Below are positions 1 through 64,000 of a stretch of 64,000 bases of DNA, in pieces (positions within the stretch are counted from its first letter, which is position 1; each line of letters begins with the position of its first letter). The notes below the pieces were generated by a model. The model worked only from the letters and a program-made list of their open reading frames with translations, ran no database searches and was not told the DNA's origin. Where the stretch lies: IMG/VR virus record IMGVR_UViG_3300049001_000044, positions 186,001-250,000 of that record; one strand, written 5' to 3'. Both the position numbers and the translations under genes were made by a program.

Positions 1-48
1 AATTCCTGTGTTGGTCCGCCATCAGACGAAGGTGTTTGGCAAGAAGCG

Positions 49-474
49 TTAATTGCCTGGCATCAGGGTGATGAGGCCAGAGATTTCACGGTCTTCCTTC
101 ACCACATTCGGTGCTGGCCAGCTCGACTTGGTTTTGGCTTCCTTCGCCGCATGCTTGATGCGGGCTTTTTCCGCCTTCTCGCGGTCCTTCAATGAACCGA
201 AGACTGCACGGAAACGGTAGGAGATTTTCAGCACGTCGTCATCGACGGACTCCAACGTGTAGTAGATGTTCTCGAGGGCGTAAAGGGTGGGGTCTTGCGC
301 CTTGGTTACGCCATGGAATTGTGCGATGATGTTATGGATCTTCTGAAGATCCGGGCCTTTGGCCGACATGACGTTCGCTGCGAGATTTGCGAGATTCGAA
401 ATGCCCAGCTCCATGTCTTCCCACTTGCTGCCGAGTTTAACTTGGAAGGATTGGCGTTCGATAACTGCAGTCAT
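49..474 (-). CDS. hypothetical protein
   Basis: 141-aa ORF with GGAG RBS, directly downstream of an early-type promoter. Confidence 0.7.
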   Translation of the reverse strand: MTAVIERQSFQVKLGSKWEDMELGISNLANLAANVMSAKGPDLQKIHNIIAQFHGVTKAQDPTLYALENIYYTLESVDDDVLKISYRFRAVFGSLKDREKAEKARIKHAAKEAKTKSSWPAPNVVKEDREISGLITLMPGN

Positions 475-510
475 ACTTGCTCCTTAGAGGATGTGTCAAC
501 GTGATGAGTA

Positions 511-540
511 ATTATACGTCATTGTGAGGAGCTGAAAAAC
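511..540 (-). promoter_or_regulatory. early-type promoter GTTTTT-N18-TATAAT
   Basis: Matches a motif repeated at least 11 times upstream of minus-strand genes. Confidence 0.7.
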
Positions 541-574
541 TAGCTGTCTACAATACGACACAGACATATTCTGA

Positions 575-660
575 GACTTACTAGAGGGGCCCAGTGATGA
601 CAAAAGAGCTTCGATGCTATTACTAACATCGAAGCTCTAGAGGTGCTCTGGGAGGTCCTG
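575..660. repeat. dispersed ~85-bp intergenic element, copy 1
   Basis: GACTTACTAGAGG...CAG and GAGGTGCTC boxes 56 bp apart flank a 13-bp hairpin; similar copies at 8601, 18985, 45814, 50437. Confidence 0.75.
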
Positions 661-662
661 AC

Positions 663-1442
663 TTACACGATGATCAGAGACGTTCCGCATTCACTGCAGA
701 ATTTAGCCGTCGCTTTGTTCATGTGATGACAGGTCGTGCATTTTGGTTTTGCTTTGACTGTGATCGGCTGCTCAACCTTGCCATTCTCTGTCTCGCCAAG
801 CAGTTTCAGTACCATGACTTCCTTAACACCATCTCCAGTAAAGCTGGTAGTGTGGAACTTCTGATCACTGACAGATCCTTTTACGGTGATGCCAACATCA
901 TTCTGTGGCATAGGAGCAGAATAGGAAGTAGCAGATGCCGAAGCAGAGCAGGAGAGAGTGGAGTTGCCTCTGGCAATTAGATCACTGCCACCGTAGGAGG
1001 TGTTGGAAAGCCAGGTGGTGGAGACAGCATCAGCAGATTTGCTAATAGCACCCCTAAACATTGCGCTGTCCCAGTTGATCTGCGGAAGCATCTGCTCGTA
1101 TTCGAACTCGATTCGAACCAGGCCGTCTTCTACGAAGATACCCCTTGCTCGTTCGACGTTGTTGGTGCGTTCGATGAACTTGAACTTGTTACCGCTTTCG
1201 AGATTACCGTTGTCGATGAAGCGTTCCAAGTCAATGCTTTGGTTCGCACGAACAACCAGGCCGTCGCCAGTCACTCGTACACCATCAATGTCGATGTGCA
1301 CAATAGCTCTGCGAGAGTTTAGGTTCTTGAGGGAGATTTGGTATTCAGAATTGAATGGGACGTAGACTTTGTCACCATCGAACTCGCGGAGGACGCGATT
1401 GTTTACCTTGATGGCTGCGGCCATTTTGTTGGAGTACATCAA
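663..1442 (-). CDS. conserved phage protein with C-terminal zinc ribbon
   Basis: 259-aa ORF ending CTTC...FCSECG. Confidence 0.75.
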   Translation of the reverse strand: MMYSNKMAAAIKVNNRVLREFDGDKVYVPFNSEYQISLKNLNSRRAIVHIDIDGVRVTGDGLVVRANQSIDLERFIDNGNLESGNKFKFIERTNNVERARGIFVEDGLVRIEFEYEQMLPQINWDSAMFRGAISKSADAVSTTWLSNTSYGGSDLIARGNSTLSCSASASATSYSAPMPQNDVGITVKGSVSDQKFHTTSFTGDGVKEVMVLKLLGETENGKVEQPITVKAKPKCTTCHHMNKATAKFCSECGTSLIIV

Positions 1443-1546
1443 TTTATTTCCTTCTGACGATTCTTAAACCGCTCACAGACTAGGGAGCGCAAAATTAAAG
1501 TCTGTTGACGTCGATACGGATATTTATCTTCGTCAACAGACCTGTG

Positions 1547-1855
1547 TCAGGCGATAGGAGTGAGGGTGCCGAAGTCGTCGATGATCGCCTTTGGATAACT
1601 GATGAACTTCTCGTTCTCAGATGCCCAGTAGCGACCATTGAAGGTGACCTTGCCGTCACGTTCGTGCGTATTATGGAGGGTAGTAGCGAAGCATCGCCAG
1701 AAGGAACCCACTTTCATAACCCACGCGTACGATGATTCACCACTTACGATGATCATGTCGCTGATCATACTGCGAAAGCGATCAGTGCTGCGTAGATGAT
1801 CTTGCAGGCGAAGTGGATAGCTTGATCCGTGTTCAACGTGATTTTGTTCTCGCAC
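1547..1855 (-). CDS. hypothetical protein (true start may be internal)
   Basis: ORF track; overlaps the 3' end of the upstream gene. Confidence 0.5.
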   Translation of the reverse strand: MREQNHVEHGSSYPLRLQDHLRSTDRFRSMISDMIIVSGESSYAWVMKVGSFWRCFATTLHNTHERDGKVTFNGRYWASENEKFISYPKAIIDDFGTLTPIA

Positions 1856-2112
1856 TTCAGGAAGTCAGTGAAGCCATGAGCGATGAGTTCGACCGCTGCG
1901 AAAATCAACCCGATGTTTTGGCTACCAGTTGCGAGAGCGGTGACAATGCCGACGAAGCCTGCATGGATAAAGGAGTGGGCGAAGAGTGCGTGCTTCCAAA
2001 ACACTTTGCCAATGGAGGAGTTTCTGTTCTTTGCCTTCGACAGGAAGTCACCCTGCAGCGGATAGTCCGCTAAGAAGTGGAAGAACAGAAAGATGAAGAG
2101 AAGCCAAATCAT
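1765..2112 (-). CDS. DUF3307-like membrane protein
   Basis: HFLADYPLQ, HSFIH, HGFTD and DQAIH motifs in a hydrophobic protein. Confidence 0.7.
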   Translation of the reverse strand: MIWLLFIFLFFHFLADYPLQGDFLSKAKNRNSSIGKVFWKHALFAHSFIHAGFVGIVTALATGSQNIGLIFAAVELIAHGFTDFLKCENKITLNTDQAIHFACKIIYAALIAFAV

Positions 2113-2300
2113 AGTAAGGAGTGTAAGAGGTTATTGAGTTGGGCAAATGGAGGAACCTTCTCCCACAACAGGTGTTCGAAGGGGTAACCGAGGGTCATAC
2201 CGATCCAGAAGCTCGCACTGAGCAGGGTGTTTCGGCAGTGGTGGTAGCACTTGTGAAGGATGCCATGTTCATCTTGATGGGTATGCTCGTGCTGCATCAC
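2109..2300 (-). CDS. small hypothetical protein
   Basis: ATGA overlaps with both neighbours. Confidence 0.55.
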   Translation of the reverse strand: MMQHEHTHQDEHGILHKCYHHCRNTLLSASFWIGMTLGYPFEHLLWEKVPPFAQLNNLLHSLL

Positions 2301-2626
2301 TTACCCCACTTAGCGTCGATTTCGGCGAGAAGTGCTGCAACGAATGTCTCACACCCAGGAATGAAGGGTTCATCAGCGCATTGATGTTTTTCCTTCTGTT
2401 CAGCGGAGTAAGTGGTGGCGTCGTTCACCTGAATTTCGAACGAGCGCTCAGCAATGTCTGTATAGATGGTGAACGACGAGTAGTATTGACAGCCAGAGTT
2501 CACCGGCCGCCAGCTGGTGTGAATACCAGTAATCGCCATAACGTGATTCAGGTCGATGCGGAGCGTCCTCGTTTCACGAGCACGGGACAGATACGTAGGG
2601 TAAGTGATTTTGTGAATGTTCATCAT
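2297..2626 (-). CDS. hypothetical protein
   Basis: ORF with RBS, downstream of the promoter at 2642-2671. Confidence 0.65.
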   Translation of the reverse strand: MMNIHKITYPTYLSRARETRTLRIDLNHVMAITGIHTSWRPVNSGCQYYSSFTIYTDIAERSFEIQVNDATTYSAEQKEKHQCADEPFIPGCETFVAALLAEIDAKWGK

Positions 2627-2641
2627 GGCTCCTTATAGTAA

Positions 2642-2671
2642 ATTTTACTCTGCTAGGAGCCCTAATGAAAC
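2642..2671 (-). promoter_or_regulatory. early-type promoter GTTTCA-N18-TAAAAT
   Basis: Repeated promoter motif. Confidence 0.55.
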
Positions 2672-3295
2672 TTAAATCACTGCTGCGTTCTTCGCCACTG
2701 TGAGGATGGACTCAGGAGTCGCTTGCACGTTTAGGACGAGTAGCGTGGTGTTGTCAGCGAAGGAGAAGAGTGAGTGCTCTTTACTGGTGTTGATGAAGTG
2801 GGGGATGCCTTCTTCAAGATGAAGAGGTTTACCTTCGTGTAACCACACAACGTGGTTCCTCCTCCAATTGATAGGGACCATGATACGCATTGTCCCCGCA
2901 GGAAGTGCGAAACCATTGTCACGATGAGGAGGGAAGAATCCACCAGCGTCAAGACGAAGGAAGTGTGAGCGGCCCAAAAACCTGCCCCACATATCCAGGA
3001 AGCCGCCCAATCCTAATTCATCAACGATAGGTGTGCGTGTCTTGAAGCTAAACTCACCGAACTTGGTACCATTGAGTAGGTTGTACTCACGAAGAGAATC
3101 AAGGTCAGGGGTGCCAGAGTAATCACCATCCAACGACGTGACCGACAGCCCGTAGCGGTTAATGGGCTTACGTGGATTGTATTGCTTCCAATGAGGAGAG
3201 TTGGCCAGCACCTGCTTGATGTGGTGCATGTCAAAGGGCTGGCTTTTCATCTCGATTACGTCGCCAAAGTTGGCGACTAGGTCAGTGACAGTCAT
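2672..3295 (-). CDS. aspartyl/asparaginyl beta-hydroxylase-like 2OG-Fe(II) oxygenase
   Basis: FPPHRD motif, FINTSKEHS distal His, cupin-like pattern. Confidence 0.65.
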   Translation of the reverse strand: MTVTDLVANFGDVIEMKSQPFDMHHIKQVLANSPHWKQYNPRKPINRYGLSVTSLDGDYSGTPDLDSLREYNLLNGTKFGEFSFKTRTPIVDELGLGGFLDMWGRFLGRSHFLRLDAGGFFPPHRDNGFALPAGTMRIMVPINWRRNHVVWLHEGKPLHLEEGIPHFINTSKEHSLFSFADNTTLLVLNVQATPESILTVAKNAAVI

Positions 3296-3819
3296 TTGAT
3301 AGCGGTCAAGGCGTCCTTTGGATCAACGAGCACCAGGCGGTTCAGCGGAATCCGGCCCTCGGCGGTATCACGGCCGGAAGAGAAGAGCGATGATTCATTT
3401 CCGAAGCTACCGTCAGCAATGACTTTGAAGGTGCGGCCAGAAATGTGGACTTCGACATAGGTCTCTCGCTCGTCAAATATCTTCGCGTCAGATGGCATGA
3501 CATCTCCAATCACTACAACGGCACCACGTTGGAAGTATTGCGACGCGTGACCCGAATCGCTGTAGCAGCATCCGCCTTCCATCATGATGTACGCTTTGCC
3601 CTTCTCCACTCGCTTGCCCATCACAAACGCGTTATTTGCTTTTGCCCAAACGTACAACTTTTTCATAGCAGCTTGAGCTTGCGATTCACGCCATGGGTTA
3701 CTGCGATCGTCCTCTAGACCGCTCATGTGCTCCATGAATGCCTTGAGGTCAGCTTCATTGGAAATTTCTACGTGCTGTGCCGCGGCCTCACGCAGATTCA
3801 ACAGTTCTTTGATTAGCAT
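3292..3819 (-). CDS. hypothetical protein, possible head internal protein
   Basis: 175 aa; N-terminus MLIKELLNLRE resembles a capsid-targeting sequence. Confidence 0.65.
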   Translation of the reverse strand: MLIKELLNLREAAAQHVEISNEADLKAFMEHMSGLEDDRSNPWRESQAQAAMKKLYVWAKANNAFVMGKRVEKGKAYIMMEGGCCYSDSGHASQYFQRGAVVVIGDVMPSDAKIFDERETYVEVHISGRTFKVIADGSFGNESSLFSSGRDTAEGRIPLNRLVLVDPKDALTAIK

Positions 3820-3828
3820 CTTCTTTCC

Positions 3829-4260
3829 CTAGTATGGTAGAACGCAATATGCATTCACGTTATTTACATTCTCTGCCCACTCGCTAGTCAGTTGAAAACC
3901 GACCGACTCATAGGTCTTCCAGCTGTCTTTGCGAGGAAAGGACCAACAAAACTTACTCCCCTCACCCTGTCGGATGGTCGCGAAGAGTAGTTGTTTGGCA
4001 ATGCCTCTGCCTCGGTAGGAGGGGTTAACCCAAAGACCTCTACTACGATAGCTGCCGTCAGCACAAGGGTGACCACTGTTCACACCAACAATCTTTCCAT
4101 CTTGCATGAAAGCAAAGAATGTCGGCGAGACAAGTTGATTCTCTTGGTAGCCACCCAAGTACGTCATGCAGCTAATTGGTTCGATAGGATCCTTTCGATC
4201 AACCCACAGCTGTTCCTCCCAAATAGGGAGGATTTCAGCGTAGGTGATTTGGACTATCAC
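3829..4260 (-). CDS. GNAT acetyltransferase (TAG stop)
   Basis: LWVNPSYRGRGIAKQLL acetyl-CoA motif A. Confidence 0.8.
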   Translation of the reverse strand: MIVQITYAEILPIWEEQLWVDRKDPIEPISCMTYLGGYQENQLVSPTFFAFMQDGKIVGVNSGHPCADGSYRSRGLWVNPSYRGRGIAKQLLFATIRQGEGSKFCWSFPRKDSWKTYESVGFQLTSEWAENVNNVNAYCVLPY

Positions 4261-5654
4261 TTCTTAGCCTTCTTCGACTTCTGCGGTCTTTGCTTCTCTT
4301 CCAGATCATGCATGATCTTTGCAAGATCGGCAGCTGCTTTTGAACGAACAGTTGGGCTAATTGCATTCGCCTTGACCTTCTTCAGTCGGTCGACTTCAGC
4401 TTTCAGCTCGTCAGGAATTTGGACTTCAGTTGAAGCTGCGGGAGCTGCGCCTGCGTTACCAGACAAAATCTTAGCGACTTGGTCTGCGAAGTCATCACCT
4501 TTCGCTTTGATGTCTGCTGCGATCTCATCCGCAGATTTGTTCGCGACGTCTGCTGGCGGGGCAGCATTTGGATCTGCATTTGGATCTGGTTGAGCGTTAG
4601 GGTCAGCATCTTGATCGTCTTGATCGTCTGCCTGACCGCCTGCAAGACGTGTGAAGTTAGCATCAGCGTTCAACAGCTCAACGAGGTCATGATAGTGATG
4701 GTCAGCTTTGACTGGATCGCTGTAGAAGGCGTGGATGATAGCTGGGATCAACTTCTGGTTATCATGGATGCGAGGATCTTTAGTCAGGGCGGTGACTAGT
4801 TTGTTACGTAGCTCTTTCAATCCCTCAGGGGTGGTCGGCCAGCCTGAGCTGTCGCGGGAACCAGATACCCGGAAGAAAATCTTTCTTGCGTCATCTGCAA
4901 CAAGGCTAACAATCTTCATCTCACTAGCGGTGAGAGTGACTTTCTTAGGGGGCTGTTGCGTGCTATTAGCTGCATCGTCATTGTTACCGGGCACTGCGCT
5001 TGCTCCCTTGTCTCGTTCGTCTTGCTCAGCGCGGGCGTTGTTGATGACAGCGCGGACTGGGAATGCGGTGACGAACTTCTTGATGTTGAACTTTTCAAGA
5101 CGTTCCTCTCGATCGTCAAGCGCCCCAACACCTGCCCTTTGGATCGCATTCGCGTTGAGAGTTGCTACGTAGTACTTGTGGGAGATAACCGCTAGAAAAT
5201 CTTCACGAGCCTGTGTTAGGTCGTTTGCAGTACGGAGCTTCTCAGCGATAGAATGTGGGGCATTGAAGAGGACTGCGTATGGGCGCTTAGAGACAAGCGG
5301 TTTGTCCAGCGCTTTCAAGTCGAAGTCATTGCCGATCAGGAAGGCAACTGCATTATCCTGTTCGCCGTGAAGCGCTGGGAAGATGGCTTTAATCTGATCG
5401 TCAGTGAGTGCGTCGACGACTTTCTTTTCGCCGCCATTCGAAAGATACCGATCCTTGAGGTCAGCATCGTTGAGGAACATCACCACTCTGGTTGAGTCGC
5501 TTGGTACGGCAAAGATGCGACCAAGAACCTGCTCAGTGGCAGACTCACCACTTACTGCGTCAGGTTTTGCTTGGTCATCACCTTGCGGCCGCCCACCGCT
5601 CAACGTGTCAGCGTGGTTGTTGATACGGTTGATTAGTTCGAAGAGCTTTGCCAT
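4257..5654 (-). CDS. 465-aa hypothetical late/virion protein
   Basis: Late-type ATAAATA upstream; MAKLFEL N-terminus; DPNA low-complexity repeats. Confidence 0.7.
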   Translation of the reverse strand: MAKLFELINRINNHADTLSGGRPQGDDQAKPDAVSGESATEQVLGRIFAVPSDSTRVVMFLNDADLKDRYLSNGGEKKVVDALTDDQIKAIFPALHGEQDNAVAFLIGNDFDLKALDKPLVSKRPYAVLFNAPHSIAEKLRTANDLTQAREDFLAVISHKYYVATLNANAIQRAGVGALDDREERLEKFNIKKFVTAFPVRAVINNARAEQDERDKGASAVPGNNDDAANSTQQPPKKVTLTASEMKIVSLVADDARKIFFRVSGSRDSSGWPTTPEGLKELRNKLVTALTKDPRIHDNQKLIPAIIHAFYSDPVKADHHYHDLVELLNADANFTRLAGGQADDQDDQDADPNAQPDPNADPNAAPPADVANKSADEIAADIKAKGDDFADQVAKILSGNAGAAPAASTEVQIPDELKAEVDRLKKVKANAISPTVRSKAAADLAKIMHDLEEKQRPQKSKKAKK

Positions 5655-5685
5655 GGAATATAGGATCCAAAATGAATATGAATCC

Positions 5686-5692
5686 TATTTAT
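5686..5692 (-). promoter_or_regulatory. late promoter-like ATAAATA
   Basis: Resembles the T4 late consensus TATAAATA; recurs before structural genes. Confidence 0.5.
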
Positions 5693-5694
5693 CC

Positions 5695-5988
5695 TCAGCG
5701 CCGCTTCTTCTTTCTCTCTGCGGTTTCTTTGCTACCATCATAGAAGCTGGGATCCTTCTTAGCTACCCACTTCACGAAGGACTGGATGTGGTCATTCTCC
5801 AGCAACCTGTCGATCGTGTGGTAGTAGTGTAGGAGTTCCCGCTCAGTGAAGGTAGCGTGGATTTTGCGGTGGCAGATCTTATGCAACTCCACCAGTTCCT
5901 TTCCCTTGAAGGTTTTCGGAACCAGATGGTGAGCATCTACATTAATCTGCCCCAGTGGTCTTTTGCACAGCGGGCACTTTGTGTCCAT
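5695..5988 (-). CDS. HNH endonuclease-like protein
   Basis: CPLC...HHLVP...LHKICHRKIH. Confidence 0.75.
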   Translation of the reverse strand: MDTKCPLCKRPLGQINVDAHHLVPKTFKGKELVELHKICHRKIHATFTERELLHYYHTIDRLLENDHIQSFVKWVAKKDPSFYDGSKETAERKKKRR

Positions 5989-6313
5989 CGATTGCGTCCA
6001 AGATAGAATTTGCGTAGTCGCGAGCAGCACCTTCGTCGTGGAACATGAACTCGCCGTCGAATTTCATATAGCCAGTGAAGAGCACGCGGAGTGCGGCCTT
6101 AACACGGCTGATGGCTTTCTTGAAGACGCTGGAGTTGCTGCGATCCCAGTCGTAGTACTTGAACTCAGCGTAGATGGTGCAGCTGATGATGCCATCATCG
6201 TTCTCCACAACGATAGTACGATCATGCTGTGCGTCCATGCAACCGCAAGTTGCGCGGAACCAAGTGCTGTCGCCGTAAGAACGGATTTGCGAGATGTTGT
6301 TTCCCAGTTTCAT
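5942..6313 (-). CDS. hypothetical protein
   Basis: 123-aa ORF in operon, CGC motif. Confidence 0.65.
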   Translation of the reverse strand: MKLGNNISQIRSYGDSTWFRATCGCMDAQHDRTIVVENDDGIISCTIYAEFKYYDWDRSNSSVFKKAISRVKAALRVLFTGYMKFDGEFMFHDEGAARDYANSILDAIDGHKVPAVQKTTGAD

Positions 6314-6720
6314 TTCAATCCTTTCGCTAATTCTACGAGTTCGTCGATGATTTGTTTGTCGAGTTCTTTTCGGATCTCATGGGCAAACGTGTATGCTAGC
6401 CAGTTCCTACTCCATTCCTTCAGCAGCTTTTTCTGTCTAGCGGCTTTACGGCCAGTCCACATTCGAAGATGGTGGTAGTGGTCCTTCTTCAGAAGGTTTC
6501 CAATGTGCATCGCAAGCACACCTTCTTGGTAGTGGTTGAAGCTGTCAAGCAACATCTGGCTACTGCTTTCACCACCGGGGTTCTTCGGCATTGCCTGCTT
6601 ACCAGCCTCGATGATCGCCTCTTGAACTTCAGGAGGGATGCTCGAGTCTTTCAGAGCTTTTCGGAAGGTGGGCTTGCTAGCATCGATGCCGCCAGTCCTA
6701 CGAAATTCTTCAGTGTTCAT
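6310..6720 (-). CDS. hypothetical protein
   Basis: 136-aa ORF, ATGA overlap. Confidence 0.6.
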   Translation of the reverse strand: MNTEEFRRTGGIDASKPTFRKALKDSSIPPEVQEAIIEAGKQAMPKNPGGESSSQMLLDSFNHYQEGVLAMHIGNLLKKDHYHHLRMWTGRKAARQKKLLKEWSRNWLAYTFAHEIRKELDKQIIDELVELAKGLK

Positions 6721-6887
6721 TGGCCAACTCCACTAGTACCTTGGACGATGATGACGCTGAAGTCGTAGTCGAAGTAGTGGGGAAACCAGTTCGTTCGGAT
6801 ATCTTCCATCGCCGCAAAGATGTCCTTCGCTTTCACTGCGATGGAACTATGGTTCTCATTGTCATTCTTGAATACGAACAGTGTCAT
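6717..6887 (-). CDS. small hypothetical protein (56 aa, MTLFVFKNDNE...)
   Basis: Read manually; ATGA overlaps at both ends; below the ORF-track cutoff. Confidence 0.55.
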   Translation of the reverse strand: MTLFVFKNDNENHSSIAVKAKDIFAAMEDIRTNWFPHYFDYDFSVIIVQGTSGVGQ

Positions 6888-7480
6888 ACTTTCTCCGGGT
6901 TGATCGCTACCAATCTTACGTCTTCTTTACAGGTCTTCACCTTAATGTCCACATAGACCTTCAAGTTGCAAACCATCTCATCTTCTTCATCGAACCAAAC
7001 ATCGCTGATGCGGTCAATGTCATTCATGTCTTGCGCCCAAATAACGTACTTGGGATTTGACATCATCTTCTTCCACAAAGCACGAGACTTTGGATTATGA
7101 GACCACCCACAGATGACGATCTGACCATCATCTAAGATTGCGTCATAGAGTTGTTCAGCAACTCCCATTCGACGGAAGTTTGGGCTCACGTACAAGATCG
7201 ATGTCTCGATCGCAGCCCAATCCTCAAGATAGCTTAGCGCGCAGAAGCCCATGAATGCAGGGCAGAACGATTGAAAATCTTCTGGCGTACTTAGCTCGAT
7301 CGAATAGTCGATCATGAAGTACTCTACTTGGTCACGCTCTTCGTTCTCATACTTGTAGATGAAGACTTGGTCTTTGACGCGAGCAACCACAGTTGCCTCT
7401 TCTTCAATGGCCATCCGATGGAGCCTACACCCATCTTCTTGAAAGGCTCTCTCATCTACAGTATGACGGTAAAAGAACAT
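6884..7480 (-). CDS. GNAT-fold acetyltransferase
   Basis: LYVSPNFRRMGVAEQLY motif A. Confidence 0.7.
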   Translation of the reverse strand: MFFYRHTVDERAFQEDGCRLHRMAIEEEATVVARVKDQVFIYKYENEERDQVEYFMIDYSIELSTPEDFQSFCPAFMGFCALSYLEDWAAIETSILYVSPNFRRMGVAEQLYDAILDDGQIVICGWSHNPKSRALWKKMMSNPKYVIWAQDMNDIDRISDVWFDEEDEMVCNLKVYVDIKVKTCKEDVRLVAINPEKV

Positions 7481-7749
7481 TACTTACCTTCTTGCTCGAG
7501 ACGAAGGATGAACGAAGGAGTAACTCCTGGGCGGCCGAATGGCGAGTGCTTCACCCACAGCTCACATGCTCGTTCAGGATTCTGTTTCCAGAATTCGTAC
7601 ACCATGGCTTCTAGTTGGATCATCGCTTGGTGACCACGGTTTTGTCGCCGTACATCATCGGCGAATTCGTACTTCCAGTCGAAGCCTTTCAGACGCGCAG
7701 TCAGGGTTTCCTCATTAACTTTGGTCTGCAGAATTTCAAACACTTTCAT
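7480..7749 (-). CDS. hypothetical protein
   Basis: 89 aa, starts MKVFEILQ, DWxYEFADD motif. Confidence 0.65.
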   Translation of the reverse strand: MKVFEILQTKVNEETLTARLKGFDWKYEFADDVRRQNRGHQAMIQLEAMVYEFWKQNPERACELWVKHSPFGRPGVTPSFILRLEQEGK

Positions 7750-7767
7750 CGTCGGCTCCTTGAATCC

Positions 7768-8061
7768 TTACTTCGTTTCTACTTTGTACTGCACATCACG
7801 CACCAACTTCCTTGCTGCGTCTTTTGGTCCCAGCCAAATGTTCACCTGCACATCGCCAGTAACCATGTTGTACGACTCGATAGAGTGCGCTAGATTTTCA
7901 GCAATGGACTTTGCCACTTCTTCCAGCACCTCATCGGCGTGTTCCTTCAGTTTCTCCTTGACAAGATCTTTCAAGTGAAGAGCAACTGCATCGCTCACCA
8001 GATTGGTTATGTCTTGGATCTTGCTTACTACCTTCATCCTTTCGTCAATTGGGTCTTGCAC
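7768..8061 (-). CDS. hypothetical protein
   Basis: 97-aa ORF with RBS. Confidence 0.6.
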   Translation of the reverse strand: MQDPIDERMKVVSKIQDITNLVSDAVALHLKDLVKEKLKEHADEVLEEVAKSIAENLAHSIESYNMVTGDVQVNIWLGPKDAARKLVRDVQYKVETK

Positions 8062-8511
8062 TTAGCTTCTCCTTCGGCCTCCACCAGCCATGATGTCTTT
8101 CATCATCTCAGGAGTGACTAACATATCGCCACCCTTGTTGTACGCCGGAGCTGTCATGAACTTTCGTTCTCTTGCCTTCAGCTCGCGTTCCAGCATCTCA
8201 GGGTTATCCTTGTACAACACACGAGGGTCATGCACCTTCGGTGCTTCCTTTGGAGTTGAGTTTGGCACGGACGGCGTTGGCATCAACGATAACTGTTTTG
8301 CCTTTGCCTCCTCTTGCGCAGAGTACGACAAGCTCGTTGGCCCTGTAACCACCACTCTTGATGGTCTCTTCGACGTGCTTGATTGCTTCTTGGACGTCGG
8401 CGTCACTCCGTGCTTTGCTAACCATGCCTCATACTCCTCTTGCTCTTTCTTCCAGCCAACTTTCTTGTTCTGTTTTTTCGCCGACTTGCTTCCAGCGTAA
8501 ATCAGTGCCAT
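8062..8511 (-). CDS. conserved phage hypothetical protein
   Basis: 149 aa, C-terminal APAYNKGG motif, promoter upstream. Confidence 0.7.
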   Translation of the reverse strand: MALIYAGSKSAKKQNKKVGWKKEQEEYEAWLAKHGVTPTSKKQSSTSKRPSRVVVTGPTSLSYSAQEEAKAKQLSLMPTPSVPNSTPKEAPKVHDPRVLYKDNPEMLERELKARERKFMTAPAYNKGGDMLVTPEMMKDIMAGGGRRRS

Positions 8512-8556
8512 CGTAAATCCTCAACTACCTTTCGTTAAGTTGCTGTATGAATTGAT

Positions 8557-8586
8557 ATTGTAGCTTGTAGCAAATCGGTATGAAAC
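8557..8586 (-). promoter_or_regulatory. early-type promoter GTTTCA-N18-TACAAT
   Basis: Repeated promoter motif. Confidence 0.55.
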
Positions 8587-8600
8587 TGGATATGACCTGG

Positions 8601-8685
8601 GACTTACTAGAGGTGCTCAGAGATGCGAGGGCGTTCAAGATATAGTTGCTAACACGTCTGTCGACGAGGTGCTCAGAGCACCTCC
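8601..8685. repeat. dispersed ~85-bp element, copy 2
   Basis: GACTTACTAGAGGTGCTCAGAGATG...GAGGTGCTCAGAGCACCTC. Confidence 0.75.
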
Positions 8686-8877
8686 GGTCCCAAGGCAGAA
8701 AAAAGGGTTCCATTTGGAACCCTTCAGAGAGTTGTTGATCTCTCGTCTTGTGTCGCTCTTTCGATTCGAGCGTTTGTCCTGTCGTTCTTGGTGCCTTCCA
8801 CCGGTCTTGCTACGGAGAATCTCGTTCACCATGGTAGCTCGTGGTTTTGGCACGACCATTTTCTTTGCCATGATCAT
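8635..8877 (-). CDS. small basic hypothetical protein
   Basis: ORF track; 3' end runs through a terminator-like hairpin and the repeat. Confidence 0.45.
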   Translation of the reverse strand: MIMAKKMVVPKPRATMVNEILRSKTGGRHQERQDKRSNRKSDTRREINNSLKGSKWNPFFCLGTGGALSTSSTDVLATIS

Positions 8878-8900
8878 GTCCTTAAGGATAGAGGTTGTAT

Positions 8901-9092
8901 TTATTTCTCTGTCATCGAATACTTGTACGAAGTGTAGTTGATAATTCGCCCAGTATCACAAGTCATTCTTAGATGCCTATCATTTACCTTTTCTAACTTA
9001 CCCCCGCATACTTCTTGCGGGGTGTCTTGATAATGGCGTTCGCCACAGGCAGCAAGTAAGGAAACTAAACTGACGATTACAATGGTCTTCAT
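8901..9092 (-). CDS. small lipoprotein
   Basis: Signal peptide with LAAC lipobox. Confidence 0.6.
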   Translation of the reverse strand: MKTIVIVSLVSLLAACGERHYQDTPQEVCGGKLEKVNDRHLRMTCDTGRIINYTSYKYSMTEK

Positions 9093-9111
9093 TTAAAGCT
9101 TTCAAATCTGG

Positions 9112-9186
9112 TGGTGGTTCCAGCGGGGATCGAACCCGCGACCTTAGGTTTTAGAGACCCGGCTCTGCCAACTGAGCTATGGAACC
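9112..9186 (-). tRNA. tRNA-Sup(CUA) amber suppressor 1
   Basis: Cloverleaf GGTTCCA/TGGAACC, loop CT-CTA-AA, A73, encoded CCA. Confidence 0.85.
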
Positions 9187-9264
9187 TGGTGGCGTGTATC
9201 GGACTCGAACCGATGACCAAGGAGTTTAGAGGTCCCTGCTCTACCAAACCTGAGCTAACACGCC
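9187..9264 (-). tRNA. tRNA-Sup(CUA) amber suppressor 2
   Basis: Cloverleaf GGCGTGT/ACACGCC, loop CT-CTA-AA, A73, encoded CCA. Confidence 0.85.
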
Positions 9265-9287
9265 GTTTTGTTGCTGTGCACAATGAA

Positions 9288-9317
9288 ATTATACTCAACA
9301 CAGCTTGAAGTAAAAAC
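9288..9317 (-). promoter_or_regulatory. early-type promoter GTTTTT-N18-TATAAT driving the suppressor tRNAs
   Basis: Repeated motif; a late-type ATAAATA also lies at 9328-9334. Confidence 0.7.
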
Positions 9318-9326
9318 TAGCAACCT

Positions 9327-9638
9327 TTATTTATCAGCGAAGTGCAGTTCGCTGGGGGATGCGAAGCGTCCTTGATCTGCCCGCCATGGAGTCGCTGTTT
9401 TCTCAGCTTCTCTCCATCCCACAGTCTTTACAATGTAGCAAGCATTACCTGCGTAGTTACTTTGAACATCTGTGATCTCATGGAGTTCAAGCGAGATAGT
9501 TCCTCGGTCCTTCAAGAATTTCTTTCTCAGTCTTGGGTCAGAAGGAATGTTGAACCGAACAGTCCTCCCAATGTTCTTTCGCATCTCTTCATCGTCATCC
9601 CCACCAGCTCTGTCGTCAAAGAATTCCCAAAGTTTCAT
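9327..9638 (-). CDS. hypothetical protein
   Basis: 103 aa, starts MKLWEFFD. Confidence 0.65.
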   Translation of the reverse strand: MKLWEFFDDRAGGDDDEEMRKNIGRTVRFNIPSDPRLRKKFLKDRGTISLELHEITDVQSNYAGNACYIVKTVGWREAEKTATPWRADQGRFASPSELHFADK

Positions 9639-9687
9639 CTCTTCTCCTATGGATTTAGGGAGCTTCGTTTGAAGCTCCCATCTCTAT

Positions 9688-9981
9688 TTACTGACTAGCC
9701 TCGTACTGTTCCTGTGCCTGCGCCTTCATGGAGATACGGCCATCGATCATGTACGTTGCCTGATTACGGAGACCGTCTCGTTCGCTGCGCAGCCTTTCTA
9801 CTTCTTTCCATGCTGGCCAGTAGGTGCCTTCACGGGTGCTAGATTTTGCGAATACTTTCTGTGCATCATTGAATTGCTTCCTTACGTCGCGGATTTTCTG
9901 CGAGAGGTCTTTGTAGTCTGCTTTCCACTGAGCGGCTGCGGCGATGTAGGTTTCACGGGAATTGAAGTTGAAGTAGGTCAT
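9688..9981 (-). CDS. coiled-coil hypothetical protein
   Basis: 97-aa ORF with GGAG RBS. Confidence 0.7.
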   Translation of the reverse strand: MTYFNFNSRETYIAAAAQWKADYKDLSQKIRDVRKQFNDAQKVFAKSSTREGTYWPAWKEVERLRSERDGLRNQATYMIDGRISMKAQAQEQYEASQ

Positions 9982-9996
9982 GTTTTGCTCCTTGGA

Positions 9997-10545
9997 TTAT
10001 TTGAGAAATTTCTTTGCTGCTTGAATGAGTCGCTTGGTTTTGATTTTGTAGCTCTGCGAATCCTTACCACCAAACATAGATGCGTTGGCGTTGATCTCGG
10101 CCCATGCAGTGAAGAAAAGGATGGGTGCGAGTGGGTGCTTGATCAGCTCGAGTAGTTCATCACCACGAGCAGTGTGAAAGTCCATGTCTCGACGAATGAG
10201 GTTGGTAGTGAAGAGGTCGTCGGGAAACAAATGACTGTACTGCTGAGCAGAGATGTTAGCATGATCTGGGAAGTGGCGCTTGCCATCTTCATCAATCGTC
10301 AACGTCAAGTGCTTGCCACAATCGTGATAGACGTGGTATGGTTGAAGCACCGAAGCTGGAGGAAGGCTAAACTTGGAGTAGATTTGTTGAAGCTCAGTTG
10401 GAGCTTCTCCTTTCTCAAGTTCATCGATCAGCTCTTTGTACTTCTCGTGCACAAGTTGGCCGTGTTGGAGCATGTTCAGGTTAGGAGCCTGAAGACAAGC
10501 TTCCATTGCGAGGTGGAGTTCTTCAAGGGAGTTTTCGTACTTCAT
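9997..10545 (-). CDS. HD-domain phosphohydrolase-like protein
   Basis: Start MKYENS; YHDCGK and HANIS motifs; ATGA-coupled to the upstream Pth gene. Confidence 0.65.
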   Translation of the reverse strand: MKYENSLEELHLAMEACLQAPNLNMLQHGQLVHEKYKELIDELEKGEAPTELQQIYSKFSLPPASVLQPYHVYHDCGKHLTLTIDEDGKRHFPDHANISAQQYSHLFPDDLFTTNLIRRDMDFHTARGDELLELIKHPLAPILFFTAWAEINANASMFGGKDSQSYKIKTKRLIQAAKKFLK

Positions 10546-10886
10546 GCTGCGTCTCCTTGCGTAGGCAGCTTCCAAAGCTGCAAGCCTTTCAGGAGATTGC
10601 GATTCTCTTCAGTGAGAATGCAAGCAATCGCAGTCAATCCCCAATCTTTGTACGGTTCGTGGAACTCGGCAGTTGGGATTCCATTCTCATTGAGCGTGGC
10701 GCGAAGCTGTTCCAACTTCTGCTTGTCTCGAATGGTGAGATGGATGTACGACGGATGATGGTCAGCAGGGCGACCAAAAGTGTATGCGTGTTCGACGGCG
10801 GCATGGCCAGCTTGAACAGCTTGTTGCGCGAGTGGGATGTCTCGGCGCGAGATGGTGTACAGGTAGGTTTTGGAAATCTACAACAT
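10542..10886 (-). CDS. Pth2-like peptidyl-tRNA hydrolase with in-frame TAG at codon 3
   Basis: GGAG RBS, then ATG TTG TAG ATT TCC AAA... open for 115 codons to TGA; translation has RRDIPLAQQAVQAGHAA and EPYKDWGLTAIA. Confidence 0.75.
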
Positions 10887-10919
10887 TTTTGTTTTCTCCG
10901 TTAGGTTTTAAAAGTCAGC

Positions 10920-11033
10920 GTTGGTGCGAAAATTCGCATCTAGCAGCGTGAGTGAACGTACAGGTTCCCGGTCCAGTCAAATGGGTTAAATTGGGATGTC
11001 GACGGCGCTAACCCATCAACATTTCGCACCAAC
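10920..11033 (-). other. structured 5' leader closed by a 12-bp stem
   Basis: GTTGGTGCGAAA/TTTCGCACCAAC inverted repeat; inner GATGGGTT/AACCCATT stem. Confidence 0.55.
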
Positions 11034-11050
11034 TATTTACTGACAGGAAT

Positions 11051-11080
11051 ATTTTATCACTTCTGATTCCTAATGAAAAC
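11051..11080 (-). promoter_or_regulatory. early-type promoter GTTTTC-N18-TAAAAT
   Basis: Repeated motif upstream of the Pth leader. Confidence 0.6.
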
Positions 11081-11111
11081 TTTTATTTTCGTCAGTTGTC
11101 AAAAGCCTCAG

Positions 11112-11408
11112 TTAAAAATCAAGTAACATGTTTTGGCGACGCTCCTCAAGAAGATCTAAGAGGACGTCGCCATGGCATTGCTTTGGGTAGCACCAACAAC
11201 CAAGTGTCTTGCCTTCTAACTCATGAAGGTCGGCGAGAAGATGTGGGCTGCTTAGTATGTGTTGTCGATACGCTTCGATCGCTTCCGATCTTGTGCGCTT
11301 TCCTTCTTCTACTGGATGAGGATTGCCCCACTTACTTGGCCTACCAATGTAGACGTCGTATGGAGCTCTCTTGAAGTGAACTAATCTGGGTCTGGGTCTT
11401 CGTCCCAT
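11112..11408 (-). CDS. DUF4326 domain protein
   Basis: YIGRPSKWGNP...GKTLGCWCYPKQCHGDVL. Confidence 0.85.
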   Translation of the reverse strand: MGRRPRPRLVHFKRAPYDVYIGRPSKWGNPHPVEEGKRTRSEAIEAYRQHILSSPHLLADLHELEGKTLGCWCYPKQCHGDVLLDLLEERRQNMLLDF

Positions 11409-11675
11409 TTCTTAGTCCTCTCAATCTCATCCAATAAGTGCTGGAAGATGTCGACGAAACGCCAGTCTATCCGATGCGCAAGTGACAAACCTCTTTCAGA
11501 GATTCGGCGAAGCACTTCTAGTTGATCGTTCCCGGCCATAGTACGCCTTGCTCTTTACCAGTATAGGTGATGTCGTACTTCCTACATGCTGGGCAGAGAG
11601 CGTAATTGCCAAACGCAACCGCGAAGTTCGTGCCCAACCATTTACAATCTCGGCAGAAGTACAAACTTCGGTAGG

Positions 11676-12026
11676 TCACCATGATATGCGAATGTAGCGG
11701 AAATAGGATGGTGGCATGTTCGCGACAGTGTCCTCGTCATCCATACAGCCCAGCATTCTTCTGCTTACTTCCTGTTTCTGTGTGACGAACTCTGTGCGAT
11801 AGCCGAATGACTTCAACCTCTCCAATACTTTCAACATGATGGGAGTTTCTTTCAGGACAGCAGAGTATCCTTCGCCTCGAACCATCAACTCGTCGTTGTA
11901 GATGTCAAATGAGGTCTTGCCTTCTTCAGCTAGCTTGCGGACTTGTGGGTCAATCCACTTGATGAGACGATCAGCGACCATGTCGGAGGTCTTGACCAGC
12001 TCTCTTGCTTCACTGGCCTTAATCAT
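11676..12026 (-). CDS. hypothetical protein
   Basis: Likely start MIKASEARELV within the tracked ORF. Confidence 0.65.
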   Translation of the reverse strand: MIKASEARELVKTSDMVADRLIKWIDPQVRKLAEEGKTSFDIYNDELMVRGEGYSAVLKETPIMLKVLERLKSFGYRTEFVTQKQEVSRRMLGCMDDEDTVANMPPSYFRYIRISW

Positions 12027-12182
12027 TCGAGAACCTCGACTGCAGAACGAGGAGAGGGTCTGGGCTTTTCTTCGGATGGATAATGAAGCCATTGCCGATG
12101 GTGCCCAAAATTTCGTATCGCTCACCCACCGTCAGGTACTCTTTCAGCTTGTTCCATTTGGAGTCAGGCATGCTTTGCAAGA

Positions 12183-12377
12183 TCATAGTACAACCCTTTC
12201 AAAGGTGATGCCGCCAGGGTAGCGGCGTTCGACTTCCACTTGAAGTCGTTTCGGGGTATCTTCAGTTACGTGGTGCACGATGGTGACTTCATCACGAAAT
12301 CGTGCAGGAACCAGACTCTCGTAGTGGCGAGCAAGTTGCTGACTACGAGTTGGTTGACGACCAGGAGTTTTGATCAT
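12183..12377 (-). CDS. small hypothetical protein
   Basis: ORF track. Confidence 0.45.
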   Translation of the reverse strand: MIKTPGRQPTRSQQLARHYESLVPARFRDEVTIVHHVTEDTPKRLQVEVERRYPGGITFERVVL

Positions 12378-12388
12378 GAGGAGGGAAA

Positions 12389-12464
12389 TGGTCCGCCCAG
12401 CTGGATTCGAACCAGCGACCCACGGATTAGAAGTCCGTTGCTCTATCCACTGAGCTATGGGCGG
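12389..12464 (-). tRNA. tRNA-Arg(UCU)
   Basis: Canonical cloverleaf, loop CT-TCT-AA, CCA. Confidence 0.92.
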
Positions 12465-12584
12465 TCTTACTATTTATCAGAAAAGAAAGTGGACGATGGC
12501 CCAGATGATCCCAACTGCGGTAGCACCAATTACGATGCAAATGCCAGCAATCATCAGCAGGAAATTCTCAAAAAGCTTAATCAT

Positions 12585-12932
12585 TTATCGGATCGACTTG
12601 AGGTTTTCGGAAGGATGAGCGAGCAGGAAGTTCGCCATCGAGATGCCCAGCGCCTGTACCGACTTGGCGACTTCGATCGCCTTCAGCGCTTTCACGACGT
12701 TCTGTTTTTGAGCCTTGTGGCTTTCGTAGTTGTTCACCGCATCGGTTGCGATCTGCTTGGCCTTTGCTAGGTCACGCTCCTCGCAAACAGCCTGAATAAC
12801 GTCCATCGTGAAAAAGCCTGCGTCCATCGGTACTACTTGAGCGTTCATCTTTAAATCTCCATTTTCAACACCACTAAATTTGTGGTATGAGTTATTGTAA
12901 AATTTCCTCACAATAACAAAAACTGTATTCAA
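12585..12932 (-). CDS. hypothetical protein
   Basis: 115-aa ORF in operon. Confidence 0.55.
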   Translation of the reverse strand: MNTVFVIVRKFYNNSYHKFSGVENGDLKMNAQVVPMDAGFFTMDVIQAVCEERDLAKAKQIATDAVNNYESHKAQKQNVVKALKAIEVAKSVQALGISMANFLLAHPSENLKSIR

Positions 12933-13420
12933 AGAATAATGAACGACGTTGGCGGAGTACCGGTCAGGATGTGAATTGCTTTTCTCATATCAGGGAATGC
13001 AAGACCGCAGGATGGATCGACGCGAACAAAATTCTGCATCTGCTCCTCGAGCATGTCGCTGCTATCGTCAATGATGACGTAGGCTTCAACCTCATTGTTG
13101 TCGAGCCACTCCTGAATCTCAGTACCTCGGTTTCCGCCAGTCGTGCCAGTGACGCCGATCACTTCGCCTTCCACGCCCATCAGCAGAAGGGCCTGCTTAA
13201 CACCATCAAAGCCCAACACTTTGCGATTAGCAGAGGAGACAACGATCTTCGCGCCTGTCTCTTTGATGATCTTGTTGAGGATTGCGATGGCGACTGGATC
13301 TGCTTTTGATAGGAGATAGTTCAGACGATACTCGCCTGGAAAAATCTCCCTCATAGGAAGAGCAAAGATTGAACGATCGGAGTTCAAGACTCCATCGATG
13401 TCTAGGAAGATTACTTTCAT
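12929..13420 (-). CDS. HAD-family phosphatase (Swiss-Army-Knife RNA-repair HAD-like)
   Basis: MKVIFLDIDGVLN...IVVSS...YVIIDD. Confidence 0.8.
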   Translation of the reverse strand: MKVIFLDIDGVLNSDRSIFALPMREIFPGEYRLNYLLSKADPVAIAILNKIIKETGAKIVVSSANRKVLGFDGVKQALLLMGVEGEVIGVTGTTGGNRGTEIQEWLDNNEVEAYVIIDDSSDMLEEQMQNFVRVDPSCGLAFPDMRKAIHILTGTPPTSFIIL

Positions 13421-13550
13421 ATCAGTCCCATGCACTTGCCACACTTCACGCAGTGTTGGATTTTGCCCATGCCCGAATCTCGCATGCGCCATTCTCCTGC
13501 TTCATGTTGACACCTACGCGTCGTGATGAAGAACCATTTAAGCCAATTCA

Positions 13551-14021
13551 TCACCACCCCTTCGCAGCAACCCAAATGTCCGTCTCCAGTTCCCATGAGT
13601 TCGTAAGCTCAGGGAAGTTCTTGCGAACTTTTGTGTAGACGAGATGATTAGGAATACGACCTGGAGATTCAGGATGATTGACAATCTCCCATCCAAGGTC
13701 GCCAAGCAGAGAGACCACTGCACCAGAACGGCAGATGCCAGCGTGGCAGTTCACCCATACATTCTTCTTCAGCTCCCTTGCCTCCTTGATGAAGGCAGCA
13801 ATCTGCGCTGCTTGATAGGCAGCGATTGCGTTGCCGTTGATCTCGTCGTTGGTGTCGTCGAACTTTTGGAAGAGAACTTTGGCGAAAGGATATGCGAGCT
13901 TAGCATCTTGACCACCCTCATCGGTGATAGAGATAAGCCAGTCATCTTCCGTAACCGGGAATGGGAAGCTGCGAGCACCGACCTTCATGACGGCGGCGCG
14001 TGGGAAGTTTGCAGTTTTCAT
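13551..14021 (-). CDS. dual-specificity/tyrosine phosphatase-like protein
   Basis: VNCHAGICRSGA CX5R motif. Confidence 0.8.
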   Translation of the reverse strand: MKTANFPRAAVMKVGARSFPFPVTEDDWLISITDEGGQDAKLAYPFAKVLFQKFDDTNDEINGNAIAAYQAAQIAAFIKEARELKKNVWVNCHAGICRSGAVVSLLGDLGWEIVNHPESPGRIPNHLVYTKVRKNFPELTNSWELETDIWVAAKGW

Positions 14022-14022
14022 T

Positions 14023-14304
14023 TTATCCTACGAATACATCGCTTGATCCAGTCAGGCGCTTGTGGCCACAGGTGTCAGCGTCTCCTACCCTGTTGACTGG
14101 CTTGTTGTTAACGAAGACCGTGCTACTACCATTTGCCGTCTTCGGCTTGTCTGAGTGCGGCTTACCACCTGGGTGACCACTCACTTCTGAACCATTAACC
14201 GATAGAGGCTGACCATTCACGAAGACGGTCTGTTGCTCTACCTTGATGATGTTTCCTGGTGGTTTGCTGTCGTTTGGATCATTGAGTCGTTGTGCTGCTG
14301 GCAT
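14023..14304 (-). CDS. PAAR-domain spike protein (gp5.4-like)
   Basis: MPAAQRLND...VFVNGQP...GDADTCGH...GSSDVFVG. Confidence 0.85.
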   Translation of the reverse strand: MPAAQRLNDPNDSKPPGNIIKVEQQTVFVNGQPLSVNGSEVSGHPGGKPHSDKPKTANGSSTVFVNNKPVNRVGDADTCGHKRLTGSSDVFVG

Positions 14305-14494
14305 CCTTACTCCTGTAGAAGGTGAACCACTTGTAGTGGCCCAGGGTTTTACCACCTTCATCAGTGACTCGTACGGGATAGCCAACAACCCATAACACGG
14401 TCCAAATGAAGGCCATGAAAAGCATTGAGAGGATCAGTAAGGCACCGCCAATAACGATGCCCACAATCCCTAGCGCGTACTCCAGATATTTCAT
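14279..14494 (-). CDS. small membrane protein
   Basis: Hydrophobic N-terminal half. Confidence 0.55.
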   Translation of the reverse strand: MKYLEYALGIVGIVIGGALLILSMLFMAFIWTVLWVVGYPVRVTDEGGKTLGHYKWFTFYRSKDASSTTTQ

Positions 14495-15351
14495 TTCAAA
14501 CCGTACTGTTTGAGTTCTTTGGTGGAGGCAGTCTTGATGGACTTGACGTAGAAGCCCATCTTCGCGTAGTCGTTCTTCGGCTTCTTACCGAACCATCCAA
14601 GGTAAGGCTTGCCAGTATAGTCGACGCGATGCTTGATCCATGCGTCAAAGCGGATAACATCCTTCGTCTCAACGACATCGGAGTAGGTGCCATCCGCTTG
14701 CAGGCGTTTACGAATGACGGTCTCCGTGCGAGGCATCGGCTCGATTTCACAGATGAACCACGGACCGTCTTCAGTGTGGCGGCGCAGTTCGATAGTCTTG
14801 CTAATGAACTTGCGAAGCGGAGTATCTTTCGGACCACCACGCCATTCTTTGGCTTGCTTGTTCCTACGTTGGCGCCACGAGACATAATGCGGGTTCTTGA
14901 GCAGAATGCCGGTGGTGGGGTGCACGTAGTATTCAGGCCCATCCTCGTCCTTGATAGGACGAGCACCAGTGCGATAGGTGTGGCGGTACATCAGCTCACC
15001 ACCGTCGTCGATGAAGGTCTTCAGCTCAACCATCTGGAACAGGTGCTCGAGGATGTGCTTGTTGATGACGCTCTTCATGTCGAAGACTTCGCACAGCTCC
15101 GAATACACCTTGTTCCAGGGACGATTGACGTTCTTACGAACCAGTCCGTACAGGGGATTGAGGTTCTCGTTCAGATCCTTCTCACGCCAACCCTGCTGGT
15201 AGCGTCGCTTCATTGGCTCTCGTGATGGCATGTTTTCCAGCTCATCGCCGCGCGTGTCGTTGAAGAGCTTGACGTGCCGATCATCGCCAAAGCGCTTGTA
15301 GGAACCATGACGTTCACGCTCGCAGAGCTGTTTGTTCAGATCTTTTCTCAA
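14491..15351 (-). CDS. conserved phage hypothetical protein
   Basis: 286-aa basic ORF with RBS. Confidence 0.75.
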   Translation of the reverse strand: MRKDLNKQLCERERHGSYKRFGDDRHVKLFNDTRGDELENMPSREPMKRRYQQGWREKDLNENLNPLYGLVRKNVNRPWNKVYSELCEVFDMKSVINKHILEHLFQMVELKTFIDDGGELMYRHTYRTGARPIKDEDGPEYYVHPTTGILLKNPHYVSWRQRRNKQAKEWRGGPKDTPLRKFISKTIELRRHTEDGPWFICEIEPMPRTETVIRKRLQADGTYSDVVETKDVIRFDAWIKHRVDYTGKPYLGWFGKKPKNDYAKMGFYVKSIKTASTKELKQYGLK

Positions 15352-15405
15352 ACGCTATCTCCTATGTGGACTGTTATTGTATGAAGAAATGGTGTGCGCG
15401 TAAAC

Positions 15406-15612
15406 TTACTCCCTATCTACGCGACGAATGACTTTGCCATTCAGAGTTCTGAATTCGCCAGGCTTCAAGTAGCGAATGTGTTCAAGTTGATTGAAAGAGA
15501 AACCCTGAGCCTGGAGGTCTGAAAAGCGGAAGGTTTTTGGGTCGTTGTCGATTTGATATTCTCTGGACTCCATCGACTTACGGAGTCCAGAGAGAAGTTC
15601 GAAGAGCTTCAT
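15406..15612 (-). CDS. hypothetical protein
   Basis: Start MKLFELLS; late-type motif upstream. Confidence 0.55.
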   Translation of the reverse strand: MKLFELLSGLRKSMESREYQIDNDPKTFRFSDLQAQGFSFNQLEHIRYLKPGEFRTLNGKVIRRVDRE

Positions 15613-15637
15613 TAGACCTCTCTTTGTTATTGAGAGG

Positions 15638-15868
15638 TTATTTATCCTTCCAGTCGGACAATTTAACAATCACGACCACGAACAGCCCAATTGCCGCCAT
15701 TGTTAGCAGAAGTGGAAGCAGCCCACCGACCACCACGAGGATGGTACCGACGATTGCAGCGACGATGCCAACGCCGTACGCAAGTGCGACGAGCAGGAAG
15801 GTTAGGATAAAGGGAGCAGCCAACACTCCCAAAATCCCGATCAGAATGTAGAAGAGTACTTTGATCAT
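15638..15868 (-). CDS. small membrane protein
   Basis: Highly hydrophobic 76 aa. Confidence 0.6.
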   Translation of the reverse strand: MIKVLFYILIGILGVLAAPFILTFLLVALAYGVGIVAAIVGTILVVVGGLLPLLLTMAAIGLFVVVIVKLSDWKDK

Positions 15869-16731
15869 ATGACGATAGGTTCGATTTCATGGACACCCAA
15901 CTCATTGACTTTCCAGAACTTGTCAGTGAGGGGTTCGGTTACAGTGAGAGCAGCCCAATCATCTGGTTCTCGGCTCTTGCCGTTCGCTACTTCCCTGATG
16001 CTACGATATGCGCCAGTGTCGAGGTTGGTCTGACCCTTAAAGCGGGTTGGGTGGCGCATGATAGTGTGGCCGCTGTAGATGTGGGACAGCTTCGGACCAA
16101 ACATTGTTCCAGCGTCGCTGCCTTCGAAGTACTTGCTGTGACGATCCTTGTCGTACTTCGCACCATACAGAGGCAGGAAGATGTATCGACCCCAGATGAT
16201 CGACTCGCCGTCTGCTGAGGGAGCTCGCGCAACATAGTTGAGAGTCTCCTCATTGTCTAGATCTTCATCACTCAGTTCGACAGGCGAACTCAGCTCTGCA
16301 TGGATGACGTGGAAGAATCCACCGTCTTGCTTTTTAACCGTCAGCATCAGGGGCAGTTCATTTGCCTTCTTCACTGCATCGCGAACGACAGCCGCTTCAT
16401 CGTCAGGGTTGTGAGGGTATGCGTATTGGATACCCCACGAACCACCGTTAGGTGCCCACCACATTCCAGTGGGACCGTTAAAGAAGAAGTCAGCCATCAG
16501 CTGCTCGTGATTACCTCGAACGGCGAAGAACCACGGCTCATAGATTAGCATCAGGCATTCGAGGCTGTTAGGCCCCCGATCCACCAAGTCGCCAACCGAA
16601 AAGATGCGGTCCTTCGTCTTGTCGAAGTTGATGAAGGCCATGAACTGGTACAGACGTTCGATGGCACCATGCAGATCGCCGATGACGAAGTCACGGCCGC
16701 CATTTTCATTCTTACCAATTCGGTGTCTCAT
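15865..16731 (-). CDS. metallophosphoesterase (Ser/Thr protein phosphatase, NinI/PrpA-like)
   Basis: GDLHG, GDLVDRG, RGNHE and GHT motifs. Confidence 0.9.
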   Translation of the reverse strand: MRHRIGKNENGGRDFVIGDLHGAIERLYQFMAFINFDKTKDRIFSVGDLVDRGPNSLECLMLIYEPWFFAVRGNHEQLMADFFFNGPTGMWWAPNGGSWGIQYAYPHNPDDEAAVVRDAVKKANELPLMLTVKKQDGGFFHVIHAELSSPVELSDEDLDNEETLNYVARAPSADGESIIWGRYIFLPLYGAKYDKDRHSKYFEGSDAGTMFGPKLSHIYSGHTIMRHPTRFKGQTNLDTGAYRSIREVANGKSREPDDWAALTVTEPLTDKFWKVNELGVHEIEPIVI

Positions 16732-17010
16732 TTACCAACTCGCGTAGTCTGTTAAATCAATTGTGGCTTCGTAGTCTGGGTGGCCTTTACAGAAGGTCAC
16801 CTTCACTACAGTACCGATGGATGTGGGAGTGAACTCATACGTGAAGCAACCACCGATCGCACCAAGATACGGGTACGTAATACCGTCTTCACACGTTACG
16901 TGCCATCGCTCGACGTCCGTTCCCTTCTGAGCTTCGACAATTTTAGCGTACTGTACCTTGCTGAATTCTGCTAGCTTAGCCAGTTCATCATCTTCTAGCT
17001 CGAACTTCAT
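16732..17010 (-). CDS. hypothetical protein
   Basis: GAIGG...YEFTPTSIG motif. Confidence 0.7.
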   Translation of the reverse strand: MKFELEDDELAKLAEFSKVQYAKIVEAQKGTDVERWHVTCEDGITYPYLGAIGGCFTYEFTPTSIGTVVKVTFCKGHPDYEATIDLTDYASW

Positions 17011-17231
17011 CCAATGTATCCCTTGTCAGTGGCCACTAGCAGCACACCGAACTCCACCACTTCCAGCGGATACTTCTTGTTGCTGTGGTAGTTGAGTGCA
17101 AGGCGTGCATGGCCACGATGAGTCCACAGAGCTGCGTCTTGCACATGGACCAGGCCACGGGAGCCAGACGAAGGTTTCGTCGACAGGAACTTGTCACTCC
17201 CCTTCAGTCGTACTGCGTACTTCTTGATCAT
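17007..17231 (-). CDS. hypothetical protein
   Basis: Likely start MIKKYAV. Confidence 0.55.
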   Translation of the reverse strand: MIKKYAVRLKGSDKFLSTKPSSGSRGLVHVQDAALWTHRGHARLALNYHSNKKYPLEVVEFGVLLVATDKGYIG

Positions 17232-17384
17232 CTTTCTTCTCCTTGTTTTCAGTTGTTTGATTCTTCTTACTGAAGATGCGATCCCAACCATCGCGGAAGG
17301 AATCGCTCGTATTCTTCGTAGCAATAGAATCACCAGTGATGTCGTTTCTACTTGCCATGTTGAAAGGGGCCGAAGCCCCACTCC

Positions 17385-17837
17385 TTAGAACTTGTAGGAG
17401 ATACCAGCGGCGACGGTGTTGCCATCAACTGCCTGGATGCGGTCTTGGCCGCGAACTTGGCGGAAGTCAGCGGTGACGTCCAGTTTGGTGGTCAGCGGCA
17501 GGCGGGCGCCAATGCCATAAACAGCACCAAGGCCTGCTGCACGGTCAGTGCGGGCGAACTGACCACCAGCGAATGCATCAACCGTGACGGCACCGACCTT
17601 GACCAGATCCTTGCGCAGAATCAGAGCCGCAGCTTCTTTCTCGCTGCGGTCATTGAAGGAGCGGGTGTAGTCTGCCTGCGCGGTCAGACCCAGCACGGTG
17701 CCAGTCGAGACACCAACACGGCCAACATTGCGATCGGTGCCAGCGTAGGTGCGGCCACCTTCCACGATGACAGTCGGAGCAGCCATTGCGGTGCTGGTTG
17801 CGGCGATGATCAGAGCGGCGATTGCGAAGTTTTTCAT
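17385..17837 (-). CDS. outer-membrane beta-barrel protein
   Basis: Signal peptide MKNFAIAALIIAATSTAMA, alternating beta strands, C-terminal YKF. Confidence 0.75.
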   Translation of the reverse strand: MKNFAIAALIIAATSTAMAAPTVIVEGGRTYAGTDRNVGRVGVSTGTVLGLTAQADYTRSFNDRSEKEAAALILRKDLVKVGAVTVDAFAGGQFARTDRAAGLGAVYGIGARLPLTTKLDVTADFRQVRGQDRIQAVDGNTVAAGISYKF

Positions 17838-17877
17838 TTTGTGTTTCCTTTTGAGTATGATAAAAGTAAGAGCGGAC

Positions 17878-17907
17878 ATTTTATACGGAACGTCCAAAAC
17901 CGAAAAC
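17878..17907 (-). promoter_or_regulatory. early-type promoter GTTTTC-N18-TAAAAT
   Basis: Repeated motif. Confidence 0.6.
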
Positions 17908-17908
17908 T

Positions 17909-18616
17909 TTACTTGTACTGGGCGTACGTCGTTTCGAGGTAGGTGCGGATAGCATCGCCAGTCAATTGTTCAGTCTGCTGACTTACCCATTCCGCCATGA
18001 AGTGGTTGTCCTCACGAACACCATCCCACTTCTTCTTGTAGTTGCCTTGGCGGTAACCGTTGTCTTGGCGGAACTGATTTAGGATGCTTTTGCCCATGTA
18101 GAGGGCGTGCAGTTGATCGATGTTGAAACCGATCGAATAGCTGAGCAGGAACAGATCGATGAAGACGTGCTCGCTATCGGTGTTGAGCGATGCTTGCAGG
18201 AGTCGGGCAAATTCCAGCGTGTCTTCACCAGATGCGCTAAAGTGATGGTACACTTCAATCGCTTCAATGAGACTAGCCGCAATCCAGTCAGCTGCCATTG
18301 GCAGACTGCCTTTCATGTCGATAATGGCTTGGGACAGCATGAAGTGCATGGCATCGACGATCTCGATGCGGCAGTTCACCATGTCTTGCTCAGCTTTGGA
18401 CCACCAAGGAAGCCAGTACGAGTTGATGAACTCAGCGATCTCTTGCGTTGCTGCTACAGGATAGTGGAACTCACGCGCTGTACCTTTTTCAAACCACTCG
18501 GTCGAGTAGGCTTTGAGGTTCAGTTGCTGCTGGTTCTCCAGCATTTGGAGAACCAGCTCACGTGCGTTTTGTTGGAACTCAGGGGTTTGAATCAGTTCGA
18601 GGGATGGAATAGTCAT
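17909..18616 (-). CDS. dimeric (all-alpha) dUTPase
   Basis: EIVDAMHF, YMGKSILNQFRQDNGY and EDN motifs. Confidence 0.85.
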   Translation of the reverse strand: MTIPSLELIQTPEFQQNARELVLQMLENQQQLNLKAYSTEWFEKGTAREFHYPVAATQEIAEFINSYWLPWWSKAEQDMVNCRIEIVDAMHFMLSQAIIDMKGSLPMAADWIAASLIEAIEVYHHFSASGEDTLEFARLLQASLNTDSEHVFIDLFLLSYSIGFNIDQLHALYMGKSILNQFRQDNGYRQGNYKKKWDGVREDNHFMAEWVSQQTEQLTGDAIRTYLETTYAQYK

Positions 18617-18652
18617 AACGTCCAGAAGATGGACGGCATCCCCTACACGGAT

Positions 18653-18898
18653 TTACTTGGTGTAGATTTTGCCGTCAGGGCAGGAATAGATGACGCGATT
18701 GTCATCTTTCAGGGGTTTGCAGTTCGTGAGATCAGGATGATCCTCCACTCGCTGCGTTGAAACCGGATGGGACGATTCGACTCGCTCGTAACCGTTCTTG
18801 TTGGCGAAATAACCGCTAACGATGGAAGCCAGAATGCCGATGATTGCAACGACGATCATCAGTTCGATCAGGGTAAAGCCACGAGTTTTGTTCATCAT
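18653..18898 (-). CDS. type IV pilin-like protein (prepilin N-terminal cleavage/methylation motif)
   Basis: MNKTRG/FTLIELMIVVAIIGILA. Confidence 0.85.
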   Translation of the reverse strand: MMNKTRGFTLIELMIVVAIIGILASIVSGYFANKNGYERVESSHPVSTQRVEDHPDLTNCKPLKDDNRVIYSCPDGKIYTK

Positions 18899-18936
18899 AA
18901 TCCTCATCAAAAGAAGTTGTGTTGTGCTACAATGAA

Positions 18937-18966
18937 ATTATAGCTTGCGGTGCTTCATACGAAAAC
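18937..18966 (-). promoter_or_regulatory. early-type promoter GTTTTC-N18-TATAAT
   Basis: Repeated motif upstream of the pilin-like gene. Confidence 0.7.
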
Positions 18967-18984
18967 TCAATGTACGTATGCTAG

Positions 18985-19067
18985 GACTTACCAGAGAGGC
19001 CCAGAGATGACAATGATGGAGCGATGTTAGCAATGACATCGCTCCATACGGAGGTCTCAGAGATGCT
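18985..19067. repeat. dispersed ~85-bp element, copy 3
   Basis: GACTTACCAGAGAGGCCCAGAGATG, 12-bp hairpin, GAGGTCTCAGAGATG. Confidence 0.75.
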
Positions 19068-19363
19068 TAGAAGCCTTTGTCGACAAACGAGGAGAGGGGA
19101 GTTGAGGCAGGATAAATTCTGTTGCGGAAGAGGTGGGAGCGGCGCATGTAATCTTCGTAGTGGTACTTCTTGTAGGAGCTGTCATCCCACACAAGCCTGC
19201 GTGATTTGACTTCTACGACTGCACGTCGGCCATTCATGCCGATGAAGCGACCTTGTTTGATCGATACGCTCTTGTAGCGTTCGGCGACTACGATGACAGT
19301 GTCTCCGGGCTGGATGACGTTGCCGAATTCGTTGGTGAAAGAAACATTCGAGATGGTAACCAT
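19067..19363 (-). CDS. hypothetical protein
   Basis: 98-aa ORF with RBS. Confidence 0.65.
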   Translation of the reverse strand: MVTISNVSFTNEFGNVIQPGDTVIVVAERYKSVSIKQGRFIGMNGRRAVVEVKSRRLVWDDSSYKKYHYEDYMRRSHLFRNRIYPASTPLSSFVDKGF

Positions 19364-19454
19364 AAAACTTTTCCTTTGTAAACTATAAACGTTGAAAGTG
19401 CCATCATGTTGGCAAAGTATTTATCTTCGAGCAACATTCAGAAAATAGAAACAA

Positions 19455-19482
19455 CAATGGGCAATCCGAAGATTGCCCATTG
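19455..19482 (-). terminator. intrinsic terminator
   Basis: CAATGGGCAATC/GATTGCCCATTG stem followed by a T-rich tract on the minus strand. Confidence 0.65.
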
Positions 19483-19485
19483 AGG

Positions 19486-19672
19486 GAGGAGTTACCGGAG
19501 TAGCTAAGAAGTTCTTGACATAGCGGTTAGGCCCAACATTCTAACAAGGCAACAGTGAGGTGCGATCGTCGGGACAGTCTAACAAGCCTGGAAGCAAACA
19601 ACTCCAAATAGTTAACCGACGAAACATGCACTTTCCATTAGGAAAAACTTCTATGCAAGCCCGGTAATCCTC
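19486..19672 (-). ncRNA. structured 3' UTR RNA candidate
   Basis: GAGGATTACCGG/CCGGTAACTCCTC closing stem, further alternative pairings, TTGTTAGA twice. Confidence 0.4.
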
Positions 19673-19680
19673 AGACACCG

Positions 19681-20265
19681 TTATACAACGATGTCAAACT
19701 TGTCCAGCAGATCCAGGTCTTCTTGGGACAAATGGATCAGCGTGGTGGTGTTCAGAACGCCGAGTTCTTCGACAATCTTCACGAGGCGTCGTTGTAGCGA
19801 CTTGTTCTCGGTGGTGAGGTTGGCTTCCAACGTGGAAGTAACTGCACCATTCACATCGATGTAGTCGATGGTGCTGTAGCTGGATTGGGTCGGACCATTC
19901 TTCACCATTGCTTCATGGCGAGCTTTTGCGACCTTCACTTCTGCGTCAGAGACAGTGTGGGTGGTAGCTTGCGTCACGATCTTCGCCAGCTCTTTCAGCT
20001 TGGCTTCTTCGTTCATCAGCTTGTTGATGCCCGAAGTTTCGTTTTGGGTTTCGATTGCTTTGCGGATTGCAAAGCGCAGACCGACCAAGTTGACGCTCTG
20101 AACTGCAGCCTTCTCGATCTTGCCCTGCATTGCTTGGACAGTCTCATCGAAGTTCTCGTGCATGGAGACACGGATTTGGTGCTCGTTCAGTTCAGTTGCG
20201 AGCTTCTGTTGCGCAGTCAAAATGCTGCGTTCCAGGCGGCGAGCCTGACGAAGATTGATTTGCAT
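19681..20265 (-). CDS. coiled-coil hypothetical protein
   Basis: 194 aa with biased codon usage and RBS. Confidence 0.75.
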   Translation of the reverse strand: MQINLRQARRLERSILTAQQKLATELNEHQIRVSMHENFDETVQAMQGKIEKAAVQSVNLVGLRFAIRKAIETQNETSGINKLMNEEAKLKELAKIVTQATTHTVSDAEVKVAKARHEAMVKNGPTQSSYSTIDYIDVNGAVTSTLEANLTTENKSLQRRLVKIVEELGVLNTTTLIHLSQEDLDLLDKFDIVV

Positions 20266-20294
20266 GTAGTCCTTTAACAGTTGAACAAGAATTT

Positions 20295-20370
20295 TGGCAG
20301 GGACGGAGGGAATCGAACCCCCAACCTTTGGTTTTGGAGACCACTGCTCTGCCGATTGAGCTACGTCCCT
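20295..20370 (-). tRNA. tRNA-Trp(CCA)
   Basis: Loop CT-CCA-AA, G73, CCA. Confidence 0.92.
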
Positions 20371-20515
20371 AGTGATTAGTGCCGTGTAACTATCGCGGCA
20401 AGGAGACCGATTTCCATCGCAAGTTCAGCGATGGCGAGACAGGAAAAACCGACCATCCCGTCTCCACCGATCATGCGCTCCTTCGCAAAGTACACGAGGA
20501 TTGCTGCGAACAGCA

Positions 20516-20731
20516 TTATGCTGCTGAAGCGACTGCGACTGCGTCTTGACGACGTGGCTTCTTAGCTTTGGAAGCCAGGAATTCACGGTAGGTGTCGAAC
20601 TTCTGGAACCAGGCATTCCGCTTGCCATGGACCGGCTGGGTCTTTGCAGGACCTTTGCCGCCGGCAACGCGCTTAGCGCTCATCTCACGTGCAGCAATCA
20701 TGCGCTTGGCGTTTTTGGTGTTCTTCGACAT
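20516..20731 (-). CDS. small basic protein
   Basis: 71-aa K/R-rich ORF, GGAG RBS, promoter upstream. Confidence 0.65.
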   Translation of the reverse strand: MSKNTKNAKRMIAAREMSAKRVAGGKGPAKTQPVHGKRNAWFQKFDTYREFLASKAKKPRRQDAVAVASAA

Positions 20732-20777
20732 AAAATCTCCTAAAGGGTTTCAAACAAGTGAAAGAGTTGATATGAGA

Positions 20778-20807
20778 ATTATATGCCAGAGGGCATACAA
20801 CTAAAAC
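20778..20807 (-). promoter_or_regulatory. early-type promoter GTTTTA-N18-TATAAT
   Basis: Repeated motif. Confidence 0.65.
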
Positions 20808-20812
20808 TACAT

Positions 20813-21265
20813 TCAGCGGCTGCTGCGCCTTGGGTACTTCGTCATACCATCTTCTCCAAGAACGAAGCGATCGGTTTCGAAGTTCATCTCCCACCAACTA
20901 CAGTTGTAGTGGAAGTGCGCGCTAAATGCTTTGCTAAACCAGTCGTACGACAGGGAGAACTCGTTTAGCGTTTCGAAGACACCATGTTCTTCGTAGGTGG
21001 TGATTGGGATTTCTACACCGTCTTTGGTGTAAGGAGTGATCTTCGGCCTGTCCTCACTCTCACGAAGCGAGAGACTGAATTTGACAGTGCGAAGCGAGAG
21101 ATCATTTGTCACCTTCTCAACAGCCTTCATCTTCTCAATGAGGGCCGGAGGAAAATACAAGATGACATGATCAGGGATTTCCATCTTGAATGCGTCAAGG
21201 ACTTCTTGGCGAAGCTTGTCTGTGTGATCGCCCCAGAGGTCGAACACGTTTACTTTGATTTGCAT
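20813..21265 (-). CDS. hypothetical protein
   Basis: 150-aa ORF. Confidence 0.6.
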   Translation of the reverse strand: MQIKVNVFDLWGDHTDKLRQEVLDAFKMEIPDHVILYFPPALIEKMKAVEKVTNDLSLRTVKFSLSLRESEDRPKITPYTKDGVEIPITTYEEHGVFETLNEFSLSYDWFSKAFSAHFHYNCSWWEMNFETDRFVLGEDGMTKYPRRSSR

Positions 21266-21284
21266 GTAGTAGATAGAGAGAAAG

Positions 21285-21374
21285 TGGCGGAGGATAATGG
21301 AATCGAACCATCACCTGGGGATACCAAGTGGGCGAGCTTTCGAAACTCGTTACTGCCCAGCAGACCTATCCTCC
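21285..21374 (-). tRNA. tRNA-Ser(CGA)
   Basis: Long variable arm, G73, loop TT-CGA-AA, CCA. Confidence 0.8.
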
Positions 21375-21534
21375 ATTTGAATAACAACGCGTCCCCGCTT
21401 TTTGCGTACTTAGCGTTAGGCTTAACGGGAGTAGCCACACTCTCAACATAGCCCGCACGGGTTCTTGCACCTTTGGCAGAGGCGCTCAAGGGACACCAAA
21501 CCAGTCGCGTCACTTAGAGGTTTCGTTGTTAACT

Positions 21535-21624
21535 TGGCGGAGAGCTACGGACTCGAACCGTACCCGACATGAGTCAGGCGATCTGCTTAGCAGGCAGTCC
21601 CACTACCTAAGTGGATAACTCTCC
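21535..21624 (-). tRNA. tRNA-Ser(GCU)
   Basis: Long variable arm, loop CT-GCT-AA, G73, CCA. Confidence 0.85.
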
Positions 21625-21631
21625 AAATTCT

Positions 21632-22201
21632 TTACTTTACTTCCTTATCAACCGGTTCACGATCGATAATCTTGATCTTGTTAAGGTCGAACACAGCGAT
21701 TTCCCAGATGATACCCATATTCTCAGAAGTGTAATCGATGCTTTCGACCGCACCATTCAAACCAAATCGTTTGAATATCTGTTGTGCCTTCCGGTGCCCG
21801 ACGTGGTTAACGACTTCACCGATAAAACCACGACCGTTCTTCAGTGAATTGTGATCGCGCGGCATTGTCTTACGCGTGAAGCCCATGTACTCGGCAATCT
21901 TCTCCATCGTCTCTCTCATCCTGTCGGTTGGGAGCAACATATTGTTGTAGAAGTTGTCTACGTCGATTTCGACGGTGTACATTGTTGCGGTATCTGTGTT
22001 CGCGTGCTTTGCATATTTCTTCGCGAATTGTTTGTTCGTGATGAAGTACATTCCTGGACCAAGGATGCGATAGCCTTCGCCAGTTCCAGAAAACTTCAAA
22101 TCGAAGTCACCATCGAAGGTGTTACCGCAGTGGTATGCGGTAATCTTCTGTCCTTCAATGTTTGGGCGAACATATTCTTCAAATAGCTCTTTGACTTTCA
22201 T
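21632..22201 (-). CDS. ADP-ribosyltransferase-like (ART-PolyVal-type) protein
   Basis: AYHCG...FDLKFSGTGEG...GPGMYF pattern; MKVKELFEE N-terminus. Confidence 0.55.
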   Translation of the reverse strand: MKVKELFEEYVRPNIEGQKITAYHCGNTFDGDFDLKFSGTGEGYRILGPGMYFITNKQFAKKYAKHANTDTATMYTVEIDVDNFYNNMLLPTDRMRETMEKIAEYMGFTRKTMPRDHNSLKNGRGFIGEVVNHVGHRKAQQIFKRFGLNGAVESIDYTSENMGIIWEIAVFDLNKIKIIDREPVDKEVK

Positions 22202-22230
22202 GCTGATCCTTTCTATTAAAGATCAGCTAT

Positions 22231-22809
22231 TTAGAGCCGTTTGAAGCTAACAACCTTCTTCGACTCAAACGTCTGTGACGTGAGCGTCTTGACCATTTTC
22301 TTCTGTTGCTTGATGTTCGGCGGCTGTCCAGTTCCTAACTCATCGTGGGTTAGGATGGCAACCAAGTCGATGATGACTGGGTCTCTGCCCGATCTCTTGT
22401 ACAGAATGCTAATGTCACCAGTGAGGTGAGCGTGAATTAGCCCTGTTTGAACTAGAATACCGCCACTAATGAAGTGCTGGTCCTTTTTACCGAACCTTCC
22501 CATTGGATCGTTCGTCTTGAAGGCGATAAATTCTTGTAGTTTCGAGGTAACGTTTTGGTGTGTTGCGAGGGTTTGATCGAACAGCTTGCATCGGCGAAAC
22601 TGCACAATGTTCGCGCTCTTGATATCAAACTCGTTACCAGCTTTTACTTGGTACTTTGCTTCTCGAAGTTGTTCTAGCAACTCATCACCACTTACTGGTG
22701 ATGAGAACTCGGTTACCAACAGAGCATCAATTAGAACCTTTACATCAAGGCCTTCGTTATTTTGCTCCACATCTTCGATAATGGAGATTTGTTTGAGTAG
22801 GGTGTTCAT
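22231..22809 (-). CDS. protein with C-terminal RelE/YafQ-like fold
   Basis: HAHLTGDISILY...LVAILTHDEL; TATAAATA upstream. Confidence 0.5.
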   Translation of the reverse strand: MNTLLKQISIIEDVEQNNEGLDVKVLIDALLVTEFSSPVSGDELLEQLREAKYQVKAGNEFDIKSANIVQFRRCKLFDQTLATHQNVTSKLQEFIAFKTNDPMGRFGKKDQHFISGGILVQTGLIHAHLTGDISILYKRSGRDPVIIDLVAILTHDELGTGQPPNIKQQKKMVKTLTSQTFESKKVVSFKRL

Positions 22810-22836
22810 AGGATGCCTTTCAAATATGTTGCGACC

Positions 22837-22844
22837 TATTTATA
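22837..22844 (-). promoter_or_regulatory. T4-type late promoter TATAAATA
   Basis: Exact consensus. Confidence 0.6.
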
Positions 22845-22854
22845 CCCAACAATT

Positions 22855-22931
22855 TGGTTGCGGATGGTTGGATTCGAACCAACGACGCACGGGTTATGAG
22901 CCCGCTCTTCTGACCACTGAATTACACCGCA
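22855..22931 (-). tRNA. initiator-type tRNA-fMet(CAU)
   Basis: GGG/CCC in the anticodon stem, loop CT-CAT-AA, CCA. Confidence 0.8.
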
Positions 22932-22937
22932 ATAATC

Positions 22938-23012
22938 TGGTCGGAGTGGTAGGAATCGAACCTACGAGTTCTTGCTCCCAAAGCAAGCGACCTGCCACTG
23001 GACTACACTCCG
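22938..23012 (-). tRNA. tRNA-Pro(UGG)
   Basis: C1-G72, loop TT-TGG-GA, CCA. Confidence 0.88.
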
Positions 23013-23092
23013 ATAAGTAGAGCCCGTAAAGGGGGCTTGTCTCGAGTTCACCAGGGGGGTTGCGACCCTACCCGCACAAATCGTCTATCTAC

Positions 23093-23314
23093 TTAAAACT
23101 TTTTGAAAATGCTATCTAGCCACCACTCTGGAAAGCTGCCATCTTGGTAGAGTTCTTTGATGAACAAAGTACCTAACGCGATGTCTTCTTTCCAACAACT
23201 TACAGTCACGTTTAACCAATGCTTACCGACAAGGTAACCATTCTTTGGGTCAACGTAGGTTCCATACGACTCACTATTGAACATCTGTAAAAGGGCCTCA
23301 TCACTGAAGTCCAA
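23093..23314 (-). CDS. hypothetical protein
   Basis: ORF track (TTG start); the frame is open further upstream without a start codon. Confidence 0.45.
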   Translation of the reverse strand: MDFSDEALLQMFNSESYGTYVDPKNGYLVGKHWLNVTVSCWKEDIALGTLFIKELYQDGSFPEWWLDSIFKKF

Positions 23315-23541
23315 TACATGTTCCCAGTGACGAGCAAAATACTTGTAGAGCTCAGCTTGTCGTCGGAACTTCTTACTTACGCCATTTACTGAATGACGTG
23401 GTTGACCTTTGTTGCGTTTAGCGATGTCATAGCATCCTCCAATGTTGATTGTGAATTTCTTCTGAGGTCGGGCTTTGAACCCGTTACAGCGCTCAACCTA
23501 TGCCGTAGAATTTATATAGCGCTTGGCTTACACTCAAAACT

Positions 23542-23606
23542 TGGTGGTCCCCTTGGCGTATCTTAAAGACCGTCTTTCGACGCTGAACGATAAGGGCTGT
23601 AGGACC
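23542..23606 (-). ncRNA. CCA-ended small RNA candidate, not a cloverleaf
   Basis: GGTCC/GGACC-A-CCA acceptor-like stem, CGTC-GAAA-GACG hairpin, no T or D arm. Confidence 0.35.
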
Positions 23607-23607
23607 G

Positions 23608-23886
23608 TCAATCTACTCTTATGCCGTTCTTCCAGAAGGAACATGCACGACCGGCAAACTCAACTGCTGGACCATCGTCACGGTGTAGCAGACCATTCTT
23701 GTAGTAGGCTTTGTAGCCGTTCACATACTCGATGGCTGGGCCGTCTTCACGATGAAGAACTGCGTCTTGAACAGATTTAGCTTTCTTCGGAAGCTTTGCG
23801 TACTGTTTGTTGCCATTTGCATCGGCGAAAACAACGCGATCACAACCACTGAAGTTTGGCTTACAGATTTCTGTTTTCATATTCAA
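23608..23886 (-). CDS. LHRxDGPA-repeat (MORN-like) protein
   Basis: LHREDGPAIEY and LHRDDGPAVEF repeats. Confidence 0.75.
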   Translation of the reverse strand: MNMKTEICKPNFSGCDRVVFADANGNKQYAKLPKKAKSVQDAVLHREDGPAIEYVNGYKAYYKNGLLHRDDGPAVEFAGRACSFWKNGIRVD

Positions 23887-23895
23887 GTTTTTGTT

Positions 23896-23983
23896 TGGTG
23901 CTGACGGTGAGATTTGAACTCACGTGGGGTTTCCCCTCTGGGTTACAAAGCCAGTGCAATCGGCCGGACTATGCGACGTCAGC
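23896..23983 (-). tRNA. tRNA-Thr(UGU) with a long variable arm
   Basis: GCTGACG acceptor, loop TT-TGT-AA, GGGG-AAA-CCCC variable arm, CCA. Confidence 0.75.
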
Positions 23984-23991
23984 TTAAAATT

Positions 23992-24086
23992 TGGCGGAGA
24001 CGGTGAGACTCGAACTCACACACCCACTCTCGTGAGCCTTCTGCTTTCAAGGCAGCTGCCGCTATGCCGATTCGGCTAACGTCTCC
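23992..24086 (-). tRNA. tRNA-Ser(UGA)
   Basis: Loop CT-TGA-AA, long arm, G73, CCA. Confidence 0.88.
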
Positions 24087-24092
24087 ATGTTC

Positions 24093-24182
24093 TGGCGGAA
24101 GAAGCGAGATTCGAACTCGCGGAGCTTTTTAAGACTCGCCACCTTTCCAAGATGGTGCAATAGGCCACTCTGCCACTCTTCC
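24093..24182 (-). tRNA. tRNA-Ser(GGA)
   Basis: Loop TT-GGA-AA, long arm, G73, CCA. Confidence 0.88.
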
Positions 24183-24192
24183 ACAATTCTAC

Positions 24193-24275
24193 TTAGCTCG
24201 ACGTTCTGGAATCGAACCAGAGTTTTGGCCATCAATCGTCTGCTCCGCGAAAAGCAAACTACCCCGTCGAGCTAA
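24193..24275 (-). ncRNA. tRNA-like RNA with an 11-bp terminal stem and T-arm, no CCA
   Basis: TTAGCTCGACG/CGTCGAGCTAA; TCTGG-TTCGATT-CCAGA. Confidence 0.5.
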
Positions 24276-24282
24276 AAAGAAT

Positions 24283-24372
24283 TGGTACCCACAGTGAGAT
24301 TCGAACTCACAATACGCTTTCGCGGCTCCTCGTTCTGAGCGAGGCGACTCTACCAGATTTGTCCATGCGGGC
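24283..24372 (-). tRNA. tRNA-Leu(CAG)
   Basis: Loop CT-CAG-AA, long arm, CCA. Confidence 0.9.
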
Positions 24373-24374
24373 AT

Positions 24375-24450
24375 TGGTCTCTCGGGATGGATTTGAACCA
24401 CCGACCTTTCCCACTCGAGGTGGGCTGCTCTTACGCCGAGCTACCGAGAG
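24375..24450 (-). tRNA. tRNA-Arg(UCG) with C33
   Basis: Loop CC-TCG-AG, CCA. Confidence 0.7.
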
Positions 24451-24452
24451 TT

Positions 24453-24533
24453 TGGTGGGGAAGGAAGGTTTCGAACTTTCGACCTCTTCGATGTGCGCAC
24501 ATTCAAAGCGCTCTACCACTGAGCTACTCCCCC
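24453..24533 (-). tRNA. tRNA with an enlarged anticodon arm (13-nt loop); identity unclear
   Basis: Normal acceptor, D and T arms and CCA; loop AATGTGCGCACAT. Confidence 0.6.
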
Positions 24534-24552
24534 TACGTTAAGAGCACTTTGT

Positions 24553-24627
24553 CTGGGTGGCTGGATTTGAACCAGCGACCTCCCACTTCCAAGGCGGGCC
24601 GTCTGACCGGGCTGACAATACACCCAG
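24553..24627 (-). tRNA. tRNA-Pro(UGG) without encoded CCA, inside a 21-bp terminal stem
   Basis: Loop CT-TGG-AA; flanks 24539-24552 and 24628-24641 are complementary. Confidence 0.75.
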
Positions 24628-24862
24628 ACAAAGTGCTCTTACGCATACAACTTGATTACTACAGAAGGAGCCCGCGCTCAACCTCCTGTTCATCAAATTG
24701 TTTCGCTGCATTTCAGCAGCTCATCAGTGCGTTTAATTTACCACGAACATAGTGAAGAGAATCGAACTCTCCATCCCTGTCGAAGGGGACATTCCAATCC
24801 TTGCTACTTGTCTCGATCCTTCCAACCACTGTCGAGAACCCATTGGGTAGGGTGGTAAAACT

Positions 24863-24949
24863 TGGTGCGGATAAGAGGACTCGAACCTCCACGGCCTTTC
24901 GGCCACAGCGACCTCAACGCTGCGCGTCTACCAATTCCGCCATATCCGC
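24863..24949 (-). tRNA. tRNA-Leu(GAG)
   Basis: Loop TT-GAG-GT, long arm, CCA. Confidence 0.9.
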
Positions 24950-24960
24950 AGTAGACAGTA

Positions 24961-25025
24961 ACCAACAAAGTAAGTGTTCGAAGGGGTAATCGTTAAAAGG
25001 GATAACCTTCGATCGTCCGGTTGGT
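24961..25025 (-). ncRNA. Y RNA-like element Y1 (minimal)
   Basis: ACCAAC-CG-GACG-ATCGAA-GG-TTATCC...CC-TTCGA-..CTTT-GTTGGT. Confidence 0.65.
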
Positions 25026-25031
25026 ATAACT

Positions 25032-25118
25032 TGGTGCGTACTGTAGGATTCGAACCTACTCAGCCAAAAGGCAACAGGGTTACAGCCTGCCACGACTCTC
25101 CCACTTCGTCGCGTACGC
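25032..25118 (-). tRNA. tRNA-Tyr(GUA)
   Basis: Loop CT-GTA-AC, long arm, CCA. Confidence 0.85.
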
Positions 25119-25125
25119 AATGTTT

Positions 25126-25211
25126 TGGTGCATGCAGTAGGAATCGAACCTACTCACCCAGAGGGAACGGATTTACAGTCCGCTGCGACTCTCCAACTTC
25201 GCCGTGCATGC
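25126..25211 (-). tRNA. tRNA-Tyr(GUA)
   Basis: Loop CT-GTA-AA, long arm, CCA. Confidence 0.88.
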
Positions 25212-25222
25212 TAAGAATTCGA

Positions 25223-25300
25223 TGGTCCGGGTAGAAGGATTCGAACCTTCGACCCCCTGCTCCCAAAGCAGGTGCGCTAACCAGACTGCGCTACACCCGG
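25223..25300 (-). tRNA. tRNA-Pro(UGG)
   Basis: Canonical, CCA. Confidence 0.92.
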
Positions 25301-25304
25301 ATAT

Positions 25305-25373
25305 TGACAACAAAAGATAAGGTGACGGAGAGGTTTTCGCAAAATGAAGGTAACCATCACCGGTCGGTTGTCA
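25305..25373 (-). ncRNA. Y RNA-like element Y2 (minimal)
   Basis: TGACAAC-CG-ACC-GGTGAT-GG-TTACC...CC-GTCACC-TTATCTTTT-GTTGTCA. Confidence 0.7.
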
Positions 25374-25410
25374 GACTTTCTAGATGGCTTCTAAGGCCAT
25401 CTGAAACAGA

Positions 25411-25543
25411 AATTTGTAAGAGCAACAAAAAGTGCCGTCGGGCATTGTCCACCTTAACCATAGGACATGTAGGAATCGAACCCACTCGGTTTTTATTTCC
25501 ATTAAAAAGATAACCAACTAGCTAGCGGTTACTCTTACAAATT
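25411..25543 (-). ncRNA. Y RNA-like element Y3 with T-arm and D-like hairpin
   Basis: 16-bp terminal stem, CG bulge, GG-TTATC, GTGGG-TTCGATT-CCTAC. Confidence 0.7.
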
Positions 25544-25572
25544 GCTGCTTCGTTGCTACTGAAGAGAAGTAA

Positions 25573-25601
25573 ATTATACAACGCTTTGTACTACTGAAAA
25601 A
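25573..25601 (-). promoter_or_regulatory. early-type promoter GTTTTC-N17-TATAAT
   Basis: Repeated motif. Confidence 0.6.
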
Positions 25602-25616
25602 CTGTAAGTTCGTTTT

Positions 25617-25745
25617 TGGTTGAGAATGTCTGGATTCGAACCAGATCCACGCCGATATGAGAGGATAACCAATCACAAGCCGGTTACGTAAGCAACAAAA
25701 ATTAGCGATCGATGTTTACGTGTGCTGCCATTACACCACATCTCA
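25617..25745 (-). ncRNA. Y4: CCA-ended tRNA body with a Y-like module replacing the anticodon loop
   Basis: Acceptor, D and T arms, CCA; insert GATCGC-TAATTTTT-GTTGC-TTAC-GTAAC-CG-GCTT-GTGATT-GG-TTATCC. Confidence 0.7.
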
Positions 25746-25805
25746 ATTGAACTTGCTGTGCTGCAAGAGATGATATTTTAACTTGAACTCTTGCAACTAA
25801 AAACT

Positions 25806-25944
25806 TGGTGGAGTTGGGTAGGATTCGAACCTACCTAAGCCAGAGGCGTCGCCTTTACATGGATAACCAATTACGAGGCGGTTGCATAACAACAAAAAGT
25901 TGTAATCGGGGATTTCGATGGGTTTTCCAATTCCCTACAACTCC
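25806..25944 (-). ncRNA. Y5: CCA-ended Tyr-like tRNA body with a Y-like module replacing the anticodon loop
   Basis: GGAGTTG/CAACTCC-A-CCA; insert CC-GATTAC-AACTTTTT-GTTGT-TAT-GCAAC-CG-CCTC-GTAATT-GG-TTATCC. Confidence 0.7.
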
Positions 25945-26072
25945 ATTCGCGTGAACATCTAGTAGTCCACTACCGATCAAAATCGTTACTGATGCCTGCC
26001 ACCATCGAGGGCGTCATTTCAGGCGAGCTCGCTATTAGCACGAGCTGGGCATTCTGTGCTGCAAGAGATGAT

Positions 26073-26102
26073 ATTTTATACCAACTGCTTGCAAATAAAA
26101 AC
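26073..26102 (-). promoter_or_regulatory. early-type promoter GTTTTT-N18-TAAAAT
   Basis: Near-duplicate of 25757-25804 (shared CTGTGCTGCAAGAGATGATATTTT). Confidence 0.6.
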
Positions 26103-26103
26103 T

Positions 26104-26180
26104 TGGTACCCACGGTGAGATTCGAACTCACATATCACAAGGATTAAGCTTGTTGCCGTTGCCAATTAGGCTACGTGGGC
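26104..26180 (-). tRNA. tRNA-Leu(UAA), short variable loop
   Basis: Loop CT-TAA-TC, A73, CCA. Confidence 0.8.
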
Positions 26181-26692
26181 AATGTTCTTCCACGCTTGAA
26201 TCCTTGGAACTGTTCGAATTGATCTGGTCTAATCAGCTTGTTGATTTTGCCGTCAGTTATCCAGAACTTGCCAAACTGCGGATTCTTGTCACCCAATCTT
26301 TTACCGACTTGGGCTTCGGAAACTTTCTTACGTTGCTCTTCAGTAAAGACATAGCCATGAACTGAATTTCTGATCTTGCTCTTGACCTCTTCGCTGTGGC
26401 TCTTGCCTTTGAAGTGTGGTCCACCTTCTCCTCCAACGCCAAGGTTGTAGGTATCAGATCGTTGAACAAAATCTTCAGTCACTAGCTCTTTCTCTTTGAG
26501 ATTCATTTCGTCCTCTGTGTCGAAGATGAAGAGAATCTCTTTCACGAAAGAGTCTTTACCGTATTTCTTGATCGCTGCATTCAGTGCTTTACCAGATCCA
26601 AAATACGAATCGTCAAGGTCAAGCGTCTGATGCTTACCAATGTAGAACTTACCGTTCGTAGTGTTGGTAATTTTGTAGATTGTGTAGAACAT
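26171..26692 (-). CDS. Seg-like GIY-YIG homing endonuclease with NUMOD3 motif
   Basis: TIYKITNTTNGKFYIGKH...YFGSG...E...YN; FKGKSHSEEVKSKI; start at 26692, TAG stop. Confidence 0.85.
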   Translation of the reverse strand: MFYTIYKITNTTNGKFYIGKHQTLDLDDSYFGSGKALNAAIKKYGKDSFVKEILFIFDTEDEMNLKEKELVTEDFVQRSDTYNLGVGGEGGPHFKGKSHSEEVKSKIRNSVHGYVFTEEQRKKVSEAQVGKRLGDKNPQFGKFWITDGKINKLIRPDQFEQFQGFKRGRTLPT

Positions 26693-26704
26693 AAAAGCAC
26701 TCAG

Positions 26705-26778
26705 TAGCGGGTAATGGATTCGAACCAATGATTTCCGGCTTATGAGACCGACGAGATAGACCACTTCTCTAACCCGCA
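26705..26778 (-). tRNA. tRNA(CAU), Met or Ile2 class, no encoded CCA
   Basis: Loop CT-CAT-AA, 1:72 mismatch. Confidence 0.75.
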
Positions 26779-26794
26779 ACTGAATACTCTCAAA

Positions 26795-26878
26795 TGGTAC
26801 CTCGGGTGGGATTCGAACCCACAAGGGTCTTGCTTCTAAGGCAAGTAGCTGTACCAGATTTACATTAACCACCGAGGC
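26795..26878 (-). tRNA. tRNA-Leu(UAG), short variable region
   Basis: Loop CT-TAG-AA, A73, CCA. Confidence 0.78.
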
Positions 26879-26880
26879 AT

Positions 26881-26959
26881 TGGTACCCAAGGACGGATTC
26901 GAACCGACAGATCACCGAGGTTTGAGCTCAGTAGCTTTACCAATTTGCGTAACTTGGGC
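26881..26959 (-). tRNA. tRNA-Leu(CAA), short variable region
   Basis: Loop CT-CAA-AC, A73, CCA. Confidence 0.8.
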
Positions 26960-26963
26960 AATG

Positions 26964-27084
26964 AATGAAACGAAAGTGAAAGTCGGTAAACCTCTTTCGA
27001 GGGTGTCGGACTTCGATGTCCGCTCTAGCGAGCCGAATAAGATCGGCAGCATTAACCCGATAACCAACAATCTACGGTTTCATT
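26964..27084 (-). ncRNA. Y RNA-like element Y6 with three internal hairpins
   Basis: AATGAAAC-CG...GTT-GG-TTATC...CC-GAC-TTTCACTTTC-GTTTCATT. Confidence 0.6.
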
Positions 27085-27241
27085 ATCACTATTAAGTCCA
27101 ATCCTATTAAGTGATCAATATAGGATTAAGAGAGATTTGGGAGATGCTCCTCTCTCAGTTGCCGATTTCCATTCCCACCGTCAAAGACGTTCAGCGTGAT
27201 GTTTCCATCTAGATAAACCCTCTTTCGAAGATGCATTTAGA

Positions 27242-27314
27242 TGGAGCGGGTGAAGGGATTCGAACCCTCTCCGACAGCTTGGAAGGCTGTGTCCTCTCCC
27301 AGGAGAACACCCGC
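27242..27314 (-). tRNA. tRNA-Gly(UCC)
   Basis: Loop CT-TCC-AA, U73, CCA. Confidence 0.85.
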
Positions 27315-27316
27315 GG

Positions 27317-27387
27317 TGGTGGACCGTAAGGGACTCGAACCCTTCCTACCGCAGTGCAAGTGCAGTGTCTACCCCTGTAGACAGCCC
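27317..27387 (-). tRNA. tRNA-Ala(UGC), compact D arm
   Basis: G3-U70, loop CT-TGC-AC, CCA. Confidence 0.75.
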
Positions 27388-27390
27388 ATA

Positions 27391-27514
27391 AACAAACAAA
27401 AGTAATTGAAGGAGTTGCTCTCGTCCAACTTCATGAGAGCTACTAGATTTCTCTAGTAATGGATTCGAACCATGTCATTCTTAAGCAAGGATAACCTTCA
27501 ATAAACGGTTTGTT
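27391..27514 (-). ncRNA. YrlA-like element Y7 (T-AS-D permuted tRNA domain)
   Basis: Y stem, then ATGG-TTCGAAT-CCAT, TACTAGA-GAAA-TCTAGTA and GCTCTC/GAGAGC hairpins. Confidence 0.75.
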
Positions 27515-27529
27515 GGTGAAACATAAACT

Positions 27530-27605
27530 TGGTGGAGGATATCGGTTTCGAACCGATCACCTCATGCTTGCAAAGCACGCGCTCTCCCAAATGAGCTAAT
27601 CCCCC
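27530..27605 (-). tRNA. tRNA-Ala(UGC)
   Basis: G3-U70, loop TT-TGC-AA, CCA. Confidence 0.9.
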
Positions 27606-27666
27606 ATACGTATAAGACGACATATCCGACTCTGAAGACCGGCTGTGGGACCTTATACTTGAAAAT

Positions 27667-27742
27667 TGGAGCGGGTAAGGGGACTCGAACCCCTGACATC
27701 TTCCTTGGCAAGGAAGTGCTCTACCAACTGAGCTACACCCGC
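27667..27742 (-). tRNA. tRNA-Gly(GCC)
   Basis: Loop TT-GCC-AA, U73, CCA. Confidence 0.92.
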
Positions 27743-27746
27743 ATAA

Positions 27747-27891
27747 GCAACAAAGGAGCGATAACGAAGATACCCTTTCGGGTGGACCGGCGCGTCTACC
27801 ATTCCGCCATCACCAAATTTCTTCGGTGAGAGGGACTCGAACCCTCACGTCTTGCGACACCTGTTTGAGATAATCATTATCTATCGGTTGC
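27747..27891 (-). ncRNA. YrlA-like element Y8 (permuted tRNA-Leu-like domain)
   Basis: Y stem with GA/TC covariation; Leu-type variable arm, T-arm, loop-capped acceptor stem, D arm TGGCGGAATGGTAGACGCG. Confidence 0.75.
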
Positions 27892-28140
27892 AAAGTTTAT
27901 TGCTGATAATTTGAAGTAGTTTCCCGTTAGTAGTCTTAGGTCCGCTTAGGACTGCTTTTCCGCTTCCACACTTCTAGTAAGTATTGTGGAGATACGGTAA
28001 TTGCACTTAGACTCCCCGTTTAACTAGAGATCACTCAGAGTACTCTACCGGGTCTACATCAAACCATCAAGTAGCAACCCTGGCTGCCGCCAACTCCATA
28101 CTGGTATAAGAGAGTCAGACTTTTCAAGGAAGCTACTTGA

Positions 28141-28215
28141 TGGTGGTCCCTGTAGGGATTGAACCTACGACCTTATCCGTGTAAGGGATCTGCTCTACCG
28201 CTGAGCTAAGGGACC
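28141..28215 (-). tRNA. tRNA-Val(UAC)
   Basis: Loop CT-TAC-AC, CCA. Confidence 0.92.
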
Positions 28216-28387
28216 AAAAAGAATTCCAAATTGTAGAAGAACAATTTGGTAGAGAAGTCATTATAACTCTTTACCAACTTATCGAAAACTCGTTGTGGTC
28301 TTCGATGAAGAAAAGTGTTCGACTGGATAACGAACTTCACCCCAGCTCCCCAACACTTTCTACTGCTGTGCAATTTGGTATAAGAGA

Positions 28388-28417
28388 ATTATATCAAATT
28401 GCCTTACTGCTAAAAAC
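28388..28417 (-). promoter_or_regulatory. early-type promoter GTTTTT-N18-TATAAT at the head of the tRNA cluster
   Basis: Repeated motif. Confidence 0.7.
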
Positions 28418-28422
28418 TAAAA

Positions 28423-28448
28423 AGGGACTCGGCTTTCGCGGAGTCCCT
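28423..28448 (-). terminator. intrinsic terminator
   Basis: AGGGACTC/GAGTCCCT stem followed by a T tract on the minus strand. Confidence 0.55.
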
Positions 28449-28643
28449 AGAGAAATTCTTTACTTCAGAACTTAACTAGGACTCTTTACTCCAGGGGCCG
28501 ACAGCACGCTACCCGCCGCAGGAACTGCAGGGAGATAGTATGATGTGGACAGAAGTAATGAAGCCATGTTCTCCTCGACTAAGTCGATAAAAGTTTAACT
28601 GATGTAGGTATATATAGGTTTGCCGAGAATCGACGCAACCTGA

Positions 28644-29201
28644 TTACCAAGCGTTGTCGCTAGTAGGCGTGTCATCGCTGACACGTTCAATAGTGATTAG
28701 TTGGTCTTCTTCACCAAGTTCAATCTTGTCGCCAACTACCATGGCTTTGATTTGAGCACGCTCTGCCCTATCAAAGCCACCATCGCCACTGAACCAGCGG
28801 AACGGCACAATGAGAGTCTGTCCCTTGCGAACACCGAACTTCATGTTTGGCCATTGAAGTTTGTACATTTGCTCACCATGGTCCTCTGTCACTTTTGCAC
28901 CAGCTTCGAACTTGTCAGCGATCTCATCAGCGAAGTGCTCAAGACCCACTGGCTTCAGAACACGCATAAGGTCTTCGCGTGAGTAGTCTTCGTCGAACTT
29001 CACAGCTCGCTTGATTTCCCACATGTAGACATCAGGGATGTTCATCGACTGCGCGATCTTCAGGATGTCGTTCTTTTCCATCTTGACCGGGTTCTCAAGC
29101 AGCTTGCGCAGTGTACCCTTCAGATGTTGGTGGATATCGAGCGACGCTTCATCAAGATGACCATTGATGAAGTTATTGATTAGAGATTTGATATGAGACA
29201 T
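28644..29201 (-). CDS. putative head internal protein with gp67-like N-terminus
   Basis: MSHIKSLINNFING...LDIH; N-terminus paralogous to 29212 and 37165. Confidence 0.65.
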   Translation of the reverse strand: MSHIKSLINNFINGHLDEASLDIHQHLKGTLRKLLENPVKMEKNDILKIAQSMNIPDVYMWEIKRAVKFDEDYSREDLMRVLKPVGLEHFADEIADKFEAGAKVTEDHGEQMYKLQWPNMKFGVRKGQTLIVPFRWFSGDGGFDRAERAQIKAMVVGDKIELGEEDQLITIERVSDDTPTSDNAW

Positions 29202-29211
29202 TCATCTCTCC

Positions 29212-29673
29212 TTAGATGACAGCGTGGCCGACTTTACCCCACACGTGCGATGCTGCATCCTCTACACTCTTCGCGTCGCCGCCATTGAAGGTCAGCTTGA
29301 AGCGCTCGGTAGTTGGGCGAGTACGGGCGTCACCTGGATATGCTTCGACAGAAACGTGAGTGATAGTTGCGGTGCCAGTGTCGTCAAGACCTTCACCAGA
29401 AACGACCATGCGGTAGTGATCACCATCATCGCCAATCACGTATGCTTCGGCGTGACCTTCATCGACGTCTTGCACTTCTGCTTCAAAGCCTGCTACCTTG
29501 GTGATTGCTTCGAAGAAAGCTTCACCGTTGTTGCCTTCGAATTCTTCTTTGACGGTCTGTGGTCCCTTCAGGGCTACTTGCAGAGCGCCTTTCATGTGGG
29601 TGTGCAGATCCAAACCTGCTTCATCAGTGCGTCCATTGATGAAGTTGTTGATTAGGGATTTGATGTGGCTCAT
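29212..29673 (-). CDS. putative head internal protein with gp67-like N-terminus
   Basis: MSHIKSLINNFING...LDLH; late-type motif at 29700-29706. Confidence 0.65.
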   Translation of the reverse strand: MSHIKSLINNFINGRTDEAGLDLHTHMKGALQVALKGPQTVKEEFEGNNGEAFFEAITKVAGFEAEVQDVDEGHAEAYVIGDDGDHYRMVVSGEGLDDTGTATITHVSVEAYPGDARTRPTTERFKLTFNGGDAKSVEDAASHVWGKVGHAVI

Positions 29674-29705
29674 AGGAGTCTCCTTATTTGTTAACAGCCT
29701 ATTTA

Positions 29706-29912
29706 TTAGCCGTTCAGATGATCATTCAGCGTCTCAATCATCGCCTCTACTTCGATGCGTCTGATCATGAGATTCTGAACGGCTTGAGAAGTTGGTTGCG
29801 CGCCGTAGGTACGGTTGAAGTACATGTCTTTCGACAGACGGCCCAGGGTCATGTTGATTAGCTTGAGCTCGTCTTGGAGTTTGTCGAGATGTTCGTGAGA
29901 GAATACGTTCAT
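29706..29912 (-). CDS. small hypothetical protein
   Basis: Likely start MNVFSHEH. Confidence 0.5.
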   Translation of the reverse strand: MNVFSHEHLDKLQDELKLINMTLGRLSKDMYFNRTYGAQPTSQAVQNLMIRRIEVEAMIETLNDHLNG

Positions 29913-29913
29913 G

Positions 29914-30537
29914 CTAAAACTGGGGATGGAACCAGTCGGGCGGATCGGTTTTCGTCCACTTAGCGAAGCGAGCTTTGTCACGATTGTAGAGATAGCGGTA
30001 CGCAGCGACATGGTCAGATTGTTTGTAGGCGTTGGGCATCGCGAGCGGAGGATCCGTCCACGGTGTTCCCCTCGGGAGATTCTTAGGAAGTTGCTCAAGG
30101 AGAGGGAGGAGCTTTTCAACGCCATGAATCTTCTCATAGCGCTTCGTGTACTCCCTCAGCATAGCGCGCAACAGTTGGAAATGCCACTCGTACTGCAACT
30201 CACCTTGCATCGACCATGTGCAACAGGGATGATTGAGATGGGTGGCAGCGTAGAGTGTGAACCCACGTGGGTGAGTATAGTGAGGACGAAGACGAGGGCC
30301 TCTCTCATTATCGAGAATCCATCCCATCTTGATGTCCTCATCTGGTAGCACCCACATTTTCTTCTTTCGATCCCTATCTTGTTCGTCCCAAAACTCATAG
30401 AGTAGGTACTCGCCATCAAGGAAGCGATGGGCGCATGAAAGAAGCTGCGCGGATTCGGTAGGCATCTTGACGATGTGTTTGTCAATCATTGCCCTTGCAG
30501 CTTCTTCTGGATCTCTGTCGAGAAAAAAGATGTTCAT
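29914..30537 (-). CDS. pyrimidine-dimer DNA glycosylase / endonuclease V family protein
   Basis: MNIFFLD...DKHIVKM..ESAQLLS...THLNHPC..W...EY..RY.K.H; TAG stop. Confidence 0.8.
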   Translation of the reverse strand: MNIFFLDRDPEEAARAMIDKHIVKMPTESAQLLSCAHRFLDGEYLLYEFWDEQDRDRKKKMWVLPDEDIKMGWILDNERGPRLRPHYTHPRGFTLYAATHLNHPCCTWSMQGELQYEWHFQLLRAMLREYTKRYEKIHGVEKLLPLLEQLPKNLPRGTPWTDPPLAMPNAYKQSDHVAAYRYLYNRDKARFAKWTKTDPPDWFHPQF

Positions 30538-30626
30538 CAGGAAACTCTCATCGCAACACAATCGATTTATTGTACATTGACTTGAGTCAAAAGTAAACAT
30601 TGAAAGGACCTCGGGTCCTTTCATTT

Positions 30627-30917
30627 TCAGCAATAGTCCCAGACTTGGCGAGGTCGTTGGAACTGAATTTCGTAGTCAGGATCTTTCAGCCATTTGATGA
30701 CTTCCAAGTCGTACTTACGTCGCTTGGTGCGGTTAGCAGGCTCCATCGGCTCGCAGTAGAAGTACTGAAAGCTCAAGTGCCTTGTCATCATATCCGAGTG
30801 GAAGCGCCACTTAGGAATGGTGTAATCCTTATGTGGCGTGGTGATGAAGTCCTTGTACGAGTAGTGACGCTTGCCTTGTTGGCGCTGATTCTTGGTGCGA
30901 CGGATGGTACGAGACAT
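30627..30917 (-). CDS. basic hypothetical protein
   Basis: MSRTIRR start with GGAG RBS. Confidence 0.65.
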   Translation of the reverse strand: MSRTIRRTKNQRQQGKRHYSYKDFITTPHKDYTIPKWRFHSDMMTRHLSFQYFYCEPMEPANRTKRRKYDLEVIKWLKDPDYEIQFQRPRQVWDYC

Positions 30918-30977
30918 GATGTGCTCCTTTTGGTGGGTAACACAATCGCGTCTGCTTTTCCTTGTAGTGGTAGGTAC

Positions 30978-31745
30978 TCATCGAGCCCTTAGTTCGTTGT
31001 TTAGTAGGATGGTTTGTTCGAGCAAAGTAAGTTCACCCTTCGCATCCTCAGCCAGTGCCTTCGTATCCTTTGGGAAGCAAGTCCCTGCAAAGCCCAAGCC
31101 ATGTTCGCCTGGTGCACGAAGGTGACTCTTACCGACTCTTCCTTCAAGCGCAAGGACATCCGCGACGTTGTCCCATTCCACCCCAATACTCTCAGCGAAG
31201 ATGGACATTTGGTGCATGAACAGAACTTTCGTTGCTAGGAACGTATTGACGGTGTATTTGAAAAGACTGGCTTCTTTGGGCGTGACATGACGAATCAACT
31301 GAGGAATGATCTCAATGCTCGTACATTCCATTATAAATTGTTGCACGTCGGCAAAAATCTCTTTGTCCTTCGCGCCTACAACGATGAGCGAAGGCTGGCG
31401 CATGTCTTGCTTGGCGTGTCTCTCACGCAATAGCTCAGGCCAAATGACAGTCGATGGACGCACTTCCATTATCTTATCGATAGTGGAAGGAGGAATGGTA
31501 CTCTTCACTATCACAACGCAGTTATAGCTCACAAGACGCTCTATGTAGTGCATGACGATGCTGTCATCACACCCTTCGACAGTGGTAGGAGTAGGCACGC
31601 AGATGAAGATAGTGGTAGGGTTCATGCTCATCAGGGTGTCAAAATCAATACCCCTTTCGCAGGCAAAATCTACTACTTGGAAGTTATCCTGTAAGACAGA
31701 CCCTAAGGCCTGCCCTACAAAACCATAACCGATAATTCCGATCAT
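30978..31745 (-). CDS. UDP-glucose/GDP-mannose dehydrogenase family (N-terminal and central domains only)
   Basis: GIIGYGFVG, ICVPTP, IKSTIPP, PE.LRE, K...N...A and GFAGTCFPKD motifs. Confidence 0.85.
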   Translation of the reverse strand: MIGIIGYGFVGQALGSVLQDNFQVVDFACERGIDFDTLMSMNPTTIFICVPTPTTVEGCDDSIVMHYIERLVSYNCVVIVKSTIPPSTIDKIMEVRPSTVIWPELLRERHAKQDMRQPSLIVVGAKDKEIFADVQQFIMECTSIEIIPQLIRHVTPKEASLFKYTVNTFLATKVLFMHQMSIFAESIGVEWDNVADVLALEGRVGKSHLRAPGEHGLGFAGTCFPKDTKALAEDAKGELTLLEQTILLNNELRAR

Positions 31746-33610
31746 TCCTTCCACGCCAGCTTCATGCGATCAGATGCCTTCCTTGCAGCGGCTTTCTTAG
31801 CTGCACTCCAATCACGGCGCTTTGCCCAGGTGTCGACCTTGTCACGCTCAATGTGGATGTGTTCAATCGCTACAGCAGCCAAAACGCGAGCACGAGTTGC
31901 GTAAGATGGCAGACTAGCACGCAGCTTGATGGTGCGGAAGTCATCACGCAGTTTCCAAGTAAGCTTCGTGAGCTCTTCACGCGCTTCATCGAACAGCTCG
32001 CGATCACCGTTATTTGCGGTGGTGTTGAGCACCTTGATAAACCCCACGTACTCATCGAGCAGTCCATTCACGTTCTTGTACGTGTTGATTACGCGTTCGG
32101 CGTTCTTCAGAACCTGCTCACGATCCTTAGTGTTAGGCGATGGATTTTCTTCGACGAACTTTTTGTGGATTTTGAAGTTCGCTTCCACGCCTGCGATGAA
32201 CTCCTTAGCTGCCTTCTTTTCAGCGGCAGTGCGTGGCTTCGTGTCATCAACGTGAAGTGCCTGACCAGCAGTTGGGAAGTTCATGTTTGGCTGAGTTGCT
32301 GCTCTGCCATACACGCTACATGCGGTCCCATCAGTGAGGGTGAATTCGGTATTGGACTTCTTTGCAGTGTCCTTTTCCTTCTTCGCTGTAATCTTTTCAG
32401 CTTCCTTACCACCAGCGTCGATGAAGTTCTCGTTGTCCTTCCATCTCTTTCTCCACTTCAGCAGAGACACCGGGACTTCGATAATCTCTGGCTCAGCACC
32501 AGTAGAGACGTCAACCTTGATCAGGTTTTCCTCCCAGCTAGGGCCTTTCCTATCGGCCTTGCTGACGATGTAGCCATACTCATCATCAGCGTGCCTGGTA
32601 TTTGGGTTCTCACCCCTACCAACACGAACCCAATCGCCGATGTAGAGGCGACTGTTAGGATAGTGCGTCTTGATGCAACCAGTTCCCACCTTTAGGCCTG
32701 AGGCCTTCTTGATGTACTCTGCGGTGCGGTTGATTGGGGTGGACTTGTCTCTTACTACGACGTTTTCGGCGACTGGCTCTTCTGCCGGCTCTTCATCGAA
32801 GCCAATTACCTGCAGAACAGTGGCGCTGTCAACTTCTGCATTCTTGCACAGGCGCTTGATATCCTTACGCTTCAGCATTTGATCACCGTCAGTTTCTTCC
32901 AGCTCTTCCACCACCTTATCTACATCTTCCTGCGTGATCTTTGGCTCTTCCTTCTTCGCCTCATCCTTCAGCTTCTTGACGAACTTCTTGACTTTGATTT
33001 CATCAGGCGCCTTGTCGGCGTAGTAGGACTCACGCACTTGGCGCATTGGCTTCATCATCATCTTGATCTTAGCCAGCTTAGCATCGTAACGGGTACCCCA
33101 GTCAGTGAGACCCTTGATGAAAGCGGCAATGCGCTTGACGATGTCTTTCACGCCTTCGTCGATGTTGGTAGTCACAGTCAGGGATGGAGCTCGGCCCTTA
33201 ACTTCCGACTCGAACTTTTTCTGCAGCTCTGCAATCTTCCCAGCCAGCTCAGGCATGATCTTGATGAGCTCTTCGACCACCTTGTCATTGTCAGTCTTCG
33301 TACCCGCTTTGCCATGCTTCGACATCGACAGGGACATCGACACAGTCTCGATAACACGGGTGTAGATGATGTCTTCAGCGTCGAAGTAGTTTTGGATTGC
33401 TTCCTTAGCTTTGGCATTGAGCTTGTCGCGCTGCGTCTGCAGCTTCTTCAGCTCGACGTCAATCTTCTTGTACTCTCTTGCCATCTTTGTGAAGGCGGCA
33501 GACTCGCTGCCTTCTAGACGAACTGTGACGCGCTCAACTTGGCCCTTGATCTCGAGAAGATCGTAGGTCTTCTTTTTGTCGCGTGCTTCAAATAGATCTA
33601 AAATCAGCAT
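31742..33610 (-). CDS. 622-aa hypothetical, possible head internal protein
   Basis: Long ORF starting MLILDLFE. Confidence 0.75.
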   Translation of the reverse strand: MLILDLFEARDKKKTYDLLEIKGQVERVTVRLEGSESAAFTKMAREYKKIDVELKKLQTQRDKLNAKAKEAIQNYFDAEDIIYTRVIETVSMSLSMSKHGKAGTKTDNDKVVEELIKIMPELAGKIAELQKKFESEVKGRAPSLTVTTNIDEGVKDIVKRIAAFIKGLTDWGTRYDAKLAKIKMMMKPMRQVRESYYADKAPDEIKVKKFVKKLKDEAKKEEPKITQEDVDKVVEELEETDGDQMLKRKDIKRLCKNAEVDSATVLQVIGFDEEPAEEPVAENVVVRDKSTPINRTAEYIKKASGLKVGTGCIKTHYPNSRLYIGDWVRVGRGENPNTRHADDEYGYIVSKADRKGPSWEENLIKVDVSTGAEPEIIEVPVSLLKWRKRWKDNENFIDAGGKEAEKITAKKEKDTAKKSNTEFTLTDGTACSVYGRAATQPNMNFPTAGQALHVDDTKPRTAAEKKAAKEFIAGVEANFKIHKKFVEENPSPNTKDREQVLKNAERVINTYKNVNGLLDEYVGFIKVLNTTANNGDRELFDEAREELTKLTWKLRDDFRTIKLRASLPSYATRARVLAAVAIEHIHIERDKVDTWAKRRDWSAAKKAAARKASDRMKLAWKE

Positions 33611-33613
33611 GTG

Positions 33614-33859
33614 TTAGCCTTTGTATTTTACGACACCATCTTCAGCGCGGAAGATAATGGTTTTCTGTTTGTAGTTGGTGAGTGCGTTGCTGCCAACGTA
33701 GACCAGCTCATTCTTCGAGCCGCCCGGTGGATTGCGCTTCTCAAATCCCAGCTTCTTCATCTTCGCAGTTGCCTCGCGAGTCTTCATGCCGATAATGTCT
33801 TCCAGCTCAGATGACAGACTCTCAGTCACTGTGTTTTCAAATAGATCCTGAAGTAACAT
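33614..33859 (-). CDS. small hypothetical protein
   Basis: Starts MLLQDLFE. Confidence 0.65.
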   Translation of the reverse strand: MLLQDLFENTVTESLSSELEDIIGMKTREATAKMKKLGFEKRNPPGGSKNELVYVGSNALTNYKQKTIIFRAEDGVVKYKG

Positions 33860-34671
33860 TAGTCATTCTCCGCGATCATGATCAGCTTTTTGCCGCCAAC
33901 ATCCAGTGAGTAGATTTTGTTTGGACGCTTCCACGTCTTGGTCCACTTCTTAAGCTTCTCGACGTCAATGTTAGTCTTCTTTGCAATTCTTTCAGCAAAG
34001 TGTACCAAGTCTTCCTTCTCATAGTGAGATGGGTCCTGCACAAAGTCAATAACCTTTTCCACCTGAGAATGTTCACATGCGACTAGCAGTGTCTCGCTGC
34101 GTTCGCCCGAGCTGCCGTCGTAAGAGCTGATCTCAACAACTTTATCATGCTGCTTCAGGAATTTTAGGACCTTTGATGGCATGCCAGTATGCCAACCATT
34201 CTCAAGTTCTTCTTTGTCATCGGTGTCGATGGCATTGTGGTAGTCGTTAATCACGTGTGCGACGTATGCGCCACCAATACTTTCGGTCTTATCAAACAAA
34301 AGAGTGGGTGCCGACGATGGGATCAAGTATACGCCATCACCAAGAGTGTCAATGTCGTTTGTGAATTTTTCAAGAGCTTTTGGTTTCTTTGGTGCTGCTG
34401 CTTCATTCACGCCACGCTTCAGCTCTGGGTATTTGAACACGACTTTGTCTTCACCCTTGATTCCCATGTCCTTTATGAGGAAGTTGATGACGTCATCACG
34501 TGAACCAGTAACGGTCAAGTTCACAAGACCAGCGTTGGTACCTTTTGCTGTGGTGAATTTCAGACGAGCGTTCTTCTTCTCGTAGAAAGGAAGATATTCT
34601 TCCTGTGCGGATTTGATGGTGATGGTCACCTGTGGATTTGCAAGTGCCTGCAATTCTTGGAGTAGTTTCAT
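33859..34671 (-). CDS. hypothetical protein
   Basis: 270 aa, starts MKLLQEL. Confidence 0.7.
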   Translation of the reverse strand: MKLLQELQALANPQVTITIKSAQEEYLPFYEKKNARLKFTTAKGTNAGLVNLTVTGSRDDVINFLIKDMGIKGEDKVVFKYPELKRGVNEAAAPKKPKALEKFTNDIDTLGDGVYLIPSSAPTLLFDKTESIGGAYVAHVINDYHNAIDTDDKEELENGWHTGMPSKVLKFLKQHDKVVEISSYDGSSGERSETLLVACEHSQVEKVIDFVQDPSHYEKEDLVHFAERIAKKTNIDVEKLKKWTKTWKRPNKIYSLDVGGKKLIMIAEND

Positions 34672-34728
34672 GTTGGGCTCCTGATAATGGATGTGGTATT
34701 TACTTGACCTTGGTTCTGAGCAAAAAGA

Positions 34729-34748
34729 AAGGGAGCCTAGGCTCCCTT
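34729..34748 (-). terminator. terminator after the major capsid gene
   Basis: AAGGGAGCC/GGCTCCCTT stem followed by a T tract. Confidence 0.7.
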
Positions 34749-34822
34749 AATTTTGATTTTACTTTTTGTAGTTCTAACGTCAGCCTTGTTCAACAAGGAG
34801 AGGACCGAAGTCCTCTACCTCA

Positions 34823-36040
34823 TTATACGAACGACAGGTTAGCGACGTTGATACGACCGTAGTAGTCAGCCGAGTTACCCAGGGACGTCGAGGTCTGGGT
34901 GAAGGTTGCCTTACCGTAACGAGTCATCAGCGACACGTGTGGGTTGAAGGTGTTAGGGTCAACAACGACACCCGAAGACATCAGAGGGATGTATGGGCAG
35001 TAGAAGTAACCAGCGTCCAGTTCACCATTGCCGCCCTTGAAGCCGAGCAGGATTGGCTCAGTACCGGTTTCGTGGTAGATGTAGGTGTAAACCTTGATCG
35101 AACCATTCAGGGTACCAACCAGCTTGGTGTTGTTAGGACCTTCGAAGGAACCGGAAACAGCAGGTGCGAAGACCGACTTGGTTGCCGACTGGAGGATTGC
35201 TACGACCATTGGCGAAACAACGATCCAGTTTGCTTGTGCACGACGGGTCTTACGTGCGATTTCCATTGCGACCTTGTTGATCAGCACGCCGAGAACTGCG
35301 TGACGATCGCCGACGTAGTGAGGAACACCGGTGAAGGTACCTGCCATGTCGAACGATTCAACGGTACCAGCCAGAGCGATCAGGTCGTTGATGATTTCGT
35401 TGTCGATTTCGCCAACGATTGCTGCGGACAGCGAAGAAGTCAGTTCAGCTTCCATGTCCAGACCATGCGATGCCTTCAGGTCTTGCATGGATTCTGGCGT
35501 CCAGCGAGCTTGCAGCTTACGCGAGCCAGCGGTGACGGTCTGCTTCAGCAGTTCCAGGGTCATGGTACGACCACCGTATGCTTCGAAGTCGCCAGTTGCT
35601 GCTGCGACACCGGTCGAGGTTGCTGGGGATGGGCCGCCTGCTGGAGCTGCTGCGTCCGAGGTGGAGTAGAAGCGACGCATCTTCGAGTGGGTGTGTGCCC
35701 AGATCTCGTCGCCCGCGGTGATGTCGGTAGCTGGGTTACCAGTATTGACCGACTCAGCGAACAGGAAGCGCTGCGAGTAAACCAGACCAACTGGACCGCT
35801 CATTGGCTGAACGCCGACGAGTTCGGTAGCGATGGTCGAAGGGATGATGCGGCGAATCATTGGGATTGCGATCTTCTGGAAGTTCGCGATCGCGCCTGCG
35901 CCTTGGGTGCCGGCTTCAGCGGTTTCCTTCAGATATGCCATCTGGTTTTCCAGGACTGGCGCCAGGACTGCTTTCTTCTGGCTAGAGAGACCTTCAAGAA
36001 GGGTCTCTTTAGTTGCTGTCCAATTTTCAAAAAGTTCCAT
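34823..36040 (-). CDS. gp23: major capsid protein
   Basis: VGVQPMSGPVGL, A.SRKLQARWT.E, YCPYIPL and TRYG T4-gp23 motifs. Confidence 0.95.
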   Translation of the reverse strand: MELFENWTATKETLLEGLSSQKKAVLAPVLENQMAYLKETAEAGTQGAGAIANFQKIAIPMIRRIIPSTIATELVGVQPMSGPVGLVYSQRFLFAESVNTGNPATDITAGDEIWAHTHSKMRRFYSTSDAAAPAGGPSPATSTGVAAATGDFEAYGGRTMTLELLKQTVTAGSRKLQARWTPESMQDLKASHGLDMEAELTSSLSAAIVGEIDNEIINDLIALAGTVESFDMAGTFTGVPHYVGDRHAVLGVLINKVAMEIARKTRRAQANWIVVSPMVVAILQSATKSVFAPAVSGSFEGPNNTKLVGTLNGSIKVYTYIYHETGTEPILLGFKGGNGELDAGYFYCPYIPLMSSGVVVDPNTFNPHVSLMTRYGKATFTQTSTSLGNSADYYGRINVANLSFV

Positions 36041-36061
36041 GTGAGTATACTCCTTCTTGGA

Positions 36062-36934
36062 TTAGTTTAGGCCGGCGAGTTTACGCAGTTGCGCGAACTG
36101 ATCGGTGGTCGACTTGGCTGGAGCAGCAGGTGCACGCTCTTCACCGGTTTTTACAACACTAGCACCCTCGGTCAGAGGAGTTGCTGCAGCAGCCGGCTTG
36201 GTGTCTTCTTTCAGAACACGGCCGATGAATTGGTTGTAGGCTTCTTCCAGACGATCGGTTTCGATGTTCTGGAGTACGAATGCCATTTGCTCACGCTTCT
36301 TACCAGACAGCGGGGCAAGAATCTTTTCGAGTTTCGATTCACGCACAATCTTGGCATTTGCGGACTCAAGAGTCGCGATTGCTTTGTTGGCGTCATCGAG
36401 TTTAGCAACAGCGGCTTGGAGCTTCGATTGGATCGAGTCTTCATCGATGTGCGACTTGGTAAATTCGGTAGCGAATGCTTCGAAGATCTTGCGACCAAAC
36501 TCATTCTGCTTGACGATGTCAAGGTCTTCTTTGAGTTCAGTAAATTCCTCATTCAGACGGAGCTCGAAGAACGAGTCGATCTTATCGATGAGAGAGTCAA
36601 GTTCTTCTGCTAGCTGGTCAGCCATCGAGTGCTTTTCCTCGACGATCTTTTCAGCATATTCTGCTTCGAGATCACGGAAACGTTCGATGTCAGCTTTCAG
36701 TTCGGCTACTTCTTCTTCCAACTTCGCAGCAACGAATTGCTCGACGTTCTCAACCAAAGCATCACGTTCGGTGGCCCACTGTTCTGCAAGCTCGCTTCTC
36801 ACTGTCATGGAAACTTCTTCACGTACTGCAGTTTTGTACTGCGATACGGCTTCGGTCCACTGAGAGGAGATTTCGTTCTTAGCGTCTTCGCTAAGAAGTT
36901 CAGAGCTTAGCAGTTTCTGGAGGATTTCATCCAT
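36062..36934 (-). CDS. gp22: prohead core scaffold protein
   Basis: Acidic coiled coil upstream of gp23; FGRKIFEAF motif; C-terminus LRKLAGLN. Confidence 0.85.
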   Translation of the reverse strand: MDEILQKLLSSELLSEDAKNEISSQWTEAVSQYKTAVREEVSMTVRSELAEQWATERDALVENVEQFVAAKLEEEVAELKADIERFRDLEAEYAEKIVEEKHSMADQLAEELDSLIDKIDSFFELRLNEEFTELKEDLDIVKQNEFGRKIFEAFATEFTKSHIDEDSIQSKLQAAVAKLDDANKAIATLESANAKIVRESKLEKILAPLSGKKREQMAFVLQNIETDRLEEAYNQFIGRVLKEDTKPAAAATPLTEGASVVKTGEERAPAAPAKSTTDQFAQLRKLAGLN

Positions 36935-37038
36935 TGCAAGTTCTCCTTTTGAATATTTGGGGAGTAAGATATTCGTTATATCCTACGGCTATGAACTTTG
37001 ACGCGGTAAATAGAAACGTCTATTTGGTATAGCGATCC

Positions 37039-37045
37039 TATTTAT
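37039..37045 (-). promoter_or_regulatory. late promoter-like ATAAATA before gp22-gp23
   Basis: Position and consensus. Confidence 0.6.
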
Positions 37046-37164
37046 GGGGTGGCGCAAAATTCCATTGAAAACCGCTAAAAAATCTGTTGCGGTTCGCTGC
37101 TAAACTGTCACATTCAGCAGCGGTTGCGTAATCTTACTTATAGGTTCTTCGTGAACCTGTTAGA

Positions 37165-37611
37165 TTATTCGCCTGCTTTTACAAGCTTATTGTACTTCGC
37201 CTTCGTTACACCAATGTCATTGAAGAACTTTTTGTTCTCTTCCCAACCACCAGCGCTGTCGAAATCAAACTTGTCTTCAAGCTTAGCAACAAGAGAATCG
37301 CCGGCATTACCACCGCCAACCATCAGACTGCGAACAGCCCGAGCGGAAGTTCTGATACCTTTGCCTGCGAGTTCGCTAACGATCTCGTCGATGATTACCT
37401 TGACGTCGTCTTCTAGGCTTTCACCCAGTATGTCGTCATCCGATTCAGTGTTTTCATTTGTTTGGGGTGTTGCTACAGGTGCTACTTGTGCCAGCCCAGA
37501 CACCTCACGCATTTTCACGGTGAGGTAGTTGTGCAGATCAAGTGCAGCATGGTCAGTGTTGTCGTTGATGACATTGTTGAGCATGCTCTTCAGTGCTTCT
37601 CGCTTATCCAT
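37165..37611 (-). CDS. gp67-like prohead core protein
   Basis: In the head module; N-terminal helix LKSMLNNVIND...LDLHNYL followed by an acidic linker. Confidence 0.55.
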   Translation of the reverse strand: MDKREALKSMLNNVINDNTDHAALDLHNYLTVKMREVSGLAQVAPVATPQTNENTESDDDILGESLEDDVKVIIDEIVSELAGKGIRTSARAVRSLMVGGGNAGDSLVAKLEDKFDFDSAGGWEENKKFFNDIGVTKAKYNKLVKAGE

Positions 37612-37668
37612 ATAAGTTCTCCTTTAAGTGCACGACTGAGTCGTGCACGTATTTAGCAGGTGCTGTCA

Positions 37669-37914
37669 TCAGGCGTCGAACGAATCGACCTTCCCTTTGA
37701 GTGCTTTGACAGCTTTTTCGTAGTCCTTCGTCGTCTTGAAATTGAAGTAGAACATGTCCATGAAATACTCCATGTCGACTGCCACACCAGCCTTTGCGAT
37801 GGTGATGCAGGCAGTCTTCACCTTCTCTTCATCTTGCAAGCCAAACGAAGGAGCAGAGCCGGTGTCTTCCTTGCAGTAGTTCGCAAGAGCTAGAATTCTG
37901 TCTTTCGTTAGCAT
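37669..37914 (-). CDS. hypothetical protein
   Basis: Likely start MLTKDRIL. Confidence 0.55.
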   Translation of the reverse strand: MLTKDRILALANYCKEDTGSAPSFGLQDEEKVKTACITIAKAGVAVDMEYFMDMFYFNFKTTKDYEKAVKALKGKVDSFDA

Positions 37915-37924
37915 AGTGATCCTC

Positions 37925-38551
37925 TTATTTGACGTTGCCAGCTTCGTAGCCATTACCCTCAAACGACTTCAGGGTCTGCTGTACAGCGCCGACGGTGTTG
38001 TACGGTTTGTTTGGCAGGTGGATTTGAACGTAGTCGTCGCTCTGCGAAGTCTCAAGCGGTGCACCATCCACGCTGTGCGTTTTCTCCAGCGCTGCTTTGA
38101 TCGCGTTGACTTTCTGAGTGTAGGCCTTGTGGACTGACACGACGCTTGCGATGTTTTGCGCGTCTTCCTTCAAGTCATCGCCTTTGGCTGCGCCATCAGC
38201 AACGCCTGCGTCATACACCTTCTTCAGGAAGTCTTCCATTGCAGTGAGGTCATCAGACTCACCACCGTCTGGGTCACCAATGCCGAACTTCTTGCAAACA
38301 CTTTGAGCGATCTTAGTGATGATCTCTGGGAGATCATCCTTGTCATCCTTCTCTTTGTCCTTGCCTTTACCTTCAGCATCACCGCCATCTTCACCTTTTT
38401 CGATATCGAGGTCAGCGTCGTCCTTCTTGGCGTCGTCTTTTTCTTCCTTGTCCTTCTTCGCTGGCTTAGCGTTAGTAGGAGCGTCGACGACTTCCTTCCA
38501 TTCCTTAAGCAGTGGAAGACCCGCCAGCTTTCTGAGTTTATTTTGATCCAT
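37925..38551 (-). CDS. putative head internal/core protein with N-terminal LRKLAGL
   Basis: MDQNKLRKLAGLPLLKE; K/D-rich. Confidence 0.7.
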   Translation of the reverse strand: MDQNKLRKLAGLPLLKEWKEVVDAPTNAKPAKKDKEEKDDAKKDDADLDIEKGEDGGDAEGKGKDKEKDDKDDLPEIITKIAQSVCKKFGIGDPDGGESDDLTAMEDFLKKVYDAGVADGAAKGDDLKEDAQNIASVVSVHKAYTQKVNAIKAALEKTHSVDGAPLETSQSDDYVQIHLPNKPYNTVGAVQQTLKSFEGNGYEAGNVK

Positions 38552-38553
38552 GA

Positions 38554-39168
38554 TTATTTCGCGGTGAGTTTTTCGATGAACTTCTTGATCTCAGCGGTGA
38601 GGTACTTCTGAGCCTTTTGGTCTTCAATGACAGCTTCTGCCAGGGTACGGATCTTGGCGTGTTCCACCGATTCACGTACGACGTCTGGGTAGCAGCCTGG
38701 GCCGCTAGGCTGAGCAACGATGTCAACGGTAACGAAGTTGAAGTCTTCAACGACACCTTCATTCGTGACGTTACCAGTACCACGCGACGACACACCAAGC
38801 TTCACGCCGCCGGCGATCAGGTTCTGCACGATGAGGCCCGATGGAGTGTTGAGAATCTTGCACTTACCGATAGCATTGTTGCCATCCATGTAAGCTTCAG
38901 TGATGATGTGGGAAACGTTCTTCAGGTCGATCGACAGATTGTCTGGGTGATTGAGTTCGCCCATGACGTAAGAACCTTCTTTGCACTTCTCATTGATGAA
39001 GTTGACAGCGCGGGAAATTTCGCTGTGCGGGTAGACGCGCTGATTCAGGTTCTTCTGTTCAGCTGCCATCATGCGGCCAGCCAGATAGATGTTCTTGTCA
39101 GTGTCGCGGGATTCTACCAGAGCGGCCTGCGCCGGTGTGAAACGCTCGATGAGGAGCTGCTGTTTCAT
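38554..39168 (-). CDS. gp21: prohead protease
   Basis: GELNHP, LGVSSRGTG and VDIVAQPS motifs. Confidence 0.93.
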   Translation of the reverse strand: MKQQLLIERFTPAQAALVESRDTDKNIYLAGRMMAAEQKNLNQRVYPHSEISRAVNFINEKCKEGSYVMGELNHPDNLSIDLKNVSHIITEAYMDGNNAIGKCKILNTPSGLIVQNLIAGGVKLGVSSRGTGNVTNEGVVEDFNFVTVDIVAQPSGPGCYPDVVRESVEHAKIRTLAEAVIEDQKAQKYLTAEIKKFIEKLTAK

Positions 39169-39213
39169 GTTTATCTCCTTTAAGTTATCAGGATAGCCTG
39201 AGTCTAGACCCGT

Positions 39214-39220
39214 TATTTAT
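39214..39220 (-). promoter_or_regulatory. late promoter-like ATAAATA before gp21
   Basis: Position and consensus. Confidence 0.55.
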
Positions 39221-39266
39221 GGGGTTAGAAAGTGCGCCACCATAATAGCAGCGCACTCAAACTACA

Positions 39267-40934
39267 TTAGGCCGCAGTACTGGCAGTTGCAGTGCCGGTA
39301 TCTGTGGTGTCGTCAGTAGCGGTGTCATCAGTTGTTTCATCACCTGCTTCAGCTGCAGCGCCGAAGGTTTCACTGTTGTCCATGCCACCTCCCATGTCTC
39401 CACCCATTCCCATACCACCATCGTCCATCGCCGCATCGCCGTCCACTTCAACTTTCTCACGGTTACCGTAAACAGCTGGGTCATACATCTGCTGCAGCTC
39501 ACCAACCTCTGGGCGGTTTTCGATGCTACGCTCTTGCTTCAGCATTGCTTCGTTCATCTGGATTTCGTCTTCAGTCAGACCAAGGTAACGCTTCAAGATG
39601 AATCGCTTCGACAGATACTCAGTGTCTTCAATCGACTTGAACGAATTGATGAGGTCAGTGTCAAGTGCTGCTTGACGGTACAGCGCGAAGTTCTGTGGCT
39701 CTGGCAGGGACAGACGGAAAATCTCACTATCCAAGTTGATGCCTACGACCTGTAGGTACGTTTTGAATTCACGATCGAACACTTCTTCCAACGACGTTTG
39801 CAGACGCATGATGAAGTTAGCGAAGCGGAGTTCTTCAATGTACGCAATACCTACCTTGCCATCGCTGAACTGCGCGCCTTGAGCATCTTGACCAGCCATG
39901 TAGGAAGTAGGAACGCGAAGAGCACGGAACAGACGCTTGAGGAAGTAATCGAGTTCAGGGATATCCCAAGTTTGACCGCCTGGCAAGGTCTCAACGCGTG
40001 AGCCTCGACCCGCTGCGGTGACTGGGAAGAACATGTCTTCCTGAATAGATTCAGGATTGTACTGCGAGTCAGTGTTCTGACCGCTGTTTTGCGAAGGAAT
40101 ACGTTTCTGACGAATGTCGTTCTTGATCGATTCGATGTATTGCTTCACTCGCTGCGGTGGCATATTACCAACGTCGATGTAGAAGACACGACGCTCTGGT
40201 GCACGCACGATACGGTAAATGATCGCAGCGCTTTCCAACATTTGCAGCTTCTGCCAGTCAAGGTAGGCTGGTTGAAGGATCGAACGGCCGAACGGCGCGG
40301 TGTCATCCATCTCATCCGACAGGGTGAAGTGCAGCATTGCTGCGGCTGGAACAATCTCCACGCTCTCAGTCTGTCCTTGGCCTTCAATTTGCGCTGGACG
40401 AATGTGGTAAGCGATCTTCTCACCAGTGAAAGGATCGATCTCGATACCAACCACACGAGTCGCATTCACATACTCCCATGGCTTTGTATCGGAGGTCTTG
40501 CGGAAGAAGCAGTCACCGTACTTACACATCGAACGGGCGATGTTGTACACCTTCTTGTTCAAACCATGGAAGTTACTCCAGTGGCGAAGTGCTGCACGGA
40601 GGGTAGTAGCGGTGGTGTCGCTGATGTTTTGGTTTTCTTCTGTCTGATAATCGATGATGAAGGGCAGATTCGTTCGCTTGTCGGCGTTCGAGATTTCTTC
40701 AGCAATGGTGTCAAGCGCACGTGATACGTCGCCTGCATCCATGTTGTCATATTGCTTGTACTTCTGAAGGCGCGATGCCGCGCCTTTCATCACGTTCGTG
40801 AACCACGAAACGGTTGCAAACGATGCAAAGCCTGGGGACTGACCCTGGTCATCCTGCCTAACGGGCGCCTGATTGTAAGACGCCTTACGTGTAGCAGGAG
40901 TGACGATGCGCCAGTAATTGGTCCATGCGGCCAT
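39267..40934 (-). CDS. gp20: portal protein
   Basis: IYRIVRAPERRVFYIDVGNMP, FFP...GRGSRVETLPGG. Confidence 0.95.
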   Translation of the reverse strand: MAAWTNYWRIVTPATRKASYNQAPVRQDDQGQSPGFASFATVSWFTNVMKGAASRLQKYKQYDNMDAGDVSRALDTIAEEISNADKRTNLPFIIDYQTEENQNISDTTATTLRAALRHWSNFHGLNKKVYNIARSMCKYGDCFFRKTSDTKPWEYVNATRVVGIEIDPFTGEKIAYHIRPAQIEGQGQTESVEIVPAAAMLHFTLSDEMDDTAPFGRSILQPAYLDWQKLQMLESAAIIYRIVRAPERRVFYIDVGNMPPQRVKQYIESIKNDIRQKRIPSQNSGQNTDSQYNPESIQEDMFFPVTAAGRGSRVETLPGGQTWDIPELDYFLKRLFRALRVPTSYMAGQDAQGAQFSDGKVGIAYIEELRFANFIMRLQTSLEEVFDREFKTYLQVVGINLDSEIFRLSLPEPQNFALYRQAALDTDLINSFKSIEDTEYLSKRFILKRYLGLTEDEIQMNEAMLKQERSIENRPEVGELQQMYDPAVYGNREKVEVDGDAAMDDGGMGMGGDMGGGMDNSETFGAAAEAGDETTDDTATDDTTDTGTATASTAA

Positions 40935-40943
40935 TCATCTCTC

Positions 40944-43900
40944 CTATGTGTTTGTGCGTCCAGTTGTGAACTGGAACGCTGTTGGGATTTGGTTCATGTT
41001 GTTTGGCGGTGGTGCTGCTGTCGCCGAGGTATTCGCAGAAGGTTTCTGATCGACCAACGACTGAAGGAAAGCAACTGCCTGTGCCATGTTGGTTGCGATG
41101 CTTTGAAGCTGTGCAAGAGCTGCTTCATCCTTGACATCGAGAAGGTTCTCTCCATCCTGCGTGAGGGTATTTATACCTTTGGTCAGCGCGTCGGTAGCTG
41201 AATCCACCGTCTGAATTTGCTGAGTTGGAGGCGCAATCGGCTGCACTGAAGTGTTCAGTGGGGTTGCCATCGTAGAAGCAAATGGCGAGATCGAATCCAG
41301 CAGAGGAGTCGAAGTCGAAGCATCTGTTGCTGTCTTGATAGTCGTCGAGAGATCGCCCATCGTCGTCGCAAGAGGATTCAGTGAAGAGGTCGAAGTCATG
41401 GTTGTTGCCAAGGACTTCAACGCATCGCTTTGCTTGCCGGTTGCCTTCGCTTGGATTACACCTGCCTCTACGAAGACAGCCTTGATCGCGTCTGCGATTG
41501 CCGTTGCCAGCGTAGGAGTAGCTTGATTAATTCCATCGACGATAGGATTCGCCGGCTTGTCATCAGAGGTTGGCTTCGCAACAGTAGACTTGTCATCCTT
41601 CTGGGGATTGATCATCTGTCCAACGGCCTGGCCGAGCTGCGCAGGTGTCATGTCCTTCTTAGGAGATGCTTGCTGCGCATCTGGCTTTGATTGCGCTGGC
41701 GTAGGAGTTGGGGCAGGCGTAGAAGCTTGCTGCGCATCTGGCTTCTTGTCGCTAACAACTGCGTCAGCGATTGCTTCACCACCAGTCTTGCCTAGCCAGC
41801 TGCCAAGTGCACCGCCAACAGCACCACCAATAAGAGCGCCAACGCCAGGAATTGGGATCAATACCTGACCGATTGCTGCACCTGCGAGACTAGCCGCCAC
41901 ACCACCAGCCGCACCGGTAACTGCGCCAGTCTTCTTCACAGTGGCTTGCTTATCAGTAATCTCGCCCTTCTTACGCTGTTCTTCTGCATCGTCGATGTCG
42001 CCCCACGCTTGATACGCTGCGATGATACCAGCCAGTGGGCCAGCTGCCTTACCCAAAATACCAGCTCCACCCTTGATGAGGCTACCAGCCGCTGATGAAG
42101 CTCCACGAAGCGCACCAGGTGCCGCCTCAGCAACACCAGTTGCTGCACCTCGCACGGCGCCCACCGCAGTTCTACCAGCGTTCATCACGCTTCCAGCTGC
42201 ACCTTCAACTGCGCCGGCGACACGAGGTGCAGCACCACGTACGGCTCCCCATGTACTGCTTGCCGCACCACGAACAGCATTAGCCGCAGTGCTAGCACCA
42301 GTACGCGCAGCGTTGAGTCCGCCAGATCCAATGTTCTTCAGCGCCGACAACAGTCCGCCTGGACCACCCATCAGCAACGATGTGCGAGAAAGCTGGAATG
42401 CGAATGCGACAAGTGCAGCGGTGGAACCGACGATTGCACCAAGGAATGCGTTGTTGATAACACTAGAGACTTGGTTGATCGCCTGACCCAGCACAGCAAC
42501 GGACTCGTTACCTTTCGCTGCTTCGCTCGCCTTCTTCTGCTCGTCAGGATTTACCTGTGCTCCAGCTTCCTTCGCCATCTGGATCTGTTCACCAGATCGC
42601 TGAATTTGCTGCGTTTGGCCGCTAGGCTGAAGATCTTGGCGAAGCTCGTTGTAGATGTCGCCCATTGCGCCATTACCGCTAGCACCATATCCTTCATTCG
42701 TTCTCTTTTCAAACTCCTGGCCAATTTGGCCAGTCAGTTCGGTAAATCTTGCCTGCTCGTCCTTGCTTCTTCTACCCTTAGATGCGAGCCTGTAGACTTC
42801 CATCGCTTGGTCTGATCCCATGCCAGCGAGCATTGCCTGCTGCATAAGCTTGGCTGCATCACCAGTACGTTCAGCGAGACGACCTCTTTGCTGTTCCTGC
42901 TGAGCCTTTACCAGCTCTTGTGCTTGCTGAATTTCCAGACCTTGCGCAACGTACTTAGTACGCAGTTGCACGAGCTCTTGCGCGTACATGTTCCTACGCT
43001 GCGTGTCCATACCCAGCATGATGCCAAAGGCGCCATCGGATTGGAACAGAGTCTTGTTAAGCGCTGCAAATTCCTGCGCAGAAATCTTGACCATTCCAGA
43101 TACTTTCTGGAATTGATCCATCATGGTGTCAGCGTACTTGTTCAGCTCGCCTGGATCCCTGATGTTGATACCTGCAGAGATTGCCGATTCGACAGTTGGG
43201 CCGATAGTTTCGGCCGCCTGCTTCATCGTGTAACCATACTTCTGGAACGTCTTCTGCATCATGCCCATGGCGGCCTGGAACTTCTCAGGGCCATAGATCG
43301 CAAGCATCCGCTTGTTCTCATCCATCAACGCAACGGTCTCCTTGAAGGAGAGACCCAACGCTACAGATGCTTTGTTTACTTGCAGATAGCTGGCAGGGAT
43401 TTGGGCGATGTTGAAGTCAGAAATCTCTTCCCACATCTCCTTGATCTTACGAGCTGCGAACTTGAACGCCGCGGTCGAAGAGAGGAAGTCTGTCACCATC
43501 TTCTTGATGCTGTCCATCGCAGAGAACTGACCAGCTGCGTTGTTCATTGAGCCAATGAACCTACCTAGGGCAGTTTGGAACAGCTGAGTGTTGCGATCGA
43601 TGTTATGCGCAGTGTTACCGAACGTCGATTCAAGGTTTGCGATTTCCTGAGCAAGACCTTCCCAGTCAATGTTCTCGAGGTTACCACGCATCTGGCCATT
43701 TGCGTCAAGGACGTTATGGGCTTCGTTCTGTGGATGGAACAAACCGCGCTCTTGCAACATAGCTGCCATTCTAGCGACCGCATCACGGTTGATAGATGCA
43801 CCATCTTGACCCATCGCAGCTCTAGTTGCTTCTTCAGGAGATAGGTGATCACCCGGTGAGACGTTGAACTGACGTGCGTTGAAAAGGTCACCAAACGATT

Positions 43901-44636
43901 TGAATCCTGTCTGTGACAGCACTTCCTTCATCGACGATTCAACTTCACCAATCGTAGAGCGAAGACGCTTGAAGTCCTCAACACCTAGGTCAGTGCGAAG
44001 GTTACCCGTTGCCTTATCGAATACTTTCAGCTTGTCTTTAGTCGCTTTCGACAAATTCTGTAGACCACCGACAGCCTTACCCAACTCGTCAAAGTACGCA
44101 GCTCTTTCGAACTCTTTGAAGTTGTTGATGAGGGTGAGATGCTCAGCATGGAGTAGCGACTGAGCTTTGGTGTTCTTAGCCAATTCATCAGTGAACCTGC
44201 CCATGCCGGCAACGATCAAGGTTGCTTGGTTGTTCAGCGCTGCCGCGGACGTGCCGAATTTATCGATACGTTCGGTCATGTGATGCATAGAATCAGCACC
44301 TTCAGACCATGAAGTGCGGAGCGCTGCTAGATCCTCGTTGGCGTCAGCGACCTCATTCGATAGGTCGCCAGATACCCGCAAAAATCGCTTAGCCGCTTGG
44401 TCATATCCTTTCGCTGCGCGCTTTGCGCTTTTGAACGCTATAGTTCCTCTGCGCAGCGAGATATCATCATCGTCATCAAATAACGATGAGGCAGGTGTTT
44501 GTCTTGGTCGTCCGCTCGGAGTAGTCCTGTGGCCGAACGATTGCTGGCCACCCATCTGACCCAATGAACGGGTAAGCGAGGCAATATTTTGGTTGAGTTC
44601 TCTCAACGCGCGGAGGCTATCTTCTTCAATTCCCAT
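40944..44636 (-). CDS. tape-measure-like tail protein
   Basis: ~1230-aa helical, Ala/Gly-rich; likely start MGIEEDS; divergent from gp26; TAG stop. Confidence 0.7.
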   Translation of the reverse strand: MGIEEDSLRALRELNQNIASLTRSLGQMGGQQSFGHRTTPSGRPRQTPASSLFDDDDDISLRRGTIAFKSAKRAAKGYDQAAKRFLRVSGDLSNEVADANEDLAALRTSWSEGADSMHHMTERIDKFGTSAAALNNQATLIVAGMGRFTDELAKNTKAQSLLHAEHLTLINNFKEFERAAYFDELGKAVGGLQNLSKATKDKLKVFDKATGNLRTDLGVEDFKRLRSTIGEVESSMKEVLSQTGFKSFGDLFNARQFNVSPGDHLSPEEATRAAMGQDGASINRDAVARMAAMLQERGLFHPQNEAHNVLDANGQMRGNLENIDWEGLAQEIANLESTFGNTAHNIDRNTQLFQTALGRFIGSMNNAAGQFSAMDSIKKMVTDFLSSTAAFKFAARKIKEMWEEISDFNIAQIPASYLQVNKASVALGLSFKETVALMDENKRMLAIYGPEKFQAAMGMMQKTFQKYGYTMKQAAETIGPTVESAISAGINIRDPGELNKYADTMMDQFQKVSGMVKISAQEFAALNKTLFQSDGAFGIMLGMDTQRRNMYAQELVQLRTKYVAQGLEIQQAQELVKAQQEQQRGRLAERTGDAAKLMQQAMLAGMGSDQAMEVYRLASKGRRSKDEQARFTELTGQIGQEFEKRTNEGYGASGNGAMGDIYNELRQDLQPSGQTQQIQRSGEQIQMAKEAGAQVNPDEQKKASEAAKGNESVAVLGQAINQVSSVINNAFLGAIVGSTAALVAFAFQLSRTSLLMGGPGGLLSALKNIGSGGLNAARTGASTAANAVRGAASSTWGAVRGAAPRVAGAVEGAAGSVMNAGRTAVGAVRGAATGVAEAAPGALRGASSAAGSLIKGGAGILGKAAGPLAGIIAAYQAWGDIDDAEEQRKKGEITDKQATVKKTGAVTGAAGGVAASLAGAAIGQVLIPIPGVGALIGGAVGGALGSWLGKTGGEAIADAVVSDKKPDAQQASTPAPTPTPAQSKPDAQQASPKKDMTPAQLGQAVGQMINPQKDDKSTVAKPTSDDKPANPIVDGINQATPTLATAIADAIKAVFVEAGVIQAKATGKQSDALKSLATTMTSTSSLNPLATTMGDLSTTIKTATDASTSTPLLDSISPFASTMATPLNTSVQPIAPPTQQIQTVDSATDALTKGINTLTQDGENLLDVKDEAALAQLQSIATNMAQAVAFLQSLVDQKPSANTSATAAPPPNNMNQIPTAFQFTTGRTNT

Positions 44637-44667
44637 GGGAGGTGTTTCCTGAGTGACTGACGTACGG

Positions 44668-44692
44668 ATAAATAGATCTAGCAAGTATTTAT
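44668..44692. promoter_or_regulatory. divergent late promoter pair (ATAAATA on + at 44668, on - at 44692)
   Basis: Lies between the tape-measure-like and gp26-like genes. Confidence 0.55.
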
Positions 44693-44730
44693 GGTTGCAC
44701 CAGATTATAGAAAACACACATAGGAATCCC

Positions 44731-45519
44731 ATGTCAGAACAGAACAACCCACTACTGTCCAAAGTTAAACTCCCAGGACGAATCTTCCAACTCCCTTCGC
44801 TAGGCCTCTTCTACAAGAACGGTGAGCTGAGTGACAACGTTTCGAACGGTGAAGTCCACGTTCGACCTATGTCTGCACTCGCAGAAATCCACATGAAGAA
44901 CCCTGACCAGCTGTTCTCAGGTCAAGCGGTTGCAACGGTCTTTAGAGAGTGTGTCGAAGGCGTAGAGAAACCAACTGAACTGCTGGCCAAAGACGTCGAT
45001 GCGATCATGATGTTCCTCCGCACTGTTACGTATGGTCCTGGCTATGAGTTCGCTGCAAAGCACTACTGCGAGAATTCCAAAGATCACACCTACATCGCTG
45101 ACGTGGATCAGTTCATTGCATCAACCGTTGCGATCGATCCTACCGTCGTAGACAAGCTCTACACCGTCGAGGTACCAAATGGCCAAGTCGTCAAGATGCA
45201 GCCATCCCGTTATGCAGACGTTGTCGCTCTACTGAAAGCAAACCAAGGCAAGGACGAGATCACTGTTGAGGATGCGAAAGCTAACCTCATGATGATGCTG
45301 AACTCGGTCGTTACCGAAGTCGATGGCATCACCGACAAGAAGATGATCGATGAATGGCTGCGTCAGATCCCAACCACCTACGTCTCGCTCATCGCAAGCA
45401 AGATCGAAGGCATCAACAACTGGGGTCCTACGATGAGATGGAAAGGGAAGTGCCGTGATTGCAATGGCGACTTCGAAGTTGAACTGCCAATCAACCCAGT
45501 GTCTTTTTTCACCGAATGA
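44731..45519 (+). CDS. gp26: baseplate hub subunit (gp26-like)
   Basis: LPSLGLFY...VRPMSA..E...D.DAI...LR..TYG...C..C...PINP..FF. Confidence 0.8.
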   Translation: MSEQNNPLLSKVKLPGRIFQLPSLGLFYKNGELSDNVSNGEVHVRPMSALAEIHMKNPDQLFSGQAVATVFRECVEGVEKPTELLAKDVDAIMMFLRTVTYGPGYEFAAKHYCENSKDHTYIADVDQFIASTVAIDPTVVDKLYTVEVPNGQVVKMQPSRYADVVALLKANQGKDEITVEDAKANLMMMLNSVVTEVDGITDKKMIDEWLRQIPTTYVSLIASKIEGINNWGPTMRWKGKCRDCNGDFEVELPINPVSFFTE

Positions 45520-45740
45520 TTAGTGCTGGCGACATGAGAGCGGTTCAAGGTCTCATCCACCGTCTAGGTGTAGAGATCAAATCGCTCATCAAGTCGTCGC
45601 TGGAAATTTCCTACTTCAGCCGAGGAGCATGGCAGTACGAGACAGTCCTTGCGATGTCTGCTGGTGAAAGGGAGATGGCCGTAGAGTTCATCAACGAACG
45701 TCTAAAGGCCGCAGGAAAAATGCAGCATCCAGTCTTCTGA
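45516..45740 (+). CDS. baseplate hub assembly chaperone-like protein
   Basis: Small ORF after gp26; Y..VL.MS..ERE motif. Confidence 0.55.
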   Translation: MISAGDMRAVQGLIHRLGVEIKSLIKSSLEISYFSRGAWQYETVLAMSAGEREMAVEFINERLKAAGKMQHPVF

Positions 45741-45782
45741 TCTGTCCTGGAATTCAGACACTTGCAAGGGACACGCAAAAGA

Positions 45783-45805
45783 AAAGGGAGCCATTGGCTC
45801 CCTTT
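45783..45805. terminator. bidirectional terminator
   Basis: AAAGGGAGCC/GGCTCCCTTT between convergent genes. Confidence 0.75.
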
Positions 45806-45813
45806 GTTGTTTT

Positions 45814-45899
45814 GAGCTTACCAGAGGTGCTCAGAGATGTTCAGACGACTTTGACACTAGCAACTACATCTCATTGTTAGGAGGTCTCTCAGCACCTCT
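45814..45899. repeat. dispersed ~85-bp element, copy 4
   Basis: GAGCTTACCAGAGGTGCTCAGAGATG...GAGGTCTCTCAGCACCTCT. Confidence 0.7.
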
Positions 45900-46234
45900 T
45901 ATTCGTCGACAACTTCACCGCTCAGACCATCACGGTCATGATACACCGCACCATGCTCGAAGTGGTAGATGCTTTCGGCATTCTTCCCATCGTTCAGGAC
46001 GATCTCACCACGGCTGCCACCCACGATCGAGAGAATTTCCCCGGTGAATTCAATGATCTCCTGGAAGTCGGAGTTATCCTCAACCCAGTGGTATGCGTCA
46101 TGAGGGGTATTGAACACCTTGTAATCAACGCCATCACCGCCTGAGCACGCCAGATAGCGCTTGTTATTCGGGGATTCGGTGAGTGTGGTCTGGGTCTGCA
46201 TACCCGCGAGTTTGCGAAGCTTATTTTGATCCAT
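45899..46234 (-). CDS. putative head internal protein with N-terminal LRKLAG
   Basis: MDQNKLRKLAGM...LTE. Confidence 0.7.
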   Translation of the reverse strand: MDQNKLRKLAGMQTQTTLTESPNNKRYLACSGGDGVDYKVFNTPHDAYHWVEDNSDFQEIIEFTGEILSIVGGSRGEIVLNDGKNAESIYHFEHGAVYHDRDGLSGEVVDE

Positions 46235-46304
46235 ATGATTTCTCCTGGAGGATAGAGATAAAATCAGTATTTACTATAATTCTAATTTTATCACACATTC
46301 GAAT

Positions 46305-46631
46305 TTAGATTTTGAAAGTTACCCAAGAGGAATCCTTGATGTAAACCTTTGCATCCCACATGTATTCACCGGCTTTTTCACCGTGGCCAATGTAGGTCGC
46401 AAACTCAGATTCCCTGACAAAGTCCCTCATCACACCGGAGAAACCCGCGAATGCAGTCCTTGTCACCCAACCAAGTCCATTCTCTACAGTGATGTGGTGA
46501 ACACCTTCAGAATCTTTCCAGTGTTCGATCTCGCCATGGTGAGGGAAGGCTTCCTTGATTGCTTTCTTGATTTGGGAGAGAAGCTTTTTGACTTGCTTCT
46601 CTTCACGTTCAGCTTGATTGACCAGTGCCAT
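46305..46631 (-). CDS. hypothetical protein
   Basis: GGAGG RBS, 108 aa. Confidence 0.7.
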   Translation of the reverse strand: MALVNQAEREEKQVKKLLSQIKKAIKEAFPHHGEIEHWKDSEGVHHITVENGLGWVTRTAFAGFSGVMRDFVRESEFATYIGHGEKAGEYMWDAKVYIKDSSWVTFKI

Positions 46632-46665
46632 GCTACCTCCATGTTATCAACATGGAAGCATTATA

Positions 46666-47202
46666 TCACAGTTGCGTTACGAAGATCGTGTTTTCAGAAG
46701 TGAATGGATTTTGATGAATGTCTACCCCACGATTACGAAGGAACAAATTCAGTTCCTGCAAGGCGATGTCACGCGTCATGTCCTTATCGCGGCTGCAGGT
46801 AAATTCATACCATTCATCTTCCTCGCTCACGTCGTATGGTGAGTTGTCGATCATGAAGACTGCTCGCTCCACTCCACCCTTCTTGTACTGGATAAAAGCT
46901 GCCCCATCGGTGTTGAAGATACCGCCACATCGACCATCGCCGAAAATCGTGAAGGTCTCATCCTCATTCTCGAGCGACAGCACCTGGTTGATCCCACCAT
47001 TAGCAATCTCCAGCACTACGATGTTACGAATCTTGTTGAATGTAAACGTGGTCACTTCTTCCAGATCGTACGCTTGGACCACATCCTGCCAATTTTGGTA
47101 CTCACCACCGTCCAGGTACATTGCGCGGAACGAGTTGTATCCTACCGCTTCCGCCAGCCCAACTTCATCTGCTCGGCACAGCCAATTACCAACCTTGATC
47201 AC
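46666..47202 (-). CDS. hypothetical protein
   Basis: 178-aa ORF in operon. Confidence 0.65.
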   Translation of the reverse strand: MIKVGNWLCRADEVGLAEAVGYNSFRAMYLDGGEYQNWQDVVQAYDLEEVTTFTFNKIRNIVVLEIANGGINQVLSLENEDETFTIFGDGRCGGIFNTDGAAFIQYKKGGVERAVFMIDNSPYDVSEEDEWYEFTCSRDKDMTRDIALQELNLFLRNRGVDIHQNPFTSENTIFVTQL

Positions 47203-47699
47203 TTGAGAATCCTTTCAATGAAGTCCTTACGATCGTACTTCCTTACTTCGCAGTTCTCAACACGATAGCCACGTGGGTCCAGCACGTCCATCAAAACACC
47301 GTGGCAGAAGATAATGAGGTCGAACTCATGAGCATCGACGACTCGCTTAACACGATCAACGACGAACTCCCTACTCTCCGTGTTGACGTAATCTTCTGGG
47401 TCATGCTCAGACGGTTGGTGCCAGCACTCATTCACTCGCGAATCAACGACGATGGGGTACCCCATGCCGAACGTTGCGATCTCAGCAGTGAGTTGAGTGC
47501 GCTTATGCTTGGAGGCGATGATGGTGGTGTGAGTACCAAATCGATCCTCATTCATAATAGAGGGCAGGGTCTTGTGCAGAGCTAGCGCCTGGTCGACGCC
47601 TTTTGGCGTCAGAATGTTTGCGTGGTCAGGGACGTCAAAGTACCTGGAGTCGGCGTTTGCCAGACACTCACCGTGTCGAATCAAGATAATGCTGCTCAT
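47199..47699 (-). CDS. histidine phosphatase (PGM-like)
   Basis: LIRHGE, LT..G..QA, R..TA and HG motifs. Confidence 0.85.
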   Translation of the reverse strand: MSSIILIRHGECLANADSRYFDVPDHANILTPKGVDQALALHKTLPSIMNEDRFGTHTTIIASKHKRTQLTAEIATFGMGYPIVVDSRVNECWHQPSEHDPEDYVNTESREFVVDRVKRVVDAHEFDLIIFCHGVLMDVLDPRGYRVENCEVRKYDRKDFIERILK

Positions 47700-48985
47700 A
47701 CTACTTCCTCTTCAGTTGGAGTCTCGGCTGAGACTCGAATGTTTGTCTTCTCTTTTACCAACTCCACAAGCTCTCGCTCTGATAGGTTGGTGATCACACC
47801 GTCTAGTCCATCGTGAAGCATCAGACCAGTTTGACCAATCGCTTCCCAGATCTTGTACCTTGCTTCCTTCTCCCACTGGAAGTAGAGTTGGAAGATTTGC
47901 TTCTGCGCAAGACGCGTTGGCTTGCTGTTCAAGAGCATGATGCACAGCTCGCGCTTAGCACTCCTAAATTGCTTCGCGATGGATTGAAGGCGTTTACCGC
48001 TCTTCATCATCTGTGTAGGAGAAACTTCAGGCGCAGCTTGACGCACGATCATGACTGCTTCTGGTAATCGTCCATCACCAACCATCAGCTTAGGAGATGC
48101 ATTTGAACCATTCGCCAATGCCATGATCAACTTCTTGACAGTGGAGATGTTCTCGTTTGTTGGTGGCCGATGCAAAATCTCTAAGCACAGCTCTTCCCTG
48201 AACTTCTGTTTGTCGTATGCTGCACGGAGTAGGTCTGGGTACTTCAAACGAAGTTGCTCCATTTTGCCTTCATGCTTCTTCTCTAAATGGTCAAGAAGGA
48301 ATTGGCAGAATGCATTCTCGATGTCGATGGTTGCCCCAAACATCTCAGTCCTCAGCCATCCAGGCCATGTCTCGATGGCACGAATGGGCCAGACAGAAGT
48401 GTCGCGAGCCTGAAGTTTACCGGCAGGGCGATAGTAGAAAGTGACGGGACCTTCTTGCTGCATTAGCCAATCGATGGCTGGCATCAGCTCTTCCCTCTCT
48501 TCTTCCTTGATGCGAACACGTATCAGTGGGAGGTTGTTCTTCCTAACGCTCACGGTGGTCTGCACTAGGGTCTTGTTCGTAGGAGGAAGACCTGGATTGA
48601 AGGTAATTCTGGATGCGATCTCTTCGATCGCCTCTACGTATTTCAGTGGTAGTCGTTTAGGAGTAACGAGGGTGGGAGACTTGTTCATCCCATCCTTCAA
48701 GTTGAAACCTAGGCGAGTGATGGTGAAGAACTTCTCGATGATGATCTTGGCGTCCCTCACTTCGTTCGTGAGAGCTGTCATGATCAACTCCTCGCTTATC
48801 ATGCCAGGAGTCTTCAATTGTTTCTTCACCAGCTTGTACCATGCGAAGGCGACAGAGACGATCATCTTCTGTCGCTTCTTGCGGTTAGTCCACCACATCC
48901 CTTGAAGGTCAAAGAAGTGACCAACGAAGAGAGGATTGTCGCGTCGAATTTCTACGTCAGATTCGACGGTGTGGAAGAAGAGCAT
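47696..48985 (-). CDS. hypothetical protein with family-A polymerase palm-like motifs
   Basis: IDIENA, KKLIMALANG, FQWE and LHDG motifs. Confidence 0.5.
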   Translation of the reverse strand: MLFFHTVESDVEIRRDNPLFVGHFFDLQGMWWTNRKKRQKMIVSVAFAWYKLVKKQLKTPGMISEELIMTALTNEVRDAKIIIEKFFTITRLGFNLKDGMNKSPTLVTPKRLPLKYVEAIEEIASRITFNPGLPPTNKTLVQTTVSVRKNNLPLIRVRIKEEEREELMPAIDWLMQQEGPVTFYYRPAGKLQARDTSVWPIRAIETWPGWLRTEMFGATIDIENAFCQFLLDHLEKKHEGKMEQLRLKYPDLLRAAYDKQKFREELCLEILHRPPTNENISTVKKLIMALANGSNASPKLMVGDGRLPEAVMIVRQAAPEVSPTQMMKSGKRLQSIAKQFRSAKRELCIMLLNSKPTRLAQKQIFQLYFQWEKEARYKIWEAIGQTGLMLHDGLDGVITNLSERELVELVKEKTNIRVSAETPTEEEVV

Positions 48986-48986
48986 C

Positions 48987-49427
48987 TTAACGCCTTAATG
49001 CATGAGTGTAGTTGATGAATGCGCCATAAATGGCAGTGTGGTAGAACGCCATCGCGTTACTCGATTTGTCAGGGTTGAAAACCAAGCAAGTACGAATCAA
49101 GATGTTCGTTGCGTGCACGAACATATTATCACGCTCATCATCACTAAGAAACGCGAATCTGTTCTGCTTTCGCTCGTACACATGGCGGGTGAACTCTGCA
49201 ATCAGATCACAGAGGCGTTCATTTGGCGAACCAACTTCTTTGCTCTTTGCGATCTCTTGCAAGAAAGATTCATTCCAGGACTGTAGGGGAGTGAGGATAC
49301 CACCAGTGATAGGAATTTCAGGAATCTTTGGACCTGCTGAGATACGCCGTTCTACTGGCGTATCTTCTCTGCACGTACACATATCGTAGCGTTCATGGCA
49401 CTTAGAGCAGCTGTAGTGGTCACCCAT
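48987..49427 (-). CDS. short gp55-like sigma region-2 paralog with Cys-rich N-terminus
   Basis: FNPDKSSNAMAFYHTAIYGAF aligns with gp55 FNPEKSANPFSFYTTAIHNSF. Confidence 0.6.
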   Translation of the reverse strand: MGDHYSCSKCHERYDMCTCREDTPVERRISAGPKIPEIPITGGILTPLQSWNESFLQEIAKSKEVGSPNERLCDLIAEFTRHVYERKQNRFAFLSDDERDNMFVHATNILIRTCLVFNPDKSSNAMAFYHTAIYGAFINYTHALRR

Positions 49428-49988
49428 TCATTGTACCTCTTTGTAGCGTTTACGAAAACCCTCAATCAGCTCATCAAGCGAGTCAAATGTGGGGATGTTG
49501 TTGCGCTGACACACGACGTCCACGTTACCCTTTCGCCAGAAGCCGTCAGGGCAGCAAACAAGCAGCTTGCCAGACTTGGCGAACAGACCTAGCTCCATGA
49601 GGGAGATAGGCGAGAGAGTTTTTGTATCGAAGTAAACAACAGCAATCGTTGCGGCCTCCAGCATGTCCAACTCCCAATTCACTTGCTCGACGAAGTGCGG
49701 ATTATCCAAGCTTTGTTCCCAGCTGGAGTCCCAACTATCGCGACGAGGATTCATAACGATCAAATCCAAGTCACTCACTTCGTCTTCGAATTTGGTTTGC
49801 CAATCCACCGCCTTGGCCATCTCAATGCTTCCTGCTAAGAAAACACTCGTCTTGTAGGGAAGCATTTCGTCTGGCCTGACAGGTGGCTTGAAGACGTTCA
49901 GCCCGCGCAGGAGACTTGCAACTTGGGACGGTTTCATATTCATCTTCATCACCTTACTTGGTATGGGAGGAGGCGTGCCTCCTCCCAA
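49428..49988 (-). CDS. nucleoside 2-deoxyribosyltransferase-like protein
   Basis: VFLAGSI..WQ...NPRR...QVNWE...SPISLMELG. Confidence 0.85.
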   Translation of the reverse strand: MGGGTPPPIPSKVMKMNMKPSQVASLLRGLNVFKPPVRPDEMLPYKTSVFLAGSIEMAKAVDWQTKFEDEVSDLDLIVMNPRRDSWDSSWEQSLDNPHFVEQVNWELDMLEAATIAVVYFDTKTLSPISLMELGLFAKSGKLLVCCPDGFWRKGNVDVVCQRNNIPTFDSLDELIEGFRKRYKEVQ

Positions 49989-50115
49989 TGGTTAGCTTCT
50001 ATCAGCCAAAGATGTAGTAGAGCACAGCCAAGACAAGTACTGCAGGAACGATAATGAGCGTCATCACCATACCCACTGCGAATTGGGCTGCACTAACAGG
50101 AGTGTGGCGTGCCAT

Positions 50116-50418
50116 TTAACTCGCGCGGTGCGAGTGGGCTTGCTTCTTCATCTGTTGGTAGATGGCACGGCCACATGCCGGGTCCAGTGCAACGGTGCCA
50201 CCAAAGACGGTGCCAGCAGGAGCAGTGGTGAGGGTGTTGACCAGCTTGGTGACATTGACGTCCTTGCCTTCTGCATCCTTGGTCTTGCCAACGACGACTT
50301 CACGTTGATCAAGGCGAACGTTGGTGTTGTGAACCAGCCAACCTTGACCAGCGATTGCACCTTGATCCATCAGGTGCTTGACCAGTTGACGAGTGCGTTT
50401 GGCTTTCTTTTCGTTCAT
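50116..50418 (-). CDS. hypothetical protein
   Basis: MNEKKAKR..., C.RAIYQ.MKK. Confidence 0.7.
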   Translation of the reverse strand: MNEKKAKRTRQLVKHLMDQGAIAGQGWLVHNTNVRLDQREVVVGKTKDAEGKDVNVTKLVNTLTTAPAGTVFGGTVALDPACGRAIYQQMKKQAHSHRAS

Positions 50419-50436
50419 GTTATGTCCTATGTATTA

Positions 50437-50524
50437 TGAGAGGTGTTTAGAGAGGCCCAGAGATGTTCGGGACTCTTACGTGATAGCTTACTTAGCGAGC
50501 ATGTTGGAGGTCTCAGAACCTTCC
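50437..50524. repeat. dispersed ~85-bp element, copy 5
   Basis: TAGAGAGGCCCAGAGATG...GGAGGTCTCAGA. Confidence 0.6.
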
Positions 50525-51154
50525 TGCATAAGTTGGGTTCAGATCGCTGTCAACGTGATCGATCAGGTAGCCGTGCGGAGATTTGTAGAGCAGGACTTCC
50601 CAGTTGTTGATACTGGCTGTGCCTAACTTTCCAAGTTTCGGTCTTACAATTATAAAATGTACGTCATCAGACGATAACTGCAAATTTTCAACAAAGAAGC
50701 AGGCGTCACTACCAAATACGCTGATCGCATGAAGAGTTTTTCGAGGAACTTTGCTTTTTGAGGGAGGTACTGCGTTGAGCGGAGCTTTGGTGATTTCAAA
50801 GGTGCCTGAGCTGAACTGCGCCGAGTGGTGCGTAGTTTGATGGGGTTGGATTAGCGCTCTACTTCCTTTTGTCTTTTCAGCAAACGAAATCATTTCGTTC
50901 ATGAAGTTATTATGGACAACTGAGTGCATGCAACTCCTCGGCTTACCCATCACTGATTTGACCATGTCCTTATCTGGTGGGATGAACGGGAAATCAGAGG
51001 AGTTTTGCCGTGAGATGTAAGGTGAGAGGAATCTTGCTCCTCTTTCATACATCTCGTAGTACGAAGCAACGATTCGAAGAAGATCGTTGTAGCTGTTGGT
51101 AGAGCGGAGAATGTCCGCTCTACCATTATAACGTGGTGCTTGTCGTTCTGTCAT
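50513..51154 (-). CDS. hypothetical protein
   Basis: 213-aa ORF. Confidence 0.65.
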   Translation of the reverse strand: MTERQAPRYNGRADILRSTNSYNDLLRIVASYYEMYERGARFLSPYISRQNSSDFPFIPPDKDMVKSVMGKPRSCMHSVVHNNFMNEMISFAEKTKGSRALIQPHQTTHHSAQFSSGTFEITKAPLNAVPPSKSKVPRKTLHAISVFGSDACFFVENLQLSSDDVHFIIVRPKLGKLGTASINNWEVLLYKSPHGYLIDHVDSDLNPTYAGRF

Positions 51155-51675
51155 GATGCCCAGAACGCAGGGTGTTCTAGCAGATCATCAAGTAGGAAGA
51201 CTTGCAGGTGACGATTCTGTACGAGTTCGAATTTCGGCTGGACTGGGAGTACATCGTCGGTCTTTTCGATAATGACAAAGATCGCCGTCCTATTCCACTT
51301 GAAGACGAGCATTGGGATTTTGTTGATCTTGACTGCGTCAGTGACAGACTCTTCAAACCATCCATACACGTTTGCCGTGCCAGAGACCAGTGAGGTGAAG
51401 TTGTCAGGCGTCTTGTAGAACTTTGCTTCAACGGAATACTTGAACGTCAGTCCAGTATCCTTCTCGTTGACGGGCACCACGTCGCCGACGAAGAGCTTCA
51501 ATGCATCTTCGCCAAACATCGCGCCGATAGTTTGGAAATTTTTACCGCCTACGCGAGCACCTGAGCCCTGAGTGCGGATGAAGTTGAGAGGGGTGAGAGC
51601 GGCGGAGAGCTTCTTTGCGAGCTGACCTTCAAATCCGGAGCCCTTGGCTTTGCCGCCACCTGGTTTCATTGCCAT
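51151..51675 (-). CDS. Holliday junction resolvase (PD-(D/E)xK)
   Basis: KGSGFE...GSGA...GDVVP...SVEAKFY. Confidence 0.8.
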   Translation of the reverse strand: MAMKPGGGKAKGSGFEGQLAKKLSAALTPLNFIRTQGSGARVGGKNFQTIGAMFGEDALKLFVGDVVPVNEKDTGLTFKYSVEAKFYKTPDNFTSLVSGTANVYGWFEESVTDAVKINKIPMLVFKWNRTAIFVIIEKTDDVLPVQPKFELVQNRHLQVFLLDDLLEHPAFWAS

Positions 51676-51730
51676 GTGAGAATCCTATAGAATAGTGGAA
51701 AGTACTATTTACAGGACCCTCACCCTGATC

Positions 51731-52837
51731 TTACACGATCCTAGTGTAGTAGTTACTCATGTCTTCTTTGGAGATAAATGACTTACCGTAGCGAGTCATT
51801 AAAGTGATCTGTGGTTCGAACGTATTAGGATCGATCACTACACCTGAAGACATTAATGGGACGTATGGGTTGAACACCAGTCCAGCATCAACCTCGTCAT
51901 TGAACATTCCGCCGCCCTTGTATCCAATCACTGCCTTACCATCTAGCGCCAGCGGGGTTAAGAAGACGCTCATGTTATTAAGCACGCCAACCTTCTTGAA
52001 ACTCCAATCATTGCCTCCGCCCTGCACTGAAACAAAGTTTGACTTTGGATCCATCTGCAGTTCAAGCAGGGAGTCGACGTTGACAATAACGAAGCGAGCA
52101 GCACCACGGCGAGTGTTTCTTGCCATATCATTTGATGCCCTGTTGATGGTTAGGGCAAGGGTGGCGCCATCTTCCTGTTTCACTTCCTTAGCAACATCGC
52201 ACATGTCGGTGAAGAATTCATTATCGATCTCCGCTGCGATTTGCTTCGCGAGAATAGAGTGGAACTCGTTGACGGCGTCAATATGGATTGCTGCCAGATC
52301 CTGCACTGCCTCAGTGGTAAATCGAGCTTGTAGACGACGCGTACCAGCGGTTGCTGTTTGCTTCACGATCTGTAGTACCATGCGCTTGCCTTCAACATCG
52401 ACATGATCCACAGCTGTGAAACGAAGGAAGTAAGACAGGCCAACTGGACCTTCCATCGGTTGAATACCGACGAAGTTGCCAACTGCGCTCATCACGAAGA
52501 TGTCTCTAATCAGTGAGAGATAGTCTACGCGAGACATTTTGCCCATCACGTTTCCATCCATTCGCGAATATCCATCTGCGTTCTTCAACAACTGCAGAAT
52601 GATTTCTTGCTTGTGGGCGGGGACAGTAGCGAGGAGGGTCTTGTAAAGTGCAGCGGTTTTCTGTTCTTCGGTCTTACCGAAGATGTGCTTCACGCCTTGA
52701 GCAATTTGGGTAAGACCAACCTTTGGGACGTGGAGCTTACCACCAGGCTTAGCCGACTCAGCAAGGGCCTTCGTAATAGGGCTAAACAAAGTGCCAAAAC
52801 CCATCCTTATTTGGATGAGACCTTCTTTAAGATTCAT
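51731..52837 (-). CDS. second gp23/gp24-family capsid protein
   Basis: VGIQPMEGPVGL, AGTRRLQARFT and PYVPLMSSGVVIDPNTF shared with gp23. Confidence 0.8.
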   Translation of the reverse strand: MNLKEGLIQIRMGFGTLFSPITKALAESAKPGGKLHVPKVGLTQIAQGVKHIFGKTEEQKTAALYKTLLATVPAHKQEIILQLLKNADGYSRMDGNVMGKMSRVDYLSLIRDIFVMSAVGNFVGIQPMEGPVGLSYFLRFTAVDHVDVEGKRMVLQIVKQTATAGTRRLQARFTTEAVQDLAAIHIDAVNEFHSILAKQIAAEIDNEFFTDMCDVAKEVKQEDGATLALTINRASNDMARNTRRGAARFVIVNVDSLLELQMDPKSNFVSVQGGGNDWSFKKVGVLNNMSVFLTPLALDGKAVIGYKGGGMFNDEVDAGLVFNPYVPLMSSGVVIDPNTFEPQITLMTRYGKSFISKEDMSNYYTRIV

Positions 52838-53020
52838 TTACCAATCTCCTGCGATGTAGTGGAGCATGGATTTGTACGCCACCACGGTTGACTTACAATC
52901 AGGGCACATTCCTGAAAACCTTGGCCATAACTTCCTAACCTCCGAAGAGGAAAGCCCTTTTGAGGCTTCCTCGTCGAATGCAGGCATGACCTTCTCGTGC
53001 TTGCATGTTGCTGGGTTCAT
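52838..53020 (-). CDS. small Cys-containing hypothetical protein
   Basis: CKH...CPDC; coupled to gp46. Confidence 0.6.
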   Translation of the reverse strand: MNPATCKHEKVMPAFDEEASKGLSSSEVRKLWPRFSGMCPDCKSTVVAYKSMLHYIAGDW

Positions 53021-54768
53021 TACTCTGGATCTACGATTTGTGAGAAGCCGTTTTCTTTCCTGACGACAATGTTGCGATCGAACCTACCGACTGCTTCAGG
53101 GCGATGCGAGATAATCCACATACCCAGTCCATCATCACGTGTCTTCTGCTTCAACAATCTGAACACGTTCTCAACGCCACTGCTATCCAAGCTTGCGTCA
53201 ATCTCGTCGATGAAGAGCAGATTAACCTTGGCGTGCAGGTGGTGAAGGACATCACGGAAAGCCAGTGAGAGGGAAAGATTGACTCGTTTCTTCTCACCGC
53301 TAGAAAGGTTACCAAAGTCCAATTCCCTACCGTACTCGCTCACTGTACACGACATGTCATCATCGAACTTCACAATGTGGGGCAGACCCAGATCCTTCGT
53401 GTAGTGAATGAGGCGAGCGTTGAGGAATGGAACAGTCTTGTTGATGATGCGACGACGAATGAAGGAGTTTTTGTCCGTCAACAGCTTCAACAGGAACTGT
53501 TGGTGGTCCAACTCTTTCTTCAGATGGTTCAGCTCATCGTACTGAACCTCTTGCACTGCTTGTTGCTTGAGCGCATCCAACGCTTCAACGTGTGGATTGT
53601 CAGCCGCAAGTAGTTCGTCGATCTTGCCCTGTGCCGTAGCCGCGGCTTGAGTTGCACGAAGTGCTTCCTCAACAGAGCTGAATCGCATGTCTTGCTTCAG
53701 CTCAGCCATCGCAACTTGGACGAGATGGATCTCTTCCTGCAACGTGCCGAGTTCCACATCGAGTTCGTTCTCACGCTCTGTCTTGACGGTCAGGAGCTCA
53801 CACTTTTCCTGTAGTTTGGCTTGAGCATCCTCAAACGACTGTTGGCAGTATGGGCACTTAGCGTCAGCGAGGTGGGTGATCTCTCCTTTCAGCGCTTCAA
53901 CTTCTTTCGCAGCAAGCGTGATGTCTTTCTTCAACAGCGCAAGCTTCTTGCTGAGGGTGGCTTCTTCTGCTTTGTGTTCTGCGTACTTAGCATGAAGCTC
54001 CTTCTCCCTATCGATGTCAAAGCCTTCCAGCTCTTTTGCGGAGTCTAGTTGTTCGAGCAGCTTTGCGGCTTGCTTTTCACGGTCGGACTCCCATCGATTG
54101 ACACGATCTTCGGCATCCTTCAGCTGCTTTTGGTACAGCTTGACTGCACCTTCCTGCTGCTTGATGATCGCCTCTTGAACGTTGATGTCGCCTTCAGTCT
54201 GCTTGATCTTTTCCTTCAACAGAATGGCCTTCTCAGTGAGGAGGGTAATGTTGAACAGCTCTTCGATCTGGCTGCGCTGTTGCGAAACCGGCAGTTGAAG
54301 AAAGGGCTGAGTGTTACCAGAGAAGATGATGATCTTGGTGAACAGCTCGTAAGACATGCCAATAATCTCTTCAACGAACTTGTCATTGCCCGAGACCGAG
54401 TCAAGCGTCACATCTTCCCCATTACAGAGGATGTTGATGTTGAAGTTCTCACCGCGGCAGCGGTAGATTTCGTACTCGTCTTCACCCTTCTCCAAGAACA
54501 ATCTAACTTCCATCAGAGTATTCTTGGAGTTGTTCGACGCATTGATGAGCTTTTGCAGACTAATGTTGTCAAACGGCTTGTTGTAGAGCGCGTAGCAGAT
54601 TGCGTTGATGATGGTTGTTTTACCAGCACCGTTGTTACTTGACGCATCCACGTTCTCACCAGTGATGAGAGTGCTACCGTAATGGTCCAAGTCGATCTCG
54701 GTCATGTTGTTGCCGAACGACATGAAGTTACGGATGTGGATGCCCTTTAGACGAAGTGGAATACTCAT
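53020..54768 (-). CDS. gp46: recombination endonuclease ATPase subunit (Rad50/SbcC-like)
   Basis: NGAGKT Walker A, CPYC zinc hook, LSSGE signature, FIDE Walker B. Confidence 0.95.
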   Translation of the reverse strand: MSIPLRLKGIHIRNFMSFGNNMTEIDLDHYGSTLITGENVDASSNNGAGKTTIINAICYALYNKPFDNISLQKLINASNNSKNTLMEVRLFLEKGEDEYEIYRCRGENFNINILCNGEDVTLDSVSGNDKFVEEIIGMSYELFTKIIIFSGNTQPFLQLPVSQQRSQIEELFNITLLTEKAILLKEKIKQTEGDINVQEAIIKQQEGAVKLYQKQLKDAEDRVNRWESDREKQAAKLLEQLDSAKELEGFDIDREKELHAKYAEHKAEEATLSKKLALLKKDITLAAKEVEALKGEITHLADAKCPYCQQSFEDAQAKLQEKCELLTVKTERENELDVELGTLQEEIHLVQVAMAELKQDMRFSSVEEALRATQAAATAQGKIDELLAADNPHVEALDALKQQAVQEVQYDELNHLKKELDHQQFLLKLLTDKNSFIRRRIINKTVPFLNARLIHYTKDLGLPHIVKFDDDMSCTVSEYGRELDFGNLSSGEKKRVNLSLSLAFRDVLHHLHAKVNLLFIDEIDASLDSSGVENVFRLLKQKTRDDGLGMWIISHRPEAVGRFDRNIVVRKENGFSQIVDPE

Positions 54769-55811
54769 AGTGTGCTGTAGATTTCGACCAATTTGGTCGC
54801 GTCAATGGTTGAAGTTCCGGAAACACCGGTCTGCAGCATCGTAATCACAGCATCATTGAGTGAGGACAGATCGAAGTTATCGATCTCACCTTCTTCACCC
54901 GCGATTGCGTCTTTCCTCTCACTGATGTTTTCTTCCAGCGAGAACTCACGCAGCCCCATGGTCTTGACCATCTCTTCACGAAGTGCTTGCGCATCCGAGT
55001 AGGCGATGTCAATGTCTATTAGGCATCGAACCCTGCACTTTGGTGGGAAATCCATGCTGCCATCAAGAACGGAAGACAGACGGATCTTGCGGTACTTTGG
55101 ACAGTCTTCCCAATTGATGAACTCCACTTTATCGGTGGAAGTATCCAAGAAGCACAGGCCGCGATCGTCATCGCCTTGATCGCCGTAATCCATCGGGAAG
55201 GTGTTGCCGATGTACACGACGTTGTCGTTGGCTTGACGCTTGTGGAAGTGACCCGAGAAGATGTGGGTTGGTCCAGCAAATTGCGTGTGGTCTGGTCCAT
55301 GATCCATACGGCGATCGGTACCAGTCACAACGAAGTTACGGAACTCGAAGTGTCCCATCCAGTACGGCAGATGGTTGTACTTTGCAAGGGTTGGATATTC
55401 GTTCTTGAACAAATATGGGCAGATGAGGAACTGATCGCCAACGACGGTCGGCTCGTTCACAAGCACGATGTTCTCAAACTCTTCAAACACCTTCGTGCTG
55501 AAGACCTTCCTGCTTTCACGATGGTAAAGGTCGTGATTGCCAATGATGATGTAGACAGGGATGCCCAACGAGTTGAGTGCTTCTACTGCATCACGCGCAA
55601 AGTTGAGAGTGAGGATATTGACTGCGTTTCGATTCTCAAACCAATCGCCAAGGAACATGATGTGCGTGACGCCACCTTCCTTCTTGACTTGCTCGCAGAA
55701 CCACAGCACAAAATCCAAACAATCTTGGTTGTGCATGATCGAGTTGTTCTTCTTACCAAAGTGGATGTCGGTGAACATCGCTACCTTGGATTTCTTAGGT
55801 AGCGAACTCAC
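54765..55811 (-). CDS. gp47: recombination endonuclease nuclease subunit (Mre11-like)
   Basis: TDIHFG, GDWF, GNHD and SGHFH motifs. Confidence 0.95.
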   Translation of the reverse strand: MSSLPKKSKVAMFTDIHFGKKNNSIMHNQDCLDFVLWFCEQVKKEGGVTHIMFLGDWFENRNAVNILTLNFARDAVEALNSLGIPVYIIIGNHDLYHRESRKVFSTKVFEEFENIVLVNEPTVVGDQFLICPYLFKNEYPTLAKYNHLPYWMGHFEFRNFVVTGTDRRMDHGPDHTQFAGPTHIFSGHFHKRQANDNVVYIGNTFPMDYGDQGDDDRGLCFLDTSTDKVEFINWEDCPKYRKIRLSSVLDGSMDFPPKCRVRCLIDIDIAYSDAQALREEMVKTMGLREFSLEENISERKDAIAGEEGEIDNFDLSSLNDAVITMLQTGVSGTSTIDATKLVEIYSTL

Positions 55812-56660
55812 TTATACCATCTCCACTTCTTCAACTTCGACCACGGCGACAGGTGCTTCCACCTTCACTTCGACGACCTTCTTCTTGCGAGTAGCTTTTG
55901 GTGTGGTCTCATCCTTGACCTTCTTCACTCGAGGCTTCTTTTGAACTGCTGCAGGAACGCTCATAGTATCAGTTGAGTTCATGAATGTGATGTTGCCTTC
56001 CTCGTCTTGAGTAAAGTCAACGCCAGGGACCAACACCTTGACTGCGCTTGGTTGACGACCCAGATAACGGTGCTTGATGACCTTCTCTTTCGGTGCTTCA
56101 TCAACTGCTGCGCCATCCAACTCCACAGCCCTAAGTGCTGCGAATTGCTCATCGTCCTCATCCAGCGTCAGGGTGGCTGGACGATAACTAGAAGCATCGG
56201 AGTCCACAACCTCGTGGTTCTCTTCGCCTCCGTAGTTATACGATGGGTTTGCACCACTCTCGATCAGCAGCCTGTCTCGAACCTTACGGTGCTTCTTCTC
56301 GTCCGCCATGTACTGAAGGAACGAGTTGTGGATAGCAGTCGTGTAGAACGAGAACGGGTTTGCTGACTTTTCAGGGTTGAACTTCAGTGCGTTATTGCAC
56401 AGGTTAGCAATTGCCGCGGCGACCATGTCTTCACGGAACGAATAACCTACGAAGTTGCCCTTGCGGGAGTAGCGTTCAGCAATCATCCAGATCATGCCAA
56501 TAAGCTTGTCTGTGACTTTGCCGAGCTCTTTGGCTTCCAAAACTGCAGGAAGTAGTTGAGCGTTGGTGACGTAGTGTCCACGCGTTGACGTGGACTTTTC
56601 TCTCTTTAGGTATTTCAAAACAATTTCTCCTCGGACGGTGCGCTTTGGAGATACATTCAT
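55812..56660 (-). CDS. gp55: late-transcription sigma factor
   Basis: HYVTNAQL...YSFREDM...FNPEKSANPFSFYT; upstream of gp47 as in T4-like phages. Confidence 0.9.
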   Translation of the reverse strand: MNVSPKRTVRGEIVLKYLKREKSTSTRGHYVTNAQLLPAVLEAKELGKVTDKLIGMIWMIAERYSRKGNFVGYSFREDMVAAAIANLCNNALKFNPEKSANPFSFYTTAIHNSFLQYMADEKKHRKVRDRLLIESGANPSYNYGGEENHEVVDSDASSYRPATLTLDEDDEQFAALRAVELDGAAVDEAPKEKVIKHRYLGRQPSAVKVLVPGVDFTQDEEGNITFMNSTDTMSVPAAVQKKPRVKKVKDETTPKATRKKKVVEVKVEAPVAVVEVEEVEMV

Positions 56661-56724
56661 TATATCAACGGGTGCAGTCAGCGAAAACTGCACGTAGTCG
56701 TCCGGGCGTGAAAAGACCCAGGTA

Positions 56725-56731
56725 ATAAATA
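56725..56731 (+). promoter_or_regulatory. late promoter-like ATAAATA
   Basis: Heads the plus-strand baseplate operon. Confidence 0.55.
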
Positions 56732-56755
56732 CTCCATCATTGAACAGGAACTTCC

Positions 56756-57472
56756 ATGGAATTCAAAAAGCTACTTGAGGATGCACCAGCGCCTCGCACA
56801 AAGCGTGTCGCGGTCGTCATTGGTCGATTCAATCCGCCGACGAAAGGGCACTACGCTGTGATCAACAAGGTGAAGAAGTTCATTAAGGACAATCCTAAGC
56901 TGAGTCTTGAGGCGGTGCCAGTCGTTGTTGTGATTGGCGGTGGAAAATCCGATCTAGACAAAGCAAAGAATCCACTCTCGGTTGACGAGAGAATTCTATT
57001 TATGAAAGCCTCAGGCAATGCGAACGCATGCAACTTCATGCACGCTAAGAACGCATTCGAAGCTCTCACCAATTGCCGCAACGCAGGTTTAGAGCCAATC
57101 GCAATTGCGGCAGGTAGCGATCGCATTGACGACTACGTTCGTATTCTCAATCACTACTTCAAGAACAGCGACGACACCCCAATCAAGCACTACAAGGTTC
57201 ATCTCGATCGTGATGATGACGCAGTAGAGGCGGATCCAGAAGAGAAGCAAGCAAGCATGGATAACATTCTCAGCAGTATGCAGAATGGTGATCATGTGGA
57301 CACTGACCTGGTAAGCGGCTCTCTTGCTCGTCGTGCCGTAGAATTGGGATATGAGAAGGAGTTTGCTGAGATTGTAGGTTTGCCAGACAAGCCTGAGCTA
57401 GCGAAGAAGCTCTTTGACAAGATCAAGAAAGCTCTTCCACCATCAACGAAGGAAGACGATGCCAACGTTTAA
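56756..57472 (+). CDS. cytidyltransferase-like nucleotidyltransferase
   Basis: GRFNPPTKGH (HxGH-like), AGSDR. Confidence 0.8.
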   Translation: MEFKKLLEDAPAPRTKRVAVVIGRFNPPTKGHYAVINKVKKFIKDNPKLSLEAVPVVVVIGGGKSDLDKAKNPLSVDERILFMKASGNANACNFMHAKNAFEALTNCRNAGLEPIAIAAGSDRIDDYVRILNHYFKNSDDTPIKHYKVHLDRDDDAVEADPEEKQASMDNILSSMQNGDHVDTDLVSGSLARRAVELGYEKEFAEIVGLPDKPELAKKLFDKIKKALPPSTKEDDANV

Positions 57473-58400
57473 CATCGGCGACAAGTTCGCACCAAAGGTC
57501 AAAGGGTCGGTCGACAACTATCTGAACCCAACTGCAGCAAACATTGACAACAACCAACCCACTGACTTCTCAACTGCAGGTCCTATGAAGTTGCAGAGCG
57601 AGGCGCAGCAGAAACTACGCTCAACAGGTCAGGCTCACAACTTCGCAGCTCCTTATGTGGGTGGTCAAAATCCAGTCGCTGATCAACAGCTTGCAAACAA
57701 CCAGCAAGCTAGACAGGCTTCTGCTGCTGAGATGCCGCAACTCCCGTCAATGGATACTAACGAATTGAAGGTGACCATCAAGCAAGACCCAGAGGTTGGT
57801 GATGGTCCTAATGAGATCGTCTTCAAGGTCATGCCAAGGATTAGTGAGCAGGGTGGAGCTGAGTATGAGGCGATTACGCCCACGCACCACCCAGGTTCTA
57901 TTCAGAAGTTTAGAAACTCTGCGCCTAGAACTTGGAACGTCTCTGGTCGATTGATGTCTCGCACTGTTGCTGAGGCGAGTGAAAACTTGAAACTCCTGAA
58001 TATGATCAGGTCATGGCGCATGCCATTCTACGGTGAGGGAACTAACCAAGACAGTTCGACGCAAGGTAAGTTAGGCGCACCGCCGCCAATCCTCACCCTC
58101 ACTGGATACGGCCCTTCCATGATTGGCCCTGTCAAGTGCGTGCTGACCTCCTACAACTGGGACTTCGGCAACGACATGGACTACATGCCAACCGATACAG
58201 GAGCGATGATTCCTGTGCTGTTAGACATTAGCTTGGCGATGACAGAAAGTTGGTCGCCTGCAGAGTTCAGTGGCTTTGATTTGGTGAAGTACAAACAAGG
58301 AGACTTGAGTGCTGATGGTGCGTTTAAGCGGCTCACTCTTGCTACCCCGACAACTGCTGCACAGACGAACGTCTCAACTGACGAGCCTACAAGAAAATGA
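57459..58400 (+). CDS. baseplate/tail-tube initiator-like protein
   Basis: GAPPPILTLTGYG...VLTSYNWDF...YMP; likely start MPTFNIG. Confidence 0.6.
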   Translation: MPTFNIGDKFAPKVKGSVDNYLNPTAANIDNNQPTDFSTAGPMKLQSEAQQKLRSTGQAHNFAAPYVGGQNPVADQQLANNQQARQASAAEMPQLPSMDTNELKVTIKQDPEVGDGPNEIVFKVMPRISEQGGAEYEAITPTHHPGSIQKFRNSAPRTWNVSGRLMSRTVAEASENLKLLNMIRSWRMPFYGEGTNQDSSTQGKLGAPPPILTLTGYGPSMIGPVKCVLTSYNWDFGNDMDYMPTDTGAMIPVLLDISLAMTESWSPAEFSGFDLVKYKQGDLSADGAFKRLTLATPTTAAQTNVSTDEPTRK

Positions 58401-58771
58401 AAAACAAGAACAGTCTACTCCTCAACACTTCGCGCTATGTGCAGGGCGGAGTGAGTGAGACACAGAACGTCCGCATCGAATGGTGGGAACGTTCTGTCTT
58501 TGCGAAGGATCCATCCGATCGTGTGTATGTTGTCGAGCCAATTTACGAAGGCAGGCTCGACAACATCTCTAACGCTTTCTACGGCGATCCTCGTTATTGG
58601 TGGGTGCTTGCGCAGTTCAACAACATCCTTGACCCTGCATCTGAGGTCGTAGCAGGTCGAGCTCTGTTGATCCCAACAAAAGATCGTCTATCGCTCATGC
58701 TAACAGGCAGACAAGGCGGAGTTGCTAGTACTAGAACTGAAGTTCCTTCGATTCCACCAGTCATCATCTAA
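58397..58771 (+). CDS. baseplate wedge protein (gp53-like, LysM-like)
   Basis: RLDNISNAFYGDPRYWWVLAQFNNILDP. Confidence 0.8.
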   Translation: MKNKNSLLLNTSRYVQGGVSETQNVRIEWWERSVFAKDPSDRVYVVEPIYEGRLDNISNAFYGDPRYWWVLAQFNNILDPASEVVAGRALLIPTKDRLSLMLTGRQGGVASTRTEVPSIPPVII

Positions 58772-58774
58772 CAA

Positions 58775-60898
58775 ATGCAACAGAATAACTATCCAAATCC
58801 TCTCGACAATTTTAGGTCGCACGCATACCACTTTACCTTGACGGTCGCGAACACTACTGAAGCGCATCGCAAGATGATTGAGATGGCGGGCAACGGAGGC
58901 AGCTCGTATATCCAAGCCGTCAACAACGCAATGTTGGGCGGCGCAGTGGATGTCGGCGGCGATAGCGCCTACCTCATCCTTGACACCAGGCGCTTCTCCC
59001 AGTTCTCAGTCACTGACTTCACCATGCACCATCGCTATGGAACGGGTAACGTTGCTAACCCAACAACCCCTATCTCAGCGGCGAAGATGCGCGTCGTGGA
59101 CAGCACAGGTCTTAGCTTCATGAACTTCCTCATGGATATCATGAGGACTAAAATCCAATCGACCCGTGCTAGCGCGTTCTTCCTTCTTACTATCACATTC
59201 CACGGTCACACCGACGATAGCCCAGAGCCGCACACTGAGACGGTCGCAACGTGTTTCATTCCGATGATCTTGACCTCTCTGCATTTTGAGTTCACCAATA
59301 CAGGGACTATCTTCGACATCGAGTTCTGGGAAGTTGAAGGCAATCCAGGCGGAGCTGTTCCTCAGCTCGTAGACTTGGGTGACATTCAAGCTGTTAGTAC
59401 GGAGAAGACGTCGAACACGCTAGGTGGTATCTTGCAATCGTTGGAAGATCGTCTCAACATCCGCTCACTCCAATTCTACCAGAAGTACACGAACGAAGCG
59501 TACGAAAGAGCCACCGCCGAGGACAAGAAAAACTTCGACAAGGCGGGTAAGCTGGTTCAGTACATGATCACCGTCCCTGATGAGTGGAAGAACTTCCGCA
59601 TCAACAGTGCTGGTAAGAGCGCGAACGTCGAGCAGGTGTTCCTTGCGAAGGCGTCAAAGACTCCAGACAAAGATCCAAAGCAGGTGGAGCAAGAGAAGAC
59701 CGTTGCCGCACCTGCGCCGTCCGGTGATCGTGCTAGCTATTACTCCTTCTCTCAAACCACTGACGTTCCAATGGCGATCAAGATAATGCTGGAATCTTGC
59801 AAGGAATATCTGGATCTGGCAAGCGAAGAGAAGAAGCAGAAGGGTCAAGCAACCGTTCATCGCACCATCGTAAGCATCACTAGCGACGCGAACACGTACA
59901 TGATCCACTTTGACATCTACCCTTACTTCGTTCCAAAGGTTGATGAAAAGAAGAACACTGTTGCGACGGGCGATGGTAAGACTCAAAAGCGGTTGACGAA
60001 CGGTGACATCAAGAACCTCATCAAGTACGACTATCTGTTCAGCGGCAGGAACGAACACGTGCTTGATCTAAAGGTGGACTTTGCTCCCACCGCGGCTGTT
60101 GCGCTTGACATGGATTTGAGCATTGGTCAGACGCGACTCGCTGAGAACGCATCGACTGGCCAGAAGCAGAAGGAAGTGAAAGAGAACGGACAAAGCAAGA
60201 CGGTCAATGACAACCCGCTCATTCGCAAGTCTGAGCCAATCTTCCCACCACTGAAGACGAAAGATCAACAGACGAACTTTGGCCACATGTCGACTGAAGA
60301 GTACAAGAAGGAAGAAGCTCAGGACATGATCAAGGCGAAGCAGCAACACACCAACACTATGGCTTTGCTTCACTTCGTTGCTTCGCTTCAAGCTCAGCTG
60401 ACGGTTCGTGGCAACCCAAACATCATTCGCAAGTACGCGGATAGGAACCTTCGTGGCGGCATCGCTCGCCACCCTGCAACTATCAGTTCGCCTGACACGC
60501 TTCGCTCACTTCGTTCTGGCGGGTCAGCTGAGAGCACGTACAACGGCTCGATCAAGTCGAGGATGGTCAGTGAGAAGGCCCTTTACTACACGTCGTTTGT
60601 GAAGCCGCGTATCGAAGAAGACAAGGCAAAGCAGAATGGTACGGACCCGTTGCTTCATGGCGACGACATCGCGACCACCCCGTTGTATTGCATGGTCAAC
60701 ATCTACGCGCCGAACACGGACTTCCTGGGCAATCAAACTGATGGCGGCATGTTCACCAATAAATTCTTCTACGACGGCGTCTACATGGTGTTGCAGATTG
60801 AGACTCAATTCTCAGGCGGAACATTCAGGCACGTCATGAACTTGATGCCATACGACTTGGATGGCTCCTTCAGCAAATCAACAGAAGCAATCAAATGA
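58775..60898 (+). CDS. baseplate hub-like structural protein
   Basis: 707 aa between gp53-like and gp5-like genes; YPNPLD N-terminus. Confidence 0.6.
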   Translation: MQQNNYPNPLDNFRSHAYHFTLTVANTTEAHRKMIEMAGNGGSSYIQAVNNAMLGGAVDVGGDSAYLILDTRRFSQFSVTDFTMHHRYGTGNVANPTTPISAAKMRVVDSTGLSFMNFLMDIMRTKIQSTRASAFFLLTITFHGHTDDSPEPHTETVATCFIPMILTSLHFEFTNTGTIFDIEFWEVEGNPGGAVPQLVDLGDIQAVSTEKTSNTLGGILQSLEDRLNIRSLQFYQKYTNEAYERATAEDKKNFDKAGKLVQYMITVPDEWKNFRINSAGKSANVEQVFLAKASKTPDKDPKQVEQEKTVAAPAPSGDRASYYSFSQTTDVPMAIKIMLESCKEYLDLASEEKKQKGQATVHRTIVSITSDANTYMIHFDIYPYFVPKVDEKKNTVATGDGKTQKRLTNGDIKNLIKYDYLFSGRNEHVLDLKVDFAPTAAVALDMDLSIGQTRLAENASTGQKQKEVKENGQSKTVNDNPLIRKSEPIFPPLKTKDQQTNFGHMSTEEYKKEEAQDMIKAKQQHTNTMALLHFVASLQAQLTVRGNPNIIRKYADRNLRGGIARHPATISSPDTLRSLRSGGSAESTYNGSIKSRMVSEKALYYTSFVKPRIEEDKAKQNGTDPLLHGDDIATTPLYCMVNIYAPNTDFLGNQTDGGMFTNKFFYDGVYMVLQIETQFSGGTFRHVMNLMPYDLDGSFSKSTEAIK

Positions 60899-62160
60899 AC
60901 GCAATCGACACCTTCGCAAACTTCATCCCCTTCATTCATGAAGGACAGGTAGTAAAGACCGACGACCCTGACCAAATGGGAAGGGTGAAGGTGTGGGTGC
61001 CTGCAGTTGACGGTGAGAACTTTGAGATCGACGCACTGCCTTGGGCAGACTACGCTCCTTCATTCTTCGGTTTCACCGTCGATTATCCAGGCGGCAATGG
61101 TGGACCAAACAACTCTCACACCGCTTACGGCATGTGGGCTGTGCCAAAGATCGGTGCATCCGTCTACATCTTCTGCGTGGGCGGTGATCCCACTCGTCGT
61201 GCGTACTTTGCATCCTCAATCCGTCTACATCGCAACCGCTCTCTCCCTGCTGGTAGGAACACGGATCCGAATGGTAAGGTTGGTCCATGGGGTGATGCTG
61301 GCGACGGCCAGGGCAACTTGAATCCTATCGAGCCAGCCTACTCTAATCTTCGTGACCAGTTCCAAAACAAACTAACGGAGTCAGAGGCAATCACTAGAGG
61401 TTTGTACGAGAGACAGATCGCCCAGGCGAAGCAGGATAAGGACGGTGCAGAGGGCTACACTAAGACGCCTATCTCAGGTGAGTCGTATTTGGATCCCCAA
61501 ACCTATTGCTGGGTAACTCCTGGTCGCCATGCGATCATTTTTCAAGACGACCCTGCTCATGCTAGGGCAAGGATCAAAACAGCTGAGGGACACCAGGTTA
61601 TCTTAGACGATGCGAATGAACGTATCTACATCTCTACAGCGAAAGGCAAGAGCTGGATTGAGATGGACTTGGACGGCCATATCCAAATCTTTGGCGCTGA
61701 TTCTTTCTCTGTTCGTTCGGGCGCTGACATCAACCTCTACGCTGACAAGAACATCAACATGGAAGCTGGACAGAGCATCAACATGAAGGCTGACAAAGGT
61801 GACTTGAAGGTGGCAGTGGGTGGATCGATCCACTTGAATGCTGTCAAGGACGGCTTCTTCACCGTCTGCGGTGGACTTCACCAAGCATCTGACGGAGCGC
61901 TTCGCTTGACAACAAAAGAGAGCATGGACTTGCGTGCTAAGAGCGACATGACGGTCACTGGCGGCAGAGCGATGGATTTGAATGGTGGCAGTGGTATGAA
62001 GCTTAGCGCAAGCAGAGTGGACGTCAATGGTCCTGCTGCGAAAATGGCAGTGGAAGCAGACTGTGCTGCGACGGCAGAGAGCCCAACGATTGTTCCAGGT
62101 CATGAGCCATGGAAGAGGCCTGAAACGAAAGGCAAGCGTAACAAAAACTGGAAGGCATGA
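60895..62160 (+). CDS. gp5: baseplate central spike (gp5/VgrG-like), no lysozyme domain evident
   Basis: DPDQMGRVKVW OB-fold, PKIGA, TAEGH and beta-helix repeats. Confidence 0.85.
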   Translation: MNAIDTFANFIPFIHEGQVVKTDDPDQMGRVKVWVPAVDGENFEIDALPWADYAPSFFGFTVDYPGGNGGPNNSHTAYGMWAVPKIGASVYIFCVGGDPTRRAYFASSIRLHRNRSLPAGRNTDPNGKVGPWGDAGDGQGNLNPIEPAYSNLRDQFQNKLTESEAITRGLYERQIAQAKQDKDGAEGYTKTPISGESYLDPQTYCWVTPGRHAIIFQDDPAHARARIKTAEGHQVILDDANERIYISTAKGKSWIEMDLDGHIQIFGADSFSVRSGADINLYADKNINMEAGQSINMKADKGDLKVAVGGSIHLNAVKDGFFTVCGGLHQASDGALRLTTKESMDLRAKSDMTVTGGRAMDLNGGSGMKLSASRVDVNGPAAKMAVEADCAATAESPTIVPGHEPWKRPETKGKRNKNWKA

Positions 62161-62186
62161 AAAATGGGAGCTAAAGCTCCCATTTT
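62161..62186. terminator. bidirectional terminator
   Basis: AAAATGGGAGC/GCTCCCATTTT. Confidence 0.75.
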
Positions 62187-62187
62187 C

Positions 62188-62568
62188 TTAATGTGATGGA
62201 ATGTCCGCGAAAGGAACCATCTTCTTCAACGACTCTCGATCTTCGCTTTCAAGATGTCCACCGCTTTCCTTAAGTCGCTCGATCATCCAAAAAAATCTAA
62301 CAACCTGACGGATAGTTTCGGGATCAAACTTGTCCTCAACAGCATGAGCTAGGCTGCCATCATTGAACCATCCCGATTTACCGTCTGGGCCCTTCACATC
62401 TTCGTCATCGTCATCTTGATGAACCCACTCAATACCGCCTCTGCGCATTGCGCCTGCTGCGATCAGAGCGGAAACAATATCAGGAATCTGGTCTACACTT
62501 TCCGTGACAATGACGGATTCTTGTAGCGGCAGTCCGGCCAGCTTACGAAGCTTGTTGAGATCTTTCAT
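62188..62568 (-). CDS. putative head internal protein with N-terminal LRKLAGL
   Basis: MKDLNKLRKLAGLPLQES. Confidence 0.7.
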   Translation of the reverse strand: MKDLNKLRKLAGLPLQESVIVTESVDQIPDIVSALIAAGAMRRGGIEWVHQDDDDEDVKGPDGKSGWFNDGSLAHAVEDKFDPETIRQVVRFFWMIERLKESGGHLESEDRESLKKMVPFADIPSH

Positions 62569-62643
62569 TCTTTTTCTCCTAGTTATGTTGCGGTCGACCG
62601 CGTGATTCGCTATTTACATGATTCTGTAACTTCAGGATGTTGG

Positions 62644-62650
62644 ATAAATA
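62644..62650 (+). promoter_or_regulatory. late promoter-like ATAAATA
   Basis: Before gp25-gp6. Confidence 0.55.
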
Positions 62651-62671
62651 GCTCCACAGCAAGGAGACTAC

Positions 62672-63040
62672 ATGGCCACCATCTACAAAGGCTTTTCAAC
62701 TAAGGACTGGCGAAAGCGTCGTACCTTCTCGATGACCAACCTGGAGATCGTGAAGCGCGACCTGCTCAATCATATCTACACTATCAAAGGTGAACGCGTA
62801 ATGATGCCTAACTTCGGCACACGCATTCCTCTTCTAGCATTCGAACCAAACGATGAGAAGACTAGGAAGGTTGTTGAGGATGATTTGACGGCAGTGTTCA
62901 CCTACGACCCACGCGTCAAGCTGCTCGGTTTGAACGTGCTAAGTCTACCTGACAACAACGCGATCATTGCTGTGGCAGATTTGCTGTACGTTGAGCTTGA
63001 CGTTAGAGACGAGCTCCACATTGAAGTGGCGACCCAATAA
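62672..63040 (+). CDS. gp25: baseplate wedge subunit
   Basis: GERVMMPNFGT...YDPRV. Confidence 0.9.
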   Translation: MATIYKGFSTKDWRKRRTFSMTNLEIVKRDLLNHIYTIKGERVMMPNFGTRIPLLAFEPNDEKTRKVVEDDLTAVFTYDPRVKLLGLNVLSLPDNNAIIAVADLLYVELDVRDELHIEVATQ

Positions 63041-63056
63041 CCTTACGAGACGCTAA

Positions 63057-64000
63057 ATGACAATCAGAAATACCTACGCAGCGGAAGCTTGGGACAAGAT
63101 CTACAACGCTTTCCAGCAAATCAACTTCACGGCGTACGACTACGACACCGTTAAGGAATCCCTTCTTCAGTACCTGAAGATCTACCACTCAGAACACTTC
63201 AACGACTTCATCGAGTCAGGTGAACTGGTGGCGAACATCGAAGCGTTCGCGTACGTGGCTGAACAGCTAGCCTACCGTATCGACGTTATGAGTCATGAGA
63301 ACTTCATGTCCACTGCGCAGAGGAAGCAATCCATCCTGCGCCTGGCAAGACTCATCTCGTATCGAGCTTCTAGAAATATCCCAGCTCGTGGCCTGGTAAA
63401 GCTGACCTCTGTCCGTACATCTGAGCAAATCTTTGACTCGCTCGGCAACGATCTGTCGAACGTCACTGTAACTTGGAACGATCCAAACAACTCCAACTGG
63501 AAGGAGCAGTTCTTCCTAGTGATGAACAAGTCTCTCACGACTAAGTTTGGTCAGCCACAGAAGTCGTTCCAGATTGGTGACGTCACGATGCAGTTGTACA
63601 CCTTCAACAACAACGCATCTTCCTTCAAGAATGGTGTCTACACCTTCTCCGTTGGTGGCACGAACGAAACTCTCCCAGCAGAAATTACTCCCGCTGACAT
63701 CGATGAGACTGGCCCTTTCGAACGCTCTCCTGACCTCAACGCCCAGATGAGTTTGATTTATGCTGTGGACGGTCGTGGCGATGGTTCTGATTACACTGGC
63801 TTCCTGATGTTCATGAAGCAAGGCACGCTGCTGCGCACTGACTACACCATCCTTGAGCCTACTGAAAATCGTCGCATCGAGTTGGACGCCATCAACATCA
63901 ACGACACGGACGTGTGGGTTTACCGCGTTGATGACGAAGGTCGCATCATTGAGAACTGGTCGATGGTTGAGACGCTCAACGAACAGAATTTGGTCTTCAA
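63057..64000 (+). CDS. gp6: baseplate wedge protein (runs off the window end)
   Basis: Read manually: MTIRNTY...FTAYDYDTVKESL..YL...FNDFIESGE...ENFMSTAQRKQSILRLA. Confidence 0.88.
   Translation, partial: MTIRNTYAAEAWDKIYNAFQQINFTAYDYDTVKESLLQYLKIYHSEHFNDFIESGELVANIEAFAYVAEQLAYRIDVMSHENFMSTAQRKQSILRLARLISYRASRNIPARGLVKLTSVRTSEQIFDSLGNDLSNVTVTWNDPNNSNWKEQFFLVMNKSLTTKFGQPQKSFQIGDVTMQLYTFNNNASSFKNGVYTFSVGGTNETLPAEITPADIDETGPFERSPDLNAQMSLIYAVDGRGDGSDYTGFLMFMKQGTLLRTDYTILEPTENRRIELDAININDTDVWVYRVDDEGRIIENWSMVETLNEQNLVF

Follow-up and report, generated by a model that had tools for sequence, protein, structure and literature searches.

The window, a 64,000-nucleotide stretch of DNA covering bases 186001-250000 of a 343,229-bp virus record, contains 26 tRNA genes according to ARAGORN, two of which carry the anticodon CUA and lie directly next to each other on the minus strand (tRNA A and tRNA B, Table 1). 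The second tRNA starts at the base following the encoded CCA of the first, and the two genes are only 69% identical to each other. Both score well above the gathering score of 29 bits of the Rfam tRNA model RF00005, and in both the 7-nt anticodon loop has U33 and a purine at position 37, as required for an amber suppressor tRNA. The label tRNA-Pyl that ARAGORN assigns to them is only its name for a CUA anticodon. A tRNA-Pyl has a 3-nt variable loop, a short D-loop without G18G19, a 6-bp anticodon stem, and one nucleotide between the acceptor and D stems, whereas the two genes have D-loops of 8 and 10 nt containing GG, variable loops of 5 nt, T-loops reading TTCGA, and two nucleotides (U8, A9) after the acceptor stem. 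The pair is preceded on the same strand by two small ORFs without family hits and by a gene for a stand-alone protein with a predicted HD domain, which ends 733 nt upstream of the tRNAs.

Table 1. Features at and around the CUA tRNA pair and TAG-terminated genes discussed in the text (window coordinates)
Feature	Coordinates	Strand	Properties
tRNA A (CUA)	9187-9264	-	78 nt; G1-C72, A73, encoded CCA; loop CUCUAAA; 10-nt D-loop; C31/C39 mismatch; Rfam 56.4 bits
tRNA B (CUA)	9112-9186	-	75 nt; G1-C72, A73, encoded CCA; loop CUCUAAA; lacks nucleotide 26; C27/A43 mismatch; Rfam 58.2 bits
Sigma70-like promoter motif	9288-9318	-	AGTTTTT-N17-TATAAT; -10 element ends 23 nt before tRNA A
Late-like motif	9328-9334	-	ATAAATA, similar to the T4 late promoter; overlaps the stop codon of the upstream ORF; promoter function inferred
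Small ORF	9327-9638	-	no family hits
Small ORF	9688-9981	-	no family hits
Predicted HD-domain gene	9997-10575	-	phrog_14850 (1.9e-57; 182-192 aa); no Pfam or NCBIfam hit; no in-frame TAG
GNAT acetyltransferase gene	3829-4260	-	ends in TAG; next ORF (3292-3819) in the same frame
Tail protein gene	40944-44762	-	1272 aa; ends in TAG; readthrough would add 2 residues before a TGA

The observation made in the first-pass annotation, two tandem and sequence-distinct amber suppressor tRNAs in a genome that is not recoded, is confirmed. The anticodon loops, G1-C72, A73, and CCA ends described there were all found, and the portal protein and the gp23-type capsid protein are full length in table 11, in agreement with the statement that core genes are intact in the standard code. 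However, the claim that each tRNA has its own early and late promoter motifs is not supported, because the absence of any spacer leaves no room for a separate promoter in front of tRNA B. The two genes therefore form one transcription unit. Upstream of tRNA A, a single copy of a sigma70-like promoter was identified, belonging to a motif class (AGTTTT-N16-19-TAYAAT) that occurs 31 times in the genome, always on the minus strand, which carries 420 of the 468 ORFs, against 0.15 copies expected in shuffled sequences. Other copies precede the tRNA-Val, Pro, Arg, and His clusters, so that the pair is wired like the other tRNA genes of the phage. The ATAAATA motif is enriched about 10-fold upstream of ORFs, and 39 of its 62 copies lie within 60 nt upstream of an ORF start.

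The genome has direct terminal repeats, a G+C content of 50.5%, and 52 tRNA genes covering all 20 amino acids. It encodes a T4-type portal protein and a gp23-type capsid protein, and its nearest cultured relatives are Ralstonia phage RsoM2USA (capsid 64% identical), Xanthomonas phage XacN1 (54%), and the Stenotrophomonas phages RAS14 and CM1. The sequence was found only in DNA sequencing runs from a soil metagenome and in no RNA run, and a megablast search with positions 8000-12000 against the phage collection, from which records of this genome or of close kin may be missing, returned no match.

Suppressor tRNAs are strongly associated with phages that have reassigned a stop codon (bioRxiv 10.1101/2021.08.26.457843), and TAG is a rare stop in this genome, ending 5% of ORFs. 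Reassignment of TAG to an amino acid (code 15), at least in late genes, was considered. A genome-wide count of stop codons, which had been named beforehand as a check, was obtained with a simple codon-usage gene caller and yielded TAA 261, TGA 183, and TAG 24 for 468 ORFs. Reading TAG as sense lengthened ORFs no more than reading TAA as sense did. In addition, 204 stop-free tblastn alignments of RsoM2USA ORFs to this genome, covering 47,507 residues, contained no in-frame TAG once shadow frames were removed. Capsid, portal, and tail genes are intact. No intact release factor was found but only an ORF with an RF-1 domain whose GGQ motif is replaced, and searches for GlxRS, class II LysRS, TilS, and PTH2 in this genome were negative, while a tRNA nucleotidyltransferase head is present elsewhere in the genome. 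Code 15 is therefore refuted here for all practical purposes.

The four TAG-terminated ORFs listed in the first-pass annotation (3829, 26171, 29914, 40944) are the same four found in the window by the present ORF screen. Of the 24 TAG-ended ORFs in the genome, 23 have non-coding continuations, and only the GNAT gene is followed by a coding-like stretch in the same frame. As its junction, TAG-GGAAAGAAG-ATG, looks like an ordinary stop-RBS-start and the GNAT domain (Pfam) is complete, a readthrough fusion is possible but unproven. The ORF at 26171 as listed runs over tRNA genes, and only its 3' part is a real gene, encoding a homing endonuclease whose stop lies inside the tRNA-Leu(UAA) gene. The ORF at 29914 encodes a DNA-binding protein that matches only the first half of the phrog_624 profile, but no continuation follows its TAG. 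In this genome, no gene that needs UAG suppression was found.

CUA tRNAs have already been reported for relatives of this phage. Two suppressor genes per terminal repeat are described for XacN1, where in-silico readthrough of the 18 TAG stops found nothing (PMC5852040), and one is described for RsoM2USA (PMC8504454); both were confirmed in the respective sequences, and no target was found in either paper. These phages share with the phage described here the CUCUAAA loop and a standard-code genome with few TAG stops, and the XacN1 genes also form a tandem pair. However, the XacN1 pair shares one body and differs in the acceptor stem and in the discriminator base (A73 and G73), whereas here the bodies differ and both tRNAs have A73. 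Furthermore, the gene for the HD-domain protein lies far from the tRNAs in these two phages, namely 12 kb away in RsoM2USA and outside the terminal repeat in XacN1. A DNA pattern for CUA tRNAs hit at least 119 stretches in IMG/VR, many of them on contigs of 300-600 kb, and 14 or more of the first 80 hold two CUA tRNAs. A crude coding-density test flagged 6 of 73 such loci as possibly recoded, and the other 67 showed no sign of recoding.

A comparison of the proteins of this phage with the loci retrieved through the tRNA pattern by tblastn revealed that one gene, the predicted HD-domain gene at 9997-10575 (192 aa), recurs next to CUA tRNAs in unrelated contigs. In total, 224 metagenomic homologues are 50-70% identical to the protein. 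In a search in the opposite direction, 56 viral loci were fetched from IMG/VR through homology to this protein alone. Of these, 50 hold some tRNA within 8 kb, and 41 hold at least one CUA tRNA, always on the strand of the gene and mostly at a distance of 0.5-3.5 kb. CUA is the commonest anticodon at these loci (49 of about 430 tRNAs), and in several loci it is the only tRNA present. After de-replication at 80% identity, 26 of 38 clusters hold a CUA tRNA, which is the nearest tRNA in 17 clusters, while the next commonest anticodon, CAU, occurs in 14 clusters; this locus sample is limited and not fully corrected for phylogeny. Three further near-complete genomes without a CUA tRNA nearby have one elsewhere. 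The association is one-sided, as only 10 of 119 loci fetched through the CUA-tRNA pattern hold the HD-domain gene, and most phage suppressor tRNAs thus have no adjacent gene of this kind. The gene follows the tRNA, not the other way round. With both parts on the same strand within 8 kb, the locus of this phage belongs to the module of HD-domain gene and CUA tRNA as defined here.

In 15 of the 56 loci, falling into six of the 38 clusters, the homologue of the HD-domain gene contains exactly one in-frame stop codon, and in all 15 cases this is TAG. The stops fall at alignment columns 58, 69, and 148, which correspond to E47, T50, and F112 of the protein of this phage and are loops or helix ends of the predicted structure in variable columns, plus one at codon 4. 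All conserved motifs are intact downstream of the TAG. Eight of the loci form one GAP32-like cluster, of which one lies in the GAP32 record itself and three others are on contigs matching CBB, Serratia phage BF, and Yersinia phage fHe-Yen9-04. All eight retain GGA-TAG-GGC while dS reaches 0.65 upstream and 1.08 downstream, and dN/dS is 0.079 upstream and 0.075 downstream of the TAG. In the RefSeq annotation of GAP32, the gene is split into the fragments GAP32_398, 398A, and 399, described as hypothetical, with a Sup-tRNA 2.3 kb downstream, which points to an annotation error. The genome search of GAP32 likewise reports one TAG inside the match to the gene. Across the whole GAP32 genome (533 ORFs, 17 ending in TAG), it is the only TAG-interrupted gene detected by the screen; a second candidate (285373) consists of two full-length families that happen to share a frame and is not a split gene. 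One TAG-bearing gene of the family (viral locus L203) has no detectable CUA tRNA in its 94%-complete record. In XacN1 (M-K-TAG) as well as in RsoM2USA and locus L193 (M-Y-A-TAG), a TAG is located close to the 5' end of the gene, which may be a gate or may simply lie upstream of the true start.

The protein encoded by the partner gene was modeled with AlphaFold2 with high confidence (pLDDT 96). The best structural matches of the model are the C-terminal HD part of the CC-adding enzyme of A. aeolicus (PDB 3WFO-3WFS; TM-score by query 0.62-0.65), other CC- and A-adding enzymes, and CCA tRNA nucleotidyltransferase clusters in the ESM Atlas (0.70-0.78), and thus the C-terminal part of class II tRNA nucleotidyltransferases. 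The residues H28, H74-D75, H95, D120, and H124 are invariant in the family, in agreement with the H...HD...H...D metal ligands of HD phosphohydrolases, although the HD model of Pfam does not hit the protein. In contrast to the HD domain of bacterial CCA-adding enzymes such as E. coli Cca, the predicted protein stands alone at 180 aa and has no nucleotidyltransferase head. In XacN1 and RAS14, the domain is fused to a further C-terminal region, which in XacN1 scores as a PTH2 peptidyl-tRNA hydrolase domain (PF01981, 25.3 bits against a cut-off of 23), while the RAS14 ORF looks like the same kind of fusion by eye. An enzyme acting on tRNA 3' ends or in tRNA recycling is inferred from the fold, this domain fusion, and the surroundings of the gene.

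The interpretation given in the first-pass annotation, targeted or timed readthrough rather than reassignment to code 15, is partly supported. Code 15 can be dismissed, but targeted readthrough is supported only in kind, because the specific target is found in other phages and not in this genome. The proposed charging with Lys or Gln rested on the finding that many G1-C72/A73 amber suppressors are charged with these amino acids in E. coli. Scoring of the two tRNA bodies with position-specific profiles built from 315 phage tRNAs, which had a leave-one-out accuracy of only 67%, gave values near zero (tRNA B weakly Lys, tRNA A weakly Met), and nearest-neighbor identity within the genome was equally uninformative.

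With moderate confidence, the two genes are interpreted as probably functional amber suppressor tRNAs in a standard-code jumbo phage. In this view, they are transcribed as one dimeric precursor from the sigma70-like promoter of the phage, possibly also from the late-type motif further upstream. RNase P cleavage at the 5' end of tRNA B would also create the CCA end of tRNA A, and charging would depend on host synthetases. They would belong to a conserved two-part module consisting of one or two CUA tRNA genes and the gene for the predicted HD domain. In several other lineages, the UAG lies in a surface loop of this protein, so that it would only be made when the suppressor works, which would represent gating of a single gene and not genome-wide recoding. 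As the HD-domain gene of this phage has no TAG, this gate cannot operate here, and the pair can only act on the roughly 24 TAG-ended phage genes, most of which would gain short extensions, and on host UAG stops. Cooperation of the tRNAs with the predicted HD enzyme on tRNA 3' ends or in tRNA recycling, readthrough of host stops, and mutational buffering are all possible benefits, of which the first is favored. The anatomy of the tRNAs, the promoter class, the absence of recoding, the linkage to the HD-domain gene, and the TAG-only in-frame stops under purifying selection in relatives are directly supported by the analyses, whereas suppression and aminoacylation in vivo, the timing of expression, the amino acid carried, the activity of the HD protein on tRNA ends, and the benefit in this phage are inferred. 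The interrupted genes with low dN/dS on both sides of the TAG are strong indirect evidence that phage CUA tRNAs of this kind suppress UAG in vivo, and such tRNAs very probably gate this one gene as their target in those lineages.

Alternatively, the tRNAs could act mainly on the host, where general UAG readthrough, which the first-pass annotation had also raised as a possible perturbation of host TAG-terminated genes, would extend proteins, load ribosome-rescue systems, and help takeover or counter-defense, while the phage protects itself by avoiding TAG stops. This is in line with TAG being 7.6 times rarer than TGA as a stop in this genome and making up only 3% of stops in GAP32 and in XacN1 (PMC5852040), with the promoter class shared with other tRNA clusters, and with the absence of a detected phage target in this genome. 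However, it explains neither the linkage to the HD-domain gene nor the repeated TAG inside it, and TAG-ended phage genes show no excess of close back-up stops, with a median extension of 19.5 codons against 22 for TAA and 35 for TGA. This explanation is considered unlikely as the main role. A buffer against nonsense mutations or an early step toward recoding without a dedicated target, based on a rare stop codon and an acquired suppressor as proposed by Borges et al. (bioRxiv 10.1101/2021.08.26.457843), is supported by the rarity of TAG and by the lack of signs of recoding at most sampled CUA-tRNA loci. It appears less likely still, because the genome does not have the low G+C content from which the model starts, the in-frame TAG in GAP32 is confined to one gene family, and TAG arose at three or more sites of this same gene.

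It is very unlikely that the tRNAs do not work in decoding but serve as decoys or substrates for host tRNA-targeting defenses, or are decaying copies. Such a role could be suggested by the mismatch in each anticodon stem, the bodies that fit no isotype clearly, and the resemblance of the partner protein to a tRNA-end repair enzyme. However, anticodon-stem mismatches are not significantly commoner in CUA tRNAs (30%) than in other phage tRNAs (23%, p = 0.10), the scores are canonical, and the TAG-interrupted genes under purifying selection argue that homologous modules decode UAG. In addition, 124 of 129 distinct phage CUA tRNAs collected here have the loop CUCUAAA, which is identical to that of E. 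coli supF, and A36-A37-A38 is the MiaA determinant that favors efficient reading of UAG. While supF is a type II tRNA-Tyr mutant selected in the laboratory, the tRNAs described here are natural type I tRNAs of unclear isotype, conserved across wild phages. Their head-to-tail arrangement without spacer resembles the dimeric tRNA precursors of phage T4, which are processed by RNase P.

Suppressor tRNAs in phages that do not use an alternative code have been noted for years, for example in XacN1, RsoM2USA, GAP32, DLP5, and many metagenomic contigs, without any known target. The linkage to one conserved gene family with a conserved in-frame UAG provides a first concrete candidate target, which occurs on contigs matching cultured phages of enterobacteria and is therefore accessible to genetics and proteomics. 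Targeted literature searches found no report on this linkage or on the interrupted gene. In the recoded Lak, crAss-like, Jade, and Agate phages, a phage-encoded suppressor tRNA also changes how a stop codon is read during infection and thereby gates genes holding that codon (bioRxiv 10.1101/2021.08.26.457843). There, many late and lysis genes carry the codon and release factors or synthetases are often co-encoded, whereas here and in GAP32 at most one gene carries it and the partner is a predicted HD domain of the CCA-adding-enzyme type. In prfB, encoding RF2, an in-frame stop codon likewise ties the output of a translation-related gene to the efficiency of decoding, but this involves a +1 frameshift at UGA and senses the release-factor level, while a UAG would sense suppressor activity, and any feedback is hypothetical.

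Tentatively, many standard-code jumbo phages may carry a dedicated one-gene code switch, in which an amber suppressor tRNA, often a pair with different discriminator bases, is coupled to a stand-alone HD enzyme whose reading frame repeatedly acquires a UAG in a surface loop. The output of the enzyme would then be a read-out of suppressor activity, as a timer or a feedback loop, while the enzyme would act on tRNA 3' ends or on peptidyl-tRNA produced by readthrough. The phage described here would be a member in which the gate codon is absent or lost but the pairing is kept. Such a pattern may show how genome-wide recoding begins from a single gated gene, the tRNAs would be a source of natural, host-charged amber suppressors, and the gene would offer naturally permissive UAG insertion sites. 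Where two CUA tRNAs accompany the gene, their discriminator bases usually differ, with A73 and G73 occurring together in XacN1 and in the viral loci L164, L165, L166, L213, and L215, and T and G in L168 and L211, which suggests charging by two different synthetases.

An open reading frame of 225 aa with an RF-1 (release-factor GGQ) domain is encoded outside the window. In this ORF the GGQ motif is replaced, with 'SGGSG-W' aligning to 'SGAGGQH' of RF1, and codon-recognition domains are absent. It is a possible catalytically dead release-factor or ArfB-like protein in a phage that carries suppressors. A further ORF outside the window, of roughly 190 aa, ends in three consecutive amber codons (TAG TAG TAG), which are followed by a terminator-like hairpin. 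By chance, two extra TAGs would occur in about 0.006 of 24 genes.

The HD-family protein is fused to a further C-terminal region in XacN1 (locus L241) and RAS14 (locus L242), and in XacN1 this region scores as a PTH2 peptidyl-tRNA hydrolase domain. In addition, an ATG-AAG-TAG lies in frame just upstream of the usual start in XacN1. In another viral locus, L203 (IMGVR_UViG_3300035698_035310), the HD gene has an in-frame TAG at codon 109, although no CUA tRNA was found, either by ARAGORN within 8 kb or by a loop pattern anywhere in this 94%-complete record. In RsoM2USA, a tRNA-like sequence with a CAU anticodon and an encoded CCA, which was not called by ARAGORN, was seen in locus L016 about 50 nt upstream of the CUA tRNA of this phage, for which the absence of a tRNA-Ile has been reported (PMC8504454).

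Among the tRNA genes of the window, a homing-endonuclease gene (phrog_314) was identified, the TAG stop of which lies inside the 5' end of the tRNA-Leu(UAA) gene. The longer ORF as listed, which extends to 26890, runs across tRNA-Met and is not real at its 5' end. A late-like ATAAATA motif is located only about 6 nt upstream of tRNA-Arg(UCU), and some tRNAs may therefore be driven by late promoters. Rfam calls one tRNA (52.5 bits) that is not reported by ARAGORN, whereas ARAGORN also reports an unusually long 'tRNA-Thr(UGU)' of 88 nt and a short 'tRNA-Ser(UGA)' of 81 nt.

A second ORF related to gp23 (Pfam Gp23, 3e-50) lies about 16 kb from the major capsid gene and is probably the vertex-protein paralogue, like gp24. 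Finally, a small ORF starting 20 nt after tRNA B encodes a signal peptide with a lipobox-like L-A-A-C and is, accordingly, a putative lipoprotein.

Locations of the additional features in the phage genome, the window and other phages
Sequence	Position	Strand	Feature
Genome, outside the window	3696-4373 (locus L039, 1117-1794)	minus	ORF with RF-1 domain
Genome, outside the window	5275-5847	minus	ORF ending in TAG TAG TAG
Window	about 9092 downwards	minus	Putative lipoprotein ORF
Window	12477-12471	minus	ATAAATA late-like motif
Window	12464		tRNA-Arg(UCU)
Window	22859-22930	minus	tRNA called by Rfam only
Window	23896-23983		'tRNA-Thr(UGU)'
Window	24453-24533		'tRNA-Ser(UGA)'
Window	26104-26180	minus	tRNA-Leu(UAA) gene
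Window	26171-26701	minus	Homing-endonuclease gene
Window	34823-36040		Major capsid gene
Window	51731-52837	minus	Second gp23-related ORF
XacN1 (locus L241)	243732-244595		HD-family protein with C-terminal fusion
RsoM2USA (locus L016)	about 55870-55950	minus	tRNA-like sequence, anticodon CAU

What the first reader, a model, noticed from the sequence alone, without database searches (positions are those of the whole stretch)
10542..10886. Hidden peptidyl-tRNA hydrolase gene gated by an amber codon at position 3 (ATG-TTG-TAG)
Seen: a GGAG RBS, then ATG TTG TAG ATT TCC AAA ACC TAC..., open for 115 codons to a TGA that overlaps the ATG of the HD gene. The ORF track misses it. The translation (YLYTISRRDIPLAQQAVQAGHAA...FHEPYKDWGLTAIA) fits the Pth2 fold. 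Established: two-codon minigenes such as lambda bar cause peptidyl-tRNA drop-off, which only Pth recycles. Inference: without readthrough this mRNA is a minigene. With the phage suppressor tRNAs, or when RF1 is limiting, it makes Pth and allows translational coupling to the HD protein. That would be a compact termination-sensing feedback circuit.
Basis: partly seen in the sequence, partly recalled or inferred. Interest (0 to 1): 0.85.

Follow-up and report, generated by a model that had tools for sequence, protein, structure and literature searches.

The report
Suppressor-tRNA-gated phage tRNA-hydrolase genes
A giant phage gene for a Pth2-like tRNA hydrolase starts with a stop codon that only the phage's own suppressor tRNA should read through; the same gate recurs in about 100 related phages and in a partner gene, which gives these "orphan" suppressor tRNAs a specific target.

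Summary
On the minus strand, GGAG-N9-ATG TTG TAG is followed in frame by 111 codons of a Pth2-fold protein. Two CUA-anticodon tRNAs lie 1.3 kb downstream on the same strand.

It is not an error, a pseudogene or genome-wide recoding. In 131 non-redundant relatives, 94 have a 1-4 codon ATG leader followed by a stop (88 TAG, 4 TGA, 2 TAA). A purine follows that stop in 92 of 94.

The residues directly after the stop are conserved while their codons vary synonymously, and no canonical start codon is available there. TAG-gated loci carry CUA tRNAs. Two independently derived TGA-gated loci carry UCA tRNAs instead.

The downstream HD-domain partner gene carries the same gate in most relatives, and a TGA gate in a UCA-tRNA phage. 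Some phages, including XacN1, fuse the two genes. Of 111 such TAG gates in 1.48 Mb, 100 fall in these two families.

The gate is also present, mis-annotated or unannotated, in cultured phages GAP32, BF, ME3, Arash, RsoM2USA and XacN1. The XacN1 and RsoM2USA papers named no gene read by their suppressor tRNAs.

The minigene and drop-off feedback idea is not. Why these two enzymes are gated remains inferred.

The parts
10896..10899 (-). Shine-Dalgarno core GGAG, 9 nt upstream of the leader ATG
   Evidence: Sequence. In relatives an SD-like core lies 4-9 nt upstream of the leader start in 73 of the 74 loci where one is detectable.
10878..10886 (-). Leader ATG TTG followed by the gate codon TAG (10880-10878); the next base is A
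   Evidence: The leader-plus-stop architecture is conserved in 94 of 131 relatives. A purine follows the stop in 92 of 94, against 64% for ordinary N-terminal codons and 44% at genuine TAG terminators.
10542..10877 (-). Pth2-like protein coding region after the gate (111 codons plus TGA 10544-10542)
   Evidence: Pfam PTH2 E = 0.0029, below the curated cut-off. Model pLDDT 92.8. Foldseek top hits are Pth2 structures. The family profile hits solved Pth2 chains. Residues 3-13 are conserved with synonymous codon variation in 55 gated relatives.
9997..10545 (-). Partner gene (182 aa, HD-motif hydrolase). Its ATG overlaps the TGA of the gated gene, and it has its own SD AAGGAG at 10558-10553.
   Evidence: Invariant H28, H74-D75 and D120. 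Model pLDDT 96. Best fold matches are 3wfo-3wfr 'tRNA processing enzyme', TMq 0.60-0.65. It lies downstream on the same strand in 53 loci and is fused to the Pth2-like domain in L074, L086, L150 and XacN1. It is itself gated in most relatives.
9187..9264 (-). Suppressor tRNA, anticodon CUA, type I, A73, encoded CCA
   Evidence: ARAGORN, Rfam tRNA 56 bits, sequence.
9112..9186 (-). Second suppressor tRNA, anticodon CUA, type I, A73, encoded CCA
   Evidence: ARAGORN, Rfam tRNA 58 bits, cloverleaf fold.
11051..11079 (-). Promoter-like site TTTTCA-17-TAAAAT with an extended TG. This is only a consensus match.
   Evidence: The number of such sites in the region is no higher than in shuffles, so the evidence is weak.
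10914..11044 (-). Strongly folding 5' leader between the promoter-like site and the SD. Role unknown and not conserved in relatives.
   Evidence: MFE -52.2 kcal/mol, z = -3.6. Upstream regions of relatives differ.

Best explanation
This is a translational gate operated by a suppressor tRNA.

Proposed mechanism. Ribosomes start at the SD-positioned leader ATG. After one or two codons they meet a UAG in a context that favours read-through (a purine follows). Without a charged phage tRNA(CUA), release factor 1 ends translation and no protein is made. With the phage's own suppressor tRNA, the ribosome inserts an amino acid in a variable N-terminal leader, where its identity does not matter, and goes on to make a 113-residue Pth2-like protein.

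Same rule for the partner. The HD-domain partner gene follows the same logic across the family. It carries its own identical gate, or is fused behind the gate, or (as in this window) directly abuts the gated gene.

What follows. The orphan suppressor tRNAs of these standard-code jumbo phages act as dedicated trans-activators of a two-gene module whose products resemble enzymes that work on tRNA 3' ends.

Shown here:
- the anatomy of the gate and its conservation;
- translation of the codons directly after the stop;
- co-variation of gate codon and tRNA anticodon;
- the restriction of the gate to two protein families;
- the Pth2 fold.

Inferred, not shown:
- that read-through actually happens;
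- that the Pth2-like protein hydrolyses peptidyl- or N-blocked aminoacyl-tRNA;
- the purpose of the gate.

My preferred purpose, at about 40%, is that the gate doses these enzymes in proportion to suppressor activity, so they clear by-products of stop-codon read-through such as dropped-off or non-stop peptidyl-tRNA. This would resemble the way prfB and arfA are controlled by the failure they repair. Two other purposes remain open: a timer that waits until the phage tRNA array is functional, and negative feedback on the suppressor.
For: Anatomy.

Conservation: 94 of 131 non-redundant relatives are gated (88 TAG, 4 TGA, 2 TAA). Leaders are 1-4 codons long in 87 of 94.

Ribosome placement: SD cores lie 4-9 nt upstream of the leader start in 73 of 74.

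Translation after the stop: K3, Y5, L6, Y7, I9, S10, R11, R12 and D13 are conserved with free synonymous change. The first canonical start lies at residue 16 or later in 50 of 55 loci.

Context: a purine follows the gate in 92 of 94, against 64% for N-terminal codons and 44% at real TAG terminators.

tRNA linkage:
- 46 of 58 long TAG-gated loci have a CUA tRNA within 8 kb and none has a UCA tRNA.
- Both long TGA-gated loci (L120, L124) have UCA tRNAs and no CUA tRNA. They sit in separate clades of the family tree.
- The nearest suppressor is always on the same strand (62 of 62), at a median distance of 0.9 kb.

Second family: the HD partner is gated by TAG in most relatives and by TGA in L124.

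Specificity: 111 TAG gates, against 8 TAA and 24 TGA, in 1.48 Mb. One hundred of the 111 are Pth2-like, HD or their fusion; the rest are at background level. TAG still terminates 13% of control ORFs, and this gene is the only one of its kind in the 64-kb window.

Cultured phages with the gate: GAP32, BF, ME3, Arash, RsoM2USA, XacN1.

Fold and homology.

Rescue context: a tmRNA gene lies within 8 kb in 29 of 91 long loci.
Against: - There is no direct evidence of read-through: no proteomics and no ribosome profiling.
- 12 of 58 long TAG-gated loci show no CUA tRNA within 8 kb. The two TAA-gated members show no UUA tRNA.
- 31 of 131 members have plain ATG starts, and 16 of those still sit near a CUA tRNA.
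- The phylogenetically controlled test of gate presence against suppressor presence had no power, with only 4 independent pairs.
- The codon/anticodon co-switch rests on two loci for the Pth2-like gene and one for the HD gene.
- The window protein scores below Pfam's PTH2 cut-off (18.2 against 23 bits). The Lys of the Pth2 'GK' motif is replaced by Gln, so hydrolase activity is not assured.
- In the window the HD gene has its own SD, so it may be expressed independently of the gate.
- The proposed purpose (clean-up) is circumstantial.
Confidence: 0.72

Rival explanations
1. Without read-through, the ATG-TTG-TAG leader acts as a lambda bar-like minigene. Its peptidyl-tRNA drops off and must be recycled by Pth, so the gene is a feedback loop that senses termination or drop-off and makes Pth in response.
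For: The window leader is a two-codon minigene with a good SD. The product has a Pth2 fold. Minigene-induced drop-off and its dependence on Pth are established knowledge for lambda bar (recalled, not tested here).
Against: Leader length and sequence are not conserved. Thirteen of 94 leaders are ATG-TAG, which yields no peptidyl-tRNA, and others have up to 8 codons. The HD gene, which has nothing to do with Pth, carries the same gate. The stop codon tracks the tRNA anticodon rather than anything about the leader's last sense codon.
Confidence: 0.08
2. No read-through is needed. Ribosomes terminate at the leader stop and re-initiate, or initiate de novo, at the adjacent non-canonical codon (ATT, ATC, GTT), so the upstream mini-ORF only tunes initiation.
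For: The codon after the stop is ATT, ATC or ATA in 41 of 94 loci and GTN in 25 of 94. AUU is a known weak initiator (infC; recalled).
Against: In 16 of 94 loci the next codon is AAC. Others are ACC, ACA, GGT, AGC, GAC, CAC or CTG, none of which initiates. SD spacing fits the leader ATG and not the downstream codon. Re-initiation does not explain why the stop is TAG in 88 of 94, nor why it becomes TGA exactly where the tRNA is UCA.
Confidence: 0.07
3. The gate senses release-factor activity and not the tRNA. Read-through by near-cognate host tRNAs rises when RF1 (or RF2 for TGA) is depleted or inhibited during infection.
For: TAG is read only by RF1 and TGA only by RF2. A stop this early, followed by a purine, would be leaky. 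Not tested here.
Against: It does not explain the tight same-strand linkage to suppressor tRNAs (62 of 62, median 0.9 kb). It does not explain the matching of codon and anticodon in independent lineages.
Confidence: 0.06
4. The stop is non-functional. It is a sequencing error, a pseudogene, or a neutral in-frame stop that accumulated because a suppressor tRNA had already 'detoxified' TAG, as in incipient genome recoding.
For: Borges et al. propose that stops accumulate after a suppressor is acquired. Seven distant members carry a second in-frame TAG.
Against: The same position class (codon 2-6) recurs in two specific families across homologs down to 30% identity. The rest of the protein is under purifying selection. 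No other family exceeds background. The context of the gate differs from that of real terminators.
Confidence: 0.04

Closest known systems
Stop-codon recoding in phages with suppressor tRNAs (TAG or TGA reassigned in late and lysis genes; Ivanova 2014, recalled from memory; Borges et al. preprint 10.1101/2021.08.26.457843)
   Same: A phage-encoded suppressor tRNA makes in-frame stops readable, and this is proposed as post-transcriptional control of particular genes. The codon matches the anticodon.
   Different: In recoded phages, 26-71% of genes carry in-frame stops scattered along them. Here the genome uses the standard code, and TAG terminates 13% of ORFs. The stop sits at codon 2-6 of just two gene families, with a dedicated mini-leader and a read-through context. 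That preprint does not contain the word 'hydrolase'.
Autoregulatory recoding of translation-quality genes: prfB (in-frame UGA, +1 frameshift sensing RF2) and arfA (non-stop mRNA sensing tmRNA capacity). Recalled knowledge.
   Same: An early in-frame stop, or a defective message, makes expression of a translation-rescue factor depend on the state of termination or rescue.
   Different: The input here is a trans-acting phage tRNA, not the product itself. No frameshift is involved. Feedback by the product is not shown.
Lambda bar minigenes and Pth (recalled knowledge)
   Same: In the window, a two-codon ORF with an SD is followed by a stop, and there is a link to peptidyl-tRNA hydrolase.
   Different: The leader is not conserved as a minigene: lengths run from 1 to 8 codons and include ATG-TAG. 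The downstream frame is a conserved protein. The HD gene carries the same gate.
PTH2-family proteins of group 2/3 jumbo phages (Iyer et al. 2021, PMC7824862)
   Same: The same protein superfamily in the same kind of phage, with a proposed role in ribosome rescue and tRNA recycling.
   Different: That paper mentions neither suppressors nor stop codons. The gate, the HD partner and fusion, and the tRNA co-variation are not described there.
Engineered amber-suppressor gates in synthetic circuits (e.g. PMC13276491)
   Same: A sup-tRNA is used as an orthogonal translational ON switch for a gene that carries an early nonsense codon.
   Different: Those are artificial. This would be a natural and widespread version.

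Membership tests
Pth2 peptidyl-tRNA hydrolase superfamily (PF01981) | Pth2 alpha/beta fold | tested here: met
   Model pLDDT 92.8. The 14 best PDB matches are 13 Pth2 chains (1wn2, 2zv3, 3erj, 1rlk, 1q7s, 1xty) plus 2gax (Atu0240, deposited as a protein of unknown function), at TM 0.62-0.75 and probability 1.00.
Pth2 peptidyl-tRNA hydrolase superfamily (PF01981) | Sequence match to the family model above the curated cut-off | tested here: not met
   The window protein scores 18.2 bits against a cut-off of 23. Remote homology is nevertheless real: 46 of 80 diverse members hit PTH2 at E <= 0.01, and the family profile hits solved Pth2 chains at E = 1.5e-6 to 9e-4. It is best called a divergent Pth2-like clade.
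Pth2 peptidyl-tRNA hydrolase superfamily (PF01981) | Conserved active-site motifs: RxDL, GK, QxxHA and the Asp of DAG. The assignment of catalytic roles is recalled from the S. solfataricus work and was not verified in the held literature. | tested here: inconclusive
   The HMM alignment maps D13, Q22, H25 and T82 onto the Pth2 motifs. Invariant E74 maps onto the DAG Asp. The GK Lys is replaced by Q18/Q19 together with a two-residue deletion.
Pth2 peptidyl-tRNA hydrolase superfamily (PF01981) | Hydrolysis of peptidyl-tRNA or N-acyl-aminoacyl-tRNA | not testable with these tools
   Requires an enzyme assay or pth(ts) complementation.
Alternatively coded (TAG- or TGA-recoded) phage | In-frame reassigned stops in a large share of genes, and low coding density under the standard code | tested here: not met
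   Only this gene in the 64-kb window. One hundred of 111 gates in 1.48 Mb lie in two families. TAG terminates 13% of control ORFs.
Alternatively coded (TAG- or TGA-recoded) phage | A phage-encoded suppressor tRNA cognate to the in-frame stop | tested here: met
   Two CUA tRNAs in the window. CUA with TAG and UCA with TGA across loci.
Lambda bar-type minigene | A conserved very short ORF whose last sense codon and length drive peptidyl-tRNA drop-off | tested here: not met
   Leader lengths are 1 to 8 codons, 13 of 94 are ATG-TAG, and the sequences vary.
HD-domain metal-dependent phosphohydrolase (partner gene) | H...HD...D metal-binding motif | tested here: met
   H28, H74-D75 and D120 are invariant in 43 sequences.
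HD-domain metal-dependent phosphohydrolase (partner gene) | Match to a curated HD family model or to a solved HD structure | tested here: inconclusive
   No Pfam or NCBIfam hit and no PDB hit by sequence. By fold, the best matches are 3wfo-3wfr 'tRNA processing enzyme' at probability 1.00 and TMq 0.60-0.65. Matches to HD proteins (PhnZ, YfbR, PgpH) are weak.

The most novel reading that the evidence does not exclude
The suppressor tRNAs found in many standard-code jumbo phages (XacN1, RsoM2USA, GAP32, BF, ME3, Arash and hundreds of uncultured ones) are not relics or general read-through agents. They are dedicated trans-acting translational activators of a conserved two-gene module (a Pth2-like gene plus an HD hydrolase gene) that works on tRNA 3' ends. 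Together they form a natural, portable 'tRNA-key / stop-codon-lock' circuit whose key and lock have co-switched from amber to opal at least twice.
Probability: 0.55. Interest if true: 0.85.

Novelty: new variant of a known kind. Interest (0 to 1): 0.8.

Why it matters
Suppressor tRNAs have been noted in cultured jumbo phages for years. The XacN1 authors state that they could not identify any target gene (PMC5852040). The RsoM2USA paper offers only genome-wide UAG counts (PMC8504454). This finding supplies a specific, conserved and testable target.

It also shows that current annotation pipelines systematically miss or truncate these genes. It points to a natural orthogonal translational switch: a mini-leader, a stop codon and a cognate tRNA. 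That switch regulates enzymes of the tRNA acceptor end, next to phage tmRNA and tRNA arrays.

The question can be tested directly in tractable phage-host pairs: Salmonella/Arash, Cronobacter/GAP32, Serratia/BF and Acinetobacter/ME3.

Tried and rejected
1. I first read the 'Q' near the N-terminus of database homologs (MLQIS..., MKSQISK...) as evidence that TAG corresponds to Gln. The DNA shows those Qs are TAGs translated under a TAG-to-Q code by the gene callers, so I withdrew the claim.
2. Apparent TAG-split ORF pairs at 56.7-63 kb are antisense to plus-strand genes. The GNAT at 4263-3829 is a complete protein ending in TAG. I therefore rejected genome-wide recoding.
3. The narrow profile A1 found no solved relative. 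The broader profile A2 did.
4. Amino-acid identity of the suppressors is inconclusive. The nearest canonical tRNAs are only 72-79% identical and belong to mixed isotypes, and discriminator bases vary.
5. The phylogenetically controlled association of gate presence with suppressor presence gave only 4 independent pairs, so it has no power.
6. The upstream 5' leader structure is not conserved in relatives. Only a TAAATAG motif recurs.
7. Atu_ph07, which has a UCA suppressor, was not reached by three tblastn queries.
With A1 it gave only two phage-like MAG contigs, both TAG-gated and both with a CUA tRNA.
9. Pfam and NCBIfam gave no hit on the HD partner.
10. I could not verify the Pth2 catalytic residues in the held literature.
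11. Four literature searches found no description of this gate.
Full report
**1. The observation**

The feature is on the minus strand. GGAG (10899-10896) is followed after 9 nt by ATG TTG TAG (10886-10878). An uninterrupted frame of 111 codons follows (10877-10545), ending in TGA (10544-10542). That TGA overlaps the ATG of the next gene as ATGA.

A mechanical ORF list shows only a 57-aa TTG fragment. ARAGORN finds 26 tRNAs in the window. Two of them, adjacent to each other, have anticodon CUA and lie at 9264-9112 on the same strand, 1.3 kb downstream. Rfam confirms both as tRNAs. They are type I, have A73 and encode their CCA.

The window is identical to a 343-kb IMG/VR jumbo-phage contig. 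It has no close relative among GenBank phages.

**2. Not genome-wide recoding**

- A codon-usage scan of all stop-to-stop segments found only this one gene with three properties together: it is preceded by TAG, coding signal starts right after the stop, and no canonical start is nearby.
- Other apparent TAG splits are antisense to plus-strand genes at 56.7-63 kb. Others are complete genes that simply end in TAG, such as the GNAT at 4263-3829.
- In 624 control ORFs from the related loci, TAG is still the terminator in 13%.

**3. The stop is conserved**

I fetched 179 loci from viral and metagenome collections, which reduce to 131 non-redundant ones. Of these, 94 have the same architecture: a start codon (ATG in 89, GTG in 5), then 0-7 further codons, then a stop (88 TAG, 4 TGA, 2 TAA). 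The leader including its start codon is 1-4 codons long in 87 of 94.

I first thought that database homologs had Gln at the gate position. Their DNA shows TAG, translated as Q by gene callers that used a TAG-to-Q code. I withdrew that inference.

**4. The stretch after the stop is translated, and not from an internal start**

- In 55 gated relatives with at least 60% identity, residues K3, Y5, L6, Y7, I9, S10, R11, R12 and D13 are conserved as amino acids while their codons vary freely. Examples are AAG 32 / AAA 20, TAC 29 / TAT 24 and GAC 29 / GAT 26.
- The first in-frame ATG, GTG or TTG lies at residue 16 or later in 50 of the 55. That would remove strand β1 and the invariant D13.
- SD-like cores sit 4-9 nt (mode 6) upstream of the leader start in 73 of the 74 loci where one can be detected.
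- The codon after the stop is often AAC, ACC, ACA or GGT, which cannot initiate.

**5. The stop is in a read-through context**

The base after the gate is a purine in 92 of 94 loci. The comparison values are 64% for the first base of codons 2-6 of ordinary genes and 44% after genuine TAG terminators in the same loci. The binomial p is 5e-16, without correction for relatedness. A purine after UAG favours amber suppression in E. coli; I recall this from Bossi 1983 and Miller & Albertini 1983 and did not check it here.

TAG-gated genes also avoid TAG as their own terminator: TGA 55, TAA 16, TAG 2.

**6. Linkage and co-variation with suppressor tRNAs**

- Of 58 TAG-gated loci with long flanks, 46 have a CUA tRNA within 8 kb and none has a UCA tRNA.
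- Both TGA-gated loci with long flanks (L120, L124) have UCA tRNAs and no CUA tRNA.
- On the family tree, L124 lies inside a well-supported 35-member clade that excludes L120. These are therefore two independent switches of codon and anticodon together.
- The nearest suppressor is on the same strand in 62 of 62 cases, at a median distance of 0.9 kb.
- Suppressors make up 98 of the 395 tRNAs in these loci.
- A phylogenetically controlled test of gate presence against suppressor presence had no power, with 4 independent pairs.
- The two TAA-gated members show no UUA tRNA in their flanks. This is unexplained.

**7. A second gated family**

The downstream gene (10545-9997, 182 aa) has invariant H28, H74-D75 and D120, which is an HD motif. 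Its model is confident, with pLDDT 96. Its best structural matches are the 'tRNA processing enzyme' entries 3wfo-3wfr (probability 1.00, TMq 0.60-0.65), followed weakly by HD hydrolases. I believe 3wfo-3wfr are a class II tRNA nucleotidyltransferase, but that is from memory.

Homologs lie downstream on the same strand in 53 loci. In L074, L086 and L150 they are fused in front of the Pth2-like domain.

In most relatives this HD gene has its own gate of the same kind. Examples are SD-N6-ATG ACG TAG GTT (L108), ATG TCA TAG ATT (L018) and ATG TCG TAG AAC (L117). In the UCA-tRNA phage L124 the gate is TGA: ATG ACA TGG TCG TGA GTC.

In the window, in L017 and in phage Arash, the HD gene is not gated itself, but it overlaps or abuts the gated Pth2-like gene. 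In the window it has its own SD (AAGGAG-N7-ATG).

**8. Specificity**

I scanned 1.48 Mb for the pattern 'SD, ATG, at most 5 codons, stop, then at least 80 open codons'. It occurs 111 times with TAG, 8 times with TAA and 24 times with TGA.

Of the 111 TAG cases, 60 are Pth2-like, 37 are HD and 3 are fusions. The remaining 11 match the background set by the TAA and TGA controls (7 and 20 unrelated hits). One small conserved pair (L080, L155) may be an exception.

**9. What the protein is**

- Pfam PTH2 matches the window protein weakly (E = 0.0029, 18.2 bits against a cut-off of 23).
- The AlphaFold model built on 51 sequences has pLDDT 92.8.
- Foldseek against the PDB returns almost only Pth2 structures at the top: PH1539, MJ0051, AF2095, TA0108, human Bit1 and S. 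solfataricus Pth2, together with Atu0240 (unknown function), at TM 0.62-0.75.
- A profile search of 1.84 billion representative proteins finds 1,799 clusters.
- Of 80 diverse members, 46 hit Pfam PTH2. Their profile hits solved Pth2 chains at E = 1.5e-6 to 9e-4.
- That alignment places D13, Q22, H25 and T82 on Pth2 motifs and places the invariant E74 on the Asp of the 'DAG' motif. The Lys of the 'GK' motif is replaced by Gln.

I therefore call it a divergent Pth2-like clade. Its hydrolase activity is plausible but untested. Iyer et al. 2021 already noted PTH2 proteins in jumbo phages, without any mention of suppressors or stop codons.

**10. Cultured phages**

| Phage | Gate found | Annotation and tRNA |
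|---|---|---|
| GAP32 | ATG GCA CAA TAG AAT | only a truncated ORF annotated; annotated Sup-tRNA 3 kb away |
| Serratia BF | ATG ACG CAC TAG AAT | gene unannotated; annotated tRNA-Sup 3.3 kb away |
| Acinetobacter ME3 | ATG ACT TAG ATT | annotated CTA-anticodon tRNA about 0.4 kb away |
| Salmonella Arash | ATG CTG TAG AAC | its CUA tRNA is labelled tRNA-Phe |
| RsoM2USA | Pth2-like: ATG TTG TAG ATT; HD: ATG AAA TCG TAG ATC | Pth2-like gene unannotated; HD annotated from an internal ATG |
| XacN1 | AGAGGA-N8-ATG AAG TAG ACC | heads ORF364, the HD-Pth2-like fusion, which is annotated from an internal ATG |

RaK2 has a plain ATG start.

The XacN1 paper states that no target of its two CUA suppressors could be found by extending annotated ORFs past their amber stops. 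That approach cannot see a two-codon upstream leader. The RsoM2USA paper gives only genome-wide UAG counts. Four literature searches found no description of this gate. The Borges et al. preprint on phage recoding does not mention a hydrolase.

**11. Interpretation**

The best-supported reading is a suppressor-tRNA-dependent translational gate on a two-gene module. The following are shown:

- the anatomy of the gate;
- its conservation;
- translation of the codons after the stop;
- the read-through context;
- the matching of codon and anticodon in two protein families;
- the restriction to those two families.

Actual read-through, the enzymatic activities and the purpose are inferred.

A tmRNA gene lies within 8 kb in 29 of 91 long loci, and a Pth gene is annotated nearby in phage BF. 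These place the module in a translation-rescue neighbourhood. For that reason I favour, weakly, the idea that the gate doses the two enzymes in proportion to suppressor activity so that they clear read-through by-products. A timer or checkpoint for the phage tRNA array, and negative feedback on the suppressor, remain open.

**12. Verdict**

The finding is real and conserved, and apparently undescribed. It is a new variant of phage stop-codon control. It gives orphan phage suppressor tRNAs a concrete target and can be tested in existing laboratory phages.

Noticed in passing
window 3292-4263 (-): A complete GNAT acetyltransferase ORF (4263-3829) ends in TAG, and the next ORF (3828-3292, 178 aa, no family hit) is in the same frame. 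Amber read-through would fuse the two.
   Followed up: partly
window 40935-40946 (-): The 1288-aa gene (44810-40944) ends in TAG, with an in-frame TGA three codons later. This looks like a back-up stop in a phage that carries amber suppressors.
   Followed up: no
window 10914-11044 (-): A strongly folding 5' leader (z = -3.6), closed by GGTGCGAAA...TTTCGCACC, lies upstream of the gated gene. It is not conserved in relatives. They show a recurrent TAAATAG motif 30-45 nt upstream of the leader ATG, possibly a phage promoter element.
   Followed up: partly
L080 ~5613 (+) and L155 ~9238 (+): A possible third gated family: 129-134 aa proteins with the motif RIHHW...HDHPWWF, preceded by SD-ATG-leader-TAG-A.
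   Followed up: no
L186 3810-3884 (Salmonella phage Arash, OQ632216): A tRNA that ARAGORN reads with anticodon CUA is annotated as tRNA-Phe in GenBank. The Pth2-like gene is annotated there only as a 50-aa C-terminal fragment called peptidyl-tRNA hydrolase.
   Followed up: partly
L062 (short) and L138 7977-7979: Two family members are gated by TAA, but no UUA-anticodon tRNA is present in their flanks.
   Followed up: partly
L144, L151, L156, L158-L161: Seven distant members carry a second in-frame TAG at about residue 36-42 of the Pth2-like domain.
   Followed up: no
34 of 131 non-redundant loci (29 of the 91 with long flanks), e.g. L105 and L124; L181 1-77: Phage-encoded tmRNA genes lie within 8 kb of the module in about a third of the long loci. 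Serratia phage BF has an annotated peptidyl-tRNA hydrolase (BF_0391) 5 kb upstream. The module sits in a translation-rescue neighbourhood.
   Followed up: partly
L090 990-1063: ARAGORN calls a tRNA with a four-base anticodon (cttc) next to tRNA-Lys(CTT), in a locus whose Pth2-like gene is TGA-gated.
   Followed up: no
window 9688-9981 (-): The 97-aa gene after the HD partner recurs in 23 related loci. Its function is unknown and it has no family hit.
   Followed up: no

What the first reader, a model, noticed from the sequence alone, without database searches (positions are those of the whole stretch)
24961..27891. Eight Y RNA-like (Ro60-binding stem) ncRNAs interleaved in the tRNA cluster
Seen: eight minus-strand elements start at 24961, 25305, 25411, 25617, 25806, 26964, 27391 and 27747. 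They share one layout: stem ending AAC, then CG, 3-4 nt, an upper stem, GG-UUAYC, and on the other strand CC, the upper stem partner, a U-rich bulge and GUU. Both stems vary in sequence yet stay paired (for example GGTGAT/GTCACC, GTAATT/GATTAC, TTGAA/TTCAA, and GG:CC becoming GA:TC). They pair better on the minus strand, where G-U replaces A-C. Established: Y RNAs bind Ro60/Rsr through a bulged terminal stem, and bacterial YrlA RNAs carry a tRNA-like T-AS-D domain. From memory, human Y4 begins GGCUGGUCCGAUGGUAGUGGGUUAUC, which has the same CG-Nn-stem-GG-UUAUC layout. Inference: the phage encodes a diversified battery of Y RNAs that could sponge or retarget a host or phage Ro60/PNPase complex. 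No Ro60 gene is visible in this window, and the lower stem reads AAC/GUU rather than GUC/GAC.
Basis: partly seen in the sequence, partly recalled or inferred. Interest (0 to 1): 0.9.

Follow-up and report, generated by a model that had tools for sequence, protein, structure and literature searches.

The report
Phage Y RNA battery among tRNAs
A 343-kb jumbo phage carries eight small structured RNAs inside its tRNA gene cluster that are relatives of the Y RNAs which partner the Ro60 RNA-surveillance protein, including two built like complete tRNAs with a Y RNA stem in place of the anticodon loop, and no Ro60 gene lies anywhere near them.

Summary
Eight minus-strand elements at 24961-27891 share one two-stem module: lower stem ending AAC, bulged C, G, 3-5 nt, upper stem ending GG, UUAYC, then on the return strand CC-stem, a U-rich loop and GUU.

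The Y RNA reading is supported by homology, not by Rfam. Rfam YrlA and Y_RNA do not hit the elements. Two covariance models that I built only from RNAs lying next to Ro60 (TROVE) genes in unrelated viral contigs do hit them. They recover E1 and E2 (22 and 20 bits, the top two window hits) and E7, E3 and E8 (38, 34 and 30 bits, full length).

The same AAC-variant module sits directly beside Ro60 genes in six other phage and bacterial loci.

The eight copies come in three topologies:
- Minimal hairpins (E1, E2).
- YrlA-like permuted tRNA mimics (E7 and E8; E3 and E6 are reduced).
- Unpermuted tRNA-shaped RNAs with a 7-bp acceptor stem and encoded CCA (E4, E5).

Similar arrays occur in tRNA clusters of at least seven other large phage contigs. 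No Ro60 gene lies within the 152 kb of the source contig that I could read. Seven of the eight copies lack the CG(R)A motif typical of Ro60-adjacent copies. Ro60 binding is therefore inferred, not shown.

Verdict: a new variant of a known kind.

The parts
24961..25025 (-). E1: minimal hairpin Y RNA-like element between tRNA-Tyr and tRNA-Leu
   Evidence: Lower stem 25020-25025 with 24961-24966. Bulge strand CGGACGA 25013-25019. Upper stem 25006-25012 with 24978-24984. UUAUC 25001-25005. Model R1, trained on Ro60-adjacent RNAs only, gives 22.2 bits, E 0.004, the best hit in the window.
25306..25372 (-). E2: minimal hairpin Y RNA-like element, ending 5 nt before tRNA-Pro
   Evidence: Lower stem 25367-25372 with 25306-25311. 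Upper stem 25354-25360 with 25322-25328. UUACC 25349-25353. R1 gives 20.5 bits, E 0.011, the second-best hit in the window.
25411..25543 (-). E3: Y RNA-like element with a 16-bp lower stem, a T arm and a D-like hairpin but no acceptor-like stem
   Evidence: Lower stem 25528-25543 with 25411-25426. T arm 25469-25485. D-like hairpin 25446-25467. R2 gives 34.2 bits, E 5e-6, over the full-length model. Orthologous copies occur in L024, L018 and L026.
25617..25746 (-). E4: tRNA-shaped (unpermuted) Y RNA-like element
   Evidence: Acceptor 5' strand 25739-25746. D arm 25722-25736. Upper-stem return strand 25705-25712. U-rich loop 25697-25704. Closed lower hairpin 25683-25696. CG strand 25677-25682. 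Upper stem 25669-25676. UUAUC 25664-25668. T arm 25629-25645. Acceptor 3' strand plus ACCA 25617-25628. Orthologues occur in L018 and L024. R2 gives 24.6 bits, a partial alignment.
25806..25944 (-). E5: tRNA-shaped (unpermuted) Y RNA-like element with a long variable region and encoded CCA
   Evidence: Acceptor 25938-25944 with 25810-25816, followed by A and CCA ending at 25806. D arm 25920-25935. Upper stem 25902-25909 with 25867-25874. Lower hairpin 25881-25893. T arm 25818-25834. Orthologues in L024 and L026 show compensatory acceptor changes.
26964..27084 (-). E6: Y RNA-like module enclosing three hairpins (degenerate T-like arm, GAAA-capped stem); the weakest member
   Evidence: Lower stem 27077-27084 with 26964-26971 (8 bp). 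Upper stem has only 5 of 7 pairs. UUAUC 27059-27063. R2 gives 12.1 bits, E 0.8, not significant. Assigned on the module signature and lower stem only.
27391..27514 (-). E7: YrlA-type element (Ro-type stem plus T arm, closed acceptor-like stem and D arm)
   Evidence: Lower stem 27508-27514 with 27391-27397. Upper stem 27495-27501 with 27406-27412. T arm 27459-27473. Acceptor-like stem with GAAA loop 27441-27458. D arm 27417-27440. R2 gives 38.2 bits, E 6e-7, full length.
27747..27891 (-). E8: YrlA-type element (GA:UC variant of the GG:CC pairs)
   Evidence: Lower stem 27887-27891 with 27747-27751. Upper stem 27874-27880 with 27761-27767. T arm 27830-27846. Closed acceptor-like stem 27810-27829. 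D arm 27790-27807. R2 gives 29.9 bits, E 5e-5, full length.

Best explanation
The eight elements are phage-encoded non-coding RNAs of the bacterial and phage Y RNA (YrlA-like) family. They are transcribed with the tRNA cluster on the minus strand. Their ends are probably made by the tRNA processing enzymes, because five of them end 4-11 nt before the next tRNA, where RNase P would cut, and E4 and E5 themselves have tRNA-like ends with encoded CCA. Each folds into the same bulged helix: lower stem, unpaired C, G, asymmetric U-rich internal loop, upper stem, UUAYC. In RNAs next to Ro60 genes this helix is the conserved module, and it matches the layout of the Ro60-binding helix of animal Y RNAs. 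I infer that this helix binds a Ro60/Rsr ring protein. That protein would be either the host's or one encoded in the unread 56% of the phage genome. I also infer that the variable heads (none, a permuted tRNA mimic, or a whole tRNA body) tether different partners such as PNPase or tRNA-handling and repair enzymes, so the phage can steer RNA surveillance, decay or repair during infection. What is shown: the structure, the covariation, the homology to Ro60-adjacent RNAs and the genomic context. What is inferred: transcription, processing, Ro60 binding and the biological role. The confidence of 0.68 is for the whole statement; membership of the Y RNA family alone I put at about 0.9 and Ro60 binding at about 0.6.
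For: (1) Signature and pairing are confirmed, and each partner beats shuffled flanks.

(2) In 86 viral loci chosen only because they encode Ro60, the same module is frequent. A loose pattern hits the Ro60 strand 158 times against 24 on the other strand. Complete modules number 88 against 1.

(3) Alignments of those Ro60-adjacent RNAs covary strongly. In A2, 86.5% of cells are paired against 62% when shuffled, 0 of 500 shuffles reach the observed covariation score, and slid controls give 0.20 or less against 0.67. In A3, RNAalifold recovers lower stem, upper stem, T arm, acceptor-like stem and D arm, with 23 of 31 pairs compensatory.

(4) Models built from those alignments contain nothing from the window or from my pattern search. 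They hit E1 and E2 as the top two of the window (22.2 and 20.5 bits; the next hit is 12.6) and hit E7, E3 and E8 at 38.2, 34.2 and 29.9 bits full length. They also hit tRNA-cluster elements in other phage contigs at up to 55 bits.

(5) The exact AAC variant lies beside Ro60 genes in L003/L081, L033 (four tandem copies), L175, L176, L177 and L184.

(6) The tRNA-shaped topology also occurs next to Ro60 genes. A joint alignment of 9 tRNA-cluster copies and 9 Ro60-adjacent copies gives acceptor, D, upper, lower and T stems with 19 of 24 pairs compensatory.

(7) The UUAYC corresponds to the 'conserved YUAY that begins the V loop' of YrlA (PMC4201824).

(8) The surrounding region encodes RNA-repair-type proteins: HAD_SAK_2, Metallophos and a DSP-like phosphatase, plus Thg1 and AAA_33 kinases further along the contig.

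(9) A phage Ro60 that binds phage Y-like RNAs and host PNPase has been demonstrated for Thermus phage phiLo (PMC12135203).
Against: - No TROVE/vWA_Ro60 gene lies in the window or in 119,839-271,930 of the 343,229-bp contig, by precomputed Pfam or by my own TROVE HMM run at permissive settings. Known YrlA genes lie within 4 kb of Ro60.
- The closest isolates (RsoM2USA, XacN1, CM1, RAS14, Xoo-sp13) gave no TROVE match by tblastn.
- Only 1 of the 8 elements has CG(G/A)A after the bulged C, and 4 of 31 in the tRNA-cluster set, against 70% of 88 Ro60-adjacent modules. The closing triplet is AAC rather than GGC or AGC. The published motif GNCGAAN0-1G is therefore not met.
- Rfam YrlA and Y_RNA do not hit the elements.
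- E6 is not significant with either model, and E5 scores only through its T arm.
- R2 also scores junctions of tandem tRNAs, so part of its score comes from generic T and D arms.
- There are no expression data.
Confidence: 0.68

Rival explanations
1. The fold and ancestry are the same, but the partner differs. The AAC/GUU subfamily found in tRNA clusters would have been re-targeted to a protein other than canonical Ro60, such as a phage protein, a tRNA-modifying or repair enzyme, or a very divergent ring protein. It would then work independently of Ro60.
For: The tRNA-cluster subfamily differs systematically from Ro60-adjacent copies. The closing triplet is AAC in 29 of 31 against 1 of 88, and there is no preference for G/A-A after CG (13% against 70%). 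No Ro60 gene lies in 152 kb around the array, nor in any of the held flanks of the other tRNA-cluster arrays.
Against: AAC-type modules do occur directly beside Ro60 genes (L003, L033, L175, L176, L177, L184). Ro60-adjacent tRNA-shaped copies also lack the GAA. The bulged C, the G, the GG/CC pairs and UUAYC are invariant across both sets.
Confidence: 0.2
2. They are processing or protective punctuation for the polycistronic tRNA transcript, or decoys for host nucleases and toxins that attack tRNAs, rather than Ro60 ligands. Stable tRNA-like bodies and hairpins would guide RNase P, Z or E cuts or soak up tRNA-directed defence enzymes.
For: All eight lie between tRNAs on the tRNA strand. Five end 4-11 nt upstream of a tRNA 5' end. 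E4 and E5 have complete acceptor, D and T arms with CCA.
Against: This does not explain the invariant bulged-helix module, nor its conservation next to Ro60 genes far from any tRNA cluster. The anticodon loop, the usual target of anticodon nucleases, is absent.
Confidence: 0.08
3. They are decayed or rearranged tRNA genes without function.
For: T-arm, D-arm and acceptor remnants are present. A bacterial tRNA-Ser(GCU) by itself matches AACCG...GGTTATC...T-loop (L170-L174), which shows the tRNA ancestry of the upper stem and the UUAUC.
Against: Compensatory changes in both stems appear across unrelated phage and bacterial lineages. Several motifs are invariant. Orthologous copies of E3, E4 and E5 occur in other contigs.
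Confidence: 0.02

Closest known systems
YrlA (Y RNA-like A) of Salmonella, Mycobacterium smegmatis and mycobacteriophages (Chen et al. 2014, PMC4201824; Rfam RF02553)
   Same: The 5' and 3' ends pair into a stem carrying the presumed Ro60 site. YUAY starts the variable region. T arm, closed acceptor-like stem and D arm follow in that order, that is, a circularly permuted tRNA mimic. E7 and E8 have all of this, and E3 and E6 have part.
   Different: The GNCGAAN0-1G motif is absent, with only C-CG kept. The elements are not within 4 kb of a Ro60 gene. They score below any Rfam threshold. There are eight copies in one tRNA cluster. Two copies (E4, E5) are not permuted.
Yrl1/Yrl2 with phiRo60 of Thermus phage phiLo (PMC12135203)
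   Same: Phage-encoded stem-bulge-stem Y-like RNAs. Those were shown to bind a phage Ro60 and, with it, host PNPase, which is the mechanism I infer here.
   Different: Those lie directly upstream of the phage Ro60 gene and carry the CGAA motif. Here there is no Ro60 nearby and no CGAA in seven of eight copies.
Metazoan Y RNAs (hY1, hY3, hY4, hY5)
   Same: The layout of the Ro60 helix is the same: lower stem, single bulged C, G paired to U, a U-rich opposite strand, an upper stem. From memory, a GUUAUC follows the upper stem in hY1 and hY4.
   Different: The lower stem reads AAC/GUU rather than GUC/GAC. Animal Y RNAs have no tRNA-like domain. Any common descent is unproven.
Deinococcus radiodurans Yrn1
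   Same: A Ro60-binding helix with both strands recognisable, plus a T-arm-containing tRNA-like part. It tethers Rsr to PNPase.
   Different: The order of the arms differs, and it is a single locus next to rsr.
Phage T4 stable RNAs rnaC and rnaD in the tRNA cluster
   Same: Small stable RNAs of unknown function co-located and co-processed with phage tRNAs. rnaC has a T arm.
   Different: Neither carries the AACCG...GGTTAYC module.
Circularly permuted tRNA genes of algae and archaea
   Same: The relation between E7/E8 (closed acceptor, open 'anticodon' stem) and E4/E5 (open acceptor, closed stem) is a circular permutation of one fold.
   Different: Those are precursors of real tRNAs with anticodons. 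These elements have no anticodon loop.

Membership tests
Bacterial/phage Y RNA (YrlA-like) | 5' motif GNCGAAN0-1G (vertebrate GGUCCGA) thought to contact Ro60 | tested here: not met
   All eight read AAC-CG-N. Only E1 (CGGA) has a purine-A after CG. Among 88 Ro60-adjacent modules, 70% have CG(G/A)A and 30% do not.
Bacterial/phage Y RNA (YrlA-like) | Bulged two-stem helix formed by the 5' and 3' strands, with covariation | tested here: met
   Both stems pair in all eight, with E6 weak in the upper stem. The closing triplet covaries across the family (GGC/GCC, AGC/GCU or GUU, GAC/GUC, AAC/GUU).
Bacterial/phage Y RNA (YrlA-like) | Conserved YUAY at the start of the variable loop | tested here: met
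   UUAUC in seven elements and UUACC in E2. The feature is described in PMC4201824.
Bacterial/phage Y RNA (YrlA-like) | tRNA-like domain in the order T arm, closed acceptor-like stem, D arm | tested here: inconclusive
   Complete in E7 and E8. E3 has a T arm plus a D-like hairpin. E6 has degenerate T-like and capped stems. Absent in E1 and E2 (minimal form). E4 and E5 have the arms in normal tRNA order.
Bacterial/phage Y RNA (YrlA-like) | Encoded within about 4 kb of a Ro60/TROVE gene on the same strand | tested here: not met
   There is no TROVE or vWA_Ro60 gene within 91 kb on one side of the array and 58 kb on the other (record 119,839-271,930; the array lies at about 210,961-213,891) (and the gene tables).
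Bacterial/phage Y RNA (YrlA-like) | Rfam RF02553 (YrlA) or RF00019 (Y_RNA) gathering score | tested here: not met
   There is no hit on any element at E<=10. The only YrlA hit in the window is a tandem-tRNA junction. A genuine Ro60-adjacent phage YrlA scores 34.9 against the gathering score of 69, so the test has low power here.
Bacterial/phage Y RNA (YrlA-like) | Significant match to covariance models trained on Ro60-adjacent RNAs | tested here: met
   R1: E1 22.2 bits and E2 20.5 bits. R2: E7 38.2, E3 34.2 and E8 29.9 bits full length, E4 24.6 bits. E5 matches through its T arm only, and E6 is not significant. E-values are rough because the calibration was short.
Bacterial/phage Y RNA (YrlA-like) | Physical binding to Ro60/Rsr | not testable with these tools
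   Needs EMSA or co-immunoprecipitation.
tRNA | Cloverleaf with a 7-nt anticodon loop, recognised by tRNA detectors | tested here: not met
   ARAGORN and Rfam tRNA call none of the eight. E4 and E5 have acceptor, D and T arms and CCA, but the anticodon arm is replaced by the 45-50-nt bulged helix.
Small self-cleaving ribozymes of phage tRNA clusters (hammerhead, HDV-like) | Catalytic core motifs or an Rfam hit | tested here: not met
   No ribozyme family hits the eight elements. A separate hammerhead-like sequence lies outside them at 24695-24753.

The most novel reading that the evidence does not exclude
Jumbo phages carry Ro60-gene-independent batteries of Y RNAs inside their tRNA clusters, which hijack the host's Ro60 or act without it. 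[quoted passage not shown] They would also be the missing link showing that Y RNAs arose from class II tRNAs through replacement of the anticodon loop.
Probability: 0.25. Interest if true: 0.85.

Novelty: new variant of a known kind. Interest (0 to 1): 0.66.

Why it matters
Y RNAs and Ro60 are conserved from bacteria to humans, yet what the RNA's second domain recruits is still unknown. This case adds three things.

- A single phage supplies a natural series of heads (none, a permuted tRNA mimic, a whole tRNA body) on one constant stem. That makes the 'tether' model directly testable.
- It shows that phages can keep many Y RNAs away from any Ro60 gene. This points to exploitation of the host's Ro60/PNPase or repair machinery during infection, possibly in the fight over tRNA cleavage.
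- The tRNA-shaped form, which I also found next to Ro60 genes elsewhere, appears in none of the papers I could search. It bears on the origin of Y RNAs from tRNAs.

The work also shows that the Rfam YrlA model misses most phage members.

Tried and rejected
- **Rfam.** I ran it at gathering and at permissive thresholds on the window and on sub-regions. There was no Y_RNA or YrlA hit on the elements. The one YrlA hit (24510-24580) and the best R2 hit (24501-24596) are junctions of two adjacent tRNAs.
- **T4 rnaC and rnaD.** I fetched and read them; the module is absent.
- **Self-cleaving ribozyme idea** (permuted topologies, phage tRNA clusters). There are no core motifs and no Rfam support.
- **blastn against isolated phages.** The E3-E5 region gave no match. 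The whole region matched through tRNAs only.
- **Relatives.** The held part of XacN1 (1-68 kb, which spans its tRNA-bearing terminal repeat) holds no convincing element; the one R2 hit there is a tandem tRNA pair. The RsoM2USA region downstream of its capsid gene has no tRNAs at all.
- **First viral-contig pattern scan.** About 50 of its 77 loci were chance matches inside protein-coding genes. Five of the 16 genome-collection loci were ordinary tRNA-Ser(GCU) genes, one is a tRNA-Sec and one more is probably one too.
- **Search for Ro60 in the source phage.** They reached 119,839-271,930 and found nothing. The TROVE search of viral contigs returns only the best 80 of more than 465 loci, and neither the source contig nor any other array-bearing contig is among them, so this is uninformative.
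- **Flank comparison.** Flanks of Ro60 loci share no proteins with the window apart from a homing endonuclease.
- **Supplementary tables.** Those of the two key papers are not held.

Full report
**Source.** The window is positions 186,001-250,000 of a 343,229-bp metagenomic contig (JGI Ga0494384_0000001, which is IMG/VR UViG_3300049001_000044). It has T4-type capsid and portal genes. The capsid protein is 64% identical to that of Ralstonia jumbo phage RsoM2USA and 52-57% identical to those of XacN1, CM1/RAS14 and Xoo-sp13. Between 9 and 28 kb the minus strand carries 26 or more tRNA genes. Among them lie small ORFs that include a GIY-YIG homing endonuclease, a HAD domain of 'Swiss-army-knife' RNA-repair proteins, a calcineurin-type phosphoesterase, a DSP-like phosphatase and an ADP-ribosyltransferase.

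**Observation.**
- A pattern for AACCG, 8-14 nt, TTAYC matches eight times on the minus strand, all within 24961-27891. It matches once elsewhere in the window and never on the plus strand.
- Each element has the stated layout: a lower stem ending AAC, then C and G, 3-5 variable nucleotides, an upper stem ending GG (GA in E8) and UUAUC (UUACC in E2). On the return strand come CC (UC in E8), the upper-stem partner, an 8-11-nt loop ending in U's, and GUU continuing into the lower stem.
- With shuffled flanks, a partner as good as the real one appeared in 0.7-8% of trials per element.
- Minimum-free-energy folds reproduce the design.

**Anatomy: three topologies of one fold.**
- E1 and E2 are plain hairpins of 65-67 nt.
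- In E7 and E8 the UUAUC leads into a short variable hairpin, a T arm with GGUUCGA(A/G)UCC, a 5-7-bp stem closed by a loop, and a D arm, before the chain returns to the upper stem. This is the circularly permuted tRNA mimic described for YrlA (PMC4201824; bioRxiv 10.1101/312249).
- E3 keeps a T arm and a D-like hairpin on a 16-bp lower stem. E6 keeps only degenerate hairpins.
- E4 and E5 are the reverse permutation. The lower stem is a closed hairpin (GUUGC-UUAC-GUAAC and GUUGU-UAU-GCAAC). The return strand of the upper stem lies upstream. The RNA begins with a 7-nt acceptor strand and a D arm and ends with a T arm, the acceptor 3' strand, a discriminator A and an encoded CCA.
- E4 and E5 are therefore tRNA bodies whose anticodon loop is replaced by the bulged helix. 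tRNA detectors do not call them.

**What it is: tests against Ro60-linked RNAs.**

Rfam gives no Y_RNA or YrlA hit on any element, so I looked for relatives elsewhere.
- A pattern scan of viral contigs returned many chance hits in coding DNA. It also returned genuine copies in tRNA clusters of other large phage contigs: L007, L018, L024/L059, L026, L036, L048/L079 (more than 12 copies) and L058. All are on the tRNA strand.
- The same scan found a copy in L003/L081 with no tRNA cluster around it. That copy lies 20 nt upstream of a 539-aa protein with TROVE (4e-46) and Ro60-vWA (5e-55) domains. Rfam YrlA scores it at only 34.9 bits against a gathering score of 69, so the Rfam model is simply insensitive to phage variants.

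I then collected 86 viral loci chosen only because they encode a Ro60 relative.
- On the Ro60 strand they are full of modules of consensus R-G-C, C, G, (G/A)(A), stem-GG, UUAYC, returning through ...YUU and GYY. A loose pattern hits that strand 158 times against 24 on the other. Complete modules number 88 against 1.
- The last three pairs of the lower stem covary: GGC/GCC, AGC/GCU or GUU, GAC/GUC. The AAC/GUU seen here is one more state of the same pairs. The bulged C, the G, the GG/CC pairs and UUAYC are constant.
- This layout matches the Ro60-binding helix of animal Y RNAs (GUC-[C]-GA opposite UU-GAC). That comparison is from my own knowledge and from PMC4201824.

Two covariance models were built from Ro60-adjacent RNAs only.
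- R1 comes from 21 minimal hairpins. Its alignment has 86.5% of cells paired against 62% shuffled, and 0 of 500 shuffles reach the observed covariation.
- R2 comes from 15 YrlA-type RNAs. RNAalifold recovers all five helices, with 23 of 31 pairs compensatory.
- R1, run on both strands of the window with filters off, gives E1 (22.2 bits, E 0.004) and E2 (20.5 bits, E 0.011) as its top two hits. The next hit scores 12.6 bits.
- R2 gives E7 at 38.2 bits, E3 at 34.2 and E8 at 29.9, all aligned over the full model. E4 scores 24.6, E1 23.2 and E2 19.2. E5 scores only through its T arm, and E6 is not significant.
- R2 also scores junctions of tandem tRNAs, which is an expected artefact of its tRNA-like core.
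- The same models hit the tRNA-cluster elements of the other phage contigs at up to 55 bits.

A scan of bacterial genomes for the AAC variant gave ordinary tRNA-Ser(GCU), a tRNA-Sec and a probable second one. These show that the upper stem plus UUAUC descends from the anticodon stem and variable-arm start of class II tRNAs.
- It also gave five genuine elements, in L175 to L177, L182 and L184. In L175, L176, L177 and L184 a Ro60 gene lies on the same strand within 5 kb. L182 is cut off by the end of its contig just after the element.
- L177, from a cyanobacterium, is of the tRNA-shaped kind.
- tRNA-shaped copies also occur in Ro60-adjacent phage arrays: L105, L110, L114, L115, L138, L149 and L153.
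- A joint alignment of 18 such RNAs, two of them from this window, gives acceptor, D, upper, lower and T stems with 19 of 24 pairs compensatory.

**Where is Ro60?**
- It is not in the window. All large ORFs were scanned against Pfam, and a TROVE HMM built from seven phage Ro60 proteins was run on all six frames with filters off.
- Walking along the source contig took the coverage out to 119,839-271,930, which is 44% of the genome. That stretch holds structural genes, terminase, gp32/UvsX/UvsW, ribonucleotide reductase, Thg1, Acb1 and several AAA_33 kinases, but no TROVE gene.
- The position between sheath and tube genes, where Atu_ph07 and Phosso keep their Ro60, is empty here.
- None of the held flanks of the other tRNA-cluster arrays contains Ro60.
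- tblastn with two Ro60 queries finds it in about 375 isolated phages: mostly actinophages, and also Atu_ph07, Phosso, and some Vibrio and Caulobacter phages. It does not find it in the closest isolated relatives of this phage.

**How it most likely works.**

Shown: eight structured RNAs of the Y RNA family, on the tRNA strand, with conserved relatives.

Inferred, in four steps:
1. They are co-transcribed with the tRNAs. Promoter-like hexamers precede E3, E6 and the E5 region. A 45-nt repeat holding one of them, with a second copy upstream of E4, is visible in the sequence. The number of such hexamer sites is no more than chance.
2. Their ends are made by tRNA processing. E1, E2, E6, E7 and E8 end 4-11 nt before a tRNA 5' end, and E4 and E5 have their own tRNA-type ends.
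3. The constant helix binds a Ro60 ring, either host-encoded or encoded in the unread part of the genome.
4. The different heads tether different partners, by analogy with Rsr-Y RNA-PNPase in Deinococcus and Salmonella and with phiRo60-Yrl-PNPase of phage phiLo (PMC4201824; PMC12135203).

The main doubt concerns step 3. The tRNA-cluster subfamily lacks the CG(R)A that 70% of Ro60-adjacent modules have. A different or divergent partner therefore remains a real alternative, to which I give about 0.2. Against that alternative, Ro60-adjacent tRNA-shaped copies lack the motif too.

**Novelty.**
- Phage Y RNAs next to Ro60 genes are known (Chen et al. 2014; phiLo 2025).
- I found no paper in the searchable library that describes Y RNA arrays inside phage tRNA clusters away from any Ro60 gene, the AAC/GUU subfamily, or unpermuted CCA-ended tRNA-shaped Y RNAs. 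Many journals are not held in that library.
- The YrlA structure paper only speculates that some YrlA RNAs might be processed into more tRNA-like forms.
- I therefore rate this a new variant of a known kind.

Noticed in passing
window 24695-24753 (-): Hammerhead type III-like sequence with an intact CUGAUGAG, stem II and CGAAAC core but weak stems I and III. Rfam gives 32.5 bits against a gathering score of 48.5, with E 1.7e-5 in a small search. It lies just downstream of the tRNA run, after a T-arm-like hairpin.
   Followed up: partly
window 9112-9264 (-): Two tandem tRNAs with anticodon CUA, which ARAGORN labels 'Pyl'. They are amber suppressor tRNAs. XacN1 has an equivalent pair annotated tRNA-Sup at 36047-36205. 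They may point to stop-codon read-through or recoding late in infection.
   Followed up: no
window 25755-25800 and 26055-26100 (-): A repeat of about 45 nt, TTGCAAG, about 15 nt, TATCATCTCTTGCAGCACAG, occurs twice. Each copy lies right after a CCA end (after E5 and after tRNA-Leu-UAA). It looks like a promoter for the next unit. The simple scan flags 26095-26068, and also 25600-25573 upstream of E3 and 27110-27082 upstream of E6.
   Followed up: partly
window 27892-28140, 27085-27241 and 25945-26055 (-): These are unannotated non-coding stretches of 110-250 nt between tRNAs and elements. One contains a long hairpin (TCAAGTAGC ... GCTACTTGA at about 28075-28140). They may be further structured RNAs or leaders.
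   Followed up: no
window 26798-26860 and 22859-22930 (-): Extra tRNA-like genes that ARAGORN misses. The one at 22859-22930 scores 52.5 bits with Rfam tRNA. The one at 26798-26860 scores 25.5 bits, just under threshold, and has acceptor, T arm, ACCA and a possible UAG anticodon.
   Followed up: no
window 12929-13492, 13551-14021, 15865-16731, 21632-22201 (-); contig 129-160 kb (L190, L192, L193): RNA-repair or tRNA-related gene set: HAD_SAK_2 domain protein, DSP-like phosphatase, Metallophos phosphoesterase and ART-PolyVal ADP-ribosyltransferase in the tRNA region. Elsewhere on the contig lie Thg1 (tRNA-His guanylyltransferase), three AAA_33/Zeta-toxin-type kinases, a CTP_transf_like nucleotidyltransferase and Acb1 (anti-CBASS).
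   Followed up: partly
window 26171-26697 (-): A GIY-YIG/NUMOD3 SegE-like homing endonuclease is inserted between tRNA-Met and tRNA-Leu, as segB is in the T4 tRNA cluster.
   Followed up: partly
L170-L174, L180 (bacterial genomes): Ordinary tRNA-Ser(GCU) genes of Omnitrophota, Planctomycetia and Bacteroidota match AACCG...GGTTATCC...GGTTCGAATCC by themselves. Any pattern search for these Y RNAs picks up class II tRNAs, and the upper stem plus UUAUC of the module probably derives from them.
   Followed up: partly
L048/L079 (IMG/VR 3300031820_000002 and 3300032205_000001), about 7.7-13.6 kb of L048: Another phage carries at least 12 modules of all three topologies in one tRNA cluster. Several are in direct tandem, with R1 and R2 scores up to 55 bits. 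It would be a better model array than this window.
   Followed up: partly
window 7528-7576 (+): Weak R1 hit (12.5 bits, E 0.9) carrying the canonical GCCGAAUG ... ACAUGCUCG strands but no upper stem or UUAUC. It is probably chance.
   Followed up: no
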